NCBI GenBank assembly: GCA_964371045.1
Contig: CAYJMN010000002.1
Location: 60,959 to 124,958, forward strand
Length of the DNA: 64,000 bases
DNA from: an uncultured Chromatiales bacterium
GTDB lineage: Bacteria > Bacteroidota > Ignavibacteria > SZUA-365
Direction: 5' to 3'
The notes below the pieces were generated by a model. The model did not search any database, had not been told where the DNA came from, and was given only the letters and a program-made list of their open reading frames with translations. Shown piece after piece: positions 1 through 64,000 of the stretch (positions within the stretch are counted from its first letter, which is position 1; each line of letters begins with the position of its first letter). Made by a program: the position numbers and the translations under genes.

Positions 1-374
1 GCATCGACGAAGCAAACGAGACCTATCTTTGCACCTTCGGGGGTGAGATATTGCGTTTCAAACCTTCGGTTACTGGTCTCGAAGCGCTTCCTTTGCCTTC
101 CGCGCCGGCCATCGAGGACATCCATCCCCAGCCCGCGGTTTTGTCAAAACATACGTCGCTTCAGCTTCGATTTGGTCTGCCCGCTGTGACGACGATCAAG
201 GTTCAGTTGTATGACACACTCGGCCGTGAGATCATGATCATCGCCGATGGTAAATACGACGCAGGGAAGCACATCGTGTCCATGGATATCGGCGCCTTGC
301 GACCCGGGCTTTATTTTCTGGCGCTTTCGACAACCGAATCGCGGGTGACAAAAAAGCTTCTTGTATTGGAATAG
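1..374 (+). CDS. C-terminal fragment of a secreted protein with a T9SS (Por) C-terminal sorting domain; the 5' end lies upstream of the window
   Basis: The reading frame is open from base 3 with no stop until 372-374. The last ~80 aa (KVQLYDTLGREIMII...GLYFLALSTTESRVTKKLLVLE) match the T9SS CTD beta-sandwich signature also present at the ends of the two other cargo proteins in this window. Confidence 0.7.
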   Translation, partial: IDEANETYLCTFGGEILRFKPSVTGLEALPLPSAPAIEDIHPQPAVLSKHTSLQLRFGLPAVTTIKVQLYDTLGREIMIIADGKYDAGKHIVSMDIGALRPGLYFLALSTTESRVTKKLLVLE

Positions 375-452
375 CCGAACGGCCCGGGGGAACACGTACC
401 GGGCCGGGAGGTCGCGCACGGCATTCCGGAATACAAGATACGCCGCATCCTG

Positions 453-617
453 ATCACATCAGGTCGTCGTGTCCTTTTTTTTCTGATGTGTTTCGATGTA
501 GACGTCAAGCGCCCTCGTGACTCTGCTCGCGACGCGTACGAGAATCACGAAGCCGTAGATAGCGAAAATCAGCGTAATGACGCTGAATGCGAGAGTGGTG
601 ATTTCGTTGAGTGACAT
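453..617 (-). CDS. small predicted membrane protein (54 aa), absent from the ORF track because it is under 60 aa
   Basis: ATG at 615-617 and TGA at 453-455 on the minus strand. The translation MSLNEITTLAFSVITLIFAIYGFVILVRVASRVTRALDVYIETHQKKKGHDDLM has one clean TM helix followed by a charged tail. It lies 40 bp downstream of the FAD-dependent dehydrogenase gene. A T9/A9 homopolymer (474-482) sits inside its 3' end. Confidence 0.3.
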
Positions 618-656
618 TGTTTCTTCAGATGAATGGATACATTCAGTACATCGATA

Positions 657-2315
657 TTACGCGTCTTCTTCCGCTAAATCAACTCCTGTGCGTCTGGTCA
701 CGGCAAGTCTGGGATCCAGCTCGATGTGACGACCCAGCCAGGCCTGTGCGGCACGAATTCCATCGATTGCCGCCGATGTAATCCCTCCGGCATATCCCGC
801 GCCTTCTCCAACCGGATAGAGATTTTCATGTGTCGGGGAGTTGAATCTCTGTTCGTCCCTTCCAATACGCAAAGGAGAAGATGTTCGGCTTTCAATGCCG
901 AATAGTTGAGCCTGAGGATGATGTGCGAATCCCCTGAGCTTGCCGTCGAAAGACTGAAGCCCTCGTCTGAGTCCCTGATAGATGAATTCAGGGAACAAGG
1001 CGTGCAGCGGAGCAGGGGCTGCAGGATTCACGCTTGAGCTTGCATGCAGTGAAACGCTTGATCTTCCATCAAGAAAATCGCCCAGTCTCTGACCGGGGAT
1101 CACGTTACATCGACCTGCCTGATTAACGCTTGTCCGAAATGCCTGCTCAAGCTCCTGTTGGATTTCCAATCCACCATCCATTCCTCCATAGCCGAGGTGG
1201 TCGAGATCTGCCGAGGTCACATTGACGACAATTGCCGCGTTGGAAAACCGCCCGCTCTTGAGATAGTTGCTCATCCCATTCGTCACAACTCCGTCAGGAC
1301 TTGTGCTTGCATTAAGGATGTAGCCCCCCGGACACATGCAAAACGAGTACACCGCGCGAGCTTCTTCCTTCCAAGTCTTGGCCAGTTTGTACTGTGCCGT
1401 CTCGATGCCAGGATAGCGCTGTAGATAATCGGTACCGTACTGGATTTCGTTGATGACTGTCGCAGGGTGCTCTATCCTCGCTCCCATGGCGAAATCCTTG
1501 GCGTTCATCTCGACCCGCCGCCCTCGCAGAAGAGCATACACATCGCGTGCGGAGTGCCCTGTGGCGAGGAACAGCGCACTCGCCTCCATCGCACTTCCAT
1601 CGGCAGTTTGCAGGGCGCAAATAGCGCCGTTGGCGTCGCACTTGTAATCGGTGAATCTTGAATTGTACAGGACGCGCACCCCCGACAGCTCCATATCTTC
1701 CAGCATCCGGCTGATGCATCGACGAATCTTGTTGGAGCCGAGATGAGGATTATACAAGTAACGTATGGACTCGGGGGCTCCGTACTGCACGAATCGCTGC
1801 ATTACAAAGGGTATGTATGGCGATCGGATCCTTGTTATGAGCTTCCCATCACTGTAGGTGCCCGCACCTCCGGCGCCAAAACAGATATTCGACCACGGAT
1901 GGAGGTCGCCGGTTTTCATGAACCTGGCCATGTCCCGAATTCGATCGCGCATCGGCGGTCCCTGCTCAAGCATGACCACGGACAATCCGTGCAAGTTCAG
2001 CCAATGGGCACAGAAAATTCCACCCGGACCTGAACCTATGACGACAGGATTTGTGTGTCGCTGCATCCCGGTATCAACCATCCGGCGGCGCTGCATCCCT
2101 ACAGCATCAAGGATGTCATCGACCGGATCTTCGGTGTCCGTGGTGATAGAATACTGGACCCGAATGTCACGGCGATGCCGGGCGTCGATACTTTTTTTAA
2201 GGAGACGAAATGACGTTCCCTCTCCAGCCAGGCGTTCGACAGCCTCGCGGAGTTCATCATCTGTATGGAGAAAAGGAAGAGTGAGCTGGAGTTTCATAAA
2301 ACCATGCCGCCGCAC
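657..2315 (-). CDS. FAD-dependent dehydrogenase (COG2509-like, NAD(FAD)-utilising)
   Basis: Rossmann dinucleotide motif VVIGSGPGGIFCAHWL near the N-terminus and a second glycine-rich motif GEGAGYAGGITSAAIDG near the C-terminus. 552-aa ORF; the true start may be the internal Met at ~2297 (MKLQL). Confidence 0.7.
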   Translation of the reverse strand: MRRHGFMKLQLTLPFLHTDDELREAVERLAGEGTSFRLLKKSIDARHRRDIRVQYSITTDTEDPVDDILDAVGMQRRRMVDTGMQRHTNPVVIGSGPGGIFCAHWLNLHGLSVVMLEQGPPMRDRIRDMARFMKTGDLHPWSNICFGAGGAGTYSDGKLITRIRSPYIPFVMQRFVQYGAPESIRYLYNPHLGSNKIRRCISRMLEDMELSGVRVLYNSRFTDYKCDANGAICALQTADGSAMEASALFLATGHSARDVYALLRGRRVEMNAKDFAMGARIEHPATVINEIQYGTDYLQRYPGIETAQYKLAKTWKEEARAVYSFCMCPGGYILNASTSPDGVVTNGMSNYLKSGRFSNAAIVVNVTSADLDHLGYGGMDGGLEIQQELEQAFRTSVNQAGRCNVIPGQRLGDFLDGRSSVSLHASSSVNPAAPAPLHALFPEFIYQGLRRGLQSFDGKLRGFAHHPQAQLFGIESRTSSPLRIGRDEQRFNSPTHENLYPVGEGAGYAGGITSAAIDGIRAAQAWLGRHIELDPRLAVTRRTGVDLAEEDA

Positions 2316-2372
2316 GGTTGAAAGATAACATCGTCTTCAAACATGCGGCGGCGTCACGGTGAAAGCCGGTGA

Positions 2373-3749
2373 TCAGTACTTGACCTTGTACTTTTCCGCC
2401 AGCTTGTACAATGTGGAGCGGCTGATGCCGAGCTGACGCGCCGTCTGGGCCAGATTTCCTCGGGTGATCTCGATAGCCCGCCGTACTATCTGCTCTTTGA
2501 TGCGCTCAAGAGGAACGATCTTGTTGTCATGGAAAATTTTCCCGTCGACTTCAATTTCCATTGATGAATGCTGGAAAGGTTGTGCGACCAGGGGAAGTTC
2601 ATGCGCCGAGATAACATCTCCTTCCGCCATGACAACGGCGCGTTTTATGGCGCCTTCAAGCTCGCGAACATTACCAGGCCAGGGATAGCGATAAATGACT
2701 TCGATAGCCTCTCGCGAAAATCCTGAGACAGGTACTTTCATCTCATCGGAAAACCGCTTGAGGAACAACTCGGCGAGTTGAATGATATCCGCACCTCGCT
2801 CACGCAAAGGCGGGAGATGAATGGGGAACGTCGATAATCTGTAAAACAGATCCTCACGGAACTGTTTCTTCTTGACGGATTCCTTGAGATTCCGGTTGGT
2901 TGCGGATATAATTCTGACGTCGGTTTTAATGACGCTATTACCGCCAACACGCTCGAACTCCTTGCTCGCAATTACGCGAAGCAGTTTCGCTTGCAGCGCA
3001 TTACTCATGTCCGCGACCTCGTCAAGGAAAATCGTACCGCCGTCCGCTTGTTCGAATTTGCCGATCTTTCGCTGCGTCGCACCGGTAAAAGCCCCTCGTT
3101 CGTGCCCGAAAAGCTCACTTTCGAGAAGATCTGCCGGAATTGCCGCGCAATTCAGAACAACGAAAGGACCCTTGCGCCGCTTTCCGGTGTAATGGATCGT
3201 GCGGGCAATCAGATCTTTTCCCGTACCGCTTTCGCCTGTCAGGAACACTGTAATATCCGTGTCCTTGAGCTTTTCGATCATGCGTTCAGCGAGCTGCATT
3301 TCACGGGATTCCGCTACAATGGCACCGCTCGATACCGTCGCTTCGAGAGACTCGCGAAGCCGGGCAAGTTCTTTGCTCAAGGAAGATAACTTCACAGCAT
3401 TTTTTACAGTGACTTCCAGCTGTGTGAAATCAATAGGTTTGACAAGAAAATCTGACGCTCCGAGTTTGATGGTTTCAACCACAGTTTCAACAACTCCTTG
3501 CGCAGACAACATTATCACCGGGATATCCGGATCGCGTTTCTTGATTTCCCGCAACGTCTCGACGCCACCGAGACCAGGCATGAGAATGTCGAGAAGAATT
3601 GCATCCGGACCGTCATCCAGTGCCTCGAGAACGCTCTCACCGCTACTGAAAGAACGCGTCTTGAATCCCCAACTTTTGGTGATCCGCTGGGAGAGCATGC
3701 GACGAATCGAGTCTTCGTCGTCGACGATGAAAATTAGTTTTTCTGCCAT
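2373..3749 (-). CDS. sigma-54-dependent two-component response regulator (NtrC family: receiver + AAA+ sigma-54 activator + Fis-type HTH)
   Basis: Receiver domain (IFIVDDEDSIRRML...DILMPGLGG). Sigma-54 interaction domain with Walker A GESGTGKDLIA and the GAFTGA motif (ERGAFTGA). C-terminal HTH (LAQTARQLGISRSTLYKLAEKY). Confidence 0.9.
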   Translation of the reverse strand: MAEKLIFIVDDEDSIRRMLSQRITKSWGFKTRSFSSGESVLEALDDGPDAILLDILMPGLGGVETLREIKKRDPDIPVIMLSAQGVVETVVETIKLGASDFLVKPIDFTQLEVTVKNAVKLSSLSKELARLRESLEATVSSGAIVAESREMQLAERMIEKLKDTDITVFLTGESGTGKDLIARTIHYTGKRRKGPFVVLNCAAIPADLLESELFGHERGAFTGATQRKIGKFEQADGGTIFLDEVADMSNALQAKLLRVIASKEFERVGGNSVIKTDVRIISATNRNLKESVKKKQFREDLFYRLSTFPIHLPPLRERGADIIQLAELFLKRFSDEMKVPVSGFSREAIEVIYRYPWPGNVRELEGAIKRAVVMAEGDVISAHELPLVAQPFQHSSMEIEVDGKIFHDNKIVPLERIKEQIVRRAIEITRGNLAQTARQLGISRSTLYKLAEKYKVKY

Positions 3750-4171
3750 TGTGCCATCCAGAATCCGTTCGTGAATCGAAAACGAGGTTCATCCACACGT
3801 TTTCCTTTACCACTCTCTAACGACTGCCAGGCCGTTGTCCAAACATATATGTAAAGAACCGGTGACTGCAACGACAAGCGTGCCGGAAAGAATAGGAATA
3901 GGACACAAACAGAAGTCGCCATGGACTTCAGGGCTGGAAACCGCACGTAACGCATTGGAGGTTGGAGTTAAGAATCTGCAGATGCCTGTGCAGACTATCG
4001 CGCTACGACGATCGGGACGAGAAGCACAGTTCCATCGTCAGGGGAATTTGCCCACAATGGATTGAGCCGGCTCCTTTGGAATCTACAAGTATCCGGCGCG
4101 GGGGCGCCTTGATCCTTCGGCTGTCAGCGTTTCCGTATCCTTTCGGGACAATCGCGGTCCGGAGGAGGAAT

Positions 4172-4212
4172 CGAAGAAAAAATGGGTCGGTACGCACGGA
4201 GACGTACCGACC
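4172..4212 (-). terminator. intrinsic terminator downstream of the OmpA-family gene
   Basis: Perfect 10-bp stem GGTCGGTACG/CGTACCGACC (4185-4212) with an 8-nt loop. On the minus strand it is followed by a T-rich tract (complement of GAAGAAAAAATG, 4172-4184). It lies 13 bp past the stop at 4225. Confidence 0.6.
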
Positions 4213-4224
4213 GCGATTCTGAAT

Positions 4225-5748
4225 TTACCTGAGTACCTGGAATTGAATGCGACGATTCTTCGTTCTGTTCTCCGCCGAATCATTCGGAACGAGAGGCCTC
4301 TCCTCTCCATACCCGCGAGTCGTCATACGTCCGGCATCGATGCCTCGTTGAACCAGGTAATCGCGCACGGAATTCGAACGAGCTTCACTAAGCCGCTGGT
4401 TCGCGCTATTATTACCCACATCGTCGGTATGTCCCTGGATTTCGACTCGCAGTTCAGGATTCGTTCGAAGCGTGTTCAACGCCTTCGTCAGGGTCGTCTC
4501 TGAATCCGGAGTGATTCGAGCTGAGTTGGTTTCGAAATTGATTCCTTCCAGCACAATTTCACCACTCTCAGTCATTCTAAGTATGTCGGCCACGAGAGGA
4601 TTGGTACCGTCACGAACTTCCTTACCGTCATCGGCGCTATCGTCGTCGGTATCCTTCACGAGAGGATTGGTGCGATACACGTTCCGTTCGTCACAATCGC
4701 TCAATCCGTCTCCGTCGGTGTCGGCAACGAGGGCATTGGTCTTCATATCCAGAACCTCGTCACCATCACTGCATCCGTCACTGTCGGTGTCCTTAAGCAA
4801 TGGATCCGTCTTGTGCGTCTGGACTTCTTCTCCGTCGAGAAGTCGATCGTAATCGGTGTCGCGCAGAGTGGGATCGGTCTTGTACCTATTGACTTCGTCG
4901 CCATCGTTCAGACCGTCACCGTCCGTATCGCGATTGTTGGGATCGGTATTATAAATGCTGACCTCATCGGTGTCGAGCAGACCGTCACCGTCCGTATCTT
5001 TGGGTACCTCCCGAACTGGAGCTTCAGGCTGCATTGCACGAGGACGATCTCCGAGATAGAGCGTCAAACCGAAATTGATTTGGTTGTAATTGTCGTTATC
5101 TTCAGAAACCCATGTATCGAGTGCATCGGAGAACGTCAGGGTTTTCATGAATTCAGCAAAAAAATCGAAGCGTTCGGAAAGCGTCCATGTTACACCTATA
5201 CCAAGAGGTAACGTGAGCGAACTTGTCTCTGTTTCCTGCCGCTGAGCCAAGGCGTTCAGGAATCCCCCGCTACCGGTGACCGTTGGATCGAATAAAAGGA
5301 AACCAAACCCGGCATATCCGTAGGGACGCAAGTCGTACTCGGGAAACAGCTGGAGCTGCAACGCTGCCACGATATGGAGCAGATTATCCTTGTATTCGAA
5401 ACTCGAGCGGTCGCCGGTCCAGGACGAACTTACCGGGGAGTACGAAATACGGCCGAGCAAATGAAGTGTGGCGAAATCACCTGCATCCGCGAACCTCCAT
5501 AGTCCGTGAGCTCCGATGCCGATATTCCAATCCGTTTCCGCGCCAGGGAAATTCGTCCCGTCCTGAAGGTCACCAGCGAAACGGTTGAGAGACAATGCAA
5601 GGCCGAATCCGAATGTCTGCGGTCGACTGTAATCCGCGTCATATCGACGCGTTTGCCCGGTCGTCTGGTCTTGACCTGACTCCTGCTGGCTCATCGCGGA
5701 GCCGCCAAAAAGCAAAAGTAAGAGAAGGAGTGGTATTAATTTCTTCAT
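4225..5748 (-). CDS. OmpA-family outer-membrane protein with thrombospondin type-3 (calcium-binding) repeats
   Basis: Signal peptide MKKLIPLLLLLLLFGGSAMS starts at the internal Met (5746-5748). N-terminal beta-barrel-like region, then tandem D-x-D-x-D repeats (DTDGDGLLDTDE, DTDGDGLNDGDE, DTDSDGCSDGDE and others) and a C-terminal OmpA domain (VEIQGHTDDVGNNSANQRLSEARSNSVRDYLV). The 20-codon extension in the ORF track is not supported. Confidence 0.85.
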   Translation of the reverse strand: MKKLIPLLLLLLLFGGSAMSQQESGQDQTTGQTRRYDADYSRPQTFGFGLALSLNRFAGDLQDGTNFPGAETDWNIGIGAHGLWRFADAGDFATLHLLGRISYSPVSSSWTGDRSSFEYKDNLLHIVAALQLQLFPEYDLRPYGYAGFGFLLFDPTVTGSGGFLNALAQRQETETSSLTLPLGIGVTWTLSERFDFFAEFMKTLTFSDALDTWVSEDNDNYNQINFGLTLYLGDRPRAMQPEAPVREVPKDTDGDGLLDTDEVSIYNTDPNNRDTDGDGLNDGDEVNRYKTDPTLRDTDYDRLLDGEEVQTHKTDPLLKDTDSDGCSDGDEVLDMKTNALVADTDGDGLSDCDERNVYRTNPLVKDTDDDSADDGKEVRDGTNPLVADILRMTESGEIVLEGINFETNSARITPDSETTLTKALNTLRTNPELRVEIQGHTDDVGNNSANQRLSEARSNSVRDYLVQRGIDAGRMTTRGYGEERPLVPNDSAENRTKNRRIQFQVLR

Positions 5749-6003
5749 GATCGTTCCTCGAAATATATCTCTAACTGCGGTAAATGCCGTATCGCAAATC
5801 TGGATCACCTTTCAATTGAGATTGGATGGAACAGGCCATCGCCACCCATGCAAAATTGAACCACGAAACTCCAGGTTTGTATTTATGATGCACTACAAAG
5901 TAAACTCTCCGCGATGAAACATGCAAGGGTGAAGTTACAAGAAAAATGTTAAAATCTACGACACACCGGGGGCCTTTTGTCGCGCTCTGTCAACCACAAG
6001 CGG

Positions 6004-6420
6004 TTAACTCGTCGGTTCTTCACCAGATAGAAGTCTGCGAATCTGGTCTCTGATGTGCCGCTCGATGGTATCGGGGATGTCACCCGTGGAATCATGGTCT
6101 ACGAGTTGTCTGCTCGTTTTGAACTCACGCAACCGATAAAGCTCCTCGACTATCAGCTGGAGCTGCCGCGTGGCGACTTCCTCAAGAATGGCAAGTTCAG
6201 CGAATCGATTCTGAACCTGTTCGTCGCTCCATTTCGACGGATCGATGCCCGTATCCATCGCCGGATCCGAGGTCACAGTCACAATAACGACATCATGGCT
6301 CTGATCAGTAAGGTCAAGATTATTGACCGCCAGGAGTCGCTCTGTCTGATGGAGCACGCCGATGGAATGCAGTAACGAGTGAAGATCAGCTTTGCGAATA
6401 GCGTATCGAATCACTTTCAT
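6004..6420 (-). CDS. hypothetical protein (139 aa, acidic, helical) partnered with the FRG-domain gene
   Basis: Start at internal Met 6418-6420 (MKVIRYAIRK...), preceded by GAGGT about 10 nt upstream and a TATACT-like -10 box in an AT-rich spacer. The longer ORF-track version (to 6627) would overlap the FRG gene. I recognise no domain. Confidence 0.5.
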   Translation of the reverse strand: MKVIRYAIRKADLHSLLHSIGVLHQTERLLAVNNLDLTDQSHDVVIVTVTSDPAMDTGIDPSKWSDEQVQNRFAELAILEEVATRQLQLIVEELYRLREFKTSRQLVDHDSTGDIPDTIERHIRDQIRRLLSGEEPTS

Positions 6421-6572
6421 GTTTAAATCAACCTCAAGAAGTATATCGTACCGTAAAATATGAAAAACGCACCGGATTTCCTCCTCAGCGATTCTGCTTG
6501 ATTCCGTACGGCGAGATGACGATGGTCGATCGAAAATCGAGCCCCTGCATATCACCGCATCCAGGAAAGGAA

Positions 6573-7403
6573 TCAATGCAACTCTGTGTCTGACCCCGGG
6601 CTGTAATTCCGCTTCAGCCATGCGCACATGCCGTCCAGTCCAGGGAAAAGCACGCGTTCAGTTATGTTCGCCTGATCGAGTTTGTCCCTGATCTCCCATT
6701 TCAATGAAGCGGGAATGATCACTTTTCGCCAAAGGTCGCTGTGCCTCTCCAGCCAGATGTCCAGATGAACGCGGGGATTAGACATCACCGAGAAAAGCGC
6801 GTACTGATTGACGATCCGATCATCGAGTGACGGGGGTTCAAAAAAAACGACAAATTCTTCCCCTGCAAGAGAATCAAATTCCTCAAGACGAAGTGCTCCC
6901 TCAGAAAGCAAGGGCACAGTGAAGGCGTGACAACCCTCAAGTTCGAGCAGACTCCGTAATGAGGGAGGCAGCAGCTCATGCCCTCGAACGTAATCGAGGC
7001 ACCAGATGACTCCGTCCCGATCATAGCGGTTGACGTTACAAGTCGCAAAATGCATCGCGACAAATGGCGAATACGTCCAGTCCATCAAACGCGTTGGGAG
7101 ACCATGATGCTGAGCGACCGACAGCCAATTCCAGATCAGGTCCTTTTCAACTACGTTGCGATGCGCATATTTTCGGAAATTCCGCATCAAATGCTTCTCG
7201 AGTTCCCAATACGATCCACCAAGTCGAGTAAGACTTGTTTTGAGTTCGTACCTTGCATCGGAAAGACCCCGGAATGCGAAATTGGAGCGGAATCGGTAAA
7301 TGTCCTGCTTCCATGATTGCTCGAACAATGCATCGACAAGCTCATTCCATGAGCGCACAACCATTATCCTGGAGTTCAGTGTTCCTGCATCAATGCCGAT
7401 CAT
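6573..7403 (-). CDS. FRG-domain protein (Pfam FRG family, function unknown)
   Basis: Carries both hallmark FRG motifs, NFAFRGLSDARYELKTSLTR and AQHHGLPTRLMDWTYSPFVAMHFA, plus the downstream RIVNQYALF element. Start at the internal Met (7401-7403), 11 bp after the stop of the DUF4249-like lipoprotein gene. The region looks lower in GC than its flanks. Confidence 0.7.
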   Translation of the reverse strand: MIGIDAGTLNSRIMVVRSWNELVDALFEQSWKQDIYRFRSNFAFRGLSDARYELKTSLTRLGGSYWELEKHLMRNFRKYAHRNVVEKDLIWNWLSVAQHHGLPTRLMDWTYSPFVAMHFATCNVNRYDRDGVIWCLDYVRGHELLPPSLRSLLELEGCHAFTVPLLSEGALRLEEFDSLAGEEFVVFFEPPSLDDRIVNQYALFSVMSNPRVHLDIWLERHSDLWRKVIIPASLKWEIRDKLDQANITERVLFPGLDGMCAWLKRNYSPGSDTELH

Positions 7404-7414
7404 GCACAATGATG

Positions 7415-8311
7415 CTATTTTTTCCTTTTGAGAACAAACACTTCCTTTGCAATCACCGATGCCGATCCGAAAACTCCCACTCCACCGACGATGTTGCTGT
7501 ACTCCGGACGATACTCCACGGACCGCCCTCCCCACTGTGTGGCTTTGAACCAATCGAGCAGAGCTTTATCGGGTGCCAGAATCGCAACCTCATTCCTCCC
7601 ATACCAGCGAAACGCGGCCCATACTGTCGGAGCCTGATTCGCCTGAATAAATCCCCACCTGGTTGCGGTGTAAAACTGGGGATCATCAGGTTTTTCGAAC
7701 GAAATATTGTTTGTTCTGTCATTCACTTCCGATACAGGCGGAACAAGATACATGCCATACTCCAAGGTGTCGAGTACATTCACTCTCACCAGATACTCCG
7801 GCGAATTTCCCCTCGTCCACGAAATCCTTAACGAATCGGGACTGTACAATACGGTCGTATCTTGCGGATATTGCAGCAGATCCCTTGGCGGGATGATCCA
7901 CGCTATTCGTTTCGGTGTTACGGTACTCGCGGTAACAGTCTTCCCGTCTCGCGTTCTGACGTGAATGGAGTACCGGGTTTCCGGCATCACGCTAATGGTG
8001 GTGTCAGGCAGAAAATACGAGCCGATTCCATTCATTTCCTTGAACTCCAGATTGTAATCCGTTCCCTCCGTACTCAACACAACCTCCGCCCCGGCGTCGA
8101 TCATCGAAGCATAGTCAAAGGGTTGGGTAACAGGCTGTGACACTCCGACGATGACATTGCGAATCGGCTCATCGACGATCAGGTAGGCTTCTACGAAGGG
8201 TGTGGGAATGTAATCAGTCGGAGGCGCGTCCTCGCAGGCCGCCATTCCCAGAACGAGAACGGAAACTAACAATGACCGTACGTGTGGATTTCGCATTATA
8301 TTGTTGCTCAT
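7415..8311 (-). CDS. lipoprotein, DUF4249-like (the usual partner of CarboxypepD_reg-type TonB-dependent receptors)
   Basis: Lipoprotein signal peptide with lipobox Cys (LVLGMAAC). It lies immediately downstream of the TonB-dependent receptor gene, the arrangement typical of FCB genomes. The DUF assignment comes from context and size, not a recognised motif. Confidence 0.55.
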   Translation of the reverse strand: MSNNIMRNPHVRSLLVSVLVLGMAACEDAPPTDYIPTPFVEAYLIVDEPIRNVIVGVSQPVTQPFDYASMIDAGAEVVLSTEGTDYNLEFKEMNGIGSYFLPDTTISVMPETRYSIHVRTRDGKTVTASTVTPKRIAWIIPPRDLLQYPQDTTVLYSPDSLRISWTRGNSPEYLVRVNVLDTLEYGMYLVPPVSEVNDRTNNISFEKPDDPQFYTATRWGFIQANQAPTVWAAFRWYGRNEVAILAPDKALLDWFKATQWGGRSVEYRPEYSNIVGGVGVFGSASVIAKEVFVLKRKK

Positions 8312-8323
8312 GTCGTTGGCATC

Positions 8324-10615
8324 CTAAAAATTGATCTCGACTGCGACACTGGGAAGAATCGGAAGAAGACGAACGTCTTCCACCTTGGTTACATCCCCGG
8401 TGGTGTCATAGTACCTGAACCAGATATCCCTCCGCGAATATACATTGAAGACATCGATCAGTACCTTCGTGGGCAGGTTGAAGAGCGTCGTGTGGTACCG
8501 TGCGTTGAGATTGAGTTGATGTGAAGCCGGAAGCCGCAATCCAAACCGTTCTGCCGGGATGGTTATTCCCTTGCCGAGATCCGAACCGGGCAAATAACTC
8601 TCCAGTCTTGAGGTCCGACCTGTGTAGGACTGACCAGATTGGAAGGTGAACGTCGCGCTCAAATCCCATCGGTCATTGATCTTGTATTGTGTTACGAGCT
8701 TGAAATCATGCCTTCTGTCCCATTTCGGCCGGAAATACCTGCCCTCGTTCAGAGCATCAAATCTTGTATTAATCCAGCCGAGTGCATACCCCGCCCAGCC
8801 AGTAAACCTTCCGACTTTTTTTTGCAGGAAGAATTCCACACCATACGCCTCTCCCTCTCCATCGTAGAAGAAGTCCGCCACTGTCTTACCTCGCGTTTGA
8901 AACTGGTTGAGCTCGCTCGCGTGATAGAGATCCTTGTAATACACATCAACATTGAGGTTATAGCCCGCAACAGGCTCGGTTTCCAAACCCAGCACATAAT
9001 GAATTGCCATGCTGGGTGAGACCGTGGAATCCGTGGGCAGCCAGGTATCGAAGAAGCTGAAATCAGGCAGCGAGGCCAAACGGAAATACTGATGGTACAT
9101 CCCCCAGGCAGCCTTGACGGCGATATTGTCCTGGAGCTGATACCGCATGGCGATGCGAGGGTCGAGTTTGACGATGTTCCTCAAATCGTAATAATTCGCA
9201 CGAAGACCCGCCTGCAAGGAAAATAAATTCGTGAACTGATAATTGCTCTGCACGTACATCGACCCTGTATGGTCGCTTTCCTCCAGATTCACGATCCCAC
9301 CGTCGTTGGTACCTTTTGCCGAAGTCGAATCCGCGTTCCCTGTGAAATTCTGCTCGTAATTAAGCAGGTATCTGTTTAACTCGATACCGCTCTTGAGCGT
9401 CCAATCCGTCGAAACGAACCACTCAAGATTGGTTTTCAAGGTCACATCCTGAATAATGTTTTGCACTGCGGTCTCGAAGCCGGCGTTTTCCGTAGAAAAA
9501 CTGTTCCTGTACCTGCTCCAGCTCAGATTGACGACGGAAAACAAATTATCGTTTAAGATGTGCGTCCATCGTCCGGATACCGTGCGATTGCTGATCCCGA
9601 GCAAACCGTTGAATCCGGCGCGATTGTCGAATTCCATCTTGTCCTCCGATGTGAAACCGGAAAGGAACACCTTGTCGGCTTCTCCAAAATCCTGTGAAAT
9701 CTTACCGTTGATATCGTAAAAATAATAATCCGGCAGAGGATCCGCGTCCGTTTCAATGAGCGAAGTCAACAGGTCAATATAGGTCCTCCTTCCGCCCACA
9801 AACCAGGAACCGTTTCCGATAGGGCCTTCGGCGGAAATCCGCGTCGAGATCAGGCCAAGAGAGGCTGTACCTCCGAACGTATTCCTGTTCCCATCTTTCT
9901 GCACAAGATCAAGCACCGCCGAAAGTCTGCCGCCGTATTCAGCGGGAAAACCACCCTTGATAAGATCGACGTCCTTGATGGCATCCGGATTGAATGTCGA
10001 GAAGAAACCGAATAAATGCGTGGGATTGTAGATGGTGGATCCGTCCAGAAGCACAAGGGTTTGATCTGGGGAACCCCCGCGAATGTATAAACCGCTGGAT
10101 ATCTGCGAAGACGCGAGTACACCAGGCAGGTATTGAATCGACCGGAAAATGTCGGCCTCACCCCCTACACGCAACTGGTTGATCTGACGAATAGGGATGT
10201 TCACGCGGCTGACGGTTATCTGTCGCTTGTCGTCGAACCTGTCGCTTTCGACTACGACCTCATCAAGCTCAATACTCTCTGACTCCAGTTCGACGTCGAT
10301 ACGTCGCGACTCCCGCTTCTTCAGTTCTACTTTGACTTCCTTGCGATTGTAGCCAAGGAAGCTGAACACGATAGTGTAACCGCCTTCGGGAATCTCGGAA
10401 ACAGCGTAGTATCCGCTTTTGTTGGTAATCGTCCCCTGGCGTGTTTCCACTATCTGTATCGTGGCTCCGACAAGGGTTTCACCTGTTTCCTTGTCACGTA
10501 CATATCCATTGATGGTGGCTTTTTCACTGAGGTTTTCCGTGCCGGTACTGTAAACTGAATGAAGGGGGAACAGGAGAGTAACCAGCAGGAAACGGATGCT
10601 TTTTGTGATGATCAT
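8324..10615 (-). CDS. TonB-dependent outer-membrane receptor with an N-terminal carboxypeptidase-regulatory-like (CarboxypepD_reg) domain
   Basis: Signal peptide MIITKSIRFLLVTLLFPLHSVYS, then the CarbopepD_reg motif INGYVRDKETGETLVGATIQ...SGYYAVSEIPEGGYTIVFSFLGYN, a plug domain and a long beta-barrel ending in an aromatic residue (...VAVEINF). Start taken at the internal Met; coordinates are good to +/- a few bp because my position count near 10.6 kb was off by one. Confidence 0.85.
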   Translation of the reverse strand: MIITKSIRFLLVTLLFPLHSVYSTGTENLSEKATINGYVRDKETGETLVGATIQIVETRQGTITNKSGYYAVSEIPEGGYTIVFSFLGYNRKEVKVELKKRESRRIDVELESESIELDEVVVESDRFDDKRQITVSRVNIPIRQINQLRVGGEADIFRSIQYLPGVLASSQISSGLYIRGGSPDQTLVLLDGSTIYNPTHLFGFFSTFNPDAIKDVDLIKGGFPAEYGGRLSAVLDLVQKDGNRNTFGGTASLGLISTRISAEGPIGNGSWFVGGRRTYIDLLTSLIETDADPLPDYYFYDINGKISQDFGEADKVFLSGFTSEDKMEFDNRAGFNGLLGISNRTVSGRWTHILNDNLFSVVNLSWSRYRNSFSTENAGFETAVQNIIQDVTLKTNLEWFVSTDWTLKSGIELNRYLLNYEQNFTGNADSTSAKGTNDGGIVNLEESDHTGSMYVQSNYQFTNLFSLQAGLRANYYDLRNIVKLDPRIAMRYQLQDNIAVKAAWGMYHQYFRLASLPDFSFFDTWLPTDSTVSPSMAIHYVLGLETEPVAGYNLNVDVYYKDLYHASELNQFQTRGKTVADFFYDGEGEAYGVEFFLQKKVGRFTGWAGYALGWINTRFDALNEGRYFRPKWDRRHDFKLVTQYKINDRWDLSATFTFQSGQSYTGRTSRLESYLPGSDLGKGITIPAERFGLRLPASHQLNLNARYHTTLFNLPTKVLIDVFNVYSRRDIWFRYYDTTGDVTKVEDVRLLPILPSVAVEINF

Positions 10616-11217
10616 TGATGATGGTATTGCTTCACACACTGAGAATAAACGAACTGAATTTGCTTCCGACAAGAGCAACGTTCCCTTAACAGCCGGAATG
10701 CCCTGATCGTTTCGGTTTACGACTCCGGATATAAAAAGTTGCTCTGCCCGTTCAACTGAACAATGTCCGGGTGTACGGTAGTGCGATACATTGCGATGAA
10801 TCAGTCTGCTTGAACCCTTCCCGATGTTGAATACGCGCCATGCGGAAACGCCCCCTTGTTGCGCAAATTCGCCCAGGACTCTCTCTTTTTCAATGAAGCA
10901 GAAGCATCAGCAGATCTCCCTCGCGATAACTCTCCAGCAGCTGTCATGGATCCCGAGCCAGGTATTGATCGTGCGGTCCCGCACCGCAAGTGCGTTCCTT
11001 ATATTGATCGGGGACTCATTCCTCATTCATATATGAATCGGAGGGATGGGACAGCCAGGCGGATACCTGCAACGATACTCGATATACGTATCGAGATACT
11101 TCTTGCTGTTCTACAGGCAATGCGGTCTGACAGTCTTCAGGATTCCATGCACTGGAAATGGGCTTGCTCGAATCACCTGCCGTGATCCAGCTGCTTCGCT
11201 TTCATGAATATCGGCGG

Positions 11218-12144
11218 TCACGAAACCACGGGATGCAGCACAGTGAGCTTCCGCTTACCAGCGTCAATCGCAAGGTTCGCACCCATGGGCAATGTGATCT
11301 TTTCCCGTATATGACCAAACGGGATATCCGCCAATATTGGAACGTTGAGAGGGAGGAGATATTCTTCGAAGACCTCATCCAGGGGGCGATCGCACTTGAG
11401 ATCGGGAATAGCGGTAAAACTCCCCAGCACAACTCCGGCAACGCTCTTCAGGATACCTGCATATTTTAACTGAAGCAACATTCTGTCTATCCGATACACC
11501 CGTTCTCCAATATCTTCCAGAAACAGAATCGAACCGCTAAATTCCGGCAGGTATGGCGATCCGGCTAATGAGCAAAGCACCGAAAGGTTACCGCCCATCA
11601 ATGGTCCTTCCGCGCGGCCGGCACGGATCGTCCGCACTTCGTTTCCGATCGTGAGTTCTCTCTGTGTTCGAGGCTTCATCACGAGATCCCATAACGCTGT
11701 TTCAACGTTGATCGAAATCTCGTCCGCCATCTCCGCAGCCACCATGGGCCCGGCGAATGTGACCAGGCCCGTGCGAGCAAGCACTCCCATCGATAGCGCA
11801 GTAATATCACTGAATCCCACGACGATTTTCGGCTTGTTCCGCATGGCGTCCCAATCGAGATACTCGAGAAGTCTTGCCGATCCGTATCCGCCCCTTGTAC
11901 AAAACATGGCTTTCACACGGTCGTCGGCAAACATTTCTTCCAGGTCCATTTGTCTGACGCGATCCGATCCTGCGAAATATCCGCTTCGCAATCCGACGCC
12001 TACCCCTATCCTGACCCGAAATCCTCGTCCCAGAAGGTAGTTCACTCCTCTCGCGAGACGAGCACCGTCCTGCGGAGGACTTGCCGGCGAGATAACACCG
12101 ATCAAATCTCCAGGACGCAGTCTTGGGGGGATGAGCTGTTTCAT
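11218..12144 (-). CDS. ldcA: LD-carboxypeptidase (muramoyltetrapeptide carboxypeptidase, peptidase family S66)
   Basis: 308 aa. N-terminal LRPGDLIGVISPASPP, then the S66 fold with the conserved Ser region (VGFSDITAL) and the C-terminal His/Glu region. Confidence 0.8.
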   Translation of the reverse strand: MKQLIPPRLRPGDLIGVISPASPPQDGARLARGVNYLLGRGFRVRIGVGVGLRSGYFAGSDRVRQMDLEEMFADDRVKAMFCTRGGYGSARLLEYLDWDAMRNKPKIVVGFSDITALSMGVLARTGLVTFAGPMVAAEMADEISINVETALWDLVMKPRTQRELTIGNEVRTIRAGRAEGPLMGGNLSVLCSLAGSPYLPEFSGSILFLEDIGERVYRIDRMLLQLKYAGILKSVAGVVLGSFTAIPDLKCDRPLDEVFEEYLLPLNVPILADIPFGHIREKITLPMGANLAIDAGKRKLTVLHPVVS

Positions 12145-12149
12145 GCAAA

Positions 12150-13037
12150 TCAGATCAGCGAGAGTTCTGTCAGCGTTTGTTCAAGCACCTTTTTCACGTC
12201 CGCCTCCATCATAACCAGTGGAAGTCGAACGTATTCATTCATCAACCCCATCATGGCCATCGCGGTCTTGACCGGGATTGGATTCGACTCAATAAAATTC
12301 ACTTCCATCAACTTCAACAAACGGTAGTGAAGTTCACGAGCCCCTTCGTAATTACCTTCGAACCAGCGATGAACCATCGAGGAAAAGAGATCGGGCACTT
12401 CGTTCGAAGCGACGGAAATGGCACCATCCATACCTATGGCGAGTTGGGCAAGCACAAGATTATCGTCACCTGAAAGCACTGCGAAATTGTCCGGTTTTCT
12501 CTGAATAATTGCCATCGCCTGCGAGAAATTCGCGCTGGCTTCCTTTGTAGCTACGACATTGTCAATTTCGGCGAGCTTGAGCTGGGTCTCAGCGGAAATA
12601 TTGCCAGCGGTTCTGCCTGGTACGTTGTACAACACCAGCCCGATTGGAATAGCCTCCGCCACTGCTCTGAAATGCTGATAGTACCCTTCCTGCGTGGGTT
12701 TGTTATAATACGGCCCGACGATCAGCACAGCATCCACGCCACATTCGGCTGCCATCCGTGCGTTGTGAATCGCGTGCGCGGTGGCGTTTGATCCCGCGCC
12801 AGCAATCACCGGTACACGTCCACCGGCTTCATCTACCACAAGTGCAAGCAACTGCTGATACTCGTCCTCCGTTAACGTGACTGCTTCTCCTGTTGTACCG
12901 CATGGGACAAGCATGTCGATGCCGCAATCTATCTGGCGCTTCACAAGAGAACGCATGGTTGCATAATCTACGGTCCCATCCTCGCAAAATGGAGTGACCA
13001 GCGCCGTTCCTACACCTTTACGAACCAGTGATATCAT
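12150..13037 (-). CDS. dapA: 4-hydroxy-tetrahydrodipicolinate synthase
   Basis: Typical DapA N-terminus GVGTALVTPF, GTTGE motif, and the Schiff-base Lys region (VVATKEAS). 295 aa. Confidence 0.9.
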   Translation of the reverse strand: MISLVRKGVGTALVTPFCEDGTVDYATMRSLVKRQIDCGIDMLVPCGTTGEAVTLTEDEYQQLLALVVDEAGGRVPVIAGAGSNATAHAIHNARMAAECGVDAVLIVGPYYNKPTQEGYYQHFRAVAEAIPIGLVLYNVPGRTAGNISAETQLKLAEIDNVVATKEASANFSQAMAIIQRKPDNFAVLSGDDNLVLAQLAIGMDGAISVASNEVPDLFSSMVHRWFEGNYEGARELHYRLLKLMEVNFIESNPIPVKTAMAMMGLMNEYVRLPLVMMEADVKKVLEQTLTELSLI

Positions 13038-13776
13038 CGAACATCTCCTCTAAACTGAAAATACCTTTCTTGTTTTGTATCCAGCGAGCGGCCATTAAGG
13101 CTCCCTCGGCGAACCCGACTCTGTTTTTCGCTTCGTGAACAATGCGTAAAGAGTCCGCTTCCGAATCGATTGCGACTTCATGACGGCCTATGACATAACC
13201 CAACCGCTCCGAAGAAACACACAGCTCCTGAGGCTCAATCGCACGTCCCGAACAGGTTGCAAGCAAGGATGTCTTTCGGGTGGTATGCCGCAGAATTGTC
13301 TCGGCGAGAGTGAGTGCCGTTCCACTCGGCGCGTCTGCTTTCGCTCGATGATGTACTTCATGAATCGCGATGTCATATTGATTCAATCCCCTCAGCATGG
13401 AGGCGGCAAGCGCAGTCAAACGATTGAGCATGTGAACTCCCACAGAAAAATTCGAGGCCTGAATCAGTGCCCCACCATGACTGAGAACTGCTGCCTGGAC
13501 TCTTTGCACATCCTGGCTCCATCCGGTCGTTCCGCAGACGATCGGCTTGCCAAGTTCCGCCATGACGAGCAGGTTTTTTACAGCGGCCTCCGGTCGGGTA
13601 AACTCGATGCAGACATCAGCATCGGCAGCACGATCAATAGAATTGTTGAATTCCTCAACGCCGGGATCGATGATTATTGGTTCAGGATATCCCTGCATGC
13701 GCATCGCTTTATGGATTTCCTTCCCCATTCTTCCATAACCGACCAACGCAATCGCGATGTGTTTTTCAGCGTTCAT
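13018..13776 (-). CDS. dapB: 4-hydroxy-tetrahydrodipicolinate reductase
   Basis: Rossmann N-terminus IAIALVGYGRMGKEI and the DapB signature EVHHRAKADAPSGTA. Start taken at the internal Met (MNAEKH); the 30-codon extension is not supported. Confidence 0.85.
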   Translation of the reverse strand: MNAEKHIAIALVGYGRMGKEIHKAMRMQGYPEPIIIDPGVEEFNNSIDRAADADVCIEFTRPEAAVKNLLVMAELGKPIVCGTTGWSQDVQRVQAAVLSHGGALIQASNFSVGVHMLNRLTALAASMLRGLNQYDIAIHEVHHRAKADAPSGTALTLAETILRHTTRKTSLLATCSGRAIEPQELCVSSERLGYVIGRHEVAIDSEADSLRIVHEAKNRVGFAEGALMAARWIQNKKGIFSLEEMFDDITGS

Positions 13777-14761
13777 AAAGGAGTCGATAGTAAAGCGTTT
13801 TGTAGTGAAGTACTGCTTCATCCATCGAGTTGATTTCGATGAATTCTTTTTCGGTATGCGCGTCATGGATTGACCCTGGCCCGAAGAGCAGGCATTCCCC
13901 CATGGACTTTAAATAAGGTATATCCGTGCCGTAATTTACTACTTTCAATTGAAAACCTGGAACAATATGCAACAGCTGCGGCTCGGAAAGAGAATGAAAT
14001 TCAACAGAACCGTCAGTTCCTAGTAGTTCATGCAATTGTCGCTGTCGCGTTTGCGCATCGTCGACAAGCCTGTGAATGACCGTTGCCGAGGCCTCAGGTG
14101 CCAAAGTATTCATGGCGACACCGCCGCTGATCAGACCGATGTTTAACGTGGATTTGCCAAGCACCTGGTGCTGACCCCAATCGGCTGAAATAATCCTCTG
14201 AAGCACTCCAAGCAATGTATGCACTGCAGAACTGCCGCGTTCAGGATACGCCGAATGCGCGGCCCTGCCTGAGATGCGGAGTGTGTAGCTCATCACACCT
14301 TTATGGCCACTTGCAAGTTGATTATCTGTGGGTTCCCCCACGATAATGAATTCAGCGGATTTACCGGACTCCGCGGCAGTCTTTGCTCCGATACTGTCGG
14401 TCTCCTCACCGACGACGAAGAGGAAGGCGGGAGTTTCACCCTCGAGGATGAGCTGCTCTCCGGCGCCGAGCATCGCGGCAATGATTCCTTTGGTGTCACA
14501 GGCGCCTCTTCCGTAGATACGCCTGCCCTCGTGATGAGGAGGGATGAACGGTGGAACAGTATCGACATGTGTGCAAAAAACCACCTTGGGGGAGGAAGCC
14601 CACCCGGCGAAGAGATTCCAGCGATTCTCCGTAATGAATTGCCGTTCGGTGTCCAAACCAAATTCCGAGCAAAAAGCTTCCAGACGCAGGAGCATCGCCT
14701 CTTCGTTTCCCGAAACGGACGGGATAGTGATCAATTCAGTTGCAAGTTCAGCAGTATTCAT
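13766..14761 (-). CDS. dapE: M20-family metallopeptidase, probably succinyl-diaminopimelate desuccinylase (DapE/ArgE family)
   Basis: M20 metal-binding motifs (HVDTVPP; GACDTKG). Sits directly upstream of dapB-dapA in the same operon. The dapE symbol is inferred from this context. Confidence 0.65.
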   Translation of the reverse strand: MNTAELATELITIPSVSGNEEAMLLRLEAFCSEFGLDTERQFITENRWNLFAGWASSPKVVFCTHVDTVPPFIPPHHEGRRIYGRGACDTKGIIAAMLGAGEQLILEGETPAFLFVVGEETDSIGAKTAAESGKSAEFIIVGEPTDNQLASGHKGVMSYTLRISGRAAHSAYPERGSSAVHTLLGVLQRIISADWGQHQVLGKSTLNIGLISGGVAMNTLAPEASATVIHRLVDDAQTRQRQLHELLGTDGSVEFHSLSEPQLLHIVPGFQLKVVNYGTDIPYLKSMGECLLFGPGSIHDAHTEKEFIEINSMDEAVLHYKTLYYRLLYER

Positions 14762-14841
14762 GGATATACAATATACGCGAAACCGCATAAAAAAAGCGTC
14801 CCGCCGTGAGGCGGGACGCTTGGTAAGGTTTGACTAACCGA

Positions 14842-17800
14842 TTACTTCAGCAGGGTCATCTTGCGAGTCTGCACGAAGTTACCTGCAACCATCTTCACGA
14901 TGTAGTTGCCCGAAGGCACCTGAACACCGAGATCGTTGGTGGCATCCCAGACAACCTGGAACGCACCGGCATCGCGTGTTTCGTTGACGAGAGTCTTCAC
15001 ATGGGTGCCAAGGAGGTCATAGACCGCGATGGTAACCTGAGTCGACTTCGGCAGCGAGAAGTTGATGCTGGTGGTCGGGTTGAACGGATTCGGGTAGTTC
15101 TGACCGAGTGCGAATTCCGAAGGAACGCCTGTCTGAGGTGTGACATTAAGGATGCCAACCTTCCGAATTAACAAGCGGAATCCAGGACGGTTCTGCGGAT
15201 CTGCGTTCGGCGGGGATGACAGCGTAGCATAGAGCGGTCCAGACATAAGACCGAAGCTATTGTCAAAATCGCGAGCCGTGACATACCACACAACTGCCTG
15301 TTCTTTCGTAGTCGGCTGGCCAGAGATCTGGTCAATGATACCGGCGAGCTGTCCATGATTGGTCGTTAACTGCGCAAGATCACCATTGTTGTCGCTATCG
15401 AAGACCACAGAGCGGGTCCGACTTACCGCATCCACAAAGGTGATGTCGTAACGAACGACGTCGGTGTACGTTGCCGGGTTGAAGCGGGAGACCCGAATGT
15501 TAGTGTAAGGATCCTGCGGCACAGCTTTGACCCAAGTGAACAGTTCTACATTGGCGCCCTTCATCAGATCGATTGTACTGTTGTCGGCCGGCAATTGCAG
15601 AGCGAACGCATTGGGAGCGTGGTCGAGGATTTCATACGGGTTGGTCGAACCAGAGATCGACGGGTCGTTGGACTGGAAGGCTCTCACGAGCTGAAGCTCT
15701 TCACCCATGGAGGCGATGCGACGGATACGGGATGCCAGGAAGTAATTGGTCACACCGTTGATGAACACATCACCAGCCCAGATGTTGGAGAGACCAGGAC
15801 CGTTCGAATCGAATTCACCCGGGAAACGAGCGGTGAACGCGGTACGAACATTACGACCACTGACGACATTGAGATAACGATCGCGCGGGGCGACAATCAG
15901 CTCATAGCGACGGAGGAGGTAAACCTGATCGGGACTACCGGTCTGAGGATAAATTTCGACGAGGTAATTCGTCACCTCATCAGCCGTGAAGTTCATCTTG
16001 GCAGACTCCTGGTTGAGATTAGCAACCGTCGGTTTGACTTCGATGTACACGCCACGGTCGGCCTTCGTATGGATGATGCAAATAATTGCAACACCGTCCT
16101 TGAAGGCACTGGCCGGGATAGACCAGGTCGAATCGTCGATCTGGAGAAGCTTCGTACCGTCTTTCGTGATATATGCATAGGTGTAGCCATTGGGATCCGC
16201 GTTCCAGCTGCCCCTACTGGTGTCAGTATTGGCGAACGAGTTCTGGAGAACAAGCTCGGTAGCCGGGCTGTTCTTGTCCGGGCTATCCCAGTCACGAATG
16301 ATGTTACCGTTTTCGTCGCGAGCCGTCAGTGTGAAGCAAATTTCTTCACCGACGAGCGCGTTGATATCAGGATCACCAGCCATCGGTTCAATTTCAACAC
16401 CGCCGCCCTTGAGCTTGGTAAGCGCAAGACGGAAGTCGTTGGAACGGATCCAATGCGGCTGGCAGGAGGTCGGCGACCAGCGACTTGTATCACCGTTGAG
16501 TGCATCCGCCGGATTCGGCCAAATCCCTTCGAGGAACGGGAATTCGACTGTTTCCATCGGACGATCGTCGTTGACATTGAAGTCCTTGGTGTAGACACGC
16601 CAGATGATCTTGATGGAGTCGGCGCTGGTGCTGGTAGGATCGGAAGAGAAACCAGCGAACAGTGCGTCAAGCGTTGCGGTGGGAATCTGGATGCCCGTGG
16701 ACGTACCGGCGTTGATGACGACAATGGTGCCGACGGGGGCGCCCTTGCCAGCCGGGAACGTGCTTACCACTTCACCATACCACTGATAGCTCAGGGTATC
16801 GATCGTGCGGGTGGGATCCTTTTCCCATGTACGGGTTGTCGGATTGTAGATCAGGAACAGACCACCTTGGAGCGCTTGCTTGTCAAGGTTACGATCCTGG
16901 GCATTCGACCAGAGAATGGGAAGCGGCTGAGTACCATCGACGAATTCCGTGGCACCGTTCGGCGGCTGGATGGCCGTCGGAGCAGCGTACGGAGCGCGGT
17001 TGATGGAAATGATCAGCGGCTCGGTCGGAAGCGGATTGTTACGAACGGTAATACCGGCCGTATCGGAGTAGGTCTCAAGTCCTGCCATCTTGCTGAAGGC
17101 GCGCACAAACCAGAACACGCGGGTAACGATGCTGTCCTGATTCGGTTGCGGGAGCACGTTGGGACGGAAGATGAGTTCGCGAACCTTATCTCCGGAGAGG
17201 GTAAGAGTCGGGCTCTTGCCATCGTTGTCGGAGAGAATGCTGACAGTGCGGGTTGCGCCGCCAAAGGCGCCAAGACTGTCAATGATCGCGTACCACTCGT
17301 AACGAATAGTATCGTTCGGGTTGTTCATGGAAGGATCGGACCATTCAGCCCGTGCCCAGTTCAGGCGCAGGAAGTCATTTGCCAATCCATTGATCGGGTT
17401 GCCAAGAGAATCGAAGCAGTTACCGGTATGATCCATACGGAACAACGAAGTATTCTGCAACGTCGCTGTGCTCAGCGTGAACGGTCCGGGCGCGAACGGC
17501 ATCTTGATAGAGACCGGACGAACTGCGATGGCGTTGGCGGGAAGCAATCCATGACGGAGAGCCTGACCGGCACGTTCACCGACAGCGTCGCCGAGACGCT
17601 TGTCATCGGGCTTGATACCGACGAAGTCGTTGCGATTTCCCGCGCCGACGAGCGACAGGTTGTACAGAATAATCGAATCCTGACGGAGTTGGGTATTCTG
17701 CGGGAAGCCAACCGGACGAGCCTGGAAGTAACGGCCACCGGCTGCGATCTCGAGGTTACCGGCAGCGCCCATGGCATTCACATTCGTGAATTCCCATGTG

Positions 17801-20800
17801 GTGTGACGCGTGCCAAGATTGACATACATCGAGTCGCGATTGTTCAGGTTACCATAGCGGTCATACGGAGTGACTGCGTAGGTGTACCATTGGTCGCGGA
17901 AGATGGTGTCTGGACGTGCGTACGGTGTACCGACATTGTTCGGAATCTGATCTTCCGTCGCGCCATGGTTGATTTGACCATAGAGACGTGAGAAGATTTC
18001 GAAAGCTGAGGTCGGAGTACCATACGGATCCTGATAGTACATCGGGCTTACGCGGGGAAGCGTATCGATGTCGGCCTGAACCGGAAGAATACCGACGGGC
18101 AGAGTTGACTTGTCATGCGTGTTCGCAGTGTAGTCGAAGCTGCTCGGGAAGATAGAGGTAAAGGCAATACGATACGGCACAACCACGAAAGTGTGACGCA
18201 GACGGCCATAACTGGACGGACCCCAGAATTGACGGGTCGCAGCAACCATGAGACCGTGGGTTGCACGGTTCGTGCGCTGGATCGGCAATTCACCGATACG
18301 ACCGACGGACATGTTTGGACCCTGGATGTCCGTTACATTCGCATCATAGTACGTATCGTCGAGGTGGAACAACGGATTGCCCGGATCGAGACGATTGACT
18401 CGACGAACAACTGTGAACTTACCCTGATCGTAAGAGCAGGTGTCATCCACCGTGTTGCCGGCCATGTCAAGAAGGTTCGGGTCAACGACGCGCACATCGA
18501 TAACCTGCTCTGCTGTCGAGTCGACAATGCGAAGGAAGGCGCCCGGAGCGAAGGTCAGGTTGGCGACGCCGCCGACCGACAATTCGCGACCAAATGCCTG
18601 GCCAAGCAATGCCACGCGGCGATTGAAATCACCGAAGACAGCACCGGTTGCATCGGCGCCACCATTGAGGCCTACCGCGAAACGAGTGCGGAAGGTATTG
18701 AGTGGCGGAAGCGGACGGTGAGGTAGACCGGCGCGGAGGAAGTCCTCCGGAATCCAGAATCCAACTCCGATGCGGGTAATGCGATCGCCTTCACCGGTCA
18801 GCTTGTACCAGCCGGGGTTGCCGCGATCGGTACGAGTACCCATGAATTCGGCGCGCGTTGCGGCCGTCCTCAACGGGGAGATCGTGCCTTGGTACGTGTA
18901 GACAGAGTCAGCAAACAGACGACCGTACTGACGGGTCTGTCCGGGCTGATTGGCGACGATGTACGGATTACCGCCGGTCGGGGGATCATTCTCCCAGATC
19001 GGGGTGATACGCATCAATACGGGACGACGATCGTCACGATTCGCGCCAACGCCGCTGGTACCGATACCGTCGCCACCACCGGCAATGGTGATGTCGAAGA
19101 TAGTGCCGTCGCGACGCGCGCCGGCGGGCACAGTGACTTTCCCGCCCTGATCGTTGTTGAGATCATTGTACCTGTCGTTGGGCGAGGTTTGCGGGTTGAG
19201 GTTGTTGAATGCATCCAGTTTCTGGAGCACAACGAGGTTCGAGTATGGATCGCGCTCGAAATCGGGGTTGAACGAACCGTCGGGGAGGAACAGCGCATCG
19301 CCGTCCTTGTCGAGAGGCACGTTGTCTTCGTTCACGATTTCATACTTGCCAACCGGTTTCGGGCTGACGTTGCGCTTGTAAACCTGTGAGATCAGGATGT
19401 TATCCACGCCCTGATCGGTGAGGCCATGAAGCTGAGGATCGGCGCCCTCCGGGATGGAGATGTTGACGACCGGCGGGATGAGAATCGCGCGAGCCTCGGG
19501 CGGACCAGTGAGTTCGTACACGCCAACCGTACCGAGACCCGGGCCGAGAGCCCTGAAATCCTGACCGGTGCGGAGGATGTCGAAACGAGTGGGTTCCTTC
19601 ACGACGGATACGACCTTGACCGTGTCGCGGTGAATGTTCACCGGACCCTGACCGAGAAGAACTGCCGTCGCGGTGGCTTCAAAGAAGACCGTTGCGTTGG
19701 CGAGCTTCGGCGTCGGGTATTCGAGAGCCGTGAAGAACGCGGTCTGGTTGATATGGACACCATAGACAAGGTTACCGACCTTGGTGTGGCGATAGCGAGC
19801 CTTGCGCATCGGGCCATACTCGTCACGGGTCCAGTTACCGATCGGGGCAACTGTTCCGGGAGTGCCGCCATACGGTGCGGGAGGCGAGGTCCAGTTGTCA
19901 CCCCACATGCGGAAACGCACGCGAGCGGTGTCTTCTGCTTCGGAGAAGTTGTCAACGAGGTTATGGAACCTGTCGAATTCGCGAGCAAGCAGCGTCACGG
20001 TACGACCGGCGGTAATGGAGTTGACATCCAACGGATCGCTGTTCACCAGGTTCAGCGTGTCCGGTATGTACGGACGGATGTTCGTGTTGGCGACGCGGTT
20101 GTAGTGCGTTGCGCGATCTTCCTGCGCGAGAGGATTCGCGGAGTACGCGAAGAACTTCGGCGCGTAGTTGTTGATCGCTGCAATCGAAGCACCACCATCC
20201 TGATACACCGAATGGTGCTCGAGGACCTGAAGCTTTACGAGGTCAACCGGAAGCGGGATCGGGGAAGTCGCGGCGGCCGTGTACGGGAAGATTTCCACGC
20301 GCACAGTCGTATCTGACTTCTGGTAGATCGGGATGATGACACGCGGCGCGAAACCACGTTTGCTCGGACCGACAGCAGTACCCTCACCGAGGTTGCTACC
20401 GAGGTTCGGAACGAGGTCGAACGCTAACGTATCGGGAGTCATCGCGATACGGATGATCTGCCAGCCAACACGGCCGGAGATGAAGTATGTGCTTACCCAA
20501 CCGGCCTGTGCGGTATCACCGATGGTGGTACGTTTGAGCGTATCATCAGTGATGAACGAAGTGCCCATTTCACCGAAACCGCCACGTTGAGCGTTGCTCT
20601 GAAGCTGGGTTTTCGGCGGGGTAACAGGAACTGTCTCGCTCTCGACGAAGAACTTGACGAGACGGCCGCCAACCGGATTCTGGAAACGATCGAGCAGACG
20701 AGCGACAACGCGCACTTGCTTGTTGTGCTCGGAGACGACGACCGTATCCATCGGGATCGGGGCGGTTGCATCATGATCGAGATCCACTTCACTCGCTTGG

Positions 20801-23800
20801 AAGCTGCCGATACCCTGATCGCTGTAGCCCATGGGCTCCATCACGGTCGGGAAGTCGGGCGAGGTCGACGGCTGCACTTCGGCACCCGTCGAACGGAAGA
20901 AGTAGCCACGATAGAATTCATTCGACTCTGCCGCATTGCGCGGAGTGCCTGTCGGATAGCCTTGGGCAAGAAGATCAGCGACCGTACCCGGGCCCCAGCC
21001 CTCGAGAGGAACAGTCGTACCCTGAGGCTTGCCAGTCGATTTGAAGACCTCGACTGTGCTTGCAACATCAGGAATAACACTGACTTCACCAATGGCGGAC
21101 TGAATCGAGAAATCACAGACGCCAGGAATTGTTTCCAAACGAAGGTGAGCGATAAGACGGACGACATCGGTACCGGCGAGACTCAGCTTGGTGACGTTCT
21201 GCGGTGCGCGGAGATAGAAGCGCACGGCATTGTAACCAAGGAATGCCGGCAAGTCGCCTGCGATACCGGGCAGCGTGTTACCCGGTGCGACGTACACGAG
21301 TACTGCATCGAGAACCTGTCCCGTCACGGGATCAAGTACGGGCTCGGGGTTGTCAATACCACCGGCGCCGCTGTTCGCGACGTTCGCGGAAACCGAAGCG
21401 TAGAAACGCTTGGCGCCCGTGATAGGCGGATAGTACAGCTTGTTGTCGGGAAGTTCGACAAACACGCGGTTCGTGTTCGGGTAGAAGTACGGCGCGATAT
21501 CCTTGGGATTGCCGAAGATATCGGTGATACGGATATACAACTTGTCGAAGATCGGGTTGCGGTAGTTACCAACGCGACCAACCACAAATGATTCGTCACG
21601 ACCGATAACAAGTTCAATGCGCGGCTGACCACCCTGGAAGAAGGTCCAGCCGGTACCGTCCCAAAGAACGTCAGTCGAATCCATCGATGTCGTCTGGCCC
21701 ATGTTCTTGCCCAGCTTTGCATTGTAGCCAGTGCCCGGACCAAACCAGATGCCGAAATTGTTGTTCGGCGAACCGTCAGGGATGAAATTCGAATGCGAGA
21801 AACCGATACCCGGAGTCAAGTCGAGCTTGTTCGGGTCGTTGACATCGCTTCCACGATCGTTGAAGGCGTAGGTCGAACGCACGCGAATACGATACGGACC
21901 GATGTTGTTGCTACCGGAAGCCGCGCGGAACACGCGGTTGTTGCGTCCGAGGTTGGACGTACCGACAAACACGCGACCGGAGTCGATGTTGCCACCAGTA
22001 ACGACGATCGGGGAGATCGGATTAATGAGCGAATCGAAAATACCATTCAGACGATACGGGAAAGGATTGGTAGTGGCGCACAGCTCACCAAACGGAGAAA
22101 GCTCGAACTTGAACTTCTCGTTGTCATCAACTGTGTTGCCATAACCATCGGTCATGAGAATGTCGAGACGCAGATAGTTGTTATCCGCGGTGCCCTTCCA
22201 CTGATCGGTCGGGAGAATGTCGATAGCGCGCGGAATGTTCGGGCGCACGACGATCTTGGAACCGGTGTTGGGAAGAGAATTAACGCCGAGCGGATCCACA
22301 GGCATGCGCTCACCGAACGGATTGCCGTCGTGTGCGTCAAAATACCAGGTGGGACCATTCGTGCGGGCGCCGCCGTCAACAAACGCTTCCTGCGTGCGAT
22401 ATGCGCCGGGCATAAGACCGACAAGACCGCTGCGCGGGAAACCGCCGGACGTATCACCTGTCGCCTGCAACGTACCGGGAATGCCTGCGGGATCGGAATA
22501 ATTGATTACCGCTTCCGCATAAATGCGGACGGAATCCTCAACGCCACCGGCATTGACACCGACGTCGGCGTGAGTATACGCAAGACGACGATAAATTAAC
22601 TGACCGAAGTGACGAACGGTATCGTCAGCAGCCGTCATTCCCCTCAGATACATAGTGCGATCTTCGGGAATGGGATTGCTGATCGTATACGCAAGCGCCT
22701 TAAGAACGGGCTGCGTCATGCGATCCCAGGTACGGTTGCCATACGCATCGAGGAAGCGCAGGGTGTCAACCGCCGAGGAGACGAGACCCGGTTGATAGGG
22801 ATTCGCCGCGACATTGGACGCGCCCGGGCGATACGGGGGAATGAGACCATTGACGGGATTCGGGTTCAGACCGACGTACCAACCGGCTTCGGTGAAGGCG
22901 GCGGGAGCGAGAGCCTGATACAGGTTCGACAGCTTAAGCGGGTTGCGCTCGGGCGGCAAACCGTCGATCATCATGCCATAATCGGGATTAAGGATCGGGG
23001 GATCCGGGGAGCCTACGAACGCGCGGAACTGACCAGGGCGGAAGCTCTGGTGCGCAGTGTTGAGCGGATCGAAAGGCAAGCCGTCGTCACCAAGGAAGTA
23101 ACGACCGCGTGTGTAATCACCGAAAGAACCAATGTATTCACCAGCGTCGACTGCCTGCGCGGAATCCTTGACCCAAACGAGAAGGCGGGTCGTTCCGGGA
23201 AGCAGCTTTACGATTGCGAGATCTGTACCACCAGAGAACTGTCCACTTGGGATTACCGTGCCGTAGGCAAGCGGGTTACCGCTGCTGCCATCAAGCAGGT
23301 AGGCGCGAAGGGTGTCCTTCGTGGTGTCCGGGGGGACAGCCAGACCAAGCAGGTTGTTGATGTTCGGTTTAAAGAAAATGTTTCTGATCTGGATGCCGTC
23401 ACCTGCCGCGGTCGGGTTAGTGACGCGGAAGGTCAGCATCTGACGGATAGCACTCGGGTCGCTATTGAAAGGACTCGAGCTTGCGATATCTCCAACATTG
23501 CGATACACAGGGCGAAGGCCCACGTCACGGCCAGCGGCCGCACCGTCGTTCTGCGGAGGCAGAGCGGTATTCGTGATGACGCCGTCATACTGCTGACGAG
23601 CGAGCGACATCCCGGTAGAAGTGGTCGCAATACGCACACGTACATAGTCAAACACGGTCTGAGAGATCATGTTATTGACAATCTTGAAGCGGTTCTGGAC
23701 AAAGAACACCGCAACGGAATCGTTGTGGTTAAAATTGCCCACCCCACCTCCACTATCAAACAGGGTCAGCGTATCCGCGATAAAGGTCACGGAGTCTGCA

Positions 23801-23925
23801 GTCTGCTCGATGGTGCGTGTGATGTTGAAGAAGTCGCCCTTTACTGTACGGATCTGGGCATTCGCGCTCAATCCAAAGAGCAGCACGAGAGCCAGCACGG
23901 ACAGAAGAGTTAGGGTTTTCTTCAT
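14842..23925 (-). CDS. giant secreted/cell-surface protein (~3027 aa) with a T9SS C-terminal sorting domain; no recognisable catalytic or adhesin domain
   Basis: Signal peptide [24 protein letters not shown] at the internal Met (23923-23925). One uninterrupted ORF of more than 9 kb, rich in G/N/P/T/D. The C-terminus (...[40 protein letters not shown]...[22 protein letters not shown]) is a canonical T9SS CTD. Confidence 0.85.
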   Translation of the reverse strand: [3027 protein letters not shown]

Positions 23926-24353
23926 TCGAGAAATCTCCTGGTTAGTTAAAAAATGGGTCGGGGTAAACGGGTTGAACACTGCACATACCTGGTGGTTAAT
24001 GCTGGTGGTGGTTCGTTCCTCCTGCGAATTTTCAAATTGTTTGTTTTCTCTATGCATCGTAATAATCATTTTTCGGGAAACTCAATTTTGTAATATAGAC
24101 AGGGACTCAATATCAAACAACTTGTCATGACGGTTTCCACCACGCCATTACGCGTGAGGCTACTAGCCAGCATCTGATATGCAAAAACACTGCCAAAAAA
24201 TAAACCGTTTGTTTTCAACAGGTTACGCTTGTCTCAATCGTTGGCGTCAATATGATGACAGGTGTGCTTACGATGATCGACAAGGTTTTGACAATGTAAT
24301 GCCGCCTGGTGTTTTTTATGATGGATAGACCAAACTCGACCCGCGTGACTCAA

Positions 24354-24995
24354 TTACCGCAAATCGATTATTTCAGCTTTCTCGGGCGCGAGGAATTCAA
24401 ACCTGCTGTCGGCAAGTTTCTGATCCACTGATAGCGACTCGATAAGGTACATGGTCACCGCGCCGTTAATGTCCGTCACTTCTACTTTCCGGATATACCA
24501 GTCCTTGCTTACCCAGATCTTCAACGCGGTGGCGAAGGAATTGTCTTCCTTCGGAGTCAGTTTCAACACGTAGCAACGCTGCTTGCCCACCTGCTCTTCT
24601 CCGACCAGCGTCGAATAATAATCTTTCGGGTACTGCAGCAGAAGGCGCTCTGGAGACAATGCGTGAGCTTCGGGCTTGTACGTATCAACCAGCACTTGCC
24701 GGTTCTTCTGATTGTACGACCAAGAGGTCTTGCCGTCCGTTACGACTGTGCGATCCTCTGTTTCAATGCGGTATTTGTTCGGTTTCTTGAAATAGAGGGT
24801 CCCTGTCATGGCCTGCTCCGCGCGGGAAACCTTGAAATGAACGGTCTGCCTGAACGTCAAGGTGACGTCCTTCAGATCGTCGTATTGCGCCTGTACGTTC
24901 TCAATGATCTCACGCGCATCTATACTTAAAGCGAACGAAAGCGGTAGCAGCGCGAGTAGGGGAATCAGTGCGCGAAGGAAAATGCTGGTTCTCAT
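24354..24995 (-). CDS. lolA: outer-membrane lipoprotein carrier protein LolA-like
   Basis: Signal peptide at the internal Met (MRTSIFLRALIPLLALLPLS). LolA-like motifs (LTFRQTV...YFKKPNKYRIE). Immediately downstream of ftsK, the conserved ftsK-lolA arrangement. Confidence 0.7.
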   Translation of the reverse strand: MRTSIFLRALIPLLALLPLSFALSIDAREIIENVQAQYDDLKDVTLTFRQTVHFKVSRAEQAMTGTLYFKKPNKYRIETEDRTVVTDGKTSWSYNQKNRQVLVDTYKPEAHALSPERLLLQYPKDYYSTLVGEEQVGKQRCYVLKLTPKEDNSFATALKIWVSKDWYIRKVEVTDINGAVTMYLIESLSVDQKLADSRFEFLAPEKAEIIDLR

Positions 24996-24996
24996 A

Positions 24997-27804
24997 TTAC
25001 AACTCCTGTAAAATCGATTCGAGAGTGGATTCATCTTCTACCATAACTTGACGAGCTTTGCTCCCGTCGTATGGTCCTACGATGCCCACAGTCTCGAGTT
25101 GATCCACAATGCGCGCCGCACGTGAATACCCGATCTTCAATCGGCGCTGAAGCAGCGATACCGAACCCTGCTGATGTCTGACGATAAGTCTCGCTGCTTC
25201 GTACATCAGGTCATCGAAGTTGTCGGACTCGTCCCGATTCTTCGTCTTCTGGGTGGCGCGCACGGACGGCAATGTATAGGGACGCTGATATCCGCGCTGC
25301 TCGGAAATAAATTCCACCACACGCTCAACTTCGGCAGTGGAAAGAAAGGCATTCTGTATCCGCACCGGCTTCGGATGTCCGCCCGGTACGAACAGCATAT
25401 CGCCGTTCCCGAGCAGCTGCTCCGCGCCCTGTGTGTCGAGCACCGTGCGGGAATCTATTCTGCTCGCCACCTGATAGGCGACGCGAGCCGGGAAATTGGC
25501 CTTGATCACACCAGTGATGACGTCGACGGAAGGACGTTGCGTCGCAACGACCAAGTGGATGCCGACGGCGCGCGCCAACTGTGCGAGCCTCGCGATCGGT
25601 TCCTCCACCTCGCGAGCCGCAGTGATCATCAGATCGGCAAGCTCATCGATGATGACGACGATGCACGGCAGCTGGTAATGCTTTATCGTTTCGCTGTCCC
25701 GCACCTGACCGGCCTTGAGCTTCGCATTGTAATCGTCGACATGACGCACGCCCGCCTTGGCCAGCTTCGTGTAGCGCATGTCCATTTCGAGTTCCAGGCT
25801 CTTCAGAACGATTACGGCATTCGTCGGATCGGTGATGATCTCTTCGTCGATATCCGCGCAGACGGCAAGGAAGTGCCTGTTCAGTCCGCGATACTGCGCC
25901 AACTCGATTTTTTTCGGATCGATCATGACGAACTTCACGTCCTGTGGCCGCAGCTTGTAGAGCAGACTCGTGATCATCACATTGATGCCGACGCTTTTTC
26001 CGGAACCCGTCGCACCGGCGATCAGCAAATGCGGCATTTTCGCAAGGTCATCGCAAACAACAGCGCCGTTGATCGATTTCCCCATGCCGAGCGTGAGCTT
26101 GTGCCGTGATTTCTGAAACTCAACGGACGTCACAACCGAACGAAAACTCACCATTTCCGGCTGATTATTCGGGATTTCAATTCCCACGGCGCTCTTGCCC
26201 GGAATCGGCGCGATGATTCGGATGCCTCTGGCGGCCAGGGCCAACGCAAGGTCGTCGGCAAGCGATACGATCTTGCTGATTTTGACGCTCGAGTCGGGAA
26301 CGAGTTCGAAAAGCGTCACAACGGGACCAGGGGCGACAGAAATGCTCGTGATACCTATCCCGAACACGGCCAGTTTCTCCTTCACCAGCTCGGCTTTCAA
26401 CCTGAGTTCCGCATCCGTAACAGTGTTGGTGGTCCTTTGTGGATCGAGCAGCTCGGGAGTCGGCAATCGATAGGATAATTCCGTCTTCGCAAGCCTCTGA
26501 TTGAGGGAATCAATGTCTTCGTCGGTTTCGGACTGCATCACTTTGCGTGCGACCGCCTGTTGAACGGCCTTGCGTTCATGCTCGTTGAGCATGACGTTGG
26601 AAAGAGGGATCTCACTATCGATTCCGCCAGCGCCACAATCACCTGCCTCCCTTGATACCCTCTCGTCACCGGGTGCGTCCGCATCGGGCGAAACAGCGGC
26701 GGAACGCGGTGATGCGTTTTTCGAGGCCGTGCCTGGAACGTCGCTCCCTGATTGTGAGGCGACGGCGCCAGCCGACGCGCCTGCGGCAATCGGTCCAGCA
26801 ACGGCAGAATCCGCGGGTCCGAAAATATCGCGAAGCCCTTCGATGGCGTCTCGGGAGATGGTACCATTGGACCGAGGCGTGAGACCATCATCGGACTGCA
26901 CCGGTCCGGCGTGTTCCGCGGGGTCATCCTGCCAAGACCGGGCGATGGATACAGGAGTGGATCGGACGAGAGGCTGCAAAGGCGCAGGTGCGGCAACCGA
27001 CGGAGGTTGTGGCGTGGCGCTTTTTCGCTGCCGCGGCGGCGGCGTATCGGTCCCTTCGGCGGTGATGCTCTGCTGCAACTCGAGGGAAAGCGCGCCGCGT
27101 TCGGCCTGAAGCGCCGATTGCAGCTTCCCGGCTTTCCCTGAGACGCGATCCATCAACCACTGACCAATGTCTTTCGCCCGCGTAAGCGTGGCCTGAATAT
27201 CGTAGTCGACAACAATGACGGCCATGACCACAATGGTGGTGAACATGACGATCACACCGCCTGTCGTGCCTATCAGTCGAGAGATCAATCCTGCGACGAA
27301 ATCACCGATATTGCCTGACCAGGAGACGGAAATATCCGGCATCCAGGAAATCAGACGAACGAGTCCGAGAAATGTCGAACTTAGCAGGACAACTACCAGT
27401 GCGTGATTAGTATAGTACGCCAGAGCCCGAAGGTCGCGTCGGCGCAGAATTGACCATCCCCAGAGCATTAGCAGAATGGGAAAGGTGATGGCAAAATAGC
27501 CGACTGTAATGTTGATAAGGAAATTTGCCAGAATGGCACCGAACAGACCGAGCCAGTTGGACGTCGTATCGGCGCGCGCCTGAATTTCCGGATCTCCGCC
27601 GAACAGTCTGACAAAATCTCCGAAACCGATATCGGCCACGGTCTCATCCGCGTGCGAGTGCGATACCAGCGCCAGCAGCATCAACAGCGCAACCACCATC
27701 ATCATTATCCCGATGATGTCGAGTTTGCGTTTCGAATCCAACCCCTTCTTTGGGGCGGGAGCCGCGTCGCCGGCGGTATTCTTGCTTTTGCGTCGCACTG
27801 TCAT
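24997..27804 (-). CDS. ftsK: DNA translocase FtsK/SpoIIIE
   Basis: N-terminal TM helices, a low-complexity linker, an ATPase domain with Walker A GATGSGKSVGIN and Walker B VVIIDELADL, and a C-terminal winged-helix gamma domain (LYEAARLIVRHQQGSVSLLQRRLKIGYSRAARIVDQLE). Confidence 0.9.
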   Translation of the reverse strand: MTVRRKSKNTAGDAAPAPKKGLDSKRKLDIIGIMMMVVALLMLLALVSHSHADETVADIGFGDFVRLFGGDPEIQARADTTSNWLGLFGAILANFLINITVGYFAITFPILLMLWGWSILRRRDLRALAYYTNHALVVVLLSSTFLGLVRLISWMPDISVSWSGNIGDFVAGLISRLIGTTGGVIVMFTTIVVMAVIVVDYDIQATLTRAKDIGQWLMDRVSGKAGKLQSALQAERGALSLELQQSITAEGTDTPPPRQRKSATPQPPSVAAPAPLQPLVRSTPVSIARSWQDDPAEHAGPVQSDDGLTPRSNGTISRDAIEGLRDIFGPADSAVAGPIAAGASAGAVASQSGSDVPGTASKNASPRSAAVSPDADAPGDERVSREAGDCGAGGIDSEIPLSNVMLNEHERKAVQQAVARKVMQSETDEDIDSLNQRLAKTELSYRLPTPELLDPQRTTNTVTDAELRLKAELVKEKLAVFGIGITSISVAPGPVVTLFELVPDSSVKISKIVSLADDLALALAARGIRIIAPIPGKSAVGIEIPNNQPEMVSFRSVVTSVEFQKSRHKLTLGMGKSINGAVVCDDLAKMPHLLIAGATGSGKSVGINVMITSLLYKLRPQDVKFVMIDPKKIELAQYRGLNRHFLAVCADIDEEIITDPTNAVIVLKSLELEMDMRYTKLAKAGVRHVDDYNAKLKAGQVRDSETIKHYQLPCIVVIIDELADLMITAAREVEEPIARLAQLARAVGIHLVVATQRPSVDVITGVIKANFPARVAYQVASRIDSRTVLDTQGAEQLLGNGDMLFVPGGHPKPVRIQNAFLSTAEVERVVEFISEQRGYQRPYTLPSVRATQKTKNRDESDNFDDLMYEAARLIVRHQQGSVSLLQRRLKIGYSRAARIVDQLETVGIVGPYDGSKARQVMVEDESTLESILQEL

Positions 27805-27851
27805 TGTGGTTCCGTCGGATGGAGCGATTCCTTCCGACGAAAGGGATTCCT

Positions 27852-28937
27852 TTATTGTTTCTCGATAAAAGGCAATTTCACGACGGTGGCGGGAATTGCC
27901 TGATTGCGAATTATGATATTGACGAAACAGCCGGGCTGACTGTGCGAGGTCGGGACGTAACCCAGGGCGATACCTTTTTCAAGCATCGGCGACATCGTTC
28001 CCGATGTGACGACTCCGCATTCAGTATCGTCGATCATAATCGGATAGCCGTGCCTCGGGATGAGGCGACCTTCAACGGTCATACCGACCAGAGCGCGGGA
28101 GAGGCCTTTCTCTTTGGCTTCGAGCATCACGTCCCTTCCGAAGAAATCGCCTTTCTGAAGCTTCGTGATCCAGCCAAGCCTGGCATCCAGCGGGTGCGTG
28201 GTCTGGTCGATATCGTTGCCGTAGAGACAGAATCCAACTTCAAGGCGCAGCGTGTCGCGGGCGCCGAGGCCGATGGGTTCAATGTCGAATTCGCGACCCG
28301 CTTCGAAAATGGCTTCCCACATGCGCCGTCCAAGGCCCTCGTCGGAAGGCATGTACAGCTCCAAACCAACCTCGCCGGTGTAGCCTGTGCGCGAGATCAT
28401 GCACGGAATACCGGCGACCTCACCTTTGACAAAGGTGTAGTACTTCATCGCGGAGAGATCCGTCGTCGTCAATTTCTGAATAGTCTCGAGCGATTTCGGT
28501 CCTTGCACCGCAAGCAGCGCCGTTTCGTCGCTCTTGTCGATCAGCTGGACATCACCGGAAAGATGCTTGGCAAGCCAGTTGAAGTCCTTTTCGAGGTTCG
28601 ATGCGTTTACGACAAGCTGGACGTAATCGCCACAGTGATAGACGAGCAGATCATCAACGATGCCGCCGTCCTCGTAGCACATGGCGGAGTACTGGACGCC
28701 TCCCTCCGCCAGTTTGGTCACGTCGTTTGTGGTCATCATTTGGACGAAGGAAAATGCATCTGCGCCGCGCACCTCGAACTCGCCCATGTGCGATACGTCG
28801 AATACTCCTACCGAGCCCCGTACGCGTTTGTGCTCGGCGATGATGCCCTTATATTGAATGGGCATGAGGAAGCCTGCAAACTCGACCATCTTGGCGCCGA
28901 GTTGCACATGAATGTCATGAAATGCTGTACGCTTCAT
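27852..28937 (-). CDS. gcvT: glycine cleavage system aminomethyltransferase (T protein)
   Basis: MKRTAFHDIHVQLGAKMVEFAGFLMPIQY...GVFDVSHMGEF is the classic GcvT N-terminus. 361 aa. Confidence 0.9.
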   Translation of the reverse strand: MKRTAFHDIHVQLGAKMVEFAGFLMPIQYKGIIAEHKRVRGSVGVFDVSHMGEFEVRGADAFSFVQMMTTNDVTKLAEGGVQYSAMCYEDGGIVDDLLVYHCGDYVQLVVNASNLEKDFNWLAKHLSGDVQLIDKSDETALLAVQGPKSLETIQKLTTTDLSAMKYYTFVKGEVAGIPCMISRTGYTGEVGLELYMPSDEGLGRRMWEAIFEAGREFDIEPIGLGARDTLRLEVGFCLYGNDIDQTTHPLDARLGWITKLQKGDFFGRDVMLEAKEKGLSRALVGMTVEGRLIPRHGYPIMIDDTECGVVTSGTMSPMLEKGIALGYVPTSHSQPGCFVNIIIRNQAIPATVVKLPFIEKQ

Positions 28938-28984
28938 TACAATCAGCCAGAATTAAGTATGAGAAAATAGTTAGGATCGCGATG

Positions 28985-29638
28985 TCAGACGAGCTTGGAT
29001 TCGTTTTGCTTCCAGTCGTCCAGAAAGCGCTTTAAACCGCTGTCTGTCAGTGGATGAGAGAACATTTGATCTATGATCTTGAATGGAATCGTGGCGACAT
29101 GCGCTCCCATCAAGGCAGCTTCGAGAACGTGCAGGGGATGCCTGATGCTCGCCACAAGTACCTGGGTGGGAAAATCGTAATTCTGATAGATGGTGACGAT
29201 TTGTTGAATCAGCTCCATGCCGTCGACGCTGATGTCATCGAGACGTCCGACGAACGGCGAGACATAGGTGGCGCCCGCCTTGGCGGCAAGCAGGGCTTGA
29301 GTAGGCGAAAAGCATAAGGTGACGTTGGTCTTGATCCCTTCGTCGGTCAGTTGTCGCACTGCCTTCAGGCCTTCCCTGATGAGGGGCACCTTCACGACAA
29401 TGTTTCGATGAATGGCGGCCAGTTCCCGCCCTTCCTTGACTATCCCGTCCTTGTCCACCGACACGACTTCCGCGCTGACAGGGCCATTGACCACGGACAG
29501 GATCTCGTCGAGCAGCTGAAGAAAATTTTTACCTTCTTTTGCGACAAGCGAGGGGTTCGTCGTCACTCCATCCAGAATACCGAGACTTGCTGCCTCGCGG
29601 ATTTCTTCAATGTTCGCACTGTCAATGAAGAATTTCAT
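28985..29638 (-). CDS. tal: transaldolase, short Fsa/Tal-type
   Basis: [32 protein letters not shown] and the Schiff-base Lys context (VVKVP). 217 aa is typical of short transaldolases. Confidence 0.9.
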
Positions 29639-29760
29639 TCCGGACCTCGGGTATTACTTTAAGTGAAGACGCCAAATAGACATAAGAAAATATGAAAGGG
29701 GATTTCAACATGCAATGTTTTTCGATGATCGCTGTAAATTATTAGCAGGTAACAACCAAG

Positions 29761-30195
29761 TCACCTGCCTCTTCCGACCTCGGCGTAAGAGATCTCCGTT
29801 TCCTGTAGCCTGAGGTTCAGGGCGCGGATACGGGACCATGGCTCGAACATTCGCCAAAGCTCATCCAGGAGGTAAAGGACAAGATTTTCAGCGGTGGAAG
29901 TAAACGGAACGACCTTGTACTTCATCCCGCTTCCCTCAAAAAAGCCCAGCATAAGTGCGTCGCCGTCGTCGCAGAGAAAACAGTGGTCAAGCTGATCAAG
30001 GACCGGCGTGACCAGGCGCTTCATATCGCCGTAATCCATGAGCATGCCGTTTTCGTCGCACACTCCCTCGATTTCGACGCGAAGCCGGTATGAATGTCCG
30101 TGGATATTGGCGCAACCGCTTTCATGGAAAGGCAAACGGTGTCCCATTTCCCAGTGAAAGTCGCGTGCAATTTTCATCAATCGTTCCATGTTCAT
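29761..30195 (-). CDS. queD: 6-carboxy-5,6,7,8-tetrahydropterin synthase
   Basis: Zinc-binding HxH motifs (HGHSYRLRVE; CANIHGHSY) and the FEAAHRL-like region (FHWEMGHRL). The true start may be the Met at ~30177. A weak hairpin overlaps the stop codon. Confidence 0.85.
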   Translation of the reverse strand: MNMERLMKIARDFHWEMGHRLPFHESGCANIHGHSYRLRVEIEGVCDENGMLMDYGDMKRLVTPVLDQLDHCFLCDDGDALMLGFFEGSGMKYKVVPFTSTAENLVLYLLDELWRMFEPWSRIRALNLRLQETEISYAEVGRGR

Positions 30196-30265
30196 CCTTC
30201 ATTTCAACTGTGATGTCATGACCACAGCCAAGTAAGGTAATGAAAGATGATCGAGAAATTCAAGG

Positions 30266-31372
30266 CTATTTCCGCACCCTTGCCATGATCACCACTCCTG
30301 CGGCAAGAAAAAGCAGATTAGGCAGCCATGCCGCCACCACTGGATGGATGTTTCCGTTGTAGCCGAATATCTGACTGAGCTTCTGACTGACCAGATACAC
30401 AAAGAGCAAAAATATGCTGATGCCGAACTGCACCGCCAGTCCGCTGCGCCGCTTGACGGACGCGAAGGGGATACCGAAGAACACGACGATAAGCGAGGCG
30501 AAGGGGAAAGCGATTTTACCGTGATAATCGACGCGCAGTCGCGCAATGTCGCTCCCGGCATTGCGCTGCCTTTCGATGTATTCGCGAAATTCCTCAAGGC
30601 CCATTTCTTCCGGCTTCTGCTGCATACGAAGGATCATCTCGGGCGTCAGAGCAATGCGGCCCAGTTTGAGACTGTCGATATGCCCGACAACCTCGCGCTC
30701 CTGAATGGATGTGCTCGAATCGACGCTAAAGGTGCGGCGTATTCCGTTGAACATCATCCAGGCTCCTTGCGCCTCGCGCCATTCCATCCGTTCGGCGTCG
30801 ATCCGCTGCACCATGCGGGTCGGATCGTGCGCGTCGAAACTTTGCAGCTTCACTCTCCGAGCCACCGAACTCCCCTCGTCGTAATACTCCACCGAAATAA
30901 TACGATTGCCGCTGTCCTGAAAGTACATATTGTATCTGCCGCCGCTCGTCAGGTGCTTTTTCAGATGCTCACGCTCCAGATTCAACCGCGAGGCGTTAAT
31001 CTGCGGTACCAGCCATCCATCGAAGAGCAGCATCAGACAACTTACTATTATTCCCACCACAAGCAGCGGAAGCATGAAGCGGTACAGACTCCGGCCTGCG
31101 CACTTGATGATGGTCAATTCATTACTGTTGCTCATCCTGCCCACGACAAAGAGCGCGGAGAGCAGCATCGCCACCGGAACCATGAGACTGAAAATGCGCG
31201 GCAGAAAGTACACGTAATACAAAACGATGTACTGCATGGCCACATTTTGATCGATGAAATCATCCAGGTTTTCGATCATATCCACAAGGATGAAAATGAG
31301 ACCGAAAGCAAGCAGGCCAAACAGGACGGACTTGATAAACTGGTAGGTCACATGACGATCGAGCATACCCAT
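30266..31372 (-). CDS. lptG: LPS export ABC transporter permease, LptG-like (YjgP/YjgQ family)
   Basis: 368 aa. Six TM segments with a large periplasmic loop between TM3 and TM4, typical of LptF/LptG. It abuts the upstream paralogue with no gap. Confidence 0.75.
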   Translation of the reverse strand: MGMLDRHVTYQFIKSVLFGLLAFGLIFILVDMIENLDDFIDQNVAMQYIVLYYVYFLPRIFSLMVPVAMLLSALFVVGRMSNSNELTIIKCAGRSLYRFMLPLLVVGIIVSCLMLLFDGWLVPQINASRLNLEREHLKKHLTSGGRYNMYFQDSGNRIISVEYYDEGSSVARRVKLQSFDAHDPTRMVQRIDAERMEWREAQGAWMMFNGIRRTFSVDSSTSIQEREVVGHIDSLKLGRIALTPEMILRMQQKPEEMGLEEFREYIERQRNAGSDIARLRVDYHGKIAFPFASLIVVFFGIPFASVKRRSGLAVQFGISIFLLFVYLVSQKLSQIFGYNGNIHPVVAAWLPNLLFLAAGVVIMARVRK

Positions 31373-32830
31373 CTAGCGTTTCCTCACTGCCGCCGATGGC
31401 GGTCCGGTCTCGCCACGCAAACTCTTTGGAATAAAGCGATTGAACACCGTCCAGTCGATGGCGGTCGATTCCCGCGCCATGCGGACGGTCAGGAGCGTCC
31501 CCATCACACCCAGAATGATATTCGCGAACCACATTCCCCAGAAGGGCGAAAAGGCCCCGCGATCCGCCAGCTTCTCGCCCCCGATCAAACAGGCCCAGTA
31601 GAACAGGAAGAATCCAAGACTCAATCCGGCACCCATGCCGAATCCGCCTCGTCGAGCCATGGTGCCCAGTGGCACTCCGATCAGAACAAAAACGAAACAG
31701 GCTACGGGAATGGAATACTTTTTATAGATCTCCACGAGGAAGCGATCCGCCTGCCTCGCATCGAAATCAATCCCGCTTGCATCGGCAAGTGCTTCGGCCT
31801 GCAACTGCCTGATATCGTTCAAGGCCCGGTACGCTATGGCCACAGAGTCGAATTGCGACTGCTGAAGAGGGGCGGCCGTCGAGGTATCCGCGATGGTCAC
31901 ACTCCGGAAACGTAGCGGCGCGGCGGCATAGTACCGGGGCGTACCGTTGATGTATCCACGAAGATGAACGACCATGCGCTCACTGAAAAGCTGATGCTTG
32001 TTCCTTTGTATCGCGTCAATGCTGTCCACGATGGTCTTCATCATTCCCGCGCTCATTGTCCTGTCGTCACGGCGCATGGAGGAGGCGTCCGTCCGTTGAA
32101 AACCGAATCCACTTGCGGGAATCGAAACACGATGCCTGATGAAGCGCAGCGTGCGGTATCGTGTGAGCGTGCTGTTGTCGACATCGTGAATCTCGCCGTT
32201 GTCGAGATCCATGACGATGCTCGCATAGTCGGCGGAAAAACTCACCTTCCCTCGCGTCGCTGTGACGACAACGCTTCGTTCGGGATCGGACATATCATAG
32301 ATGGTGACGCCTTCGAGATCGTTGCTTTTCTCGAATGTCCGCCGAACGAGGATGCGGTAGTTAGGGATTTCTTCTTCTGAGGTGAACACTCCAGCCTGGA
32401 GGGACAGCGTTGGTTTGATGCGCACGATGTCAGTCATCAGCGTCTGCAAACGGATATTCGCCTCGGGAAGCACCGAGTTGTTGAACCAGATCAGCGCCAC
32501 CGTCACGAACGACACGGCGATCACCACGGGCGTCATCATGCGGTACAAGCTCATGCCGCAGGCACGCATGATGGTGGTTTCATTGTCCGCCGACAGTTTG
32601 CCGAAGGCCATGAGCGAAGCCACGAGGGAAGCCATCGGAACAGAAAGGACCAGCATCCATGCCAGGTTCAGCGCGATGAGTTCAAGTATCACCCATACGC
32701 TCAGACCTTTGCCCACGAGATCGCCCGCCCTTTTCATGAGAAATTGGAGCAGGAAAAGGAAAATGATGATGGCGTTCGAGAAAACGAACGGACCGATATG
32801 TGCGCGAAGAATGTGACGTGAGAGGATCAT
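31373..32830 (-). CDS. lptF: LPS export ABC transporter permease, LptF-like (YjgP/YjgQ family)
   Basis: Start taken at the internal Met 32828-32830 (MILSRHILRAHIGPFVFSNAIII...). Same TM and periplasmic-loop architecture as the downstream gene. The 82-codon extension in the ORF track has non-protein-like composition. Confidence 0.7.
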   Translation of the reverse strand: MILSRHILRAHIGPFVFSNAIIIFLFLLQFLMKRAGDLVGKGLSVWVILELIALNLAWMLVLSVPMASLVASLMAFGKLSADNETTIMRACGMSLYRMMTPVVIAVSFVTVALIWFNNSVLPEANIRLQTLMTDIVRIKPTLSLQAGVFTSEEEIPNYRILVRRTFEKSNDLEGVTIYDMSDPERSVVVTATRGKVSFSADYASIVMDLDNGEIHDVDNSTLTRYRTLRFIRHRVSIPASGFGFQRTDASSMRRDDRTMSAGMMKTIVDSIDAIQRNKHQLFSERMVVHLRGYINGTPRYYAAAPLRFRSVTIADTSTAAPLQQSQFDSVAIAYRALNDIRQLQAEALADASGIDFDARQADRFLVEIYKKYSIPVACFVFVLIGVPLGTMARRGGFGMGAGLSLGFFLFYWACLIGGEKLADRGAFSPFWGMWFANIILGVMGTLLTVRMARESTAIDWTVFNRFIPKSLRGETGPPSAAVRKR

Positions 32831-33176
32831 CGACTGTACCGATGAGTGAGCCCATAGAAATTTCCATTGCGCGAGACGCCTCCAAGCAGTAACATGTGTG
32901 CTGCCATGCGCCTCGCGATATTGGTGCGACATTTCAATATAGCCATTTTCACAAAGAGTGACTGTTGCACGGACCGATGCATGTTGCGTATTTTTGGTGT
33001 TGGCCGATAACTTCGTTTGAAGATTCCCGTCCATCTGGAAATCGTCTTTTATCCGCAAGTCCCCAGAATCGATCACCTCATTGCTGAAGGGTCTCTATCG
33101 AGCAAATCGCTACAGTACAACTGACTGATCTCCACTCGCACACGGCAAGAGACGATTGACTGCCAACACGAATCGA

Positions 33177-36100
33177 ATGAGACCTTCATCCCGTTACTCG
33201 GGCGATGGGCGAGGTGTATCCTCGCCAGTCCGCTATTATGGCGCGGTGATCGGCGCCTCGGCGCTGTCGTTGCTGCTGTTTCTCGGCGCATCGGCAACAC
33301 CCGCGTTTCCGCGGTATCACATCACCATCGAAGCGGCTCGAGCCTGGAATCTGGCGATCGCGGCACTCGCTTTCGTCCCTCCCGCCGCCGAAGCCGAAGC
33401 CGCGACGCTTCAACCGCACACGGAGGAATCGACTGCGGTCGAGGAAGCTTCCACCGTCCCTGCGCTCGAATTCGATCTGTCTGATCTTTTGCCGTCGGCT
33501 GGCCCCGGCATAAACGAAAACCGGCACCCGGTAATTTCAGATCCGTTTTTCGCCGACATGGAACTCGCCGCGTTTGCGGCTTCACTCCCGCGGCCGGACG
33601 ATAGTCTTGATATCCCTCCATCCGACAGCACCACTCGAGCGAAATTTCTTCCTCAACGCCGTCGTCCCTCACCGGTTACACAGCCATTCCCTGAACGCGT
33701 TTCTCCGCTGTATTTGAATTCGGGAGCCATTACACGCCTTGTGACCATCGACTCTTCAAAAAACGAGGTGCTTATTAGGGAGACCGTGAATGGAAAGGAC
33801 ATTCGCATTCCCTATCGCATGACGCTCGAGGATTACATTCGTGCCCGATACAATTACGAGCGCGAACAGCGCACGGCGGCTGAAGCAGCGCGGTTCGAAA
33901 AACAGGAAGGCGACCAGCTCGAGCAATTGCTGAAAAACCTGACCGAGATCGACATTCCTATCGCCCCGAATCCGTTGATGAGTATTTTCGGCGACCGCAG
34001 CCGCATCAGCGTGCGAATCAACGGCGCTATCGATATCAATGCCGGATTCCGCATTGAGTCATCGGACCAGCAATCGGTGTTCCTTCGCCCGACGCAATTC
34101 TCTCCGAACTTCAAACAGCAGGTGCAGATCAACGTCAACGGTATGGTCGGCGACAAGCTCAGCATCAAGGCGGATTGGAGCACCGAGCGGACCTTCGATT
34201 ACGAGAACCAGCTGAAAATAAAATACACCGGCTATGAGGATGAAATCGTTCAGTCCGTGGAAGCGGGAAACGTTTCTCTGCAAACGCCCTCGTCGCTCAT
34301 TCAGGGAAGCGGCGCACTGTTCGGCATCAAGGCGGAGTTCCAGTTGGGTCCACTCCATCTATCCACGATCGCCTCGCAGAAAAAGGGCGAATCGTCGAAG
34401 CTGTCCGTTTCCGGCGGTGCCCAGGAGCAAAAGTTCGAACGGCGCGCATACGAGTATTCGGACAATTATTATTTTATCGATCTCGCCTACCGGGAAGACA
34501 ACAACGAAGGAAATAACCAGTACGAGTCCTATTATAACTTCCGATTCACGCATCCGGGATCCAAGGCACCGTACATTCTGTTTCCCTCGTTGATCGTCAA
34601 GGAAATCGAGGTCTGGGTATCCCGACCAGCCAGTTCGGGCGTCATAACCGATCCCCAGGAACGCGAAGCGATTGCCTTCATCGACAATCCCACGGGCTAC
34701 GAACCTTCATCCTCCGATTTCCCGTCAGAATACACACCATTCCTCGATCCAGGCCTCACGGTGACGCCGGAATCCGGCTTGATCGAGGCAGGCAAATTCA
34801 AGCGCCTCCAGCGTGACATCGACTACACTCTGAGCAACGCGACCGGTATCATTTCCTTGAATCAGAGTCTCCAGGACGATCAGGTTGTTGCCGTCGCATA
34901 CCGTATCGAGGGTCCCAGCGATCTTACTCCGACGGACGACATCATCTTTGGTACTTTCGCAGGCGACCCGCGTCTGAAGGTGTACAAGGATGCGAACGGA
35001 TTGGATGTACCCTCACGCATGGTGCTGAAACTGGTCAAGCCGCGCAACCTGACTCCCTCCTTCGAGAAGGCGTGGAAGCATAAAGTGAAGAGCATCTATT
35101 CGCTGAACACCCGCAACATGCGCGCGGAGGATCTGGCGAATTTCAAGCTCATGTACCGAAGCGGCGGCCAGCCCGACCAGGAAGTGCTGCCCGATATCAG
35201 TGCGCTGCTGATCCGTCTGTTCGGTCTCGACAATACGGATGACAATGGCGGCTACCCCGATTCAAAAATCGATTTTCTTCCCGGATTGACGGTCAATCCT
35301 GTGCGCGGCGAAATCATTTTTCCGACCCTCGAGCCATGGGGACAGGGCCTGCTGGACAATTTCAAGCAGTTGTTGCGCAGCCAGGATACCTCGTTGATCA
35401 AGCCCTTCCTGTTCCCGGAATTGTACAGCGACACAAAGCAGGGAGCACAGAGGACCGGTAAAGATAAAATCCTGATTCTCGGTACCACGCGCGGTTCGAG
35501 TTCGGCCATTTTTCAACTCGGTTTCAATGTCGTCTCTGGCTCGGTGCGTGTGACGCTCAATGGTTCTCCGCTCACACCCGGAGTTGACTACACCGTTAAC
35601 GAGCAGGTTGGTTCCGTTCAGATTCTTAAGGAGGAAGCGCTCGCACCGGGAGCGAAGCTTGACATCGAATACGAGAAACAGGACCTCTTCACCTTCGCAT
35701 CGAAGACCCTCGTCGGTGCACGTGGAGAAATAGATATCAATAAGGAGTCGTACCTCGGATTCACCTTCCTGAGCCTGAGTCAGAAAACACTCAGCGACAA
35801 GGTGCGCATCGGCGAAGAACCCATCAGCAACAGCATGTTCGGCGTCGACGCAAAGACGATGCTTGAACTCCCCGTCCTCACTGACGCTCTCAACACACTT
35901 CCCTTCATTTCGACGAAAGAGAAGTCGACACTCACCCTGCAAGGCGAAGCTGCGATGGTGATGCCCGGCGGAGATTCAAAAACCAGCACCATCCCTTCCG
36001 ATAATGGCGAAAGCATAGCATATCTGGATGATTTCGAGGGCTCGCGCATTTTCATTCCTCTGCAGACCGCGTATTCCGTGTGGCGCACCAGTTCCGTGCC

Positions 36101-39100
36101 CAACGTACTGCCGAGCAACAACGCCGCCAACGACAGCATCATGAATACCAACCGGGCCATGCTGAATTTCTACAATCTCGATATCTCGTCCACGTCGCCC
36201 AGGACCGTTCGTGTCGATGACATCTGGCCCGAAAAAAGTGTCGCGCGCGAGGACCAGCGTGTGACCGTACTGGATCTCGATTACTATCCGACGGTCAGGG
36301 GGCCATACAACTACACACCCGATCTCGGTGTACAGCAGCGCAACTGGGGCGGCATCATCCGCTTGCTTCCGTCCAACGCGTCCAACCTTGTGGACGGTAA
36401 CTTCAACTACATCGAATTGTGGATGAAGGTGGACAACCACAGCGGCGGCAAGCTGATCATAGACATGGGAAAGATTTCGGAGGATGTGATCCCGAATGGG
36501 AAACTCGAATCCGAGGACGACTACCTCCCGGGATCGATTCGTAACGGCATTCTCAATGCCGGCGAAGACGTGGGTCTGGATATGCTTACCGACGATCAGG
36601 AGCGCGAGCGTTACGCCGCCGAGATCGCCGCCGGCTTGATCGATGCGGTAGATCCGAGCGGGGATAATTTCCGGTACGATCCAGACAACTGGAGAAGCTT
36701 CAACGGCACACAGGGCAACGGCGACGAGGAGGACGGAGATCCTGCGGGTCAATTCCCCGACACGGAGGATCTGAACAACAACAGCATTCTGGATCTCGCC
36801 AACGATTATTTCCGTTTCGTGATCGATCTCGACACGACGCGCTTCGATCTCGGCGCCGTGGATCACAATCCCTATGTTGTCGGCGGCGGCACCAACGGAT
36901 GGTATCAGTTCCGCATCCCGCTCAACGTGCCGGATGATCGCATCGGCACTCCTGCGCTCGATAACGTCGAGTATTTGCGCGTTGTGCTTACCGACATCGA
37001 GAGTCAGGATGCCGCGACTCCGGTCAACGTGCGCATCGCCGAGTTCAACCTGGTCGGCAATCAGTGGTACGAGCGCGTACGCAACGATTCCAATTTCGCG
37101 GTGTCCGTCGTCAATGTCGAGGATAATCCCCTTTACGAGGTGCCGCCGGGGGTTATTCGTCCCCGGGACCGTACCAGACCCGATCAGCAGATTTTCGGCA
37201 ACGAGCAGTCACTGAATTTGAGTTTCGACAATCTCAAAACCGATACGCTTCGTGAAGCATATAGGCTCTTCCCCGGAACGGGCATCGACCTGTTCAACTA
37301 TCGTCGCCTCAAAATGTACGTTTACGGTGATCCGCTTCTCGATGGCTTCGATTACGAGGTCGTGATGCGTTTCGGCATCGACACGGCCAATTATTACGAG
37401 TATCGGGCGCCGATCAGACCGCGATGGGCTGATGAGAACGAAATAGACATCGATTTTTCCGAATTGACCGCTGTGAAAGCGATCATCGACGCAACTTCCA
37501 CCTACGATGATTTCCCGTCCAGCAGCAATCCCGACGCGCATTTCTGGGTATACGGCAGCCCCGATATCGTCCGTGTTCAATTCATCTCCGTTGGCGTCCG
37601 GAACATGGACAGCAGGGAAATCAGCGGCAACGTGTGGATCAATGAACTCCGCGTTATCCAACCGAACACGCAAATCGGCTACGCCTACAACGCATCCATG
37701 AACCTCCGGCTGGCCGATATCGCGGATATCAGCGCCAGCATGATGCACAGTGACCCGTACTTTCACGGTATATCCGAACGCTTCAGCGCCAATCGCGCGT
37801 GGACGACGGCCTGGAACATGAATACGACGTTGAATATCGACCGGGTCTTTCCACAGGATTGGAAGGGAACGCAGGTACGCGTGACCTACTCGCATGCGGA
37901 GAATCTGAGCAAACCGCTTTTGCTCGCCGACAAACCCGATGTCGTGGTTGAAGCTTCCGTGTCAGCCCTTGCGGAAAAAATGCGGGGTGAAGGCAAATCG
38001 CAGAGGGAAATCGACATCGAGGTGCGCAACGCCCGCATCGCGACGCAGACGCTCGAGATTCGCGACAGTTGGGCGATTCCCACCGTCAGGCTCAAGGCCC
38101 CGGGCGAAAGCTGGCTGGTTCAGGATGTGGTCAATCGTCTCGAATTGAGCTACAATTATTCGGTGACCCGTTTTCGCGATCCGGTGTTCCGCTCCCGGCG
38201 CAACTGGCAATGGCAGGCGAGGGTCGGTTACGGGTACGACTTCGGAAGAGAATCTTATGTCCAGCCATTCAAGAAGCTATTTGACGGCGTGTTCCTCCTC
38301 GATGCCTATCGCGACGCGAAATGGTATTTTCTGCCTACACGTATCGGAACCGATGCGACACTCGATCGTTCGCGCATCGAAGAGGTTGAGAGATTCCCGC
38401 TGCGTTACCGTCCTTTCACACGATCCTTTACGCACAGTCGGTCGGCGAACCTCTCGTTTACACTTTCGGAAGCCAGCCTTCTCAATCTCAGCGGAAGCAT
38501 TGGATCGAACATCCGCACGTCGCTTCTCGGTCTTGAAACCGAGCAGGTCTTCGATGCCAATGGCGACCAGGTGGTCGACGATTTCGGGATCCCTGTCGTG
38601 ACGCAACGCCAGAGTTCAGCGATTTTCCGCGATATCTTCTTCGGGAAGGGACACTTCGATCTTGGTCCCGCCACCAATTACCAGCAGCAATTCTCCCTTC
38701 AAAGCCGACCTGCGATTCCGAATATCTTCAATCTCGATAAATTTGTCGATTTGAGCGCCGGTTACACCGTTTCCTACAATTGGCAGCAGAACATCCAGCA
38801 GGCGGACCAGGGTCGGACGGCGAGTTACAACGCCAGCATCAACTCGACGCTGAACGTCAAGCTGCGGCAATTGTTTGAGCCTCTTTTTGGTTCCGCTAAA
38901 CCTGCAGCCCCTGTTCCGGACAGAAAGCCCGTGCCTGGAAGAACCATGCCCGCGAAACCGGATAAGGCGCCGACCGATTCAGGCGAAGATGGGGAAAGAA
39001 TCGAGGACCTCCCGTTGCGTCTCCTGATCGAGCGCCTTGAACAGCTCGATCCCACGTTATATGCGATGGAAATAGAGAAGCTCCGTCCGGTGGTTGAGTT

Positions 39101-40646
39101 GGAATTGCAGCTTCGCGAAATGAAGCGCAATGCGCGCCAGGATGAAGACATGGAGAGAGTCATACAGATCAACGAGGAGATACAGCTTGCCCGGAAACGA
39201 GCAATCGCCCTGCTCAAGAATCAAGCTGAACCTGTTGGCGAGGAAGAAGACCCTCAGGCCGGCGGTGGTTCAAATCCCTTTTCGCTGATCGCAGGTACAT
39301 TCGGCGATATTCTCTACTATGGTCTGAAGGTCCCGTTCCTGGATTACGATAATGTAGGGTTCACTTTTTCGCAGGGCAACACCAGCCAGGTTGGCGGTGT
39401 ACGCGGTCTGACGGGTTTCACGACCTTCTGGTCGAGCACACCGTTCGGCAACCAACCCAACGCAGACGAGGGACCATCTCAATTGTATCAGCTCGGTCTG
39501 GTCAGCGATCCGAATCCCTCTTCCGGACGAATCGCGTTCAAGAGCAGCTTCCCCTTTATCGGGATTGAGGACTATAGTCGCGGTCTCCGCGCGCCGAATC
39601 CCAGCGGAACGTTCGCGGATAACTACGCACAATCCAATACCTTCTCCATCAAGACCAATCGCCCACTCTGGGAAGGCGCCCGTCTTGATCTCAACTGGGA
39701 TCTGCGCTGGTCGCTCAACAAGAATTACCAGATCCGGACAACGGATCAGGGCGAGCAGATCATTACAAGCATCACCACAACTGGACGACTCGAGCGTTCT
39801 TTTCTGGCTTTCCCCGATTTCCTTTTCTTCAGTTATTTCAACACGAACATGAATTCCGTCAATGAGCGGTTCACTGAGCTGAAGAACGATCCGACCGACA
39901 TGAGAATCGAGTCCGAAAAACTTGCCCAGGCATTCGAGGAGGGATTCGAAGCTATTCCCTGGCTTTCCTCGGTCATGACCAATTTCCTTCCTCGAGTCAA
40001 CTGGGGTATCCGGTGGGACGGGATGGAAAAATGGAGCCTCCTGAGCGGACTTGCGGATCGCATCTCTTTGGAACACCGTTATTCCTCGAACCTCGCCGAT
40101 GGATGGCGTTTGAGTCCTGACGACGGCTCCCGCCTCACTGAAACGAAGCAGGTTGGTTTCAATTTCCAACCGCTCATAGGTGTCCAGCTCGGGTTTAATC
40201 AACTCTGGGGCGGCGATCTCAGCGTCACGACACGATGGAGCAAGAAAGGTACATTCGGCCTGAATTCCTCCGCGAGCAACATCACCGAAGACAACACGGA
40301 TGAGATCACCATGACCGCCGAGTTCAAGAAAACCGGCTTCGACATGCCCTTGTTCGGCCTGACGTTGAAAAACGACATCAATTTCAATGTCGCCTTCAGT
40401 CTCGCGAAGAATTCGTCACGTATCTACAGCATCAACGACCTTGGTAGCGGTGGTCAGCCTCGCGAAGGAACCACACGCACCACAATCGAGCCGCGCGTCC
40501 GTTATTCCGTCAGCCAGCGTGTGCAGGCGTCCATTTTCTATCGGTACCAAAGGACCAAGCCCGATGCCGAAGCCGGCTCGCGCATCCCCGGTACCACCGT
40601 GCACGAAGGCGGCCTCGAAATACGCATTACCATCGCCGGTTCATGA
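33177..40646 (+). CDS. sprA: T9SS outer-membrane translocon SprA/Sov (cell-surface protein SprA)
   Basis: ORF of about 2490 aa, matching SprA size. N-terminal hydrophobic signal-like segment, then extremely long beta-rich sequence throughout. Sits in a T9SS-bearing genome context with three CTD cargo genes in the window. The start is ambiguous: TTG at 33156 or ATG at 33177. Confidence 0.75.
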   Translation: MRPSSRYSGDGRGVSSPVRYYGAVIGASALSLLLFLGASATPAFPRYHITIEAARAWNLAIAALAFVPPAAEAEAATLQPHTEESTAVEEASTVPALEFDLSDLLPSAGPGINENRHPVISDPFFADMELAAFAASLPRPDDSLDIPPSDSTTRAKFLPQRRRPSPVTQPFPERVSPLYLNSGAITRLVTIDSSKNEVLIRETVNGKDIRIPYRMTLEDYIRARYNYEREQRTAAEAARFEKQEGDQLEQLLKNLTEIDIPIAPNPLMSIFGDRSRISVRINGAIDINAGFRIESSDQQSVFLRPTQFSPNFKQQVQINVNGMVGDKLSIKADWSTERTFDYENQLKIKYTGYEDEIVQSVEAGNVSLQTPSSLIQGSGALFGIKAEFQLGPLHLSTIASQKKGESSKLSVSGGAQEQKFERRAYEYSDNYYFIDLAYREDNNEGNNQYESYYNFRFTHPGSKAPYILFPSLIVKEIEVWVSRPASSGVITDPQEREAIAFIDNPTGYEPSSSDFPSEYTPFLDPGLTVTPESGLIEAGKFKRLQRDIDYTLSNATGIISLNQSLQDDQVVAVAYRIEGPSDLTPTDDIIFGTFAGDPRLKVYKDANGLDVPSRMVLKLVKPRNLTPSFEKAWKHKVKSIYSLNTRNMRAEDLANFKLMYRSGGQPDQEVLPDISALLIRLFGLDNTDDNGGYPDSKIDFLPGLTVNPVRGEIIFPTLEPWGQGLLDNFKQLLRSQDTSLIKPFLFPELYSDTKQGAQRTGKDKILILGTTRGSSSAIFQLGFNVVSGSVRVTLNGSPLTPGVDYTVNEQVGSVQILKEEALAPGAKLDIEYEKQDLFTFASKTLVGARGEIDINKESYLGFTFLSLSQKTLSDKVRIGEEPISNSMFGVDAKTMLELPVLTDALNTLPFISTKEKSTLTLQGEAAMVMPGGDSKTSTIPSDNGESIAYLDDFEGSRIFIPLQTAYSVWRTSSVPNVLPSNNAANDSIMNTNRAMLNFYNLDISSTSPRTVRVDDIWPEKSVAREDQRVTVLDLDYYPTVRGPYNYTPDLGVQQRNWGGIIRLLPSNASNLVDGNFNYIELWMKVDNHSGGKLIIDMGKISEDVIPNGKLESEDDYLPGSIRNGILNAGEDVGLDMLTDDQERERYAAEIAAGLIDAVDPSGDNFRYDPDNWRSFNGTQGNGDEEDGDPAGQFPDTEDLNNNSILDLANDYFRFVIDLDTTRFDLGAVDHNPYVVGGGTNGWYQFRIPLNVPDDRIGTPALDNVEYLRVVLTDIESQDAATPVNVRIAEFNLVGNQWYERVRNDSNFAVSVVNVEDNPLYEVPPGVIRPRDRTRPDQQIFGNEQSLNLSFDNLKTDTLREAYRLFPGTGIDLFNYRRLKMYVYGDPLLDGFDYEVVMRFGIDTANYYEYRAPIRPRWADENEIDIDFSELTAVKAIIDATSTYDDFPSSSNPDAHFWVYGSPDIVRVQFISVGVRNMDSREISGNVWINELRVIQPNTQIGYAYNASMNLRLADIADISASMMHSDPYFHGISERFSANRAWTTAWNMNTTLNIDRVFPQDWKGTQVRVTYSHAENLSKPLLLADKPDVVVEASVSALAEKMRGEGKSQREIDIEVRNARIATQTLEIRDSWAIPTVRLKAPGESWLVQDVVNRLELSYNYSVTRFRDPVFRSRRNWQWQARVGYGYDFGRESYVQPFKKLFDGVFLLDAYRDAKWYFLPTRIGTDATLDRSRIEEVERFPLRYRPFTRSFTHSRSANLSFTLSEASLLNLSGSIGSNIRTSLLGLETEQVFDANGDQVVDDFGIPVVTQRQSSAIFRDIFFGKGHFDLGPATNYQQQFSLQSRPAIPNIFNLDKFVDLSAGYTVSYNWQQNIQQADQGRTASYNASINSTLNVKLRQLFEPLFGSAKPAAPVPDRKPVPGRTMPAKPDKAPTDSGEDGERIEDLPLRLLIERLEQLDPTLYAMEIEKLRPVVELELQLREMKRNARQDEDMERVIQINEEIQLARKRAIALLKNQAEPVGEEEDPQAGGGSNPFSLIAGTFGDILYYGLKVPFLDYDNVGFTFSQGNTSQVGGVRGLTGFTTFWSSTPFGNQPNADEGPSQLYQLGLVSDPNPSSGRIAFKSSFPFIGIEDYSRGLRAPNPSGTFADNYAQSNTFSIKTNRPLWEGARLDLNWDLRWSLNKNYQIRTTDQGEQIITSITTTGRLERSFLAFPDFLFFSYFNTNMNSVNERFTELKNDPTDMRIESEKLAQAFEEGFEAIPWLSSVMTNFLPRVNWGIRWDGMEKWSLLSGLADRISLEHRYSSNLADGWRLSPDDGSRLTETKQVGFNFQPLIGVQLGFNQLWGGDLSVTTRWSKKGTFGLNSSASNITEDNTDEITMTAEFKKTGFDMPLFGLTLKNDINFNVAFSLAKNSSRIYSINDLGSGGQPREGTTRTTIEPRVRYSVSQRVQASIFYRYQRTKPDAEAGSRIPGTTVHEGGLEIRITIAGS

Positions 40647-40719
40647 TCCGACGTTTGGACCACCGCCATCTCGCAGTATTTTACGTCACGAATACCATTC
40701 ACTTTCGGACAGGAACTCC

Positions 40720-41058
40720 ATGAGTCTCAACATGCAGGATATGATGGCAAAGGTACAGGAACTGCAAACACGAATGCAGGACGCGCAGGAGAAGCTCCGC
40801 GCAATTGAAACCACGGTGGAAGTCGGGGCCGGGATGGTTCGTGTCGCAATCAACGGCAAACAGGAAATAAAAAAAATCACTATCGATAAAAGCGTTGTTT
40901 CTCCGGATGACGTTGAACTTCTTGAAGATTTGATTCTCTCCGCCGTGAACAAGGCTATTTCACAATCTCAAAAACTTGCGCAGGAGGAGATGGGGAAGGC
41001 TACTTCAGGGATGCTCCCGAACATCCCTGGACTGAACCTGGGCAATCTCGGAATCTGA
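40720..41058 (+). CDS. ybaB: nucleoid-associated protein YbaB/EbfC
   Basis: MSLNMQDMMAKVQELQTRMQDAQEKLRAIETTVEVGAGMVRVAINGKQEIKKITIDKSVV is a textbook YbaB. The upstream part of the 223-aa ORF-track entry is spurious read-through of the sprA 3' region. The canonical ybaB-recR pair follows. Confidence 0.9.
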   Translation: MSLNMQDMMAKVQELQTRMQDAQEKLRAIETTVEVGAGMVRVAINGKQEIKKITIDKSVVSPDDVELLEDLILSAVNKAISQSQKLAQEEMGKATSGMLPNIPGLNLGNLGI

Positions 41059-41062
41059 TACG

Positions 41063-41659
41063 ATGCTTAGCACCTCTCCTGCGCTCGATGCCTTGATTAC
41101 CGAGTTCTCACGTTTGCCAGGTATTGGACGAAAAACCGCCCAGCGCCTGGCTCTCCATGTGTTGAAACTCACCCATGACGAGGTTGAACGCATGGCCCGA
41201 TCGCTCCTCGAAGTGAAGGAGCGCATCCGTACCTGCTCCATCTGCTGCAACATCACGGAAGACGATCCCTGCGTCATCTGTTCAGGCAGTAAACGCGACC
41301 GGAGCTGTATCTGTGTGGTCGAGGAATCCAACGACGTTTTCGCCATAGAGCGCTCCAATGAATTTCGAGGACTCTATCATGTTCTCGGGGGAAGCCTGTC
41401 TCCCCTTGAGGGAATAGGTCCCGAGGATCTGCGCATCAGGGAGTTGCTTGATCGTGCGCGGAGCGACGTGACGGAGATCATTCTCGCAATGAATCCGAAT
41501 GTCGAAGGTGAGGCCACGACGCTCTATCTTTCTCGTCTGCTTAAACCGCTTGGTATCCGTATTTCTCGCATCGCGCGCGGGATGCCCATGGGGAGCGACC
41601 TCGAATTTACGGACTCGGCGACCATCTCACGGGCCTTTGAAGGCCGCATTTCCCTGTGA
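41063..41659 (+). CDS. recR: recombination protein RecR
   Basis: HhH N-terminus (LPGIGRKTAQRLA), C4 zinc finger (CSICCNITEDDPCVICS), and a Toprim domain with Walker-B-like VVEESNDVFAIE. Confidence 0.95.
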   Translation: MLSTSPALDALITEFSRLPGIGRKTAQRLALHVLKLTHDEVERMARSLLEVKERIRTCSICCNITEDDPCVICSGSKRDRSCICVVEESNDVFAIERSNEFRGLYHVLGGSLSPLEGIGPEDLRIRELLDRARSDVTEIILAMNPNVEGEATTLYLSRLLKPLGIRISRIARGMPMGSDLEFTDSATISRAFEGRISL

Positions 41660-41668
41660 TCCACAGAC

Positions 41669-42403
41669 ATGCCCTGGTTCGCACACTGGTTCGCCGATGA
41701 GTTTTATATGCGTCTCTATGCGCATCGTGACCCGGAAGAAGCACGGCTTGCGATCGATCTTTTCCAACGGATAACAGGATTGAGCCACGACGAGGCGCCC
41801 GTCCTTGATCTGGCCTGTGGAACGGGCCGCCATGCTTTTGAACTTGCACGCCGCGGGTATCGCGTTTTTGCCGCCGACCTTTCGCCCACACTTCTGGCGG
41901 ACGCCCAACGAAAAACACGGAAATTTTCCGCCTCGCTCAAACTCATCCGCACGGATATGCGTCATTTGCCCTTTTGCAGGAATTTCAGCGCCGTGCTGCA
42001 GTTGTTCACGGCGTTCGGTTACTTCCGACGCGACGAGGAGAATATGGCCGTCGTCGGGGAGGTGCGTGGGACGCTGCATCCTGGCGGATGGTATATGCTG
42101 GATTATTTCAATGCCAGTGAAGTACTTCGTTCGCTCCAGCCCTATACTAGCCAGATACTCTCGGGGGCGACTGTCGAGCAGGAGCGCTGGATCGCGGAAG
42201 ACCGTGTTGAGAAACGGATCACGGTGAGTCAGAACAATCAGGTACGAGAATTCAGAGAATCCGTCCGATTGTTTACCCTCGATGATTTTAAGCGTATGTT
42301 CCCTATGTATGGATTTTCTCTTGAGCATGTCTGCGGCGACTATCTCGGCAATCCATACGAAGAACGATCGCCGCGCTGTCTGATGTTTGCGCGAGTATCA
42401 TGA
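41669..42403 (+). CDS. class I SAM-dependent methyltransferase
   Basis: Motif I VLDLACGTGRHAFELARRGYRVFAADLS. 244 aa. The stop overlaps the next start (ATGA). Confidence 0.8.
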   Translation: MPWFAHWFADEFYMRLYAHRDPEEARLAIDLFQRITGLSHDEAPVLDLACGTGRHAFELARRGYRVFAADLSPTLLADAQRKTRKFSASLKLIRTDMRHLPFCRNFSAVLQLFTAFGYFRRDEENMAVVGEVRGTLHPGGWYMLDYFNASEVLRSLQPYTSQILSGATVEQERWIAEDRVEKRITVSQNNQVREFRESVRLFTLDDFKRMFPMYGFSLEHVCGDYLGNPYEERSPRCLMFARVS

Positions 42404-43005
42404 AATTATTCCAACCCGGAATTCGCATCCTGTTCTGCACGTGGGTCCTGACCGGTTGTATCCTGCAGGGCTGCGACTTATTCGACACACGTGATCCCGA
42501 GCCCCCGGCCTCGGGCAGTTCAAAGTTCGTGCCGCCCACTTCTCCGGACCTTGTGCTGAGCAATCTTGAGTCCGCCGTGGGTGAAAAGAATACCGAGAAT
42601 TATATCCGCTGTCTCGTCGACACCCTCAATTCCTCCCAGCGCTTTCTTTTTATTCCTTCCGCCGCCGCCGCCGGAAGATATACGGCCACGTTCAGCACAT
42701 GGTCCTTGCAAGCGGAACGATCGTATTTCTCGGCGCTCAAGACGTTTACCGGAGCATCGGGAGCATCGAGTCTTCATCTTACGGGATCCTTCTCCATTCT
42801 TTCCACGGATTCCGCAGTGTACGAAGGCAGGTACGATCTCCTTTTCAGGCATGGCGTATCCGGAGTGGCGGAGAATGTGAGTGGTACGGTTCAATTCGTC
42901 CTGCATGCCGATCGTGGCTCCATCTGGAGCATCTCACGGTGGACGGACATTCCTGTCGCCGATCAAACGAGTTGGAGCGAATGGAAAGGTCGATTTGCAA
43001 ACTGA
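42400..43005 (+). CDS. lipoprotein, first of a tandem paralogue pair
   Basis: Lipobox LTGC. Start ATG overlaps the methyltransferase stop (ATGA). Confidence 0.6.
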   Translation: MKLFQPGIRILFCTWVLTGCILQGCDLFDTRDPEPPASGSSKFVPPTSPDLVLSNLESAVGEKNTENYIRCLVDTLNSSQRFLFIPSAAAAGRYTATFSTWSLQAERSYFSALKTFTGASGASSLHLTGSFSILSTDSAVYEGRYDLLFRHGVSGVAENVSGTVQFVLHADRGSIWSISRWTDIPVADQTSWSEWKGRFAN

Positions 43006-43499
43006 TCCTTCCGGTATTGATGCTCCTTGCTCTGCTTGGGGGATGCAATCCGTTCGCGCCGGCACTGGAAAACTCGGCACCGACCGATGAAAATTTCATC
43101 TCCGATCAAACGACCATCGAAGGTCTGTTCAGTAATTTCCGCTACGCGTACACCTTCAAGGACACGACGATCTACGGTGGGTTGCTCGATCCCGCCTTCG
43201 TGTTCACCTACCGGGATTATGACAAACTGATCGACGAAAGCTGGGGAAGGGACGAGGAAATGCGAATTACACTGCAGCTGTTCCAGAATGCTCAGAGTTT
43301 GAACCTCGTGTGGAACAACATCGCCGGTTTTTCGGGCGATTCGTTGTACAGCAGCGTCACCCGCAGTTTCAACCTCTCCGTCACGTTCAATGCAAACGAT
43401 ATCGTCCGTGTCGACGGTAAGGTACGTCTCGATTTACGCAGGGAAAGGGGGACGGACCCCTGGCGAATCGCCTTATGGAAAGACGAATCCAATTACTGA
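42981..43499 (+). CDS. lipoprotein, second of a tandem paralogue pair
   Basis: Lipobox LLGGC at the internal Met (42981). Overlaps the end of the upstream lipoprotein by 25 nt. Motifs align loosely with the upstream copy (P-T-x-x-x...Y/F-x-x-x-L-x-D and a C-terminal W-rich end). Confidence 0.6.
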   Translation: MERSICKLILPVLMLLALLGGCNPFAPALENSAPTDENFISDQTTIEGLFSNFRYAYTFKDTTIYGGLLDPAFVFTYRDYDKLIDESWGRDEEMRITLQLFQNAQSLNLVWNNIAGFSGDSLYSSVTRSFNLSVTFNANDIVRVDGKVRLDLRRERGTDPWRIALWKDESNY

Positions 43500-43659
43500 C
43501 CCCTTTCGAGAGTGAACATTTTTCACTCGCTGTTCCCCATTTTCACAGCAAATGAATTCTATTGGCTCGAAATCTCCAATTTTCGAGGGTAATAATTGGC
43601 CCACTTTTTGCTCTTTCTGGTTTACACCTGAGGTTCACTTCTTTTTATAGAGGTTAAAG

Positions 43660-43836
43660 ATGGTCGGACAGCAAATGATAACCGAAGCACGCGCCAGAAG
43701 GATAGGATCGGAGCGGATTGCGGTACTTCATCTTGATCAGCACCATCGGCCGGAGAGCTTTCATGTGCATTCCTTCCTGCTGAATTTTCTACGTCCGATA
43801 TCGGATTTTTTCGATCGATTTCGCCTCCACCCCTGA
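43660..43836 (+). CDS. candidate small ORF (58 aa), not in the ORF track
   Basis: ATG at 43660 is preceded by GAGGT at -8. Translation MVGQQMITEARARRIGSERIAVLHLDQHHRPESFHVHSFLLNFLRPISDFFDRFRLHP. Followed 28 nt later by a very stable UUCG-capped hairpin. This is weak evidence for a real small protein; it could equally be a non-coding leader. Confidence 0.25.
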   Translation: MVGQQMITEARARRIGSERIAVLHLDQHHRPESFHVHSFLLNFLRPISDFFDRFRLHP

Positions 43837-43863
43837 CGCTCATCCATTCCCCGCATAAAATGT

Positions 43864-43885
43864 GAACACCCCTTCGGGGGTGTTC
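43864..43885 (+). other. stable UUCG-tetraloop hairpin (GAACACCCC-UUCG-GGGGUGUUC) in a 540-bp non-coding gap
   Basis: 9-bp perfect GC-rich stem with a UUCG loop, read directly from the sequence. No U-tract follows on the + strand; on the - strand an A/T-rich tract follows. Possible processing or stability element, or a U-tract-less terminator. Confidence 0.4.
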
Positions 43886-44041
43886 GCATTTCTGATCCGC
43901 GGTATCTTCATTTTACTCCTTTCGCGGTGAACCGAACAATAACGGTCTTTTCGATGTCCATTTTCTTTCCCCTTGTGTCGTGAAGCGGACAGGTATATTT
44001 TTACCTGTTCGTCGCACACAGATTTCAGTATTGGGGGCATC

Positions 44042-44428
44042 ATGGACAAGGAACTGGACGATTTTTTCGAGGGTTATGATCTCACCGGAGCGCAAGATGA
44101 AAGTACCTATCGCCGGCAATCTCACACCGTAACTGAACAATTCGAAAACAAACTGAAGCGTGCAGGTCACAAACTGCGCTTCGCTCAGGATCTGCTCGCC
44201 CTTTTCAGGTACTTTATGGATGAAAACGTAGCGTGGCAGAAGAAAGTCGTTGTTGTAACCGCCTTGTTGTACTTTATTTCTCCGCTCGATGGCATCCCCG
44301 ATATCGCACCCTTGGTGGGATATCTCGACGATTTTGGCGTCATCCTTGCCGTCACCAAATTTATGTCCACGGAACTTGAACCGTACTATCCGGTCGAAAT
44401 TCCGCGTGAGTACAGGGCGCAGGCGTAA
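44042..44428 (+). CDS. DUF1232 (YkvA-like) small membrane protein
   Basis: Start at the internal Met (MDKELDDFFEGY). Carries the characteristic DUF1232 core ...VVVVTALLYFISPLDGIPDIAPLVGYLDDFGVILAVTKF.... An imperfect hairpin with an AT-rich loop (ACAGGTATATTTTTACCTGT) sits about 40 bp upstream. Confidence 0.7.
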   Translation: MDKELDDFFEGYDLTGAQDESTYRRQSHTVTEQFENKLKRAGHKLRFAQDLLALFRYFMDENVAWQKKVVVVTALLYFISPLDGIPDIAPLVGYLDDFGVILAVTKFMSTELEPYYPVEIPREYRAQA

Positions 44429-44747
44429 CTTCCAGCAGATGTTGGAACCGGTCCGGACCACGCCGCCGGGAATTCGGCTTTGTCCGGAATTGACGTATGG
44501 CCTTGTACCATAAACTTCGCATGAAGAATCGTCCGTCGCGCCCGGATACACGAGCGTTTACCTGTTCCAGGAAAATCGAATCGATATAAACAAGCCGTTC
44601 ATGGGAATCATGTGAGACGGCACTTTCGGGGAATGCGCGACGAACATACAAGCCAGGCGACCACCCGGGTAGCCTTATGAACAGTCGAATCCGACATCAT
44701 CAATGAACGACCCTTCGAGGAGACAACACTCCAATTCATACCATACC

Positions 44748-44765
44748 GGCAGGGAATTCCCTGCC
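44748..44765. promoter_or_regulatory. perfect 18-bp palindrome GGCAGGGAATTCCCTGCC about 30 bp upstream of recQ (candidate operator)
   Basis: Read directly from the sequence: 9-bp arms with no spacer. It sits between the presumptive promoter and the AGGGAG Shine-Dalgarno of recQ. Confidence 0.3.
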
Positions 44766-44794
44766 TTCCACCTGTTCAATTAGGGAGCAACCGT

Positions 44795-47470
44795 ATGTCA
44801 CACATTCCAGCCTTCGAAGATGCTGTGCTGGCGTTGCAGCGTCACTTCGGCTATCCGGGTTTTCGTCCCGGCCAGGATCAAATTGTCCAGTCAATTCTCT
44901 CCGGCGTGGATACGCTGGCCATCATGCCGACGGGCGGTGGCAAATCAATCTGTTACCAGATCCCGGCGATTCTCAGGGACGGTTTGACAATCGTTGTATC
45001 GCCGTTGATTTCACTCATGCAGGATCAGGTTGCGGCGCTTGATCGTGTACGCATCCCCGCCACGTTCATCAATTCGGTGATCGACCACCGTGAACTTGTG
45101 GCGCGTTTGGAAAAAGCGCGCTCTGGATGGTACAAATTGATGTACGTCGCCCCCGAGCGCTTCGAAAGCCCAACCTTCATTCAGAGGATCAAAGGCGTGC
45201 GTATCAGCATGCTGGCTGTGGATGAGGCTCATTGCATCAGCGAGTGGGGGCACGATTTCCGGCCCAGCTATCAGAAACTCAAGGATGCGATCAAGGAACT
45301 CGGCCATCCCCAGGTTGTAGCACTCACGGCGACCGCCACGCCGGATGTGCGCCGTGATATTCAAACACAGCTCGCTCTTGAAAATCCGTCCATAATCGTC
45401 AGGGGTTTCGACAGACCGAATCTTTCCTTTCGCGTCATGCAAGGTGTGAACAAGCGCGACGAGATTTTCCGGATTTGCTCGAGCGGCGATTGCGGGATCG
45501 TGTACGCCGGGACGCGAAACAACGTCGAGGAACTTGCGATGTTGCTTCGGCAGCATGGAATCCCAGCGGAGCCATACCACGCAGGACTCGAATCGCAACA
45601 GCGCGCGCAGGTGCAGGAACGTTTCATGCGGGGCGACTCGCGTATCATAGTGGCAACAACCGCCTTCGGCATGGGTATCGACAAATCGAATGTGCGCTTC
45701 GTCATACATCACGATATGCCGGGCACACTTGAACAGTACTATCAGGAGGCGGGACGCGCGGGACGAGACGGCGAGGAAAGCACCTGTACGCTGCTCTACC
45801 ATCCAAAGGATCGCGGTTTACCGGAATTTTTTATCCGTAATACGTTTCCAGACAAAGCCGTGATCCAGCGGGTCTATGCTGAACTCCACCGGCTTGCAGG
45901 TACACAGTTAGGTCAGTCGTATCATGGATTGCTGGCGATGACGGCATCCGCGCTCGCCGACTCGATCGGAAGCGTAAGCGAATCCGCCGTTCGCGGGGCG
46001 CTGGATGTGCTCGAACGCGACGGCCATGTCCGGCGCATCAACGAGAGCTGGAGCGAGTCCACGGCCCAATTCCTGCTTGATCATGACACGATGCGAATGT
46101 GGCTACTGGAAACCGCGTCAGCAGTACAGCAGCCTGTCGCGATCGGACTTCTGCGCCACGCGGGAGCAGAGGCCTTTTTCGAACCCACTGCGGTCTTTCT
46201 TGATGAGTTGGCTTCGACGCTCGAAATCCCCGTGAGCGACCTGCTTCCTATCCTGAACGAATTGCATTCAATGCGCATCGTCGATTTCGTCCCTGGCCGC
46301 AAAGGTTCAGGTATCGCACTTCTCGGACAGCGCGTACCCGCACCGGATCTTCCCATCGATTACAGCGCGATCGAGCGCCGCATGAGACATCAGCTCGAGA
46401 AGCTGCACGCCATGGAGCGCTACATCACCGACTCCGCATGTCGACGCAACATGATTCTGCAATATTTTCAGGAAACCGACATTTCAGGAGTCTGCGGCAA
46501 GTGTGATGTATGCACTTCCACCGTTATCAGCATGGAGGAGAAACCCCTGCGGCACGCGATCGAGGAAGGGCGTCACCACATTCTGCACTGTGTAGCGGAG
46601 AGCGGTGGACGATTTGGTCGCCTGACAGTCGCGGACATCCTTCGCGGCGGAAAAACTCGTCGAATAACCGAATACCGTTTATTTAAAGCTGCGAGTTACG
46701 GGCGCCTCGGGCATTTTGATAAACAGGTTATTCTCGAAGCCATCGATACGTTGATCGGCATGGGCTGGCTCGCGAAGACCGACGGTGTGCGCCCATCCTT
46801 GTATATCACGGAAGCCGGACGTGGAGTTCTCGGATATAACGTCGTCCCTATGGATATCCCGACACCTGAAGAAGCTGCCGGGATCGAGGTTCGCGACCTT
46901 CCGCTGTACGAAGCCTTGCGTACCGCACGCCGACGCATAGCCGGAAGGCTCAACGTTCCGTCTCATCTTCTCGTGCCCGACCGCGTCCTCCGGACAATGG
47001 CCAATACACCACCGAAGTCGCGAGAGGATTGTCTGGCGATCGACGGCATGGGGCCGATCACGTTCCAGAAGTGTGGCCGCGAACTGCTTAGCGCTATCGA
47101 AGACCATCTACACGAACGGAAAGTGACCATGGCGATGAAAACGGATATCGCAGCATTGAAGGATTTGTCACCCGCCATTCGCGCAACGTGGGATTGCGCG
47201 GTCAGGGGTGGCGCACTCGCCGGCATTGCGGCACAGCGTAAACTCACGGACGGTACCGTATCCAATCACATCGCTGAACTGCTGTTACGCGGGATACAGC
47301 TCCCGATCGATTCGATCATTCCCCCGGAGCATCAAAAGGAGATTCGCGGAGCAGTGGTCAATCTGAGGGATACGAACCTGAAGCGCATCAAGGGAGTCGT
47401 GGATACGGCGATCACGTATGCGGAAATTCGTGTAGTCCTCGCGTTAATGGATAGGGAGAAACACGCATAG
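44795..47470 (+). CDS. recQ: ATP-dependent DNA helicase RecQ, long form with extra C-terminal domains
   Basis: Helicase motifs (PTGGGKSICYQ, DEAHCISEWGHDFRP, VVALTATAT), RQC zinc motif (CRRNMILQYF...CGKCDVCTS), and an HRDC-like segment (LYEALRTARRRIAGRLNVPSHLLVPDRVLRTMAN). A further ~110-aa C-terminal extension makes it 891 aa, against ~600-730 aa for typical RecQ. An SD AGGGAG sits 8 nt upstream of the ATG. Confidence 0.9.
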   Translation: MSHIPAFEDAVLALQRHFGYPGFRPGQDQIVQSILSGVDTLAIMPTGGGKSICYQIPAILRDGLTIVVSPLISLMQDQVAALDRVRIPATFINSVIDHRELVARLEKARSGWYKLMYVAPERFESPTFIQRIKGVRISMLAVDEAHCISEWGHDFRPSYQKLKDAIKELGHPQVVALTATATPDVRRDIQTQLALENPSIIVRGFDRPNLSFRVMQGVNKRDEIFRICSSGDCGIVYAGTRNNVEELAMLLRQHGIPAEPYHAGLESQQRAQVQERFMRGDSRIIVATTAFGMGIDKSNVRFVIHHDMPGTLEQYYQEAGRAGRDGEESTCTLLYHPKDRGLPEFFIRNTFPDKAVIQRVYAELHRLAGTQLGQSYHGLLAMTASALADSIGSVSESAVRGALDVLERDGHVRRINESWSESTAQFLLDHDTMRMWLLETASAVQQPVAIGLLRHAGAEAFFEPTAVFLDELASTLEIPVSDLLPILNELHSMRIVDFVPGRKGSGIALLGQRVPAPDLPIDYSAIERRMRHQLEKLHAMERYITDSACRRNMILQYFQETDISGVCGKCDVCTSTVISMEEKPLRHAIEEGRHHILHCVAESGGRFGRLTVADILRGGKTRRITEYRLFKAASYGRLGHFDKQVILEAIDTLIGMGWLAKTDGVRPSLYITEAGRGVLGYNVVPMDIPTPEEAAGIEVRDLPLYEALRTARRRIAGRLNVPSHLLVPDRVLRTMANTPPKSREDCLAIDGMGPITFQKCGRELLSAIEDHLHERKVTMAMKTDIAALKDLSPAIRATWDCAVRGGALAGIAAQRKLTDGTVSNHIAELLLRGIQLPIDSIIPPEHQKEIRGAVVNLRDTNLKRIKGVVDTAITYAEIRVVLALMDREKHA

Positions 47471-47520
47471 CTGCAACCTGCGCGAAGCGGGACACGCTAT
47501 CGACACGTCAGGTCGCGACG

Positions 47521-49338
47521 CTAGCCATCGGTACCGTAATCCGACTCTGGCACGGGCAATCCTTCCAGTCGCATAATTACGAGTGCGTTTGTCGTAGGAC
47601 AGGGGCCTGCCCGCAGCACGTAGTCGAATATCATCCGATTCTCGACAATATGTTCGCGGAAGTGCATGTTTCGAGCACCCTCCACCGTATCCACGACGCT
47701 CGTGAGTTCGATGTCATGCGTCGAAATCATACCGGTCGCATTGCGCCGCGCCAGCTCCTGAATAAAGGCCACTCCACCGATATGGCGCTCCGTGGTATTC
47801 GTGCCGCGAAACATCTCGTCGATGAGGAACACCACCGGCCGTCGATCCTTCTCACCCAGCATGGTAAGGAGACGACGAAGACGGCGCACTTCGGCATAGA
47901 AATATGAAACTCCGTCGCGGAGAGAATCGCTGATGTGAATGCAGGTGAACAGCCGTGCATGAGCTAACTCCACGCGCCGCGCATCCACCGGCCCGCCCGC
48001 GAACGCAAGCGCCGCAGTGATTCCCACCGTGCGAAGCATTGTGCTTTTACCGGACATATTTGAACCGGTGATCAGCAATACATCGCGTTCCGCTGAGAGG
48101 GATACATCGTTGCGCACACGTGACCGCCACGGCAGAAGGGGATGTCCGAGTGCTTCTGCCCGTAGCACATCTTTGCCTTCATCGGATTGATGCAGGACGG
48201 GGAAGGTCGTATCGGGGAACAGCCACGCATAGTTCGCCAACGACTGCAGCGCCTCGATCTTGTGCATCGCCTCCAACCACTCTGGCACAATCCTGGAAAG
48301 CTCGAGGCGTTTTTTTTCAAGCCTGCGCGCGAAGACGAAATCCCATGGGAATGCGATGTTCAACAACACCATCATGACGGGATTCATGCTCAAACCGGCC
48401 GCAATCACGTCGAGACGCACACTCCGGATATGCCGGGATGGCCGCCGGTGAGCAGCACGAAACGATACAAGCAGCGAGATCAACGCCTTGTTGCCGCGGG
48501 AAGGATACCTTTCAAGAAAACGGAAAACGACATGCAATTTCCCAAGTTCGTCATCAAGCCGAACAGCTGTATCGATAAAAACGTCACGGATACTCGAATA
48601 CCGAAGGTACAGGGCTGCATACACGAGCAGTCCGAAAAAAAAATACGGTGGCAACAGTCCGGATCCGTAGGCTGCGAACAATGCGATATTTATTGCAGCC
48701 AAAGCGATCGAAGCGGGGAGCACCCAACGCATCGCGGAGGAGGCGCCCGCATGCATCAGCCAGTCGGTGAAGGCGGCGCCATCGAGTCTGTCTTTGGAAA
48801 CAAGTGCGAACTCCAGCAGCAGACGTTCACGAAAATGCGCTGCCGGAACAAGCGCACGTACGAGCGTCTGGCGTTCCACAATTTCGGCGAACGAAGAACT
48901 CGCATCCGCAAGCCACGAAGCGAGTTTGTTGCTCCCCTCGCGGGATACGCTGATATCCAGAAATCGCAGCAGGCCGTTCGAGCCGAAGAGATCGAGATCA
49001 CCGGCGAAGGGATGATCGTTTGCGACATCTACATCCTGCGCCGGCGGGAGTGAATCCCAATCGAGAGCGATGCGCGCGCGCTGCTCTCTCCGAACGCGTA
49101 GCAATGCATCCGTTCGAGCGATCCCGCGGTCGATGCGGCTATGCATAATGGCGACGGCAACGAATGCCAGAACCGCAGCGGCGGCGACAGATACACGCAG
49201 CGCGTCATGCACCGGCACAGCGGCGGCGGCGGCGAAAATGAGAACGAGCCCCACGCGAAATCGATAGCACATGGTGCTGCGCCGTTTCAGCGCGGCACGC
49301 CAACTGAATAATCGATCGTCGGGAGTTTGCAAAGTCAT
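47521..49338 (-). CDS. membrane-anchored MutS-family ATPase (MutS domain V only; lacks mismatch-recognition domains)
   Basis: Several TM helices in the N-terminal half. The C-terminal MutS ABC-ATPase has Walker A GSNMSGKST, the signature STHD, and Walker B VFLIDEMFRGT. There are no MutS domain I-IV sequences. Confidence 0.8.
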   Translation of the reverse strand: MTLQTPDDRLFSWRAALKRRSTMCYRFRVGLVLIFAAAAAVPVHDALRVSVAAAAVLAFVAVAIMHSRIDRGIARTDALLRVRREQRARIALDWDSLPPAQDVDVANDHPFAGDLDLFGSNGLLRFLDISVSREGSNKLASWLADASSSFAEIVERQTLVRALVPAAHFRERLLLEFALVSKDRLDGAAFTDWLMHAGASSAMRWVLPASIALAAINIALFAAYGSGLLPPYFFFGLLVYAALYLRYSSIRDVFIDTAVRLDDELGKLHVVFRFLERYPSRGNKALISLLVSFRAAHRRPSRHIRSVRLDVIAAGLSMNPVMMVLLNIAFPWDFVFARRLEKKRLELSRIVPEWLEAMHKIEALQSLANYAWLFPDTTFPVLHQSDEGKDVLRAEALGHPLLPWRSRVRNDVSLSAERDVLLITGSNMSGKSTMLRTVGITAALAFAGGPVDARRVELAHARLFTCIHISDSLRDGVSYFYAEVRRLRRLLTMLGEKDRRPVVFLIDEMFRGTNTTERHIGGVAFIQELARRNATGMISTHDIELTSVVDTVEGARNMHFREHIVENRMIFDYVLRAGPCPTTNALVIMRLEGLPVPESDYGTDG

Positions 49339-49344
49339 CAGCCG

Positions 49345-51375
49345 CTATTTCGCGCCGGCACCGATCCAGCGATCGAGCCAGGAAATGAATTCACCGTACC
49401 AGTGAATCGAATTGAGCGGTGAGAGAATCCAGTGATTCTCGTCGGGATACACAACGATGCGGGCCGGAATACCTTTCGCCTTCAGCATCCCGTAAGATTC
49501 CAGTGCCTGACCGTACGGGACCCGGTAATCTTTTTCTCCGTGCATGAGCAGCGTCGGTGTGACGTACGAGGACGCATATTGCGAGGGACTCCAGCGAAGG
49601 ACCTTATCGCGGCCATCCCATGGCGTTCCTCCATAGCTGACGTCGCGAAGCTGCGTCACGTCGGAACCGAATTGCGCCATTAGATTGTACACACCGGCAT
49701 GATTGACGAGGCAGGCGAAACGCGAGCTTTGCGATCCGATCCATGCTGTGAGATACCCCCCATAGCTCCCACCCCCGGCCGCCATGCGTGTTGAATCGAC
49801 ATAAGGACGCTTGACCATTTCGTCCACAGCGCACATCACATCGATAAAGGGCAGTCGGGGATGTTCACCGTTGATACGCTCCGCGAAATGCTCGCCGAAG
49901 CCGGTTGAGCCATGAAAATTCGGCATGATGACGATATAGCCTGCGGAGGCGAACACCTGGGCGTTCCAGCGAGGATGAAAATCGTCTCCGAAGGTTCCGT
50001 GAGGTCCACCGTGAAGCAGCACAAGCAGAGGCCATTTTTTCGCAGGTGAAAAATTCGGCGGGTACGCCACGTACATTTGAATACTGTCCCCCTCGGCGCC
50101 CGGGAATCTTACCTCTTCCACCCGCCCCATGGCGAGAGAATCCAACCTTCCACTGTTGGGAGTACCCAACGTGCTGAACGACGTGCCATCGAGATTCATG
50201 ACATGCAGAGCGTTGGGTGCGGAGAGATGTTGATGTAAAAACACGATATGGTTTCCGGCAATGCGCAATCCGCTGTTCGTCCCGTTATGAAGCAGCGTGC
50301 TTACAGCGCCGCCACTCATCGGAACCGAAAAAATACTTTGTTTCGCGAAATGATCCGCGACGAAATACACGGTATTATCGTCCTTGTCGGTCACCCATCC
50401 AGAAGGGCTGCGATCGAATTCCCTGCACAGCTCCACCTCTGATCCTGTTGCGCGGTCACGCCGTATGAGGCGGACGTTTTCGGCGTTCCGGTCGGTGTGA
50501 AGATTTTTGCCATACAAAATGTAGCGCCCCGTGCTGCTGTACCGGGGGGCCATGTCGTCGGCAGGATTGGCTGACGTGAGGTTGGTCATCGCTCCGCCGC
50601 CGTCTGTCGCGATCGTGAAAATATCCGTAAACAGATCGTCATACGGCGCGCTGCGGGTCATTGCCGCAGCTGCGATCTCCTTGCCATCCGGAGAAATATC
50701 GAAGTCGATGCCGCCGGAATAATTGAAGTATCGGTCCATCGCGGGCGTGAGGTCCATCACCTTCCGGCTCTGAATATCAACCGTAAACAGATGGTCGATA
50801 TACCCGTCGGTGAGGTAATGATCCCAATAGCGGTAGAGTCGGTCTTCGGAAATCCGTGCAGATACTTTAGCATCCTTTTTCTTTTTTATTAGCGCACGCA
50901 ACGTGTCCATATCGGCGACCCCGGGTAGGGTAGCCGAAACGAAGGCCACGCGATTGCCGTCCGGAAACCACTTGGGTGAAGAGACGCCGAGCGGCATCTC
51001 CGTCAGGCGCCTGGCTTCGCCGCCTTCGAGGCCGATAATGTAGAGTTGCGAACGCTCGTCGTCGTCACGTTTCGCGGTGAATACCAACCATTTACCATCA
51101 GGACTCCATGACGGATTCCCTTCGCTACCCTTGCCGGTCGTGAATTGTCTTGCGCCGCCGTCGGCCAGTGAATACAGCCAGATGTCCCCATTGCCTTTGT
51201 TGGCCGCGAGATCATAGGAGGTGACGACAACAGCCGCCGTGCGCCCATCAGGGGAAATTTCACATGCTCCCATGCGGTCAAGGAGCCAGAGATCGCGCGC
51301 GGTGAATTGACGCTGCGCCAGTGCCGACAGGGAACACAGCATGAGTGCGAAGGCAAGGAAGAAACGCTGATGCAT
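49345..51375 (-). CDS. S9 family serine peptidase (prolyl oligopeptidase/dipeptidyl aminopeptidase type) with an N-terminal TolB-like beta-propeller
   Basis: Signal peptide at the internal Met (MHQRFFLAFALMLCSLSALAQ). Propeller repeats (PSWSPDGKWLVF; SPKWFPDGNRVAF). Catalytic Ser in GGSYGGYL and Asp/His in the C-terminal alpha/beta-hydrolase domain (...DYRVP...DENHW). Confidence 0.85.
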   Translation of the reverse strand: MHQRFFLAFALMLCSLSALAQRQFTARDLWLLDRMGACEISPDGRTAAVVVTSYDLAANKGNGDIWLYSLADGGARQFTTGKGSEGNPSWSPDGKWLVFTAKRDDDERSQLYIIGLEGGEARRLTEMPLGVSSPKWFPDGNRVAFVSATLPGVADMDTLRALIKKKKDAKVSARISEDRLYRYWDHYLTDGYIDHLFTVDIQSRKVMDLTPAMDRYFNYSGGIDFDISPDGKEIAAAAMTRSAPYDDLFTDIFTIATDGGGAMTNLTSANPADDMAPRYSSTGRYILYGKNLHTDRNAENVRLIRRDRATGSEVELCREFDRSPSGWVTDKDDNTVYFVADHFAKQSIFSVPMSGGAVSTLLHNGTNSGLRIAGNHIVFLHQHLSAPNALHVMNLDGTSFSTLGTPNSGRLDSLAMGRVEEVRFPGAEGDSIQMYVAYPPNFSPAKKWPLLVLLHGGPHGTFGDDFHPRWNAQVFASAGYIVIMPNFHGSTGFGEHFAERINGEHPRLPFIDVMCAVDEMVKRPYVDSTRMAAGGGSYGGYLTAWIGSQSSRFACLVNHAGVYNLMAQFGSDVTQLRDVSYGGTPWDGRDKVLRWSPSQYASSYVTPTLLMHGEKDYRVPYGQALESYGMLKAKGIPARIVVYPDENHWILSPLNSIHWYGEFISWLDRWIGAGAK

Positions 51376-51400
51376 GATGGAGTCCGTAGTTCGTGTGACG

Positions 51401-52276
51401 TTATTCCGCTTCAAGAATTGCGCGCGCCTCCTGGAGTTCGGCGAGGTGCGCTTCGGTCGGTTTGGGGTAATGGAGATCGAGTTGTTCAAGCGTCTGGACA
51501 ATGATTTGCGCTACCGTGAGTCGGCCAAACCACTTGTGATCGGCAGGGATAATGTGCCAGGGCGCGACCTCGGTGCTTGTGTGGTTGAACACGTCCTCGA
51601 ATGCGCTCATATAGTCATCCCAATGCGCTCTCTCAATCACGTCGTTTTTCGAAAATTTCCAGTTTTTTTCCGGAGTATCTATCCGCGCCAGAAAACGTCT
51701 GCGCTGTTCATCCCTGGAAACGTTGAGAAAGAATTTCAACACGATAATCCCGTTGTCTACAAGGTATCGCTCGAGATTGTTTATCTCCCGAAATCGCTGT
51801 TTCCAAATATTCGCTTCCCTGGCCGGCACCGGGTGTTTTTGCCTGCTGAGTATCTCCGGATGCACCCTTGTCACGAGCACTTCCTCATAGTACGAGCGAT
51901 TGAAAATACCGATCCGTCCGCGCTCGGGGAGGCGGTGGATACATCTCCAAAGATAGTCGTGATCGAGTTCCTCCGCGGAGGGAGCCTTGAAACTGAAAAC
52001 CTGGCACCCTTGAGGATTGACACCCGACATAACATGTTTTATCGTCCCATCCTTCCCCGCGGCATCCATGGCCTGAAAAATAATCAGCAACGAGTACGAG
52101 TCGTGGGCATACATTACATCCTGCAACTCCGCCATACGCCCGATATCTTTCTTCAATTGCTCCGCCGCATCGTTCTTGTTTTTGAAATCCGCCGTGTACC
52201 CCGTGTCGTAATCGGCAAGTTTGATGCGCTTGTCATGCGGGACCCTGAATTGGCCGAGTTTCATGGCTGCCTCCAA
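51401..52276 (-). CDS. polyphosphate kinase 2 family protein (polyphosphate:nucleotide phosphotransferase)
   Basis: PPK2 Walker A FQAMDAAGKDGTI and the PPK2 lid/Walker B region (IFNRSYYE...). 291 aa is typical of single-domain PPK2. Confidence 0.85.
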   Translation of the reverse strand: MEAAMKLGQFRVPHDKRIKLADYDTGYTADFKNKNDAAEQLKKDIGRMAELQDVMYAHDSYSLLIIFQAMDAAGKDGTIKHVMSGVNPQGCQVFSFKAPSAEELDHDYLWRCIHRLPERGRIGIFNRSYYEEVLVTRVHPEILSRQKHPVPAREANIWKQRFREINNLERYLVDNGIIVLKFFLNVSRDEQRRRFLARIDTPEKNWKFSKNDVIERAHWDDYMSAFEDVFNHTSTEVAPWHIIPADHKWFGRLTVAQIIVQTLEQLDLHYPKPTEAHLAELQEARAILEAE

Positions 52277-52466
52277 TGTGCGTGATGGTGGGAATGACTC
52301 CGGAGCGAAATATACGGATTTCGATCACGTGACCTGAGCGAAAAAAAGGCGGACAAGCGGGAAACCTCTGGACGGCTGTGTTCCGTGGAAGTCCACTCTC
52401 AGTGCGCTAAACGCCTTGAGCCGGTGCAGGCGGAGCACCGCTTCGGACCGTAGGCACCAACCGAAC

Positions 52467-53267
52467 TTATTTTACACTGCGAATGGAAAGGATCTTGATT
52501 CCGCTGCCCTTTTTCTCTATATCGTGTACCTTGTCCATGCCGCCGATGACCTTTCCGAATACGGTATGCCTGCCGTCGAGCCAATCGCATCCGGTTTTGG
52601 TTGTCACGATAAAAAACTGCGAGCCGTTGGTGTTCGCACCTGCGTTGGCCATACAGATGGTGGCGTAGGCCACCTTCGCCTTGAGCTTCCCATCGCGGTA
52701 TACGGCTTTGGTGGCGCCAGTTTTGTCGAGATAGAATTCCACGGTGTTGACCATCAAGGGGCGGCCGCTCTTCTGCGTATAGCATGCCTCTGCGATCGTC
52801 ACGAGATCGGTATCCGGCGTTTTCGTGGCGGCAAAGTAGGGCTGGAGAATCTTCTGGAACACTTCAACCGCCATGTTTTCGTCGGCAATCGGGCCGCTAA
52901 GCCGAGGTCCCTGCTCGTAACACTCATCCACGAATGCATATCCAGGGCCACCGGTACCGTCGCCATTGGGACAGCCCCCCTGAATCATGAAATCGTCTAT
53001 GACGCGGTGGAAAACAAGTCCGTCATAGAATGGTCGAATGACCTTCTGTCCGGCCCTGGGATCTGTCCATTCCTTCGTTCCGTCGGCGAGACCTATAAAA
53101 TTCTCCACCGTGATTGGAGCGATATCCGGCCAGAGTTCAACCATGATATCGCCAACCTCAGTCTGGATGCGCACGAGCGGTTTCGATGATTCGCCCATCG
53201 GTTGCTGGGCCAGCATTGGTGTGTAACAGAACAGGAGAGATATAAGCGCGAGGAGCGGCGTTTTCAT
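52467..53267 (-). CDS. secreted cyclophilin-type peptidyl-prolyl cis-trans isomerase
   Basis: Signal peptide at the internal Met (MKTPLLALISLLFCYTPMLA). Cyclophilin motifs (FHRVIDDFMIQGG; GGCPNGDGTGGPGY). The upstream 66-codon extension is not supported. Confidence 0.85.
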   Translation of the reverse strand: MKTPLLALISLLFCYTPMLAQQPMGESSKPLVRIQTEVGDIMVELWPDIAPITVENFIGLADGTKEWTDPRAGQKVIRPFYDGLVFHRVIDDFMIQGGCPNGDGTGGPGYAFVDECYEQGPRLSGPIADENMAVEVFQKILQPYFAATKTPDTDLVTIAEACYTQKSGRPLMVNTVEFYLDKTGATKAVYRDGKLKAKVAYATICMANAGANTNGSQFFIVTTKTGCDWLDGRHTVFGKVIGGMDKVHDIEKKGSGIKILSIRSVK

Positions 53268-53456
53268 GAAATTCCTTGAGATGCTGTGCCGAATCGAGTA
53301 GGTTGAAAAGTATAATATAGTCATCCAGGAACAATTGGCCATCGCTTCAGCCGCCGATCCGGCGAAGCGCCGCAGGTTTGGATTGGAGGTTCCACGGATC
53401 ATTGAATAAATCCTCCCCACCGCGTGTATCATTATCGACTGAAAAGGATATCGTTC

Positions 53457-54014
53457 ATGCAACAAAGACTACAGCAAGATGACGAGGCGATACTGCGCGT
53501 ACAGAACGGTGATAAACATGCCTACGCCCTGATCGTTGATGCATATATGCGACCGGCCTATTATTCCGCGCTTTCCCTGGTTGGATCACATGATGAAGCG
53601 ATGGACCTCTCGCAGCAGGCGTTCATACGGGCGTATCTTTCCATTGATTCCTTCATCCCCGGCCGAAGTTTTTTCACCTGGTATTACCGCATTCTACGCA
53701 ATCTCTGCCTGAATTTTCTGCGCGACCGATCCTTACACGCTCAGCCCTTCTCTCGTTTCGATTCCATGTTCGAGTCAATCGGTAACGGAGACGATCCGTC
53801 CGCTGCAGCTGACCGCTCACTGACGCGCGACCGTGTCCGACGCGCGTTAGCCCTTCTCAAACCCGAAGAACGCGAGATCATCATGCTTCGCGAGTTCGAG
53901 GGATACAGCTATGCTGAAATCAGCGAATTGCTCGAATGCCCGACCGGCACGGTCATGTCGCGCTTGTACTATGCGCGGAAGCACGTGAAAGATTTTCTGG
54001 AGGACGTATCATGA
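53457..54014 (+). CDS. ECF-type RNA polymerase sigma factor (sigma-70 family, group 4)
   Basis: Region 2 (YMRPAYYSALSLVGSHDEAMDLSQQAFIRAY; WYYRILRNLCLNFLRDR) and region 4 HTH (SYAEISELLECPTGTVMSRLYYARKHVKD). Start taken at Met 53457 with AAAGGA upstream. Confidence 0.85.
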   Translation: MQQRLQQDDEAILRVQNGDKHAYALIVDAYMRPAYYSALSLVGSHDEAMDLSQQAFIRAYLSIDSFIPGRSFFTWYYRILRNLCLNFLRDRSLHAQPFSRFDSMFESIGNGDDPSAAADRSLTRDRVRRALALLKPEEREIIMLREFEGYSYAEISELLECPTGTVMSRLYYARKHVKDFLEDVS

Positions 54015-54463
54015 CAGACCTGGAACGAGACCGCTTCCGCACACTGATGATGAAAGCGCTTGATGGTGAACTGACGGGCGGTGAGCATTCTGAATTCGAG
54101 ACATTTCTTCAAACACCCGATTGCTCCCGGGAGTGGACGGAGTATCTACACATCAAGGAGGAAACCATGTCGCTGAAAATCAAATCACCCGCACCGGAAG
54201 TCTGGGACGATTATTGGAGCGGAGTGTACAACCGCATGGAGCGTGGCGTCGCCTGGCTGCTTGTGTCCATTGGCGCCGTCCTGCTCCTGGCATGGGGCGC
54301 CGTTGAGGCCGCTTCCGCAGTATGGGCGGATTCCGAACTGCCATGGTTCATCAAGCTTGCCATCGCTACTCTCAGCGGAGGTTTGCTACTTCTGCTTTAT
54401 TCCGTGATCCGGGAACGCTGGTTCATGGCAAAAACCGACAAATACAAAGGGGTCATCCGATGA
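54011..54463 (+). CDS. putative anti-sigma factor (membrane-anchored)
   Basis: ATG overlaps the sigma-factor stop (ATGA). N-terminal cytoplasmic segment (MTDLERDRFRTLMMKALDGELTGGEHSEFETFLQTPDCSREWTEYLH) resembles a zinc-finger anti-sigma N-domain, followed by two TM helices. Confidence 0.55.
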   Translation: MTDLERDRFRTLMMKALDGELTGGEHSEFETFLQTPDCSREWTEYLHIKEETMSLKIKSPAPEVWDDYWSGVYNRMERGVAWLLVSIGAVLLLAWGAVEAASAVWADSELPWFIKLAIATLSGGLLLLLYSVIRERWFMAKTDKYKGVIR

Positions 54464-54783
54464 TCATCGCCACCTCATCAACCATCGCGGGCAAGCGTAT
54501 CGTCAAGACACTGGGAATTGTTCGAGGCAATACGATTCGAGCTCGTCATATCGGCAAGGACATTCAAGCCCTTTTTAAAAATATCGTCGGAGGAGAAATC
54601 CACGAATACACAAAACTCCTAGGTGAGTCGCGCGATCAGTCGATCGACCGGATGATTGAAAACGCACACGCTCTCGGAGCGAATGCCATCGTTGATGCCC
54701 GCTTTTCCACAAGTTCGGTGATGCAGGGCGCCGCGGAAATCCTCGTGTACGGGACGGCGGTCGTTATCCAGGACGAAACCTGA
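54460..54783 (+). CDS. ybjQ: YbjQ/UPF0145 family protein (putative heavy-metal-binding, DUF74)
   Basis: MIIATSSTIAGKRIVKTLGIVRGNTIRARHIGKDIQA...ANAIVDARF is the characteristic UPF0145 fold sequence. ATG overlaps the anti-sigma stop (ATGA). Confidence 0.8.
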   Translation: MIIATSSTIAGKRIVKTLGIVRGNTIRARHIGKDIQALFKNIVGGEIHEYTKLLGESRDQSIDRMIENAHALGANAIVDARFSTSSVMQGAAEILVYGTAVVIQDET

Positions 54784-54893
54784 CTGCGGAGAACCTTTCT
54801 CCTGCGCGTACCCGGCAGTTTGCTGTGTCGCCTGTCGATGTCGTAGATTAGTCCGACCGGCATTGCCGGACGAATCACCTTAGGATAACACGC

Positions 54894-55679
54894 ATGAACC
54901 GCCCACTCATCCTGGTTTCCAACGACGACGGATACGACTCGCCGGGGATTCACGCACTCGTCATGTCGCTGCGCAGTTTGGGGGAAGTGGTCGTGATCGC
55001 ACCCGCGACACAACAGAGCGCCGTCGGTCACGCCATCACGGTGCAGCAGCCGCTTCGCGCGCGACCCATCGACCGGGGACCTTACTTCCGCGGCTGGGCG
55101 GTTGAGGGCACCCCGGCGGACAGCGTCAAGCTGGGTGTCACCACCCTGTTGAATCGGAAACCGGATCTGGTCGTATCGGGGATCAATCATGGCATGAACA
55201 CCTCGATCAACGTCCTTTACTCCGGAACAGTATCCGCAGCGACTGAAGGCGCGATCCTCGGGATCCCTGCGATCGCAGTATCGCACGCCTCCCATTCGTT
55301 GGAATCTGACCTCCGGGGGGCAGCATCCTTCGCAAAAATCATCGCCACGGAAGTTCTCAAACGCGGGATGCCGAAAGGGACATTGCTCAACGTAAACGTA
55401 CCGAATATCCCGCCGGAGGACATCGTCGGAGTCCGGATAACGAAGCAGGGACGTTCATGGTGGGACGACGGTTTTGAAGGACGGAAGGATCCCGTCGGTC
55501 GCGATTATTACTGGCTGGTCGGAACCTACGTGTGGGATCCCGATCCGCTGGTCGACGACAGCGCTTTGCGGGAAAATTATATTTCAGTCACGCCTCTGCA
55601 CTATAATCTGACGGACGAGGGACTGTTCGACGTAATGAAGGATTGGAAGCTGGTGCTGAAAAAGGGTCGGAAACGATAA
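54894..55679 (+). CDS. surE: 5'/3'-nucleotidase SurE
   Basis: MNRPLILVSNDDGYDSPGIHAL...VVIAPATQQSAVGHAIT...SGINHGMN are canonical SurE motifs. 261 aa. Confidence 0.9.
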   Translation: MNRPLILVSNDDGYDSPGIHALVMSLRSLGEVVVIAPATQQSAVGHAITVQQPLRARPIDRGPYFRGWAVEGTPADSVKLGVTTLLNRKPDLVVSGINHGMNTSINVLYSGTVSAATEGAILGIPAIAVSHASHSLESDLRGAASFAKIIATEVLKRGMPKGTLLNVNVPNIPPEDIVGVRITKQGRSWWDDGFEGRKDPVGRDYYWLVGTYVWDPDPLVDDSALRENYISVTPLHYNLTDEGLFDVMKDWKLVLKKGRKR

Positions 55680-55704
55680 CACGAACCGCCATCGAAGTCG
55701 TATC

Positions 55705-55734
55705 GGATTTCCGCATACAGGAAATATTTATTCT
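55705..55734 (+). terminator. candidate bidirectional intrinsic terminator between surE and the convergent small gene
   Basis: Hairpin ATTTCC-GCATACA-GGAAAT (55707-55725) followed by a T-rich tract ATTTATTCT. It overlaps the stop codon of the minus-strand small gene. Confidence 0.4.
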
Positions 55735-55946
55735 CCGTTCTTGAGTCGCCTGTACCTGGCTTTTGCCCGTTCAATCGTCGCCAGCCGATATTCCTCGTCT
55801 TCATGATATCGGTCCTTCGCCCGCTGAAGAGTTGCTTCTCGGTAATCCTCATCATCCTTGTATTTTTTACTCATGGCACGCAATACCGCTGTACGATGCC
55901 TGGCGTAGTAGCTTATTTTCTTCTTTTGATTGCGTTCTTCGTTCAT
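55728..55946 (-). CDS. small highly charged protein with three ~18-aa internal repeats (Y-R-x-A-T-x-x-R-A-K-x-R-Y)
   Basis: MNEERNQKKKISYYARHRTAVLRAMSKKYKDDEDYREATLQRAKDRYHEDEEYRLATIERAKARYRRLKNGE. AGGAAG sits about 13 nt upstream of the ATG. Convergent with surE. Confidence 0.45.
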   Translation of the reverse strand: MNEERNQKKKISYYARHRTAVLRAMSKKYKDDEDYREATLQRAKDRYHEDEEYRLATIERAKARYRRLKNGE

Positions 55947-56407
55947 ATCCGGCTACTTCCTTATGGAATAATCAAGCCCGAAAATCCAGATTTCTTCACT
56001 CCACCGGTGCGGAAACCTATGCGCATCCTTTCAGTCAACAGCCTGATCCGATGAACCGGATACGTCAAGGCTGTCCGATATGAAGAGAGATTCATTCACG
56101 AACGAGAAATCATTCTGTACAGATGCGAAAATTCCTTTCAATGCAAATTCAGGACACATCCGAAACGCAATGTGTTTCGCGGAAAAGAAAATTGCAAATC
56201 ACCACCGATGACGGACAGTCGGCAGTGGTGTGAGCACCTATCTTAGGGTTCGCTTCCGACAGTGAATTATTGGACAGAGATTCCCGGTTTGGAGATTGAC
56301 CGCAGGGACGATCCCCACCCTTTGGTGAAGCACGCCATCCTCTCCCTGCGTAATTTCGTTGTCTTTCGCTTGTGCATAGCCTAGATTGTCTTTACGTTCA
56401 CAATCGG

Positions 56408-59137
56408 ATGGTAAATCAGATGAAACTCAAACGCGCACTCTCCATTGCAGCGGGAATTCTTGTAGCGCTGCTTATCCTCTCGGGTATGGTATCTTCGTTC
56501 TTCGCGGATTTGTGGTGGTTCGAGGATCTCGGATACGAACATGTGTTCTGGAAGACGTACACATCGCAGTACAGTCTCTGGCTCGGCGGCTTCGTGTTCT
56601 TCCTTGCGATGATCCTTGTGCATTTGAGGGTGTGTCTGCGTTCCGAGTCGAATCTGACGGTCGATCCCCGACTGCAGACCCTGGTTGCCGGTTTTGCACG
56701 AGTCATTACCTGGCTATCGTACAGCGCTTCGGTATTTCTCGCCTTCATTATGGCCGGAATGCTGAGCGGTACGTGGATGGATCTGCTGGCTGTGATGAAC
56801 AGTCAGAATTTCGGTCTCTATGATCCGATATTTGGACGCGACGTCTCTTTTTACCTCTTCACGTTACCCTTCCTGAATTCCGTCGTCTCCTGGCTCATTG
56901 GTTCAACGGTATTGACGTTTATCGTCGTGCTTCTTGTGTACGTCGTACGTCAGGGCATCTCTTTCGCATTTGGACGCATAGCGATTTCATCCGGAGCGCG
57001 CAAGCATCTCGCCATTCTTGCCGCGCAGTTGTTCATACTGATAGCAGCGACGTATTGGCTGGGTAGATACGATGTCCTTTCCTCCACACGGTCCGGCAGT
57101 TTTTTTGGTGCCGGGTACACGGATGTCCACGCGCAGATCCCCGGCTCCTGGATAATGATGGCGCTTTCGCTTCTTACAGCAGCCGTACTCGTTTACACCC
57201 TTTACTCAAGGCGGTTCAAACTGCTTGTGCGCTGGATGGTCGGCTACGTCGCAATGGCGATTATTCTCGGCGTGATTTTCCCCGGACTCATCCAGAAATT
57301 TATTGTCACGCCCAACGAGCAGGGCAAAGAACTTCCATACATCAGGAACAACATTTCCTTCACGCACTATGCTTTCGACCTTACGCGAGTCGAGGAGAAG
57401 AACATTGATCCGACGTATAATCTTATATATGAGGATATTATCGCGGATAGCGCGACAGTGCGCAACATCATGCTATGGGATTATCGTCCGCTGGCAAGCA
57501 CCCTCGACCAATTGCAGGTTATCCGTCTTTATTATTCCTTCCCGGACGTGGATGTGGATCGCTACAGGCTGCCCGACGGCAGCTATCGCCAGGTTATGCT
57601 CAGTGCCAGGGAACTCGACCAGAGCAAGCTTCCGGCAAATGCGCAGACCTGGGTTAATCTCAATCTCGTGTACACCCATGGATACGGTCTTGGGATGGCC
57701 CCTGTCAATGTAGTCACGGAGGAGGGTCTCCCCGAACTGTTTATCCGCGACATTCCGCCCATAGCCGAGCACGGTTTAGCGATCGAGCGCCCGGAGATTT
57801 ATTTCGGCGAGGCGACGAAGCGACATGTGGTGATAAACGGCAGCATCGATGAATTCGACTATCCATTGGGCGATCAGAACCAGATGACGAAATACCAGGA
57901 AGACGCCGGTGTGTCGATCGGCAGCATGTTCCGCCGCCTGATGTTCGCCTTTCATTTCGGTGAATTGAACATGCTGATTTCCGGGTATCTTGGCTCCGAC
58001 AGCAAAATCCTGTACCACCGCCTGATCGCGGAACGTGTAAAGAAAATCGCACCGTTCCTTGCGTTTGACGAAGATCCATACATCGTCGTGGCGAACGGCC
58101 GATTAAAGTGGATATACGACGCCTATACGTACAGCGAAGTTTTCCCCTACTCAAAATCGGCCCAGGGGTATAATTACATCCGTAATTCAGTCAAAATCGT
58201 TATCGACGCCTACAATGGCGATACGAAATTCTATCTGTTCGATGAACAACTGGATCCCATGGTGCAGGTCTATAAGAAAATGTTCCCCGGATTATTCCAA
58301 CCGCAATCCGCGTTCCCGGAAGAACTCCGCGATCACGTGCGCTATCCACAAGATTTGTTCGATGTCCAATCAGAAGTGTACGCTACGTACCATATGAATG
58401 ACCCACAGGTGTTTTATAACAAGGAAGATCTCTGGAATGTCGCTTCTGAAAAGCTGCAGGAAAGCGCGGTGCAAATGGAAAGCTATTACGCCATCATGCG
58501 GCTCCCCGGCGAAAAGTCCGAGGAATTCATCCAGATGATTCCCTATACACCGAACAAACGCGACAACATGATCGCGTGGCTCTGCGCGCGGAGCGACCGT
58601 GAGCACTACGGAAAGCTGCTCGTGTACAAATTCCCGAAAAAAGAACAGATCTTCGGACCGATGCAAATCATCGCGCGTATGGATCAGGATCCCGTGATTT
58701 CGCAGCAGTTGACGCTCTGGAACCAACAGGGATCAAGCGTGTACCGCGGAAATTTGCTCGTCATTCCCATCAAGGAAGAAGTGATGTACGTACAGCCCAT
58801 CTATCTCCAGGCAACCTCCGGCAAACTACCTGAATTGAAACGCGTGATTGTGGCCTATCACAACCAACTGGCGATGGAATCCACACTGGAAGCAGCGCTT
58901 CTGAGAGTCTTCCAGGCTGGAACTCCTACGAAGGGACCTGCGGCCGCTGGTCAAATGGAAGGAAGTCAGGTGAGGGTTTCCGGGCCAAAGAATCTGCGTG
59001 AACTCTCCCGTTCAGCCATGGAAATATACAACCGGGCCATCGACGCGCAGAAAAGCGGAAATTGGGCCCGTTACGGAGAGGAAATTGAAAAGCTGAAAAA
59101 AGAACTCGATGCGCTTGTGAAGGAGAGTTCGAAATAG
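56408..59137 (+). CDS. UPF0182 family polytopic membrane protein (COG1615)
   Basis: Family-specific motifs aligned to known UPF0182 members: FFADLWWFEDLGYEHVF, FGRDVSFYLFTLPFLNSV, WLGRYDVLSSTRSGSFFGAGYTDVHAQIP. Seven N-terminal TM helices plus a large extracytoplasmic domain. Start at 56408 or 56420. Confidence 0.9.
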   Translation: MVNQMKLKRALSIAAGILVALLILSGMVSSFFADLWWFEDLGYEHVFWKTYTSQYSLWLGGFVFFLAMILVHLRVCLRSESNLTVDPRLQTLVAGFARVITWLSYSASVFLAFIMAGMLSGTWMDLLAVMNSQNFGLYDPIFGRDVSFYLFTLPFLNSVVSWLIGSTVLTFIVVLLVYVVRQGISFAFGRIAISSGARKHLAILAAQLFILIAATYWLGRYDVLSSTRSGSFFGAGYTDVHAQIPGSWIMMALSLLTAAVLVYTLYSRRFKLLVRWMVGYVAMAIILGVIFPGLIQKFIVTPNEQGKELPYIRNNISFTHYAFDLTRVEEKNIDPTYNLIYEDIIADSATVRNIMLWDYRPLASTLDQLQVIRLYYSFPDVDVDRYRLPDGSYRQVMLSARELDQSKLPANAQTWVNLNLVYTHGYGLGMAPVNVVTEEGLPELFIRDIPPIAEHGLAIERPEIYFGEATKRHVVINGSIDEFDYPLGDQNQMTKYQEDAGVSIGSMFRRLMFAFHFGELNMLISGYLGSDSKILYHRLIAERVKKIAPFLAFDEDPYIVVANGRLKWIYDAYTYSEVFPYSKSAQGYNYIRNSVKIVIDAYNGDTKFYLFDEQLDPMVQVYKKMFPGLFQPQSAFPEELRDHVRYPQDLFDVQSEVYATYHMNDPQVFYNKEDLWNVASEKLQESAVQMESYYAIMRLPGEKSEEFIQMIPYTPNKRDNMIAWLCARSDREHYGKLLVYKFPKKEQIFGPMQIIARMDQDPVISQQLTLWNQQGSSVYRGNLLVIPIKEEVMYVQPIYLQATSGKLPELKRVIVAYHNQLAMESTLEAALLRVFQAGTPTKGPAAAGQMEGSQVRVSGPKNLRELSRSAMEIYNRAIDAQKSGNWARYGEEIEKLKKELDALVKESSK

Positions 59138-59189
59138 CGAGGAAGCACGCGAATATTCAGGAATAATCGCCGGCTGTGTCCTCCCTTTG

Positions 59190-60011
59190 TCAACCCCCGA
59201 CAGCGACAGGATTCGCGTCGCGGGAAATCCAGTCGCTCCAGCCGCCTGCATAGAGCCGAGGCAAGCCAAGGCCCACTTCCGATGAAGCCAGGATATTGAC
59301 ACAGGCCGTGACGCCGGAACCGCAATACACGATCACACGTTCGTCGATGCCTGTCAGCAGGTCCGACAGTTCGGACGGTTGCTTGAAAAAGCCGTCCTCC
59401 GTCAATAGATCGCGCCAAGGAACATTGAACGCACCCGGGATGTGTCCTGCCACCGGATCGATGGTTTCCTGTTCACCCCGGAATCGTTCGGTCGCCCGGC
59501 AATCGACCAACAGTTGCATCCCGCGTGTGCTGACTTCGTCCATGAACGCGAGAAGGGAAGGACTTGGTTGCGCCAGGAACATCCGGGGCCGAACGCTGGA
59601 GCCGGTAGCGACAACCATTCCGCCGGCACGCCGCCAGGCCGCGAAACCGCCGTCAAGCACCTGAACGTCGTCGTGTCCGAGGTAACGAAGCATCCACCAG
59701 ACGCGCGCGGCATAGCAGGAGGCTTCATCGTCCAGGCATACGATCCGCGTTCTGCCGCTTTCGATACCGAGACGCGAGAAGAGCGCCGTCATCATTTCAA
59801 TGGACGGAAGGGGATGTCGTCCGCCATGTTCGCTCAGCGGCGCACAGCAGTCATCATCAAGAGACACATACAATGATCCGGGAATATGCCCTGCTTCATA
59901 TCTCCTCCAGCCTGAAGAGGGATCGGCGAGGTCGTATCGACAGTCCAGGACAAGTAAATCCTCTGTTCCCAACATCATTGAAAGCTGTGCTGAATCGATA
60001 AGATGCGACAT
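59190..60011 (-). CDS. sseA: rhodanese-domain sulfurtransferase, 3-mercaptopyruvate sulfurtransferase type
   Basis: Two rhodanese domains. Active-site loop CGSGVTACV is the MST-type CG(S/T)GVTA. Start taken at the internal Met 60009-60011 (MSHLIDSAQLSMML...); the 71-codon extension is not supported. Confidence 0.75.
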   Translation of the reverse strand: MSHLIDSAQLSMMLGTEDLLVLDCRYDLADPSSGWRRYEAGHIPGSLYVSLDDDCCAPLSEHGGRHPLPSIEMMTALFSRLGIESGRTRIVCLDDEASCYAARVWWMLRYLGHDDVQVLDGGFAAWRRAGGMVVATGSSVRPRMFLAQPSPSLLAFMDEVSTRGMQLLVDCRATERFRGEQETIDPVAGHIPGAFNVPWRDLLTEDGFFKQPSELSDLLTGIDERVIVYCGSGVTACVNILASSEVGLGLPRLYAGGWSDWISRDANPVAVGG

Positions 60012-60469
60012 GAAGACTCCGATTTCTGGAAACCACACCATACAATGATCGGAAAGACCATCGAAGCGCACAAATGCCGGATGAATGTTCGAGAACGATG
60101 AATTCACACCATAACCTTCGAACCGTCTCCAAGCCGCAGTTTCAGGTTGTTTATTGCTCCAACTAGCACGAGATCGCTTCGATGATAACGAGGCACCGAC
60201 GCGGTGCGACAGAGAAAGGTTCAATTTATTGCGGACGCCGGGCCTTGAGATCCCTCGTCCGGCATTTTCTCGTGCATGGATGAATTACTGCACTACTTTT
60301 CATTCACACGATGGTAACCTTCACTCACCCTGCGGTGTTTATAATTCAGGAAGTGAGAGACGGCAAGATACCTTCCTCCTTAATGATGGATAGACTCAAT
60401 ACCTTCCTGTGAACAGGCTCAGTAACGGCACCCCTCACATAGTCTTGTCGCCTCAGCTTTCAATGTTCC

Positions 60470-60513
60470 GAAGATCCCGGTTTCCCTCCTCTGACCGGGA
60501 TCTTCCTTTTTTA
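60470..60513 (+). terminator. strong rho-independent terminator/attenuator hairpin on the + strand, 155 bp upstream of the 60668 start codon
   Basis: Perfect 12-bp stem GAAGATCCCGGT/ACCGGGATCTTC with a 12-nt loop, immediately followed by CTTTTTTA. There is no coding ORF upstream of it on the + strand back to the divergent sseA gene. Confidence 0.65.
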
Positions 60514-60667
60514 TCTCACGCCACCCTCGCTCGCTGATTACCGCCTTCAACACTCCGACTACCCCCGCCATCGTTGCTTTCCCGTTACCCCGCGCGTCCC
60601 CAACACGATTATTGCTTCTCCGTAGCGAAAAGGATACCTTTCAGCCAATACACGGACAGGTATCGCT

Positions 60668-63355
60668 ATGAAAACATCAAGACATTTTTGTGTGACAATA
60701 TTTGGCTTGAGCGTTCTGCTGACCTGTACATATTCGGTTTTCGGGCAGGTGCGATTGTGGGACACAACCGGTGTCGCGGTTTGCACCGCGGACGGATGGC
60801 AGCGAGCACCGCGCTTGACGCCGGATGGAAGCGGTGGCGCCATCATTGCATGGGAGGATCTCCGTTCGGGATCGCAGACCGCCATTTATGCTGCTAGAAT
60901 CCTTCCCACAGGCATACTGCCATGGCGGAGCAACGGTGTTGAGGTTAGTCCGCCTGGTAGCGGAACACGGCTCGCCGGCCTCCTGGAGGATGGTGATGGC
61001 GGCGCATTTCTTGCCTGGTGGAGCACTTCAAACGGACATTCCGATATTTTCGCGCAGCGAATCGACAAGAACGGTGCATTGCGGTGGATCAACGGACCCC
61101 TCCGCGTATGCGGCGCTCCCGGCGACCAACAATGGGCTGAAATGATTGCCGATGGCGAAGGTGGAGTAATCATCGCCTGGCATGACGGGCGGGGTAATGA
61201 CAACGACATTTACGCGCAGCGAATCACCGCTGATGGCACCGTGCTTTGGACAGAAAACGGTGTTGCAGTTTCCACCGCCACGGGTGACCAGTCCTACCCC
61301 CAACTCGCCTCAAACCGCAACGGCGGCGCATTTATCGCATGGATGGACAGAAGAACCGAGGACGACATCTACATGCAGCATGTCCTGTCAGATGGAACCC
61401 TGCATATTCCGGAAGACGTTGCGGTATGCGTTGAGCCCAATCGACAGGTAGCACCAAAGGTGGGTCAATTCGGCGACGACAAGGTGGTGGTGTTCTGGCA
61501 GGATTATCGTCTCGGTACGACGACGTCCGCCCTGTACCTGCAGATATTCGACGACGACGGACAAAAGACCTATGTAGAAGATTACCAGGTGACGCAGTCC
61601 GACAAATCGCAGAGCGGCATGATGCTCACCAGCGATGGACAACGCGGTTCACTCGCTGTCTGGGCGGATTTCAGGAAAGCGGAATCGGATGGCGACATTT
61701 ATATGCGACGTATCAATGCGGATGGCAGCATTATCGGTGATTTCGGCAACGCCATGTGTGACGCGACCGGGACGCAGGAACGACCGCAGATGATCAACGA
61801 CGGTTTTGGTGGGGCATTCGCGGTTTGGCAAGACAAACGCAACACCTTCGATTACGATCTCTACATGAACCGCATCTCTGCTCAGGGAACGACAAACTAC
61901 ACGGATTGGAACCGCCATTCCGGCATGCTGCTGCACAAGGCGGACAACAACCAGCTTTCTCCCCAGGTCGTGTCATCCACAGTCGGCACGGCGATTATCG
62001 TGTGGTACGATGGCCGCGTACTGGACGGGCAGGCGGATATTTACGCACAGCGCGTCGCCTGGGCTCCGAGCATCGTACGACCGGACTCCGTTACTTTTGG
62101 CCTTTTTAAGACCGGCCTTACCGTTTTCGACACTCTTACCATCAAAAACAACGGGCCCTTACCGCTGCTGATCACCAATATTCGACGTGCCAGCGATCCA
62201 GCCACAACGCATCCCGGGGACTTCACCTGGCAGCCAACAATACTGATTCCGTACACTCTCCAGCCGGATTCTTCCGTCGATCTGGTTACATCCTTCAAGC
62301 CCGGTGGAATTGGACGACGCATTTCCGAGTTGCGAATAAGCAGCAATGCACCTGAGGATCCGGCAGTCATCAATCTCATTGGGATAGGCACAAATCCCAG
62401 GCTTGAAACGCCATCGGTCCACCAGTTTGCCGTCACCAAGCCAGGACAAATCAAAGAGGAGGAGCTTCAGGATTTCATCAGCAACACCGGGTCCGGAACG
62501 CTGGTTCTGCATCGCATCGAAATAACCGGTAGGGACAGCATGCTCTTTTCGAACGGAAACAATCCTCCTTTCCCCATTGAAGTACCCGAGCAGCAATCCA
62601 TTTCGTTGCGTCTCCGTTTTGCTCCCGATTCCGTCGGACCCAAGGAGGCGACGCTCCGTCTTTTTCACAACGGAGACAGCATCCCGCGCAGCGTCCGTCT
62701 ATCCGGTATCGCCGCCCTACCGACAATGTTGACCTCACCGATCACGCAATATTTCGATACGACGATGGCCACGGCGACACAGGAGGCGCAGATCCGCATT
62801 CGCAACACCTCCGGAGTCGAGCTTGTGGTCTCGGATCTCGTGTTGGCCGGCGATGATCCCGGAGAGTTCTCGGTACAAGCGACCCTGCCGATGCTCATCC
62901 CCGGAGACGCATCGGATACGTTTCTGCTGCGTTTTCATCCAACCAGCGCGGGATTGAAACGAGCAGAGCTGATTATTGTATCGGATGCTCCGTCATCTCC
63001 GGACAGCTTGCGCATCAACGGACCCGCTACGCCCTTGAGCATCATCGAGGCGCCCTCGGCGACGGACTTCGCGCTGCATTCCCTCTACCCGAATCCCGTT
63101 TCGCTCGCGCGCCCATTCACCGTCGGTGTTCGTCTTCCCGCGTCCTCAATGGAATCGCTACATCTGCGCCTTACCGATATACTCGGGCGCGAACATGAGA
63201 TATGGACAGGAACGGACATCCATGGAGCGAATCTCGTTATCCCTGTTTCGCTGCGCGATTCCGGTATCGCCCCCGGTCATTACACGATCACTGCCGAGCT
63301 GCGGAAAGGACGACGAATTCTACGTACATCGCAGTCGGTGTTGATATTACCGTGA
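60668..63355 (+). CDS. T9SS-secreted cell-surface protein: signal peptide, 8 x ~50-aa repeat predicted beta-propeller, Ig-like (ASH/choice-of-anchor-type) domains, T9SS C-terminal domain
   Basis: Signal peptide MKTSRHFCVTIFGLSVLLTCTYSVFGQ. Eight repeats of consensus D-G-x-G-G-a-h-I-A-W-x-D-x-R-x-(n)-D-I-Y-a-Q-R-I. Middle region of Ig-fold-like segments (TIKNNGPLPLLITNIRRASDP...; NTGSGTLVLHRIEITGRDS...). C-terminal T9SS CTD (LYPNPVSLARPFTVGVRLP...GHYTITAELRKGRRILRTSQSVLILP). Confidence 0.85.
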   Translation: MKTSRHFCVTIFGLSVLLTCTYSVFGQVRLWDTTGVAVCTADGWQRAPRLTPDGSGGAIIAWEDLRSGSQTAIYAARILPTGILPWRSNGVEVSPPGSGTRLAGLLEDGDGGAFLAWWSTSNGHSDIFAQRIDKNGALRWINGPLRVCGAPGDQQWAEMIADGEGGVIIAWHDGRGNDNDIYAQRITADGTVLWTENGVAVSTATGDQSYPQLASNRNGGAFIAWMDRRTEDDIYMQHVLSDGTLHIPEDVAVCVEPNRQVAPKVGQFGDDKVVVFWQDYRLGTTTSALYLQIFDDDGQKTYVEDYQVTQSDKSQSGMMLTSDGQRGSLAVWADFRKAESDGDIYMRRINADGSIIGDFGNAMCDATGTQERPQMINDGFGGAFAVWQDKRNTFDYDLYMNRISAQGTTNYTDWNRHSGMLLHKADNNQLSPQVVSSTVGTAIIVWYDGRVLDGQADIYAQRVAWAPSIVRPDSVTFGLFKTGLTVFDTLTIKNNGPLPLLITNIRRASDPATTHPGDFTWQPTILIPYTLQPDSSVDLVTSFKPGGIGRRISELRISSNAPEDPAVINLIGIGTNPRLETPSVHQFAVTKPGQIKEEELQDFISNTGSGTLVLHRIEITGRDSMLFSNGNNPPFPIEVPEQQSISLRLRFAPDSVGPKEATLRLFHNGDSIPRSVRLSGIAALPTMLTSPITQYFDTTMATATQEAQIRIRNTSGVELVVSDLVLAGDDPGEFSVQATLPMLIPGDASDTFLLRFHPTSAGLKRAELIIVSDAPSSPDSLRINGPATPLSIIEAPSATDFALHSLYPNPVSLARPFTVGVRLPASSMESLHLRLTDILGREHEIWTGTDIHGANLVIPVSLRDSGIAPGHYTITAELRKGRRILRTSQSVLILP

Positions 63356-64000
63356 ATTTCGCTTCCAAAAGAATCCACGTTCCTCTCTGTCAGCGCGAAA
63401 CGCCGCCAGGACATCGAAATCAATATCCGTGACGAGCACACGTTCATCGCCTATCGCTCTATAGAAGCACCCGGGATCGCTGGTAGCGCCATCGGCGAAT
63501 CCTCCAACACCGCTTGTTCGCAGTCGCGGCAATTCCGAATCCGCAGCCCAATCACTGATCCCCACATACACACCAAATTCGTACGCCCGGCTGATGGCGA
63601 GGTGCCTCCAGAGTGAGCGAGAGTAGTCGGGAGATGGCTTTCGCGTGACCGACAATGCCGGGACGAGCACGAGTTCCGGCAGTTCATGAATGTTGGCATA
63701 CAGATCGCTGAACCAGAAATCGGCGCAGATGAGCACCATGATGCGATGCCCGCCAAGCTCACATACCCCAAGTCGGGTACCGGCATCCACGCGCTCCCGT
63801 TCATCCGCATAGGGCCGGAGTTTATCGTAGTGGCAGATCACAGAACCGTCCGATGCGAAGATTGCTCCAGTGTTGCGGCGAAGCTCCTCAGTGATTTCGT
63901 GAAAGGAACCACCCAGTAGCACGCAGCCTGTCTCTTTCGCAAACGATCCCAGGACCTCGAAATACTCCCGCGATTCCGCCGGGAAGTACACGTGCTCGGG
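63347..64000 (-). CDS. carbon-nitrogen hydrolase family protein (nitrilase/amidase superfamily); the N-terminus probably lies beyond the window end
   Basis: CN-hydrolase catalytic Cys context (MVLICADFWF), the Lys region (HYDKLRPY) and the E-K-C triad arrangement. The minus-strand ORF runs to the window edge. Its 3' end overlaps the upstream + gene by 9 nt (convergent). Confidence 0.7.
   Translation of the reverse strand, partial: PEHVYFPAESREYFEVLGSFAKETGCVLLGGSFHEITEELRRNTGAIFASDGSVICHYDKLRPYADERERVDAGTRLGVCELGGHRIMVLICADFWFSDLYANIHELPELVLVPALSVTRKPSPDYSRSLWRHLAISRAYEFGVYVGISDWAADSELPRLRTSGVGGFADGATSDPGCFYRAIGDERVLVTDIDFDVLAAFRADREERGFFWKRNSR

What the first reader, a model, noticed from the sequence alone, without database searches (positions are those of the whole stretch)
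6004..7403. Lower-GC two-gene module (FRG-domain protein plus unknown 139-aa partner) attached to a TonB-receptor operon: candidate accessory or defence-type module
The 6573-7403 product carries both diagnostic FRG-family motifs (FAFRGLSDARYELKTSLTR and AQHHGLPTRLMDWTYSPFVAMHFA), a family with no assigned function. It is followed after a 150-bp AT-rich spacer, with its own -10-like box and GAGGT SD, by an acidic helical 139-aa protein I cannot place in any family. By eye the 5.8-7.4 kb stretch is clearly more AT-rich than the surrounding GC-rich chromosome. The FRG start is only 11 bp from the stop of the DUF4249-like lipoprotein, so the pair appears inserted at the 3' end of an iron/nutrient-uptake operon, which is typical of horizontally acquired cargo. 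I am not aware of a characterised system built on FRG plus such a partner.
Basis: partly seen in the sequence, partly recalled or inferred. Interest (0 to 1): 0.6.

Follow-up and report, generated by a model that had tools for sequence, protein, structure and literature searches.

The report
Stand-alone FRG enzyme gene, unrelated neighbour
The FRG gene is real and looks like a single NAD-using (ADP-ribosyltransferase-fold) gene lodged long ago at the end of a nutrient-receptor operon in an uncultured Bacteroidota lineage. The small gene after it is a resident chromosomal gene that also occurs without FRG, so this is not a two-gene defence module.

Summary
The sequence features are real. The minus strand carries a TonB-dependent receptor, a DUF4249 protein, an FRG protein (6573-7403; Pfam FRG E=1e-29) and, after a 152-bp spacer, a 138-aa acidic protein (6004-6420). 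That small protein is under clear purifying selection.

The "two-gene, lower-GC, recently acquired module" reading does not hold.
- GC is 0.50 against a window mean of 0.54 (7th percentile), but GC and GC3 match the genes on both sides.
- The whole neighbourhood, including FRG and the small gene, is syntenic in six related lineages. FRG divergence tracks the host, so any acquisition was ancient.
- One related lineage (L112) has the same synteny with the small gene directly after DUF4249 and no FRG.
- More distant homologues of the small gene sit beside an FAD-dependent protein or an aminopeptidase P, never beside FRG.
- In 80 genomes from more than 10 phyla, this very conserved FRG subfamily (60-67% identity) has no homologue of the small gene and no conserved neighbour.

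Verdict: an ordinary new member of a known but untested family. Interest is low to moderate.

The parts
6573..7403 (-). FRG-domain protein, 276 aa. It belongs to a highly conserved ~261-aa stand-alone subfamily with a predicted ADP-ribosyltransferase-superfamily fold (NAD+-using).
7404..7414 (-). 11-bp junction between the DUF4249 stop and the FRG start. FRG is probably co-transcribed with the receptor operon (inferred).
   Evidence: The same gap is 12-38 bp in all six FRG-bearing relatives.
6421..6572 (-). 152-bp spacer between FRG and the small gene, 46% GC. Nothing recognisable lies in it.
   Evidence: The spacer is only 33-70 bp in relatives. Public gene calls extend the small ORF through it to 205 aa (P0128), but that extension is not conserved in orthologues.
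6004..6420 (-). 138-aa acidic protein of a small uncharacterised family. It is a resident backbone gene, not an FRG partner.
   Evidence: Orthologue alignments and third-position substitution bias. The family has only 28 clusters among 1.84 billion representatives. It is present without FRG in L112 (53% identity) and in L092-L109. AF2 confidence is low (pLDDT 62), showing a beta-alpha N-terminus and a long helix at 66-108.
7415..8311 (-). DUF4249 protein, partner of the receptor (context only, not part of the FRG unit).
   Evidence: PF14054, 31.8 bits. Syntenic in all relatives.
8324..10678 (-). TonB-dependent receptor with an N-terminal carboxypeptidase-regulatory-like domain (context only).
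   Evidence: CarbopepD_reg_2, Plug and TonB_dep_Rec_b-barrel hits.

Best explanation
The locus holds two unrelated things side by side.

1. FRG gene (6573-7403). It is a single, self-contained gene of a very conserved, horizontally spread FRG subfamily. An ancestor of this uncultured Bacteroidota clade acquired it once. It sits directly after the DUF4249 gene, so it is probably transcribed by read-through from the TonB-receptor operon. It has been inherited vertically since and was either lost, or never gained, in at least one sister lineage. The protein has an ADP-ribosyltransferase-superfamily fold and most likely binds NAD+, then either hydrolyses it or transfers ADP-ribose to a target. By family-level inference this would act as a stand-alone stress or antiviral effector.

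2. 138-aa gene (6004-6420). It is a lineage-resident small acidic protein. It probably has its own promoter in the spacer, and it was there before FRG or independently of it.

Shown: gene identities, synteny, the presence/absence polymorphism, independence of the two families, and the fold class.
Inferred: NAD+ chemistry, co-transcription, and any defence role.
For: FRG identity.

ART fold:
- The Foldseek top 12 are ART toxins, though not significant.
- The literature assigns Frg to the ART superfamily as a predicted NADase (PMC9503650; bioRxiv 10.1101/2024.07.30.605764).

Single-gene nature:
- 80 FRG loci in more than 10 phyla have no homologue of the 138-aa protein and no common neighbour.
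- In 47 of 76 loci the next downstream ORF is convergent. In 35 of 69 a same-strand gene ends within 100 bp upstream.

Empty site: L112 has identical synteny with DUF4249, an 88-bp gap, then the small-gene orthologue, and no FRG in 20.9 kb.

Independence of the small gene: homologues sit directly upstream of the orthologue of window gene 657-2315 (FAD-dependent, 59-61% identity) in L105/L106, L107 and L109. Others sit after aminopeptidase P in L094-L101 (L102 and L104 are cut off inside the small gene). None has FRG.

Ancient and vertical:
- Synteny is conserved in L001, L086/87, L088, L090 and L110/111.
- FRG identity is 74-83%, against 61-76% for DapA in the same genomes.
- The clade's FRGs are monophyletic and broadly mirror the locus tree.
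Against: - Adjacency of FRG and the small gene is kept in all six FRG-bearing lineages, so a secondarily evolved functional link within this clade cannot be excluded.
- The fold-search scores are modest (Z no higher than 6.2; Foldseek E at least 0.24) and the model is of medium confidence (pLDDT 71).
- No catalytic residues were mapped structurally.
- Without an outgroup I cannot say whether L112 lost FRG or branched off before the gain.
- This subfamily's neighbourhoods are mostly housekeeping rather than defence islands, which weakens the defence part of the explanation.
- Neighbouring ORFs in the 80 loci were called mechanically (longest ORFs) and may include errors.
Confidence: 0.7

Rival explanations
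1. FRG and the 138-aa protein form a genuine two-gene system in this clade, for example an ART toxin or effector with an acidic immunity, antitoxin or regulator protein.
For: Adjacency and orientation are conserved in six lineages. The small protein is acidic (pI about 5) and helical, as many antitoxins are. ART-fold toxins such as RES, DarT and Rhs ARTs commonly have cognate neutralisers (structures listed).
Against: - The entire 15-kb neighbourhood is equally conserved, so the adjacency carries no specific signal.
- The small gene persists at the same site without FRG (L112).
- It occurs in other lineages next to unrelated genes with no FRG.
- None of 80 FRG orthologue loci has it or any analogous conserved small downstream gene.
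- The two genes are separated by 33-152 bp rather than overlapping.
- They evolve at very different rates: 74-83% identity for FRG against 50-67% for the small protein.
Confidence: 0.1
2. This FRG subfamily is not an immune gene at all. It is a conserved NAD+-dependent enzyme with a cellular role, for example processing or modifying a universal substrate such as RNA ends, like its best structural match KptA/Tpt1.
For: - Conservation is unusually high for a defence gene: 60-67% identity across phyla, more than 90 invariant positions among 22 diverse sequences, and slower evolution than DapA in the same genomes.
- Immediate neighbours in 80 genomes are mostly housekeeping (methylglyoxal synthase, PhoH/PIN, GNAT, metabolic enzymes), with only sporadic defence hits.
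- It is stably inherited in this clade.
Against: - Its distribution is patchy and it is dispensable (absent in L112).
- Family members occur on conjugative plasmids, megaplasmids and P2-like phages.
- PADLOC lists the family as defence candidate PDC-S15.
Confidence: 0.2

Closest known systems
PADLOC phage-defence candidate PDC-S15 (single-gene FRG-domain proteins)
   Same: The window protein matches 14 PDC-S15 models. The best hit is E=2.8e-48 over residues 16-268. It is single-gene and stand-alone, as PDC-S candidates are defined (PMC12988326 calls PDCs single-gene putative candidates found by guilt-by-embedding).
   Different: PDC-S15 is only a candidate. I found no experimental test in the searchable literature. 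The subfamily here sits mostly in housekeeping contexts, not defence islands.
Frg clade of the ADP-ribosyltransferase (ART) superfamily (Burroughs & Aravind 2020, as cited in Iyer et al. 2022, PMC9503650)
   Same: It has the Pfam FRG domain. The predicted structure retrieves ART enzymes almost exclusively. The [FY]RG arginine lies in the first core strand (residues 42-47 of the model) and T110/S112 lie at the end of the strand at 106-110. This resembles the R and S-T-S positions of R-S-E-type ARTs, but I inferred that only from the secondary-structure register.
   Different: The literature describes Frg as an effector inside multi-component immune systems. Here it is stand-alone with no associated sensor. 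NADase activity is a prediction, not a measurement.
RES-Xre, DarT-DarG and Rhs-ART/immunity pairs (ART-fold toxin plus neutraliser)
   Different: The downstream gene here is not specific to FRG. It is found without FRG, and FRG is found without it. It has no Xre HTH or macro domain and does not overlap FRG translationally.

Membership tests
Pfam FRG (PF08867) | Score above the curated gathering threshold for the FRG HMM, including the N-terminal [FY]RG motif. | tested here: met
   103.6 bits against a cut-off of 25, residues 41-128 covering profile positions 2-93 of 94. FAFRG is present.
PADLOC PDC-S15 | Match to a PDC-S15 HMM as a single gene. | tested here: met
   PDLC04938 E=2.8e-48, near full length. 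No conserved partner in 80 loci.
PADLOC PDC-S15 | Actual anti-phage activity. | not testable with these tools
   No published test found. [quoted passage not shown]
ART superfamily | The split beta-sheet ART fold. | tested here: inconclusive
ART superfamily | A catalytic triad (H-Y-E or R-S-E) that binds NAD+. | not tested
   R45, T110/S112 and E189/D195/Q200 are invariant, but they were not superposed on a known ART active site.
Toxin-antitoxin or toxin-immunity pair | The two genes co-occur across unrelated genomes. | tested here: not met
   0 of 80 FRG loci carry the small gene. 0 of 18 loci carrying only homologues of the small gene have FRG. L112 has the small gene without FRG.
Recently acquired genomic islet | Composition or codon usage that deviates from the flanking genes, and mobility signatures. 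| tested here: not met
   GC and GC3 are within the range of the flanking genes. There are no tRNA genes in the window and no meaningful flanking repeats. The locus is syntenic in six diverged lineages.

The most novel reading that the evidence does not exclude
The ~261-aa FRG subfamily found here may be a broadly exchanged, strongly constrained NAD+-dependent enzyme acting on a universal cellular substrate, rather than a typical fast-evolving immune effector. It is 60-67% identical across more than 10 phyla, evolves more slowly than DapA, is stand-alone, usually sits at the 3' end of unrelated operons, and is rarely found in defence islands. Alternatively, within this Bacteroidota clade it may have secondarily recruited the resident 138-aa acidic protein as a regulator.
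Probability: 0.2. Interest if true: 0.55.

Novelty: new member of a known kind. Interest (0 to 1): 0.3.

Why it matters
As proposed, an FRG-plus-partner system would have been a new two-gene defence architecture, but the comparative data argue against it. What remains is modest.
- It is a clean natural presence/absence case showing that an FRG (PDC-S15) gene behaves as a self-sufficient single-gene unit that can settle at the end of a housekeeping operon and persist for a long time.
- This FRG subfamily is far more conserved across phyla than defence genes usually are. That makes it a good candidate for the first biochemical test of the predicted NADase or ADP-ribosyltransferase activity of FRG proteins.
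- The 138-aa protein defines a tiny uncharacterised family (28 clusters) of unknown role, seen here only in Bacteroidota-like genomes.

Tried and rejected
- Pfam, NCBIfam, PADLOC and a PDB sequence-profile search on the 138-aa protein gave nothing significant. The best hits were weak PDZ or COMM matches at E about 0.2-0.6, which I did not believe.
- Rfam and tRNA scans of the window found nothing.
- The promoter/terminator scan and the fold of the spacer were at chance level.
- A search for repeats flanking FRG as insertion scars found only short chance matches.
- The metagenome locus scan with the full small-protein family alignment failed because no stretch was conserved enough. I repeated it with a closer subset.
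- I could not read Burroughs & Aravind 2020 because it is not held, so its content is cited second-hand.
- I considered whether upstream sequences of the small gene share a conserved promoter element. Only a short window/L112 similarity was seen, and I did not pursue it.
- I considered an NAD-related role for the small protein because L094 has NrtR-Prs-Macro-NadV downstream and L093 has Nnr downstream. That is only two loci, so I treat it as anecdotal.
- Organism naming: the sources give no name for the window's own proteins. The closest named DapA homologues are "Bacteroidia" or "Bacteroidota bacterium" MAGs.

Full report
**What is there**

All relevant genes lie on the minus strand:
- 13766-14788: M20 peptidase
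- about 13018-13866: DapB
- 12150-13037: DapA
- 11218-12144: S66 LD-carboxypeptidase
- 8324-10678: TonB-dependent receptor with a carboxypeptidase-regulatory-like domain
- 7415-8311: DUF4249 protein
- 6573-7403: FRG protein
- 6004-6420: 138-aa protein
- 4225-5808: OmpA/TSP3 outer-membrane protein
- 2373-3749: sigma-54 response regulator
- 657-2315: FAD-dependent protein (FAD-depend_C)

The FRG assignment is solid: PF08867, E=1.1e-29, 103.6 bits against a cut-off of 25. The FRG start lies 11 bp after the DUF4249 stop. The spacer to the next gene is 152 bp with 46% GC.

**Composition**

The 6004-7403 stretch is 50.2% GC, against 54.0% for the 64-kb window (sd 2.5% for 1.4-kb windows; 7th percentile). 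The whole first 14 kb is equally low, at 50-52% for the receptor, DapA, the response regulator and the M20 peptidase. GC3 of FRG (0.556) and of the small gene (0.554) lies within the 0.53-0.60 range of those neighbours. There is therefore no island-like compositional break. I found no tRNA genes, no Rfam elements and no meaningful flanking repeats.

**The small gene is real but does not belong to FRG**

- Eight orthologues in all were recovered; the seven aligned are 49-66% identical to the window protein and L112 is 53%. Residues 1-37 are almost invariant.
- Substitutions are strongly biased to third codon positions, e.g. 34/18/92 for window against L086. It is a protein under purifying selection.
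- Public gene calls extend it to 205 aa, overlapping the FRG 3' end (P0128). The extension is not conserved in orthologues, so the ATG at 6420 is the supported start.
- A profile search of 1.84 billion representative proteins finds only 28 clusters, all about 130-145 aa.
- Members of this family occur without FRG. In L105/L106, L107 and L109 the gene lies directly upstream of the orthologue of the window's FAD-dependent gene (59-61% identity). In L094-L101 it follows an M24 aminopeptidase P; L102 and L104 break off inside the small gene. tblastn finds no FRG in any of these 18 loci.

**The empty site**

I traced DapA homologues to find more relatives. L110/L111 ("Bacteroidia bacterium" MAG GCA_027493955.1) has the full arrangement including FRG. 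L112, a 407-kb JGI contig, has the same gene order: giant protein, M20, DapB, DapA, S66, receptor, DUF4249, a 143-aa protein, OmpA/TSP3, response regulator, FAD-dependent. There is no FRG anywhere in its 20.9 kb. Its 143-aa protein is a 53%-identical orthologue of the window's small protein and starts 88 bp after DUF4249. FRG is thus a one-gene insertion or deletion on a conserved backbone, and the small gene belongs to the backbone.

**Age of the insertion**

- Six lineages carry FRG at this exact site: the window, L086/87, L088, L110/111, L001 and L090. Concatenated flanking proteins (2316 aa) of the five relatives differ from the window by 18-33% and L112, which lacks FRG, by 34%.
- FRG identity to the window is 74-83%. 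That is as conserved as the receptor and more conserved than DapA (61-76%). The small protein is 50-67% identical.
- In an FRG tree the clade's sequences are monophyletic, with a branching order broadly like that of the locus tree.
- The simplest reading is one ancient acquisition followed by vertical descent. Whether L112 lost the gene or split off before the gain cannot be settled without an outgroup.

**What the FRG gene is**

- The window protein belongs to a remarkably uniform subfamily. It has more than 8000 database hits. Hits beyond the window's own clade are mostly about 261 aa long and 60-67% identical across Desulfobacterota, Chromatiales, Nitrospirota, Cloacimonadota, Acidobacteriota, Chloroflexota, Gemmatimonadota, Verrucomicrobiota, Bacillota and Bacteroidota. 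More than 90 positions are invariant over the whole length in a 22-sequence sample.
- In 80 species-representative genomes it has no homologue of the small protein and no shared neighbour.
- The immediate neighbours are heterogeneous and mostly housekeeping: methylglyoxal synthase in 7 loci, PhoH/PIN in 5, GNAT in 3. Defence-model hits are only scattered.
- In 47 of 76 loci the next downstream ORF is convergent. In 35 of 69 loci a same-strand gene ends within 100 bp upstream. The gene typically rides at the tail of unrelated operons, as it does here.
- More distant FRG proteins (below 60% identity) are found on 275 plasmids. Many are conjugative, and Deinococcus megaplasmids carry full-length copies. 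Weak matches occur in a few phages, including P2-like ones.

**Function**

- PADLOC lists the family as single-gene phage-defence candidate PDC-S15; the best match here is E=2.8e-48.
- Iyer et al. 2022 (PMC9503650), citing Burroughs & Aravind 2020, place Frg in the ADP-ribosyltransferase superfamily and predict an NADase-type antiviral effector. A Legionella ART survey repeats this classification.
- I found no experimental test of FRG or PDC-S15.
- This independently supports the fold class. NAD+ chemistry itself remains inferred.
- The unusually high conservation and housekeeping contexts leave open a cellular, non-immune role for this subfamily (rival explanation, about 0.2).

**The small protein's function**

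**Verdict**

This is a new member of a known but untested family. Interest is low to moderate.

Noticed in passing
window 14842-24069 (-) and 33156-40646 (+): Two giant ORFs of 3075 aa and 2496 aa. The first is syntenic with about 3030-3040-aa proteins carrying a FlgD_ig hit, located upstream of the M20/DapB/DapA genes in relatives L110-L112.
   Followed up: no
window 6004-6627 (-): Public annotations call the small gene as a 205-aa protein (P0128) that overlaps the FRG 3' end. Orthologues support the 138-aa start at 6420, so the deposited call is probably over-extended.
   Followed up: yes
L094:1671-5274 and L093:1826-3385: In two distant loci the small-protein family gene is followed by NAD-related genes: NrtR (NUDIX regulator), a PRPP-synthetase-like gene, a Macro domain and NadV/NAMPT in L094, and the NAD(P)HX repair enzyme Nnr in L093. 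This is anecdotal but curious, given that FRG is predicted to use NAD+.
   Followed up: partly
L105:6001-8160, L107, L109; window 657-2315: In three intermediate lineages the small gene lies immediately upstream (0-30 bp) of a DUF8436/FAD-depend_C flavoprotein. The window's orthologue of that flavoprotein is 3.7 kb further downstream. This may be the ancestral linkage of the small gene.
   Followed up: partly
L015, L019, L020, L032, L033, L049, L072, L074, L075 (about 6 bp upstream of FRG): In Geobacteraceae and relatives the FRG orthologue directly follows a methylglyoxal-synthase-like gene. In five Desulfobacterota loci (L046, L057, L063, L076, L078) it is flanked within about 4 bp by a PIN-PhoH (YlaK-like) ATPase gene, upstream in three of them and downstream in two. 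These are lineage-specific syntenies, not universal partners.
   Followed up: partly
NC_049386.1 / LR595870.1 (Peduovirus P22H1) 31477-31851: A distant FRG N-terminal domain (30% identity over residues 10-133) lies at the end of a P2-like phage genome, annotated as hypothetical.
   Followed up: no
window 10801-11217 and L001:3433-3690, L086:3199-3456, L088:3221-3478: A conserved 85-aa ORF with no Pfam hit lies between the S66 peptidase and the TonB receptor in relatives. The corresponding window region (intergenic 10679-11217, with 62-109-aa ORFs) was not resolved.
   Followed up: no

Follow-up and report, generated by a model that had tools for sequence, protein, structure and literature searches.

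A probable stand-alone small RNA gene upstream of sseA in uncultured Bacteroidota

Small RNAs (sRNAs) such as MicA, RybB and MicL of the Enterobacteria are sigmaE-dependent, end in an intrinsic terminator and act in trans on the mRNAs of envelope proteins; they depend on Hfq and carry their seeds at the 5' end. To our knowledge, Hfq is generally absent in the Bacteroidota, and the riboregulation that we know of in this phylum comes almost exclusively from gut Bacteroides. ECF sigma factors generally use promoters with AAC in the -35 box and CGT in the -10 box, about 16-17 nt apart. sRNAs with C-rich loops that target Shine-Dalgarno (SD) regions include RsaE/RoxS in the Firmicutes and the 6C RNA (RF01066) in the Actinobacteria. 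The intergenic sRNA GsrN of Caulobacter depends on sigmaT/EcfG, which uses a promoter with GGAAC at -35 and CGTT at -10, and its exposed cytosine-rich loop, the most conserved part of the molecule, pairs with G-rich tracts in mRNA leaders (PMC5869019). Intergenic sRNAs of Bacteroides, e.g., GibS, have their own transcription start site (TSS) and an intrinsic terminator and operate in an SD-poor translation system; the Bacteroidetes lack classical SD sequences, and their housekeeping sigma factor sigmaABfr follows the promoter pattern TTTG / TAnnTTTG (PMC7366714).

We analysed a stretch of 64,000 nucleotides (the window) of the 2.45-Mb genome of an uncultured member of the Bacteroidota, in which a spacer of 656 bp separates the start of sseA (60011, - strand) from the ATG at 60668 of a gene for a propeller protein. 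The + strand of this spacer very probably contains an independent small RNA gene, whose predicted parts are listed in Table 1. Taken as a whole, the explanation that we regard as probable is that of a stand-alone sRNA of about 165 nt from an undescribed family, which would be driven by an ECF-type sigma factor and would act in trans by base pairing; the parts of this explanation differ in strength and are graded separately below.

Table 1. Position of the small RNA, its predicted structural and promoter elements and neighbouring features in the window.
Feature	Position	Strand	Remarks
SD-like GGAG at -9 of sseA	60017..60020	-	Speculative target of the CCUCC loop
Conserved upstream element GCATGGATGAATTACTGCACTACTTTTCATTCA	60274..60306	+	Approximately -75 to -42 relative to the predicted start; kept in the window, L077 and L078
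-35-like hexamer GGTAAC	60313..60318	+	(G/T)(G/T)TAAC, same position in 12/12
-10-like element TGTTTA (YGTTWA)	60336..60341	+	17 nt after the -35-like hexamer in 12/12
Predicted small RNA transcript, ~165 nt	60348..60513	+	Covariance model R1; 5' end predicted from conserved geometry
P1 helix, 5' strand (GGAAGU-GA-GAG-A-CGGCAAGAU)	60349..60369	+	MFE fold of all 12 sequences
CU-rich motif 1 (CCUUCCUCCU)	60371..60380	+	Pyrimidine-rich CCYUUCYUC string in all homologs, sequence varies
Invariant block AAUGAUGGAUAGACUCAAUACC	60382..60403	+	Same in the window, L001 and L002; nearly unchanged across all 12
CU-rich motif 2 and small hairpin CCUG-UGAA-CAGG	60404..60417	+	CCU...AGG pairing possible in all homologs
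Invariant block GGCUCAGUAACGGCACC	60416..60432	+	AGTAACGGCACC invariant in 12/12
P1 helix, 3' strand (GUCUUGUCG-C-CUC-A-GCUUUC)	60442..60461	+	Single-sequence folds, covariation
Terminator hairpin	60470..60505	+	5' arm GAAGATCCCGGT 60470-60481; loop 60482-60493; 3' arm 60494-60505
U-tract CUUUUUUA	60506..60513	+	At least 5 U after the hairpin in 10/12 homologs; weaker in L075 and L086
Predicted own promoter-like element of the propeller gene, TTG-N20-TACCTTTC	60612..60642	+	Fits the sigmaABfr pattern; outside the sRNA

The first-pass annotation of the spacer had pointed to an intrinsic terminator with a perfect 12-bp stem and a T-run, within a gap of about 650 bp and with no ORF upstream of it; the hairpin is as described, and the gap, 656 bp long, holds no conserved ORF. 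The two arms of the hairpin, GAAGATCCCGGT and ACCGGGATCTTC, are 12 nt long each and were 100% complementary in a repeat search; they enclose the 12-nt loop TTCCCTCCTCTG and form a perfect stem of 12 bp, or 13 bp when a U-G pair is counted, with CTTTTTTAT directly 3' of the second arm. Folded as RNA, the hairpin has an energy of -22.6 kcal/mol (z = -5.5), which none of 200 shuffled sequences equalled. A dedicated scan of the window found four perfect hairpins of at least 9 bp. Only this one has a large loop, and only this one is followed on the + strand by a T-run; the remaining three, with loops of 4-8 nt, are terminators at gene ends. A consensus scan for sigma70 promoters (a consensus inappropriate for Bacteroidota) and for terminators with loops of up to 8 nt gave no match, the 12-nt loop being outside the loop limit. 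The combination that defines an intrinsic (Rho-independent) terminator, a stable G+C-containing hairpin and then a U-run, is kept in 12 homologs, in 10 of them with at least 5 U. The ORFs of the spacer are all short (79, 42, 33 aa and similar), none of them has a length or frame kept in the homologs, and a search for tRNA and tmRNA genes found none. The annotation had also mentioned a second, weaker hairpin, which does exist at about 60237-60263, although its fold is no better than chance (energy the same as that of shuffled sequences, z = -0.02) and its sequence is not kept in the nearest relatives. A 12-nt inverted DNA repeat (59976-59987 / 60454-60465) was set aside, because it places the same sequence in both RNAs instead of creating complementarity and is not kept at other loci.

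The annotation had recognised no known riboswitch consensus in the spacer, and our Rfam scans agree. Searches of the spacer region at E <= 10 and of five homologous loci at E <= 5 returned only chance-level matches to hairpins with C-rich loops, and the whole window gave nothing at the gathering thresholds. The best match was 6C RNA, which scored 26.5 bits where the gathering threshold is 47 (E = 0.34) and in which the terminator hairpin alone aligns; anti-hemB (RF02837) reached 16.7-18 bits against 49.5. Judged from its sequence, the RNA represents a family not described before, though one of a familiar type: the intergenic bacterial sRNA that has a promoter of its own, here a predicted one, and ends in an intrinsic terminator.

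We searched one genome per species for relatives of the adjacent SseA and obtained two Bacteroidota MAGs (L001 and L002), in both of which the element was found in the spacer upstream of sseA. The window, L001 and L002 keep the 22-nt block AATGATGGATAGACTCAATACC, the block AGTAACGGCACC and nearly the whole terminator hairpin including its loop, and the AAUGAUGGAUAGACUCAAUACC block is identical in these three genomes although their SseA proteins are only 58-59% identical; the propeller proteins of the window and L002 are 58% identical. When metagenomes were scanned for a 19-mer of the invariant block, six matches appeared, three of them true copies and three (L071, L072 and L074) chance matches, and the contigs of SseA homologs at 56-71% identity contributed seven further copies. 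In total, 12 distinct homologous sequences were collected from uncultured Bacteroidota MAGs and metagenomes, flanked by SseA proteins that are only 55-71% identical. A covariance model (R1), built from five of the 12 sequences, gave the 12 homologs scores of 104-192 bits (E 1e-25 to 3e-49), detected one copy at each locus and a single copy in the window, and had no match in the distant taxa that were searched. Across the 12 copies, the columns of the RNA are on average 79% identical, and flanking spacers are only 50-64% identical, even among the closest relatives. The sole constant neighbour is sseA, which is divergent in 12/12 loci. In a sister group with PriA upstream of sseA, the RNA was absent within 3 kb (L079-L082) or within 10 kb (L089) of sseA. 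The comparison of orthologous intergenic regions thus revealed, as is characteristic of an sRNA gene, a conserved unit that is kept whatever the flanking genes and has a structure supported by covariation.

This structure is dominated by P1, a long imperfect closing helix in which the very 5' end of the RNA is paired with the segment just before the terminator. P1 is present in the MFE structure of each of the 12 sequences folded alone, starting at nt 1-2, and a model-guided alignment displays compensatory changes at 10 of its 18 pairs. Across the 32 modelled pairs of P1 and the terminator, 94.7% of the cells are paired, vs 34-57% after a shift of the 3' partners by 1-3 columns, and the observed covariation was reached by 0/500 shuffles, with the proviso that the alignment was fitted to the model structure and its pair counts are biased towards that structure. 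RNAalifold on a MAFFT-only alignment of the 12 copies misaligned the 3' strand of P1 between subgroups and was replaced by the single-sequence folds and the model-guided alignment. P1 encloses about 70 nt with two CU-rich motifs and two invariant blocks that are predicted to be unpaired: the mean predicted unpaired probability is 0.78 for AUAGACUCAA and 0.69-0.82 for the GGCUCAGUAACGGCACC block, which may also be written GGCUCA(A)GUAACGGCACC. The bases of the CCU...AGG mini-hairpin never vary, and this hairpin is therefore without covariation support. Invariance over 22 and 17 nt exceeds the needs of most seeds; protein binding or a tertiary fold could be the reason for it. In the terminator, nine of the 14 stem pairs are invariant and three pairs at the base are compensatory (e.g., G-C to A-U in L078). 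Its loop, (U/C)CCCUCCUCUG(A/G), measures 10-12 nt, contains an anti-SD-like CCUCC within the CCCUCCUCUG that is invariant in 12/12 and has a mean predicted unpaired probability of 0.86.

Upstream of the RNA, all 12 copies share the geometry (G/T)(G/T)TAAC-N17-YGTT-N9-GGAAG, in which GGAAG opens P1 and a constant distance of 9 nt separates GTT from the predicted 5' end. The sequence of the spacer between the boxes is variable, and a fixed spacer length combined with a variable sequence is as predicted for a two-box promoter. The -10-like element reads CGTT in 9/12 and TGTT in 3/12 copies. AAC in the -35 and CGT in the -10 box correspond to the ECF promoter motif, when the consensus is taken from sigmaT and from ECF promoters in general; the three TGTT copies speak against this assignment. 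The boxes are unlike the Bacteroidetes pattern TTTG / TAnnTTTG, the TAnnTTTG -7 box of which is missing in most homologs, and a TATAAT at 60340-60345 is not kept in the homologs. We infer that the sRNA is transcribed by an alternative, ECF-type sigma factor and not by the housekeeping sigmaABfr, a dependence which would mean that the RNA is made upon a stress or envelope signal. The gene of an ECF sigma factor is located at 53457-54014, about 6 kb from the sRNA, and is syntenic and 76% identical in L089; the promoter motif of the sRNA is missing upstream of this syntenic gene, where a different motif occurs. Another GGTAAC-N17-YGTT site in the window, at 5207, is a chance match inside an OmpA-like gene on the opposite strand. 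The conserved element GCATGGATGAATTACTGCACTACTTTTCATTCA upstream of the boxes may be an activator or UP-type site, and related ATGGA..AATT..TTTT(A/C)C strings were seen in L001, L002, L075, L086 and L087. The divergent sseA has a housekeeping-like TTTG-N20-GATCATTG of its own (- strand, 60043-60074), as read by eye. The conserved promoter-like geometry, the covarying closing helix and the conserved terminator together support the independent small RNA, which the first-pass annotation had offered as one of two readings of the spacer.

The design of the molecule, with a clamped 5' end, long exposed invariant strands and a C-rich terminator loop, appears to be that of a trans-acting base-pairing sRNA. 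We propose base pairing as its mode of action only tentatively, with slightly less than an even chance: the RNA would act in trans, its seeds for purine-rich sites around start codons being the invariant, exposed blocks together with the C-rich loop of the terminator, and the sseA mRNA would be a candidate target. The latter suggestion, a speculative lead, derives from an unusual SD-like GGAG which is kept in front of sseA in an SD-poor genome. A scan for SD-like tetramers (GGAG, AGGA or GAGG) found one at -9 to -14 in 10/12 sseA orthologs, and a GGAG before a later in-frame ATG of the L001 sseA, read by eye, would make it 11/12; the same scan found none in UPF0182 orthologs (0/10) or propeller orthologs (0/6) and detected tetramers at 5/34 crude gene starts in the window (13.7% background). 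Because SD use in the window is at background, in agreement with what is described for the Bacteroidetes (PMC7366714), a generic anti-SD mechanism is unlikely. At several loci, CAG(A) precedes the SD-like motif of sseA, and pairing could there extend to the UCUG of the loop. The duplexes between the loop and the sseA ribosome-binding site are modest (-1 to -12.5 kcal/mol), as any SD-like motif would give, and the motif is also present in at least one sRNA-less relative (L081). Duplexfold of the whole sRNA against sseA 5' regions produced meaningless long duplexes with z near 0 and was discarded. Complements of the invariant blocks and the loop were sought in the 64-kb window, where only the sRNA gene itself or background matches were found.

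The other reading of the first-pass annotation, in which a riboswitch or transcription-attenuating leader would govern read-through into the propeller gene at 60668, is very unlikely in the light of the comparative data. It is true that six loci (the window, L002, L078, L083, L085 and L087) have the propeller gene in the same orientation 110-320 bp past the terminator and that some read-through is possible, but the element is also kept in L001, where an unrelated gene for a PDZ-SpoIIE phosphatase comes next at a distance of about 400 bp, and in L075, where there is no co-directional gene downstream and the next gene is a convergent CN_hydrolase. Since the element stays beside the divergent sseA whatever gene lies downstream, it is not a leader. 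An antiterminator pairing with the 5' arm of the terminator, a check suggested with the annotation, was not found: the best upstream duplexes in the 12 homologs have -4.0 to -7.8 kcal/mol, weaker than those formed with shuffled upstream sequence (means -6.7 to -9.9), and the terminator itself has -22.6 kcal/mol. The propeller gene has a separate conserved promoter-like element 3' of the terminator, with GATAC(C)TT(T/C) kept in 5/6 propeller-gene loci and always placed between terminator and gene. Hence a same-strand gene in all members, an antiterminator and a match to an aptamer or riboswitch family, which would mark an attenuator, are all absent. We give still less credence to a function at the level of DNA, be it as an operator, as a recombination site or as the remains of a mobile element, or to a stray terminator that simply shields the propeller gene from upstream transcription. 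The unusually invariant terminator stem, with 9/14 pairs unchanged, and the position of the sRNA between divergent and tandem promoters would suit such an element; however, P1 covaries like an RNA helix across a separation of 90 nt, the order of promoter, helix and terminator is kept, and there is one copy per locus without flanking repeats. Equally hard to credit is a short mRNA for a micro-protein that starts at a conserved AUGAUG (MMDRLNT...). Although AUGAUGGAUAGACUCAAUACC could encode MMDRLNT in most homologs, frame and length diverge past codon 7 (9, 8, 24, 9, 37, >50 and 28 aa), the 21 nt are without synonymous variation, the only substitution, found in L077, changes an amino acid, this copy is also without the first AUG, and the conservation runs on in all three frames past stop codons.

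The main rival of a base-pairing sRNA, on account of the extreme invariance of the blocks, is an RNA that binds or sequesters a protein or belongs to an RNP, in which the P1 clamp would offer the invariant region of about 70 nt, alone or together with the CU-rich loops, as a platform; an RNA-binding protein, a ribosomal component or polymerase would then be titrated or scaffolded without any mRNA pairing. We consider this unlikely, but it deserves more weight than the readings of the preceding paragraph. The 22- and 17-nt blocks are invariant where the proteins are about 58% identical, beyond typical seed needs, the loop of about 70 nt has neither a convincing secondary structure nor internal covariation, three motifs are pyrimidine-rich, and the window holds no complementary target. 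Against it, no gene of a partner protein is consistently linked to the RNA, the neighbours being sseA, UPF0182 and variable genes; Rfam gave no match to 6S, SRP, Y-RNA or another RNP family; and each block is single-copy, unlike the repeated motifs typical of sponge RNAs. A more daring proposal, which we judge to be less probable than a general protein-binding role, is that of an anti-SD mimic under stress, in which the CCUCC loop and the CU-rich motifs capture the few SD-like mRNAs, e.g., that of sseA, or in which the 70-nt loop docks on a ribosomal or other conserved protein. If true, SD-poor Bacteroidota would possess a layer of translational control that is new and peculiar to them, beyond that of an ordinary antisense sRNA.

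For the preferred reading, a stand-alone sRNA, the locus offers a well-delimited, strongly conserved and structurally supported family from uncultured environmental Bacteroidota. Its apparent alternative-sigma promoter and its invariant exposed sequences allow TSS, size and seeds to be predicted in concrete terms, together with a candidate target. Should the link to an ECF sigma factor and the anti-SD-like loop prove functional, envelope or stress signalling would be tied to post-transcriptional control in a phylum without Hfq and without classical SD-led initiation. For annotation, it follows that a gene very probably lies in the 'empty' spacer of 656 bp and that attenuation most likely plays no part in the control of the propeller gene.

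Compared with the sigmaE-dependent MicA, RybB and MicL, the locus is similar in its ECF-like promoter and its terminator, and its neighbours include a secreted or surface propeller protein; there is no homology, however, and the 5' end is here locked in P1. The Bacteroides sRNAs of the GibS type belong to the same phylum-level group and have the same anatomy as predicted here, but no sequence relationship was seen, and those that have been studied use sigmaABfr-type promoters, the -7 box of which most homologs lack. Like RsaE/RoxS and 6C, the RNA displays pyrimidine-rich CCUCC/UCCC motifs, either in the loop of a hairpin or in an unpaired stretch, although RsaE has no Rfam match here and 6C remains below its gathering score; the long clamp helix and the 70-nt loop are unlike either of them, and because the host is without general SD use, the target logic may differ. 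GsrN is likewise an intergenic sRNA, whose ECF-type promoter resembles the GGTAAC-N17-CGTT found here (a resemblance only), and both show a loose synteny with an ECF sigma gene, here about 6 kb away. In contrast to GsrN, which has no sequence or structural homology to this RNA and comes from another phylum, the C-rich loop is here the terminator loop and not the 5' loop, two further long invariant single-stranded blocks are present, and the ECF dependence is a prediction only. By analogy, GsrN and the C-rich-loop sRNAs of Gram-positive bacteria would be the closest functional parallels of the RNA described here.

A conserved element, possibly a UP-type site or the binding site of a regulator, precedes the predicted small RNA gene (sRNA; Table); more distant homologs carry strings related to it. 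On the divergent side, SD-like motifs are found before sseA in 10 of the 12 sRNA-bearing loci, or in 11 once the start in locus L001 is corrected by eye, and also in L081, which belongs to a sister lineage. No such motif was seen before the neighbouring UPF0182 or propeller genes, and SD frequency over the whole window is at background only. Through a perfect inverted DNA repeat, CAGCUUUCAAUG is common to the sseA mRNA (codons 9-12) and to the sRNA (3' strand of its closing helix P1 plus linker); because the repeat lacks conservation in the other 11 loci, we regard this sharing as probably a coincidence.

Table. Coordinates of features in the window.
Feature	Position	Strand	Characteristics
ECF sigma factor gene	53457-54014	+	Sigma70_r2/r4_2/ECF domains
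175-aa ORF	53936-54463	+	overlaps the ECF sigma gene, 3' of it; no Pfam match
12-nt inverted repeat	59976-59987 and 60454-60465		perfect
SD-like motif of sseA	60009-60030	-	GGAG/AGGA/GAGG at -9 to -14 across the sseA loci
Conserved element	60274-60306		GCATGGA..AATTA..CTTTTCA; 42-75 nt before predicted sRNA start
Inverted repeat	60633-60664		GATACCTTTC / GACAGGTATC; covers -7-like box and 5' UTR of propeller gene
Three hairpins	14794-14821, 4185-4212, 43864-43885		perfect 9-12 bp stems, 4-8-nt loops, T-runs on - strand
Giant ORF	14842-24069	-	3075 aa
Giant ORF	33156-40646	+	2496 aa

The inverted repeat at the start of the propeller gene, which has an RNA folding z of -2.4 and a GATACC...GGTATC counterpart in locus L078, could act as an operator or, folded into a hairpin, mask the start region of this gene.

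An ECF sigma factor gene lies about 6 kb away on the upstream side of the sRNA, and the ORF that overlaps it may encode an anti-sigma factor. The sequence conserved upstream of the sigma gene, TGAATA..GCG(T/G)GTATCATTAT, is unlike the sRNA promoter motif. A syntenic sigma gene (76% identity, with SurE and UPF0182 nearby) occurs in L089, where the sRNA was not found within 10 kb. This locus and L079-L082, all from JGI metagenomes, form the sister lineage (SseA identity 60-63%), in which PriA and DUF2721 stand upstream of sseA in place of the sRNA-plus-propeller block.

Two giant ORFs are also present in the window. The three further hairpins are located at the ends of minus-strand genes and are ordinary intrinsic terminators. 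Between sseA and UPF0182 of locus L084 (2153-2238, -), sub-threshold Rfam matches were obtained to rnk_pseudo (32 bits against a threshold of 55), BSnc120 and RNAI, and this resemblance to known RNAs probably reflects a convergent terminator hairpin.

Follow-up and report, generated by a model that had tools for sequence, protein, structure and literature searches.

The gene at positions 60668 to 63355 of the 64-kb stretch of DNA analyzed here (the window; all features below lie on its plus strand) encodes an 895-aa precursor whose head is confidently predicted, from structural modeling, to be an eight-bladed β-propeller. The reading to which we give roughly even credence is that the product is a Sec-exported, T9SS-translocated surface protein in which a non-catalytic, ligand-binding propeller is followed by an Ig spacer and a diverged type-A C-terminal domain (CTD). 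The gene call (ATG start, 895 aa), which matches the ORF list and includes the stop codon, agrees with the sequence-only reading, and the identical product occurs on 24 metagenome contigs through independent gene calls. In order, the precursor comprises a signal peptide, the propeller, three Ig-like domains and the T9SS CTD. Orthologs with the same architecture share 45 to 62% identity with the protein, and the nearest named relative of the gene comes from an Ignavibacteria MAG (63% identity). The upstream leader, in which a hairpin spans positions 60470 to 60512, gave chance-level Rfam matches only, and the 64-kb window holds no Rfam family at the gathering threshold.

Residues 1 to 26 (MKTSRHFCVTIFGLSVLLTCTYSVFG, followed by Q; positions 60668 to 60745) have the features of a Sec signal peptide, as found in T9SS type-A cargo, with a basic n-region and a hydrophobic core legible in the sequence. 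Residues 3 to 27 form a lone, detached helix in the AF2 model, and the A/QW junction is common to the protein and its homologs. Cleavage would probably fall after residue 26, so that the mature protein would begin with Gln. We rejected the possibility that the protein is a lipoprotein, since L-L-T-C (residues 17 to 20) is not a canonical lipobox and its Cys is missing in orthologs.

The repeats that suggested a propeller in the first place are borne out. The four example strings given in the sequence-only reading lie at residues 53-78, 108-132, 162-186 and 378-403, and all eight units are anchored by a tryptophan (W62, W117, W171, W225, W277, W332, W387 and W446, spaced 55, 54, 54, 52, 55, 55 and 59 aa apart). 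Mean pairwise identity among the eight units is 29%. BLASTP of residues 27-250 against 251-470 gave E = 2e-27, and an HMM built from units 1 to 4 alone scored 95.3 bits on the remaining protein, picking up units 5 to 8, compared to a maximum of 4.4 bits on 500 shuffled sequences; the repeats are therefore not due to chance. Within the domain (residues 27-468; positions 60746 to 62071), unit boundaries were set by unit alignment, and a family-derived single-blade HMM found each of the eight blades singly, at 20.8 to 73.2 bits. Unit 1 (residues 38-92; 60779 to 60943; 68.6 bits), also supported by the DSSP strand order, is followed by unit 2 (93-146; 60944 to 61105; 38.8 bits), unit 3 (147-200; 61106 to 61267; 73.2 bits) and unit 4 (201-252; 61268 to 61423; 54.9 bits). 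The second half holds unit 5 (253-307; 61424 to 61588; 20.8 bits), which is the most diverged, unit 6 (308-362; 61589 to 61753; 35.7 bits), unit 7 (363-421; 61754 to 61930; 54.5 bits), in which the C-D loop is longer, and unit 8 (422-468; 61931 to 62071; 39.1 bits), which has strands A to C only. Departures from the motif are strongest in blade 2, where W-x-D-x-R is degenerate (WWSTSNG), and in blade 5 (FGDDKVVVFW...SALYLQ).

Structure prediction upheld the eight-bladed propeller, returning eight four-stranded antiparallel sheets in a closed toroid. In the DSSP order, the strand VAVC (residues 36-39) stands ahead of the A strand of blade 1 and blade 8 has strands A to C only, which together imply a 3+1 velcro closure in which the first strand of unit 1 is predicted to complete blade 8. 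Each blade unit would read as a D strand (GVxIC), TAxxxQ, an A strand (xxPxIxSD), GxGG, a B strand (AIIxWxD), xRxGxxxD, a C strand (IYAQRI) and xxxGxxQW. The repeated motif (the DGxGG turn, W-x-D-x-R, DIYAQR and G..W) chiefly provides the structural framework of each blade, and the conserved W, D, R and Q residues may be purely structural in role.

That the propeller belongs to no clear family, as the sequence-only reading had it, held up in every search. Kelch, PQQ, YVTN, FG-GAP, tectonin, WD40 and PD40 had no Pfam match at E ≤ 10, and no named propeller family, SBBP and BNR included, matched the protein, the isolated domain or the family consensus at that threshold. Pfam and NCBIfam yielded no propeller family above its cutoff, whether the query was the entire protein, the propeller domain, the CTD or the family consensus; among PDB sequences, neither the whole-domain nor the single-blade profile found a match to the propeller (best E = 0.11). 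Short motif matches on homologs to DUF1491, Mtf2_C, DUF4114, BiPBP_C, GH85_C and GH43 were rejected as family assignments because no stretch passed. A resemblance to PD40/TolB suggested by the motif pattern was likewise not supported, with hhalign against the PD40 region of an S9 peptidase encoded in the window giving a probability of 0.4%, a weak test with a single-sequence template. The sole curated models to give any signal were TIGR04275 ("beta_prop_Msarc", NCBIfam) and PF03640 (Lipoprotein_15, "secreted repeat of unknown function"), both describing functionally uncharacterized repeats that are secreted or surface-located; neither entry carries an assigned function or a solved structure. 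PF03640 is also listed as COG4315, the Yx(FWY)xxD repeat. The nearest, the repeat model TIGR04275, reached 23.4 bits on the protein (cutoff, 85) and 24 to 30 bits on orthologs, and on an artificial family consensus it reached 79.2 bits with all eight blades matched. PF03640 reached 66.5 bits on that consensus, with four blades matched, and 30 to 32 bits on some homologs, where no stretch passed; it did not match the 895-aa protein at E ≤ 10 (Pfam cutoff, 24.4 bits).

The family itself is very large, widespread and described by no curated database; we found no Pfam or NCBIfam model, solved structure or literature for it. It comprises 24,143 clusters at E ≤ 1e-3, with hosts among FCB bacteria, Planctomycetota, Chloroflexota, Nitrospirota, Acidobacteriota and Promethearchaeota, and at least 6,000 clusters at 50% identity, drawn from Asgard archaea and from bacteria of more than 20 phyla. 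Several copies per genome are frequent. Judged by these sequence relationships, the protein is one among thousands of family members and no rare oddity.

Ligand binding is the most likely function of the propeller, and five lines of evidence point to a non-catalytic binding role. First, across 94 homologs, the positions conserved family-wide are identical in every blade, and no blade-specific, active-site-like residues are conserved. Second, the domains that accompany the propeller in 43 larger members are all either modules for sorting or anchoring (FlgD_ig, Por_Secre_tail and CHU_C) or Ig/adhesin spacers (PKD, ASH, Big_9, cadherin-like, CARDB and LTD), and no catalytic or CBM domain recurs. 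Third, the propeller is joined to interchangeable anchors, namely the T9SS CTD, FlgD-Ig, archaeal C-terminal transmembrane (TM) helices, or a lipoprotein plus PKD/TIG. Fourth, no conserved operon partner was found at 63 loci, where the sole recurrent neighbors are tandem paralogs, up to four in a row. Fifth, among five same-architecture ortholog sequences, non-motif loop positions are conserved at 48% on the top face compared to 25% on the bottom face (P = 7.6e-5), the faces being assigned from general propeller topology. We therefore propose that the propeller acts as a non-catalytic binding platform. In the host, probably an FCB-group (Ignavibacteria-like) bacterium, the protein would be exported by Sec and translocated by the T9SS to the cell surface. 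Once the signal peptide is removed, the N-terminal 440 residues would form the closed eight-bladed propeller, whose working surface would be the top face built of the D-A and B-C loops. The likeliest ligand would be polymeric, for instance an extracellular glycan or the surface of another cell.

We think it possible, if rather unlikely, that this large, unrecognized and near-perfectly repetitive superfamily goes further and carries an equivalent ligand site in each blade, formed on the top face by C-T-A...Q and W-x-D-x-R. If so, it would represent a new octavalent lectin or adhesin class into which different lineages have plugged their own anchor (a T9SS CTD, FlgD-Ig, a TM helix or a lipid).

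An alternative hypothesis is that the propeller has a structural or scaffolding role at the surface, as a unit of a protein coat or S-layer-like lattice or as a BamB/WD40-like platform on which proteins dock, and is not a ligand-specific adhesin. We regard this as unlikely: no evidence of lattice formation or self-association was found, and the additional conservation of the top face among orthologs fits a specific partner. The scaffold and the binding platform overlap as explanations because a protein partner is a ligand too. Less probable still is that the propeller is an extracellular enzyme that the T9SS exports to help the cell acquire nutrients, for example a lyase or hydrolase acting on polysaccharides or some other catalyst with its site in the central channel. 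Cargo of the T9SS in Bacteroidota often consists of glycan-degrading enzymes, and CylK heads the Foldseek list of PDB fold matches (E = 1e-12, TM 0.59), which also includes sialidases, GH145 and the PL25/PL42 lyases. However, these enzymes match at no more than 14% identity and TM 0.59, and have six or seven blades. Likewise, the sub-threshold GH43 matches (17.9 bits; cutoff, 32.2), like similar ones, include no passing stretch, the neighborhood is neither PUL-like nor enzyme-rich, and the lack of blade-specific residues and of recurrent catalytic or CBM fusions described above argues against catalysis.

Returning to the proposed surface-displayed binding protein, the region after the propeller bears on how it would be presented. 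Ig-like domains had been read at this place from the sequence, and NF012200 recovered them at 114.8 bits (cutoff, 45) in three stretches (about residues 471-565, 587-681 and 682-777; positions 62078 to 62998). They are of the choice-of-anchor-D / ASH / Cep192_D4 type, with PF22544, PF22073 and PF15780 (HYDIN_VesB_CFA65-like_Ig, Cep192_D4 and ASH) all exceeding their Pfam cutoffs, and the domains are kept in four orthologs. The AF2 pLDDT is below 50 across this stalk, which is unresolved in the full-length model because the alignment lacks depth there. The three domains would serve as a spacer.

The C-terminal 100 residues (796-895; positions 63053 to 63352; motifs LYPNP, DILGR and GHY) resemble a diverged T9SS type-A CTD. 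Here the sequence-only reading was upheld, albeit for a diverged domain: the relationship to T9SS CTDs stood, whereas the curated models PF18962 and TIGR04183 failed to match at E ≤ 10. A custom HMM of 53 CTDs scored 24.0 bits on the domain compared to at most 5.5 bits on 1,000 shuffled sequences, and the AF2 model has seven strands (pLDDT 77 to 92), as in the published definition of the Ig-like CTD fold (PMC11285876). An alignment with at least 60 CTD-bearing homologs brings the PNP, DxxGR and GxY motifs into register, and the P808, N809, P810, G840, G870 and Y872 columns are invariant. The domain also resembles a bona fide CTD elsewhere in the window (phmmer, 2.9e-6), in an ORF that passes TIGR04183. 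Orthologs form a graded TIGR04183 series in which one (P0245) passes at 41.1 bits and two others (P0163 and P0187) score about 18 bits. In addition, the window encodes T9SS machinery, with SprA/Sov at positions 33156 to 40646 (TIGR04189, 1019.6 bits), and two further proteins with TIGR04183 CTDs. Against all of these results, it is very improbable that the protein is no T9SS substrate and that its C-terminal domain is an extra Ig/FlgD-like β-sandwich on a periplasmic or otherwise released protein, even given the silence of both curated models beside a faint FlgD signal (15.3 bits), a terminal SVLILP unlike the usual K-x-x-L-L-K/R ending and the lack of any database match when the CTD by itself served as the query. 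We infer that the protein depends on the T9SS and is anchored or displayed at the surface: the diverged CTD would direct passage through the SprA translocon and then be removed, leaving the protein attached to, or released from, the outer membrane. Because the host is Ignavibacteria-like and not a member of the Bacteroidota, it is an extrapolation to assume cleavage by PorU and anchoring to A-LPS.

Both the β-propeller fold and the T9SS export route are well known, and thus no new principle is at stake. Yet the family is very abundant in environmental genomes, and its definition would allow annotation of thousands of proteins now labeled "hypothetical" or "T9SS sorting domain-containing" and would indicate a widespread surface-recognition module in uncultured lineages. 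With blades this regular, the family is well suited to the study of propeller amplification. The graded divergence of the CTD suggests that, outside the Bacteroidota, real cargo escapes the curated T9SS-CTD models.

Among known propellers, the PLL-family lectins (PLL 5c9o, BP39L 6gxr and CV39L 6gxs) and tachylectin-type lectins have seven blades compared to the eight found here, at 9 to 10% identity, and the match to Pfam Tachylectin falls short of significance (E = 1.2 to 6.6). Eight-bladed propellers of the WD40/BamB type (Cdc4 1nex_B, Sif2 1r5m, BamB 4hdj/8adg and the designed Bagel8/Ika8) share 5 to 16% identity with no HMM match, and their motif differs from the DGxGG / WxDxR / DIYAQR blade. 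They also differ in location, BamB being a periplasmic lipoprotein and WD40 proteins cytosolic, whereas the protein described here is probably extracellular and T9SS-sorted. Unlike canonical T9SS type-A cargo (TIGR04183/PF18962), its CTD falls under the curated thresholds. In common with such cargo (of the P. gingivalis RgpB/HBP35 type), it has a signal peptide ahead of a functional domain, then Ig-like spacers, and at the C-terminus a seven-strand β-sandwich with PNP, DxxGR and GxY motifs, and the gene for the SprA translocon lies nearby.

The open reading frame that the sequence-only reading had placed at 60668-63355 is present on the plus strand and encodes 895 amino acids; all of the repeat strings quoted there were found in the protein. 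Gene calls made independently on 24 metagenome contigs, one of them 2.45 Mb long at ~936x coverage, gave an identical 895-aa product. Its eight units are anchored by W62, W117, W171, W225, W277, W332, W387 and W446, with a period of 52-59 aa and an average pairwise identity of 29%. This repetition is far above chance: residues 27-250 match residues 251-470 by BLASTP (E=2e-27), an HMM built from units 1-4 alone recovers units 5-8 at 95.3 bits (500 shuffles reached 4.4 at most), and each of the eight blades is matched by a single-blade HMM from other family members (20.8-73.2 bits). The final 9 nt of the gene, stop codon included (63347-63355), overlap the 3' end of a convergent minus-strand CN-hydrolase gene.

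AlphaFold2, supplied with an alignment of residues 24-476 and 93 homologs, returned a domain model (mean pLDDT 92.7, pTM 0.92) of 32 β-strands in a regular 8x4 pattern. Within each blade, strand A corresponds to the motif Q..P.I..D, strand B to GAIIAW.D, strand C to DIYAQRI and strand D to GV.IC. Residues 36-39 (VAVC) form a strand ahead of blade 1, and blade 8 comprises strands A-C only, a strand order from which the ring would be closed by a classical 3+1 "velcro." Foldseek matches to the model were all propellers, comprising CylK (E=1e-12, TM 0.59), PLL-type lectins, sialidases, GH145 and PL25/PL42 lyases, with no close structural match among them. Structure prediction and structural search thus both give a propeller rather than another fold, as had been predicted from the repeats. 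In the family consensus, a cysteine at the end of strand D (ICTA) is present in every blade; in the propeller protein and its closest orthologs it is retained chiefly in the alternate blades 1, 3, 5 and 7 (C39, C149, C254, C364), where it may provide free thiols, bind metal or do nothing.

The family had been called unclear, and no curated propeller family in Pfam or NCBIfam claims the domain: there was no Kelch, PQQ, YVTN, FG-GAP, tectonin, WD40 or PD40 match at E≤10, and the protein fell short of the threshold of every curated propeller family tested. The nearest curated signals are far under their cutoffs, namely the TIGR04275 "beta_prop_Msarc" repeat model (23.4 bits; cutoff, 85), PDIAV_lipo (17 bits; cutoff, 90) and the subthreshold DUF5122 and GH43. 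An artificial family consensus matched TIGR04275 over all eight blades at 79.2 bits, still below the cutoff of 85, and Pfam PF03640 ("secreted repeat of unknown function") over four blades. These sequence matches are leads to a possible distant kinship with repeat models of unknown function, and not to membership; we found no literature on the function or structure of either model. Neither the whole domain nor a single blade, used as profiles against PDB sequences, gave a match on the propeller. Kinship with PD40/TolB, tried with the PD40 region of a single S9 peptidase sequence from the window as template, gained no support (hhalign probability, 0.4%). The family adds a new, unmodeled sequence lineage to a well-known fold and is not a novel type of system; unannotated propeller families are unsurprising in themselves, and no unusual mechanism is indicated.

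The lineage is large, phylogenetically broad and wholly uncharacterized. A word-indexed search gave at least 6,182 clusters (90% identity) with the propeller, and HMMER, run exhaustively over 1.84 billion representatives (50% identity), retrieved 24,143 proteins at E≤1e-3, 14,426 at E≤1e-10 and 6,043 at E≤1e-30. One blade pattern matched >573 loci in GTDB species genomes. Members occur in Ignavibacteriota, Bacteroidota, Chlorobiaceae, Latescibacteria, Krumholzibacteriota, Eisenbacteria, Sumerlaeaceae, Planctomycetota (including Ca. Brocadia sapporoensis), Chloroflexota, Nitrospiraceae, Acidobacteriota, Actinomycetota, Verrucomicrobiota, Poribacteria, Aminicenantes and several Promethearchaeota (Asgard archaea), under the public names "hypothetical protein," "T9SS type A sorting domain-containing protein" and JGI "predicted lipoprotein with Yx(FWY)xxD motif" only. 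The consensus unit is NGVxICTAxxxQxxPxIxSDGxGGAIIxWxDxRxGxxxDIYAQRIxxxGxxQWTx, and 175 of the 186 members examined have exactly eight blades; a few have 12-16, which implies two propellers. Multiple propellers also occur in single proteins (e.g., P0125, 4506 aa, and P0129, 5506 aa), and tandem arrays of two to four paralogous genes in Nitrospiraceae (locus L045), Chitinophagaceae (L048), Ignavibacteria (L082/L058) and at L063. In the Promethearchaeota/Lokiarchaeota (loci L022, L031, L033 and L041; proteins P0046, P0099, P0012 and P0024), the same eight-bladed domain ends in a hydrophobic helix and basic tail in place of a C-terminal sorting domain (CTD), which suggests that the module passed between domains of life and exchanged its anchor.

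Upstream of the gene, a 13-bp perfect hairpin followed by a U-tract (60470-60512, +; minimum free energy, -22.6 kcal/mol; z=-4.7) forms, with the ~80 nt 5' of it, a conserved leader block (60389-60512, +). At the orthologous Ignavibacteria BM516 locus (L004), the block retains ~85-90% DNA identity and is far better conserved than the coding sequence, the encoded protein being only 63% identical. The stem carries two compensatory changes (C-G to U-A, G-C to A-U), the CU-rich loop (UCCCUCCUCUG) is invariant, and the stretch from hairpin to ATG is unconserved. No Rfam family matches the element, a candidate attenuator or small RNA.

The likeliest reading of the propeller protein is a noncatalytic binding propeller; less probably, it could be a structural or scaffolding coat component. 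At 63 loci, the only genes recurring nearby were those of other CTD proteins and paralogs in tandem, in runs of up to four, and the genes flanking the propeller gene in the window are unrelated housekeeping genes. At positions outside the family motif in five same-architecture orthologs, the loops of the canonical top face of a propeller (D-A and B-C) are conserved at 48% and the A-B and C-D loops at 25% (p=7.6e-5). Less probably still, the protein could be an enzyme. Across the family, conservation is the same in all eight blades, nearly invariant columns all lie within the repeated motif, and no single blade has a conspicuous residue of the active-site kind. No catalytic domain recurs among 43 larger members, whose co-occurring Pfam domains are only Ig/adhesin spacers and modules for sorting or anchoring. 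The anchor of this putative binding propeller varies by lineage: T9SS CTD, FlgD-Ig, archaeal C-terminal transmembrane helices, or a lipoprotein signal with PKD/TIG.

That the protein is not a T9SS substrate at all finds some support in the failure of its C-terminal 100 residues against both PF18962 and TIGR04183, but on five grounds they are identified as a T9SS sorting domain of type A that has diverged, so that the CTD claimed in the sequence-only reading stands in this form, outside the curated models. First, an HMM of 53 bona fide homolog CTDs scores 24.0 bits (≤5.5 in 1000 shuffles), its alignment spanning YPNP, DxLGR and GxY. Second, a full-length alignment with homologs that bear CTDs has P808, N809, P810, G840, G870 and Y872 as invariant columns. 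Third, AlphaFold2 gives residues 796-895 as a seven-strand domain (pLDDT 77-92), which is how T9SS CTDs are reported to be built (PMC11285876). Fourth, ortholog CTDs are graded against TIGR04183, P0245 passing (41.1 bits) and P0163 and P0187 reaching ~18 bits. Fifth, the domain's closest relative in the window is the CTD (TIGR04183, 31.7 bits) of a gene running off its left edge (3-371, +; phmmer 2.9e-6). The window also encodes SprA/Sov, the T9SS outer-membrane translocon (33156-40646, +; 2496 aa; TIGR04189, 1019.6 bits), so the organism has a T9SS, and a 3075-aa giant ORF (14842-24069, -) with a canonical type-A CTD end (...NYPNPFNP...KMTLLK; TIGR04183, 34.9 bits). A LolA1_Flavo-type lipoprotein chaperone (24354-25034, -; 115 bits) and an outer-membrane protein resembling SusC/TonB-dependent receptors (8324-10678, -) fit a diderm host of the FCB group.

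The protein starts with a typical signal peptide, for which cleavage is predicted at VFG|Q, and many homologs share a ...A|QW start; these junctions recall the Bacteroidetes "Q-rule," which its source paper limits to Bacteroidetes proper (PMC5837995). The Ig-like domains proposed in the earlier reading are three in number; they lie between propeller and CTD (residues 471-777) and are of the choice-of-anchor-D/ASH/Cep192_D4 type (NF012200, 114.8 bits; cutoff, 45). They are kept in four same-architecture orthologs and were left without an AlphaFold2 model because alignment depth was absent in that region. We infer that the protein would depend on the T9SS and be anchored at the cell surface, where it would resemble canonical T9SS cargo: an interaction propeller carried on an Ig stalk.
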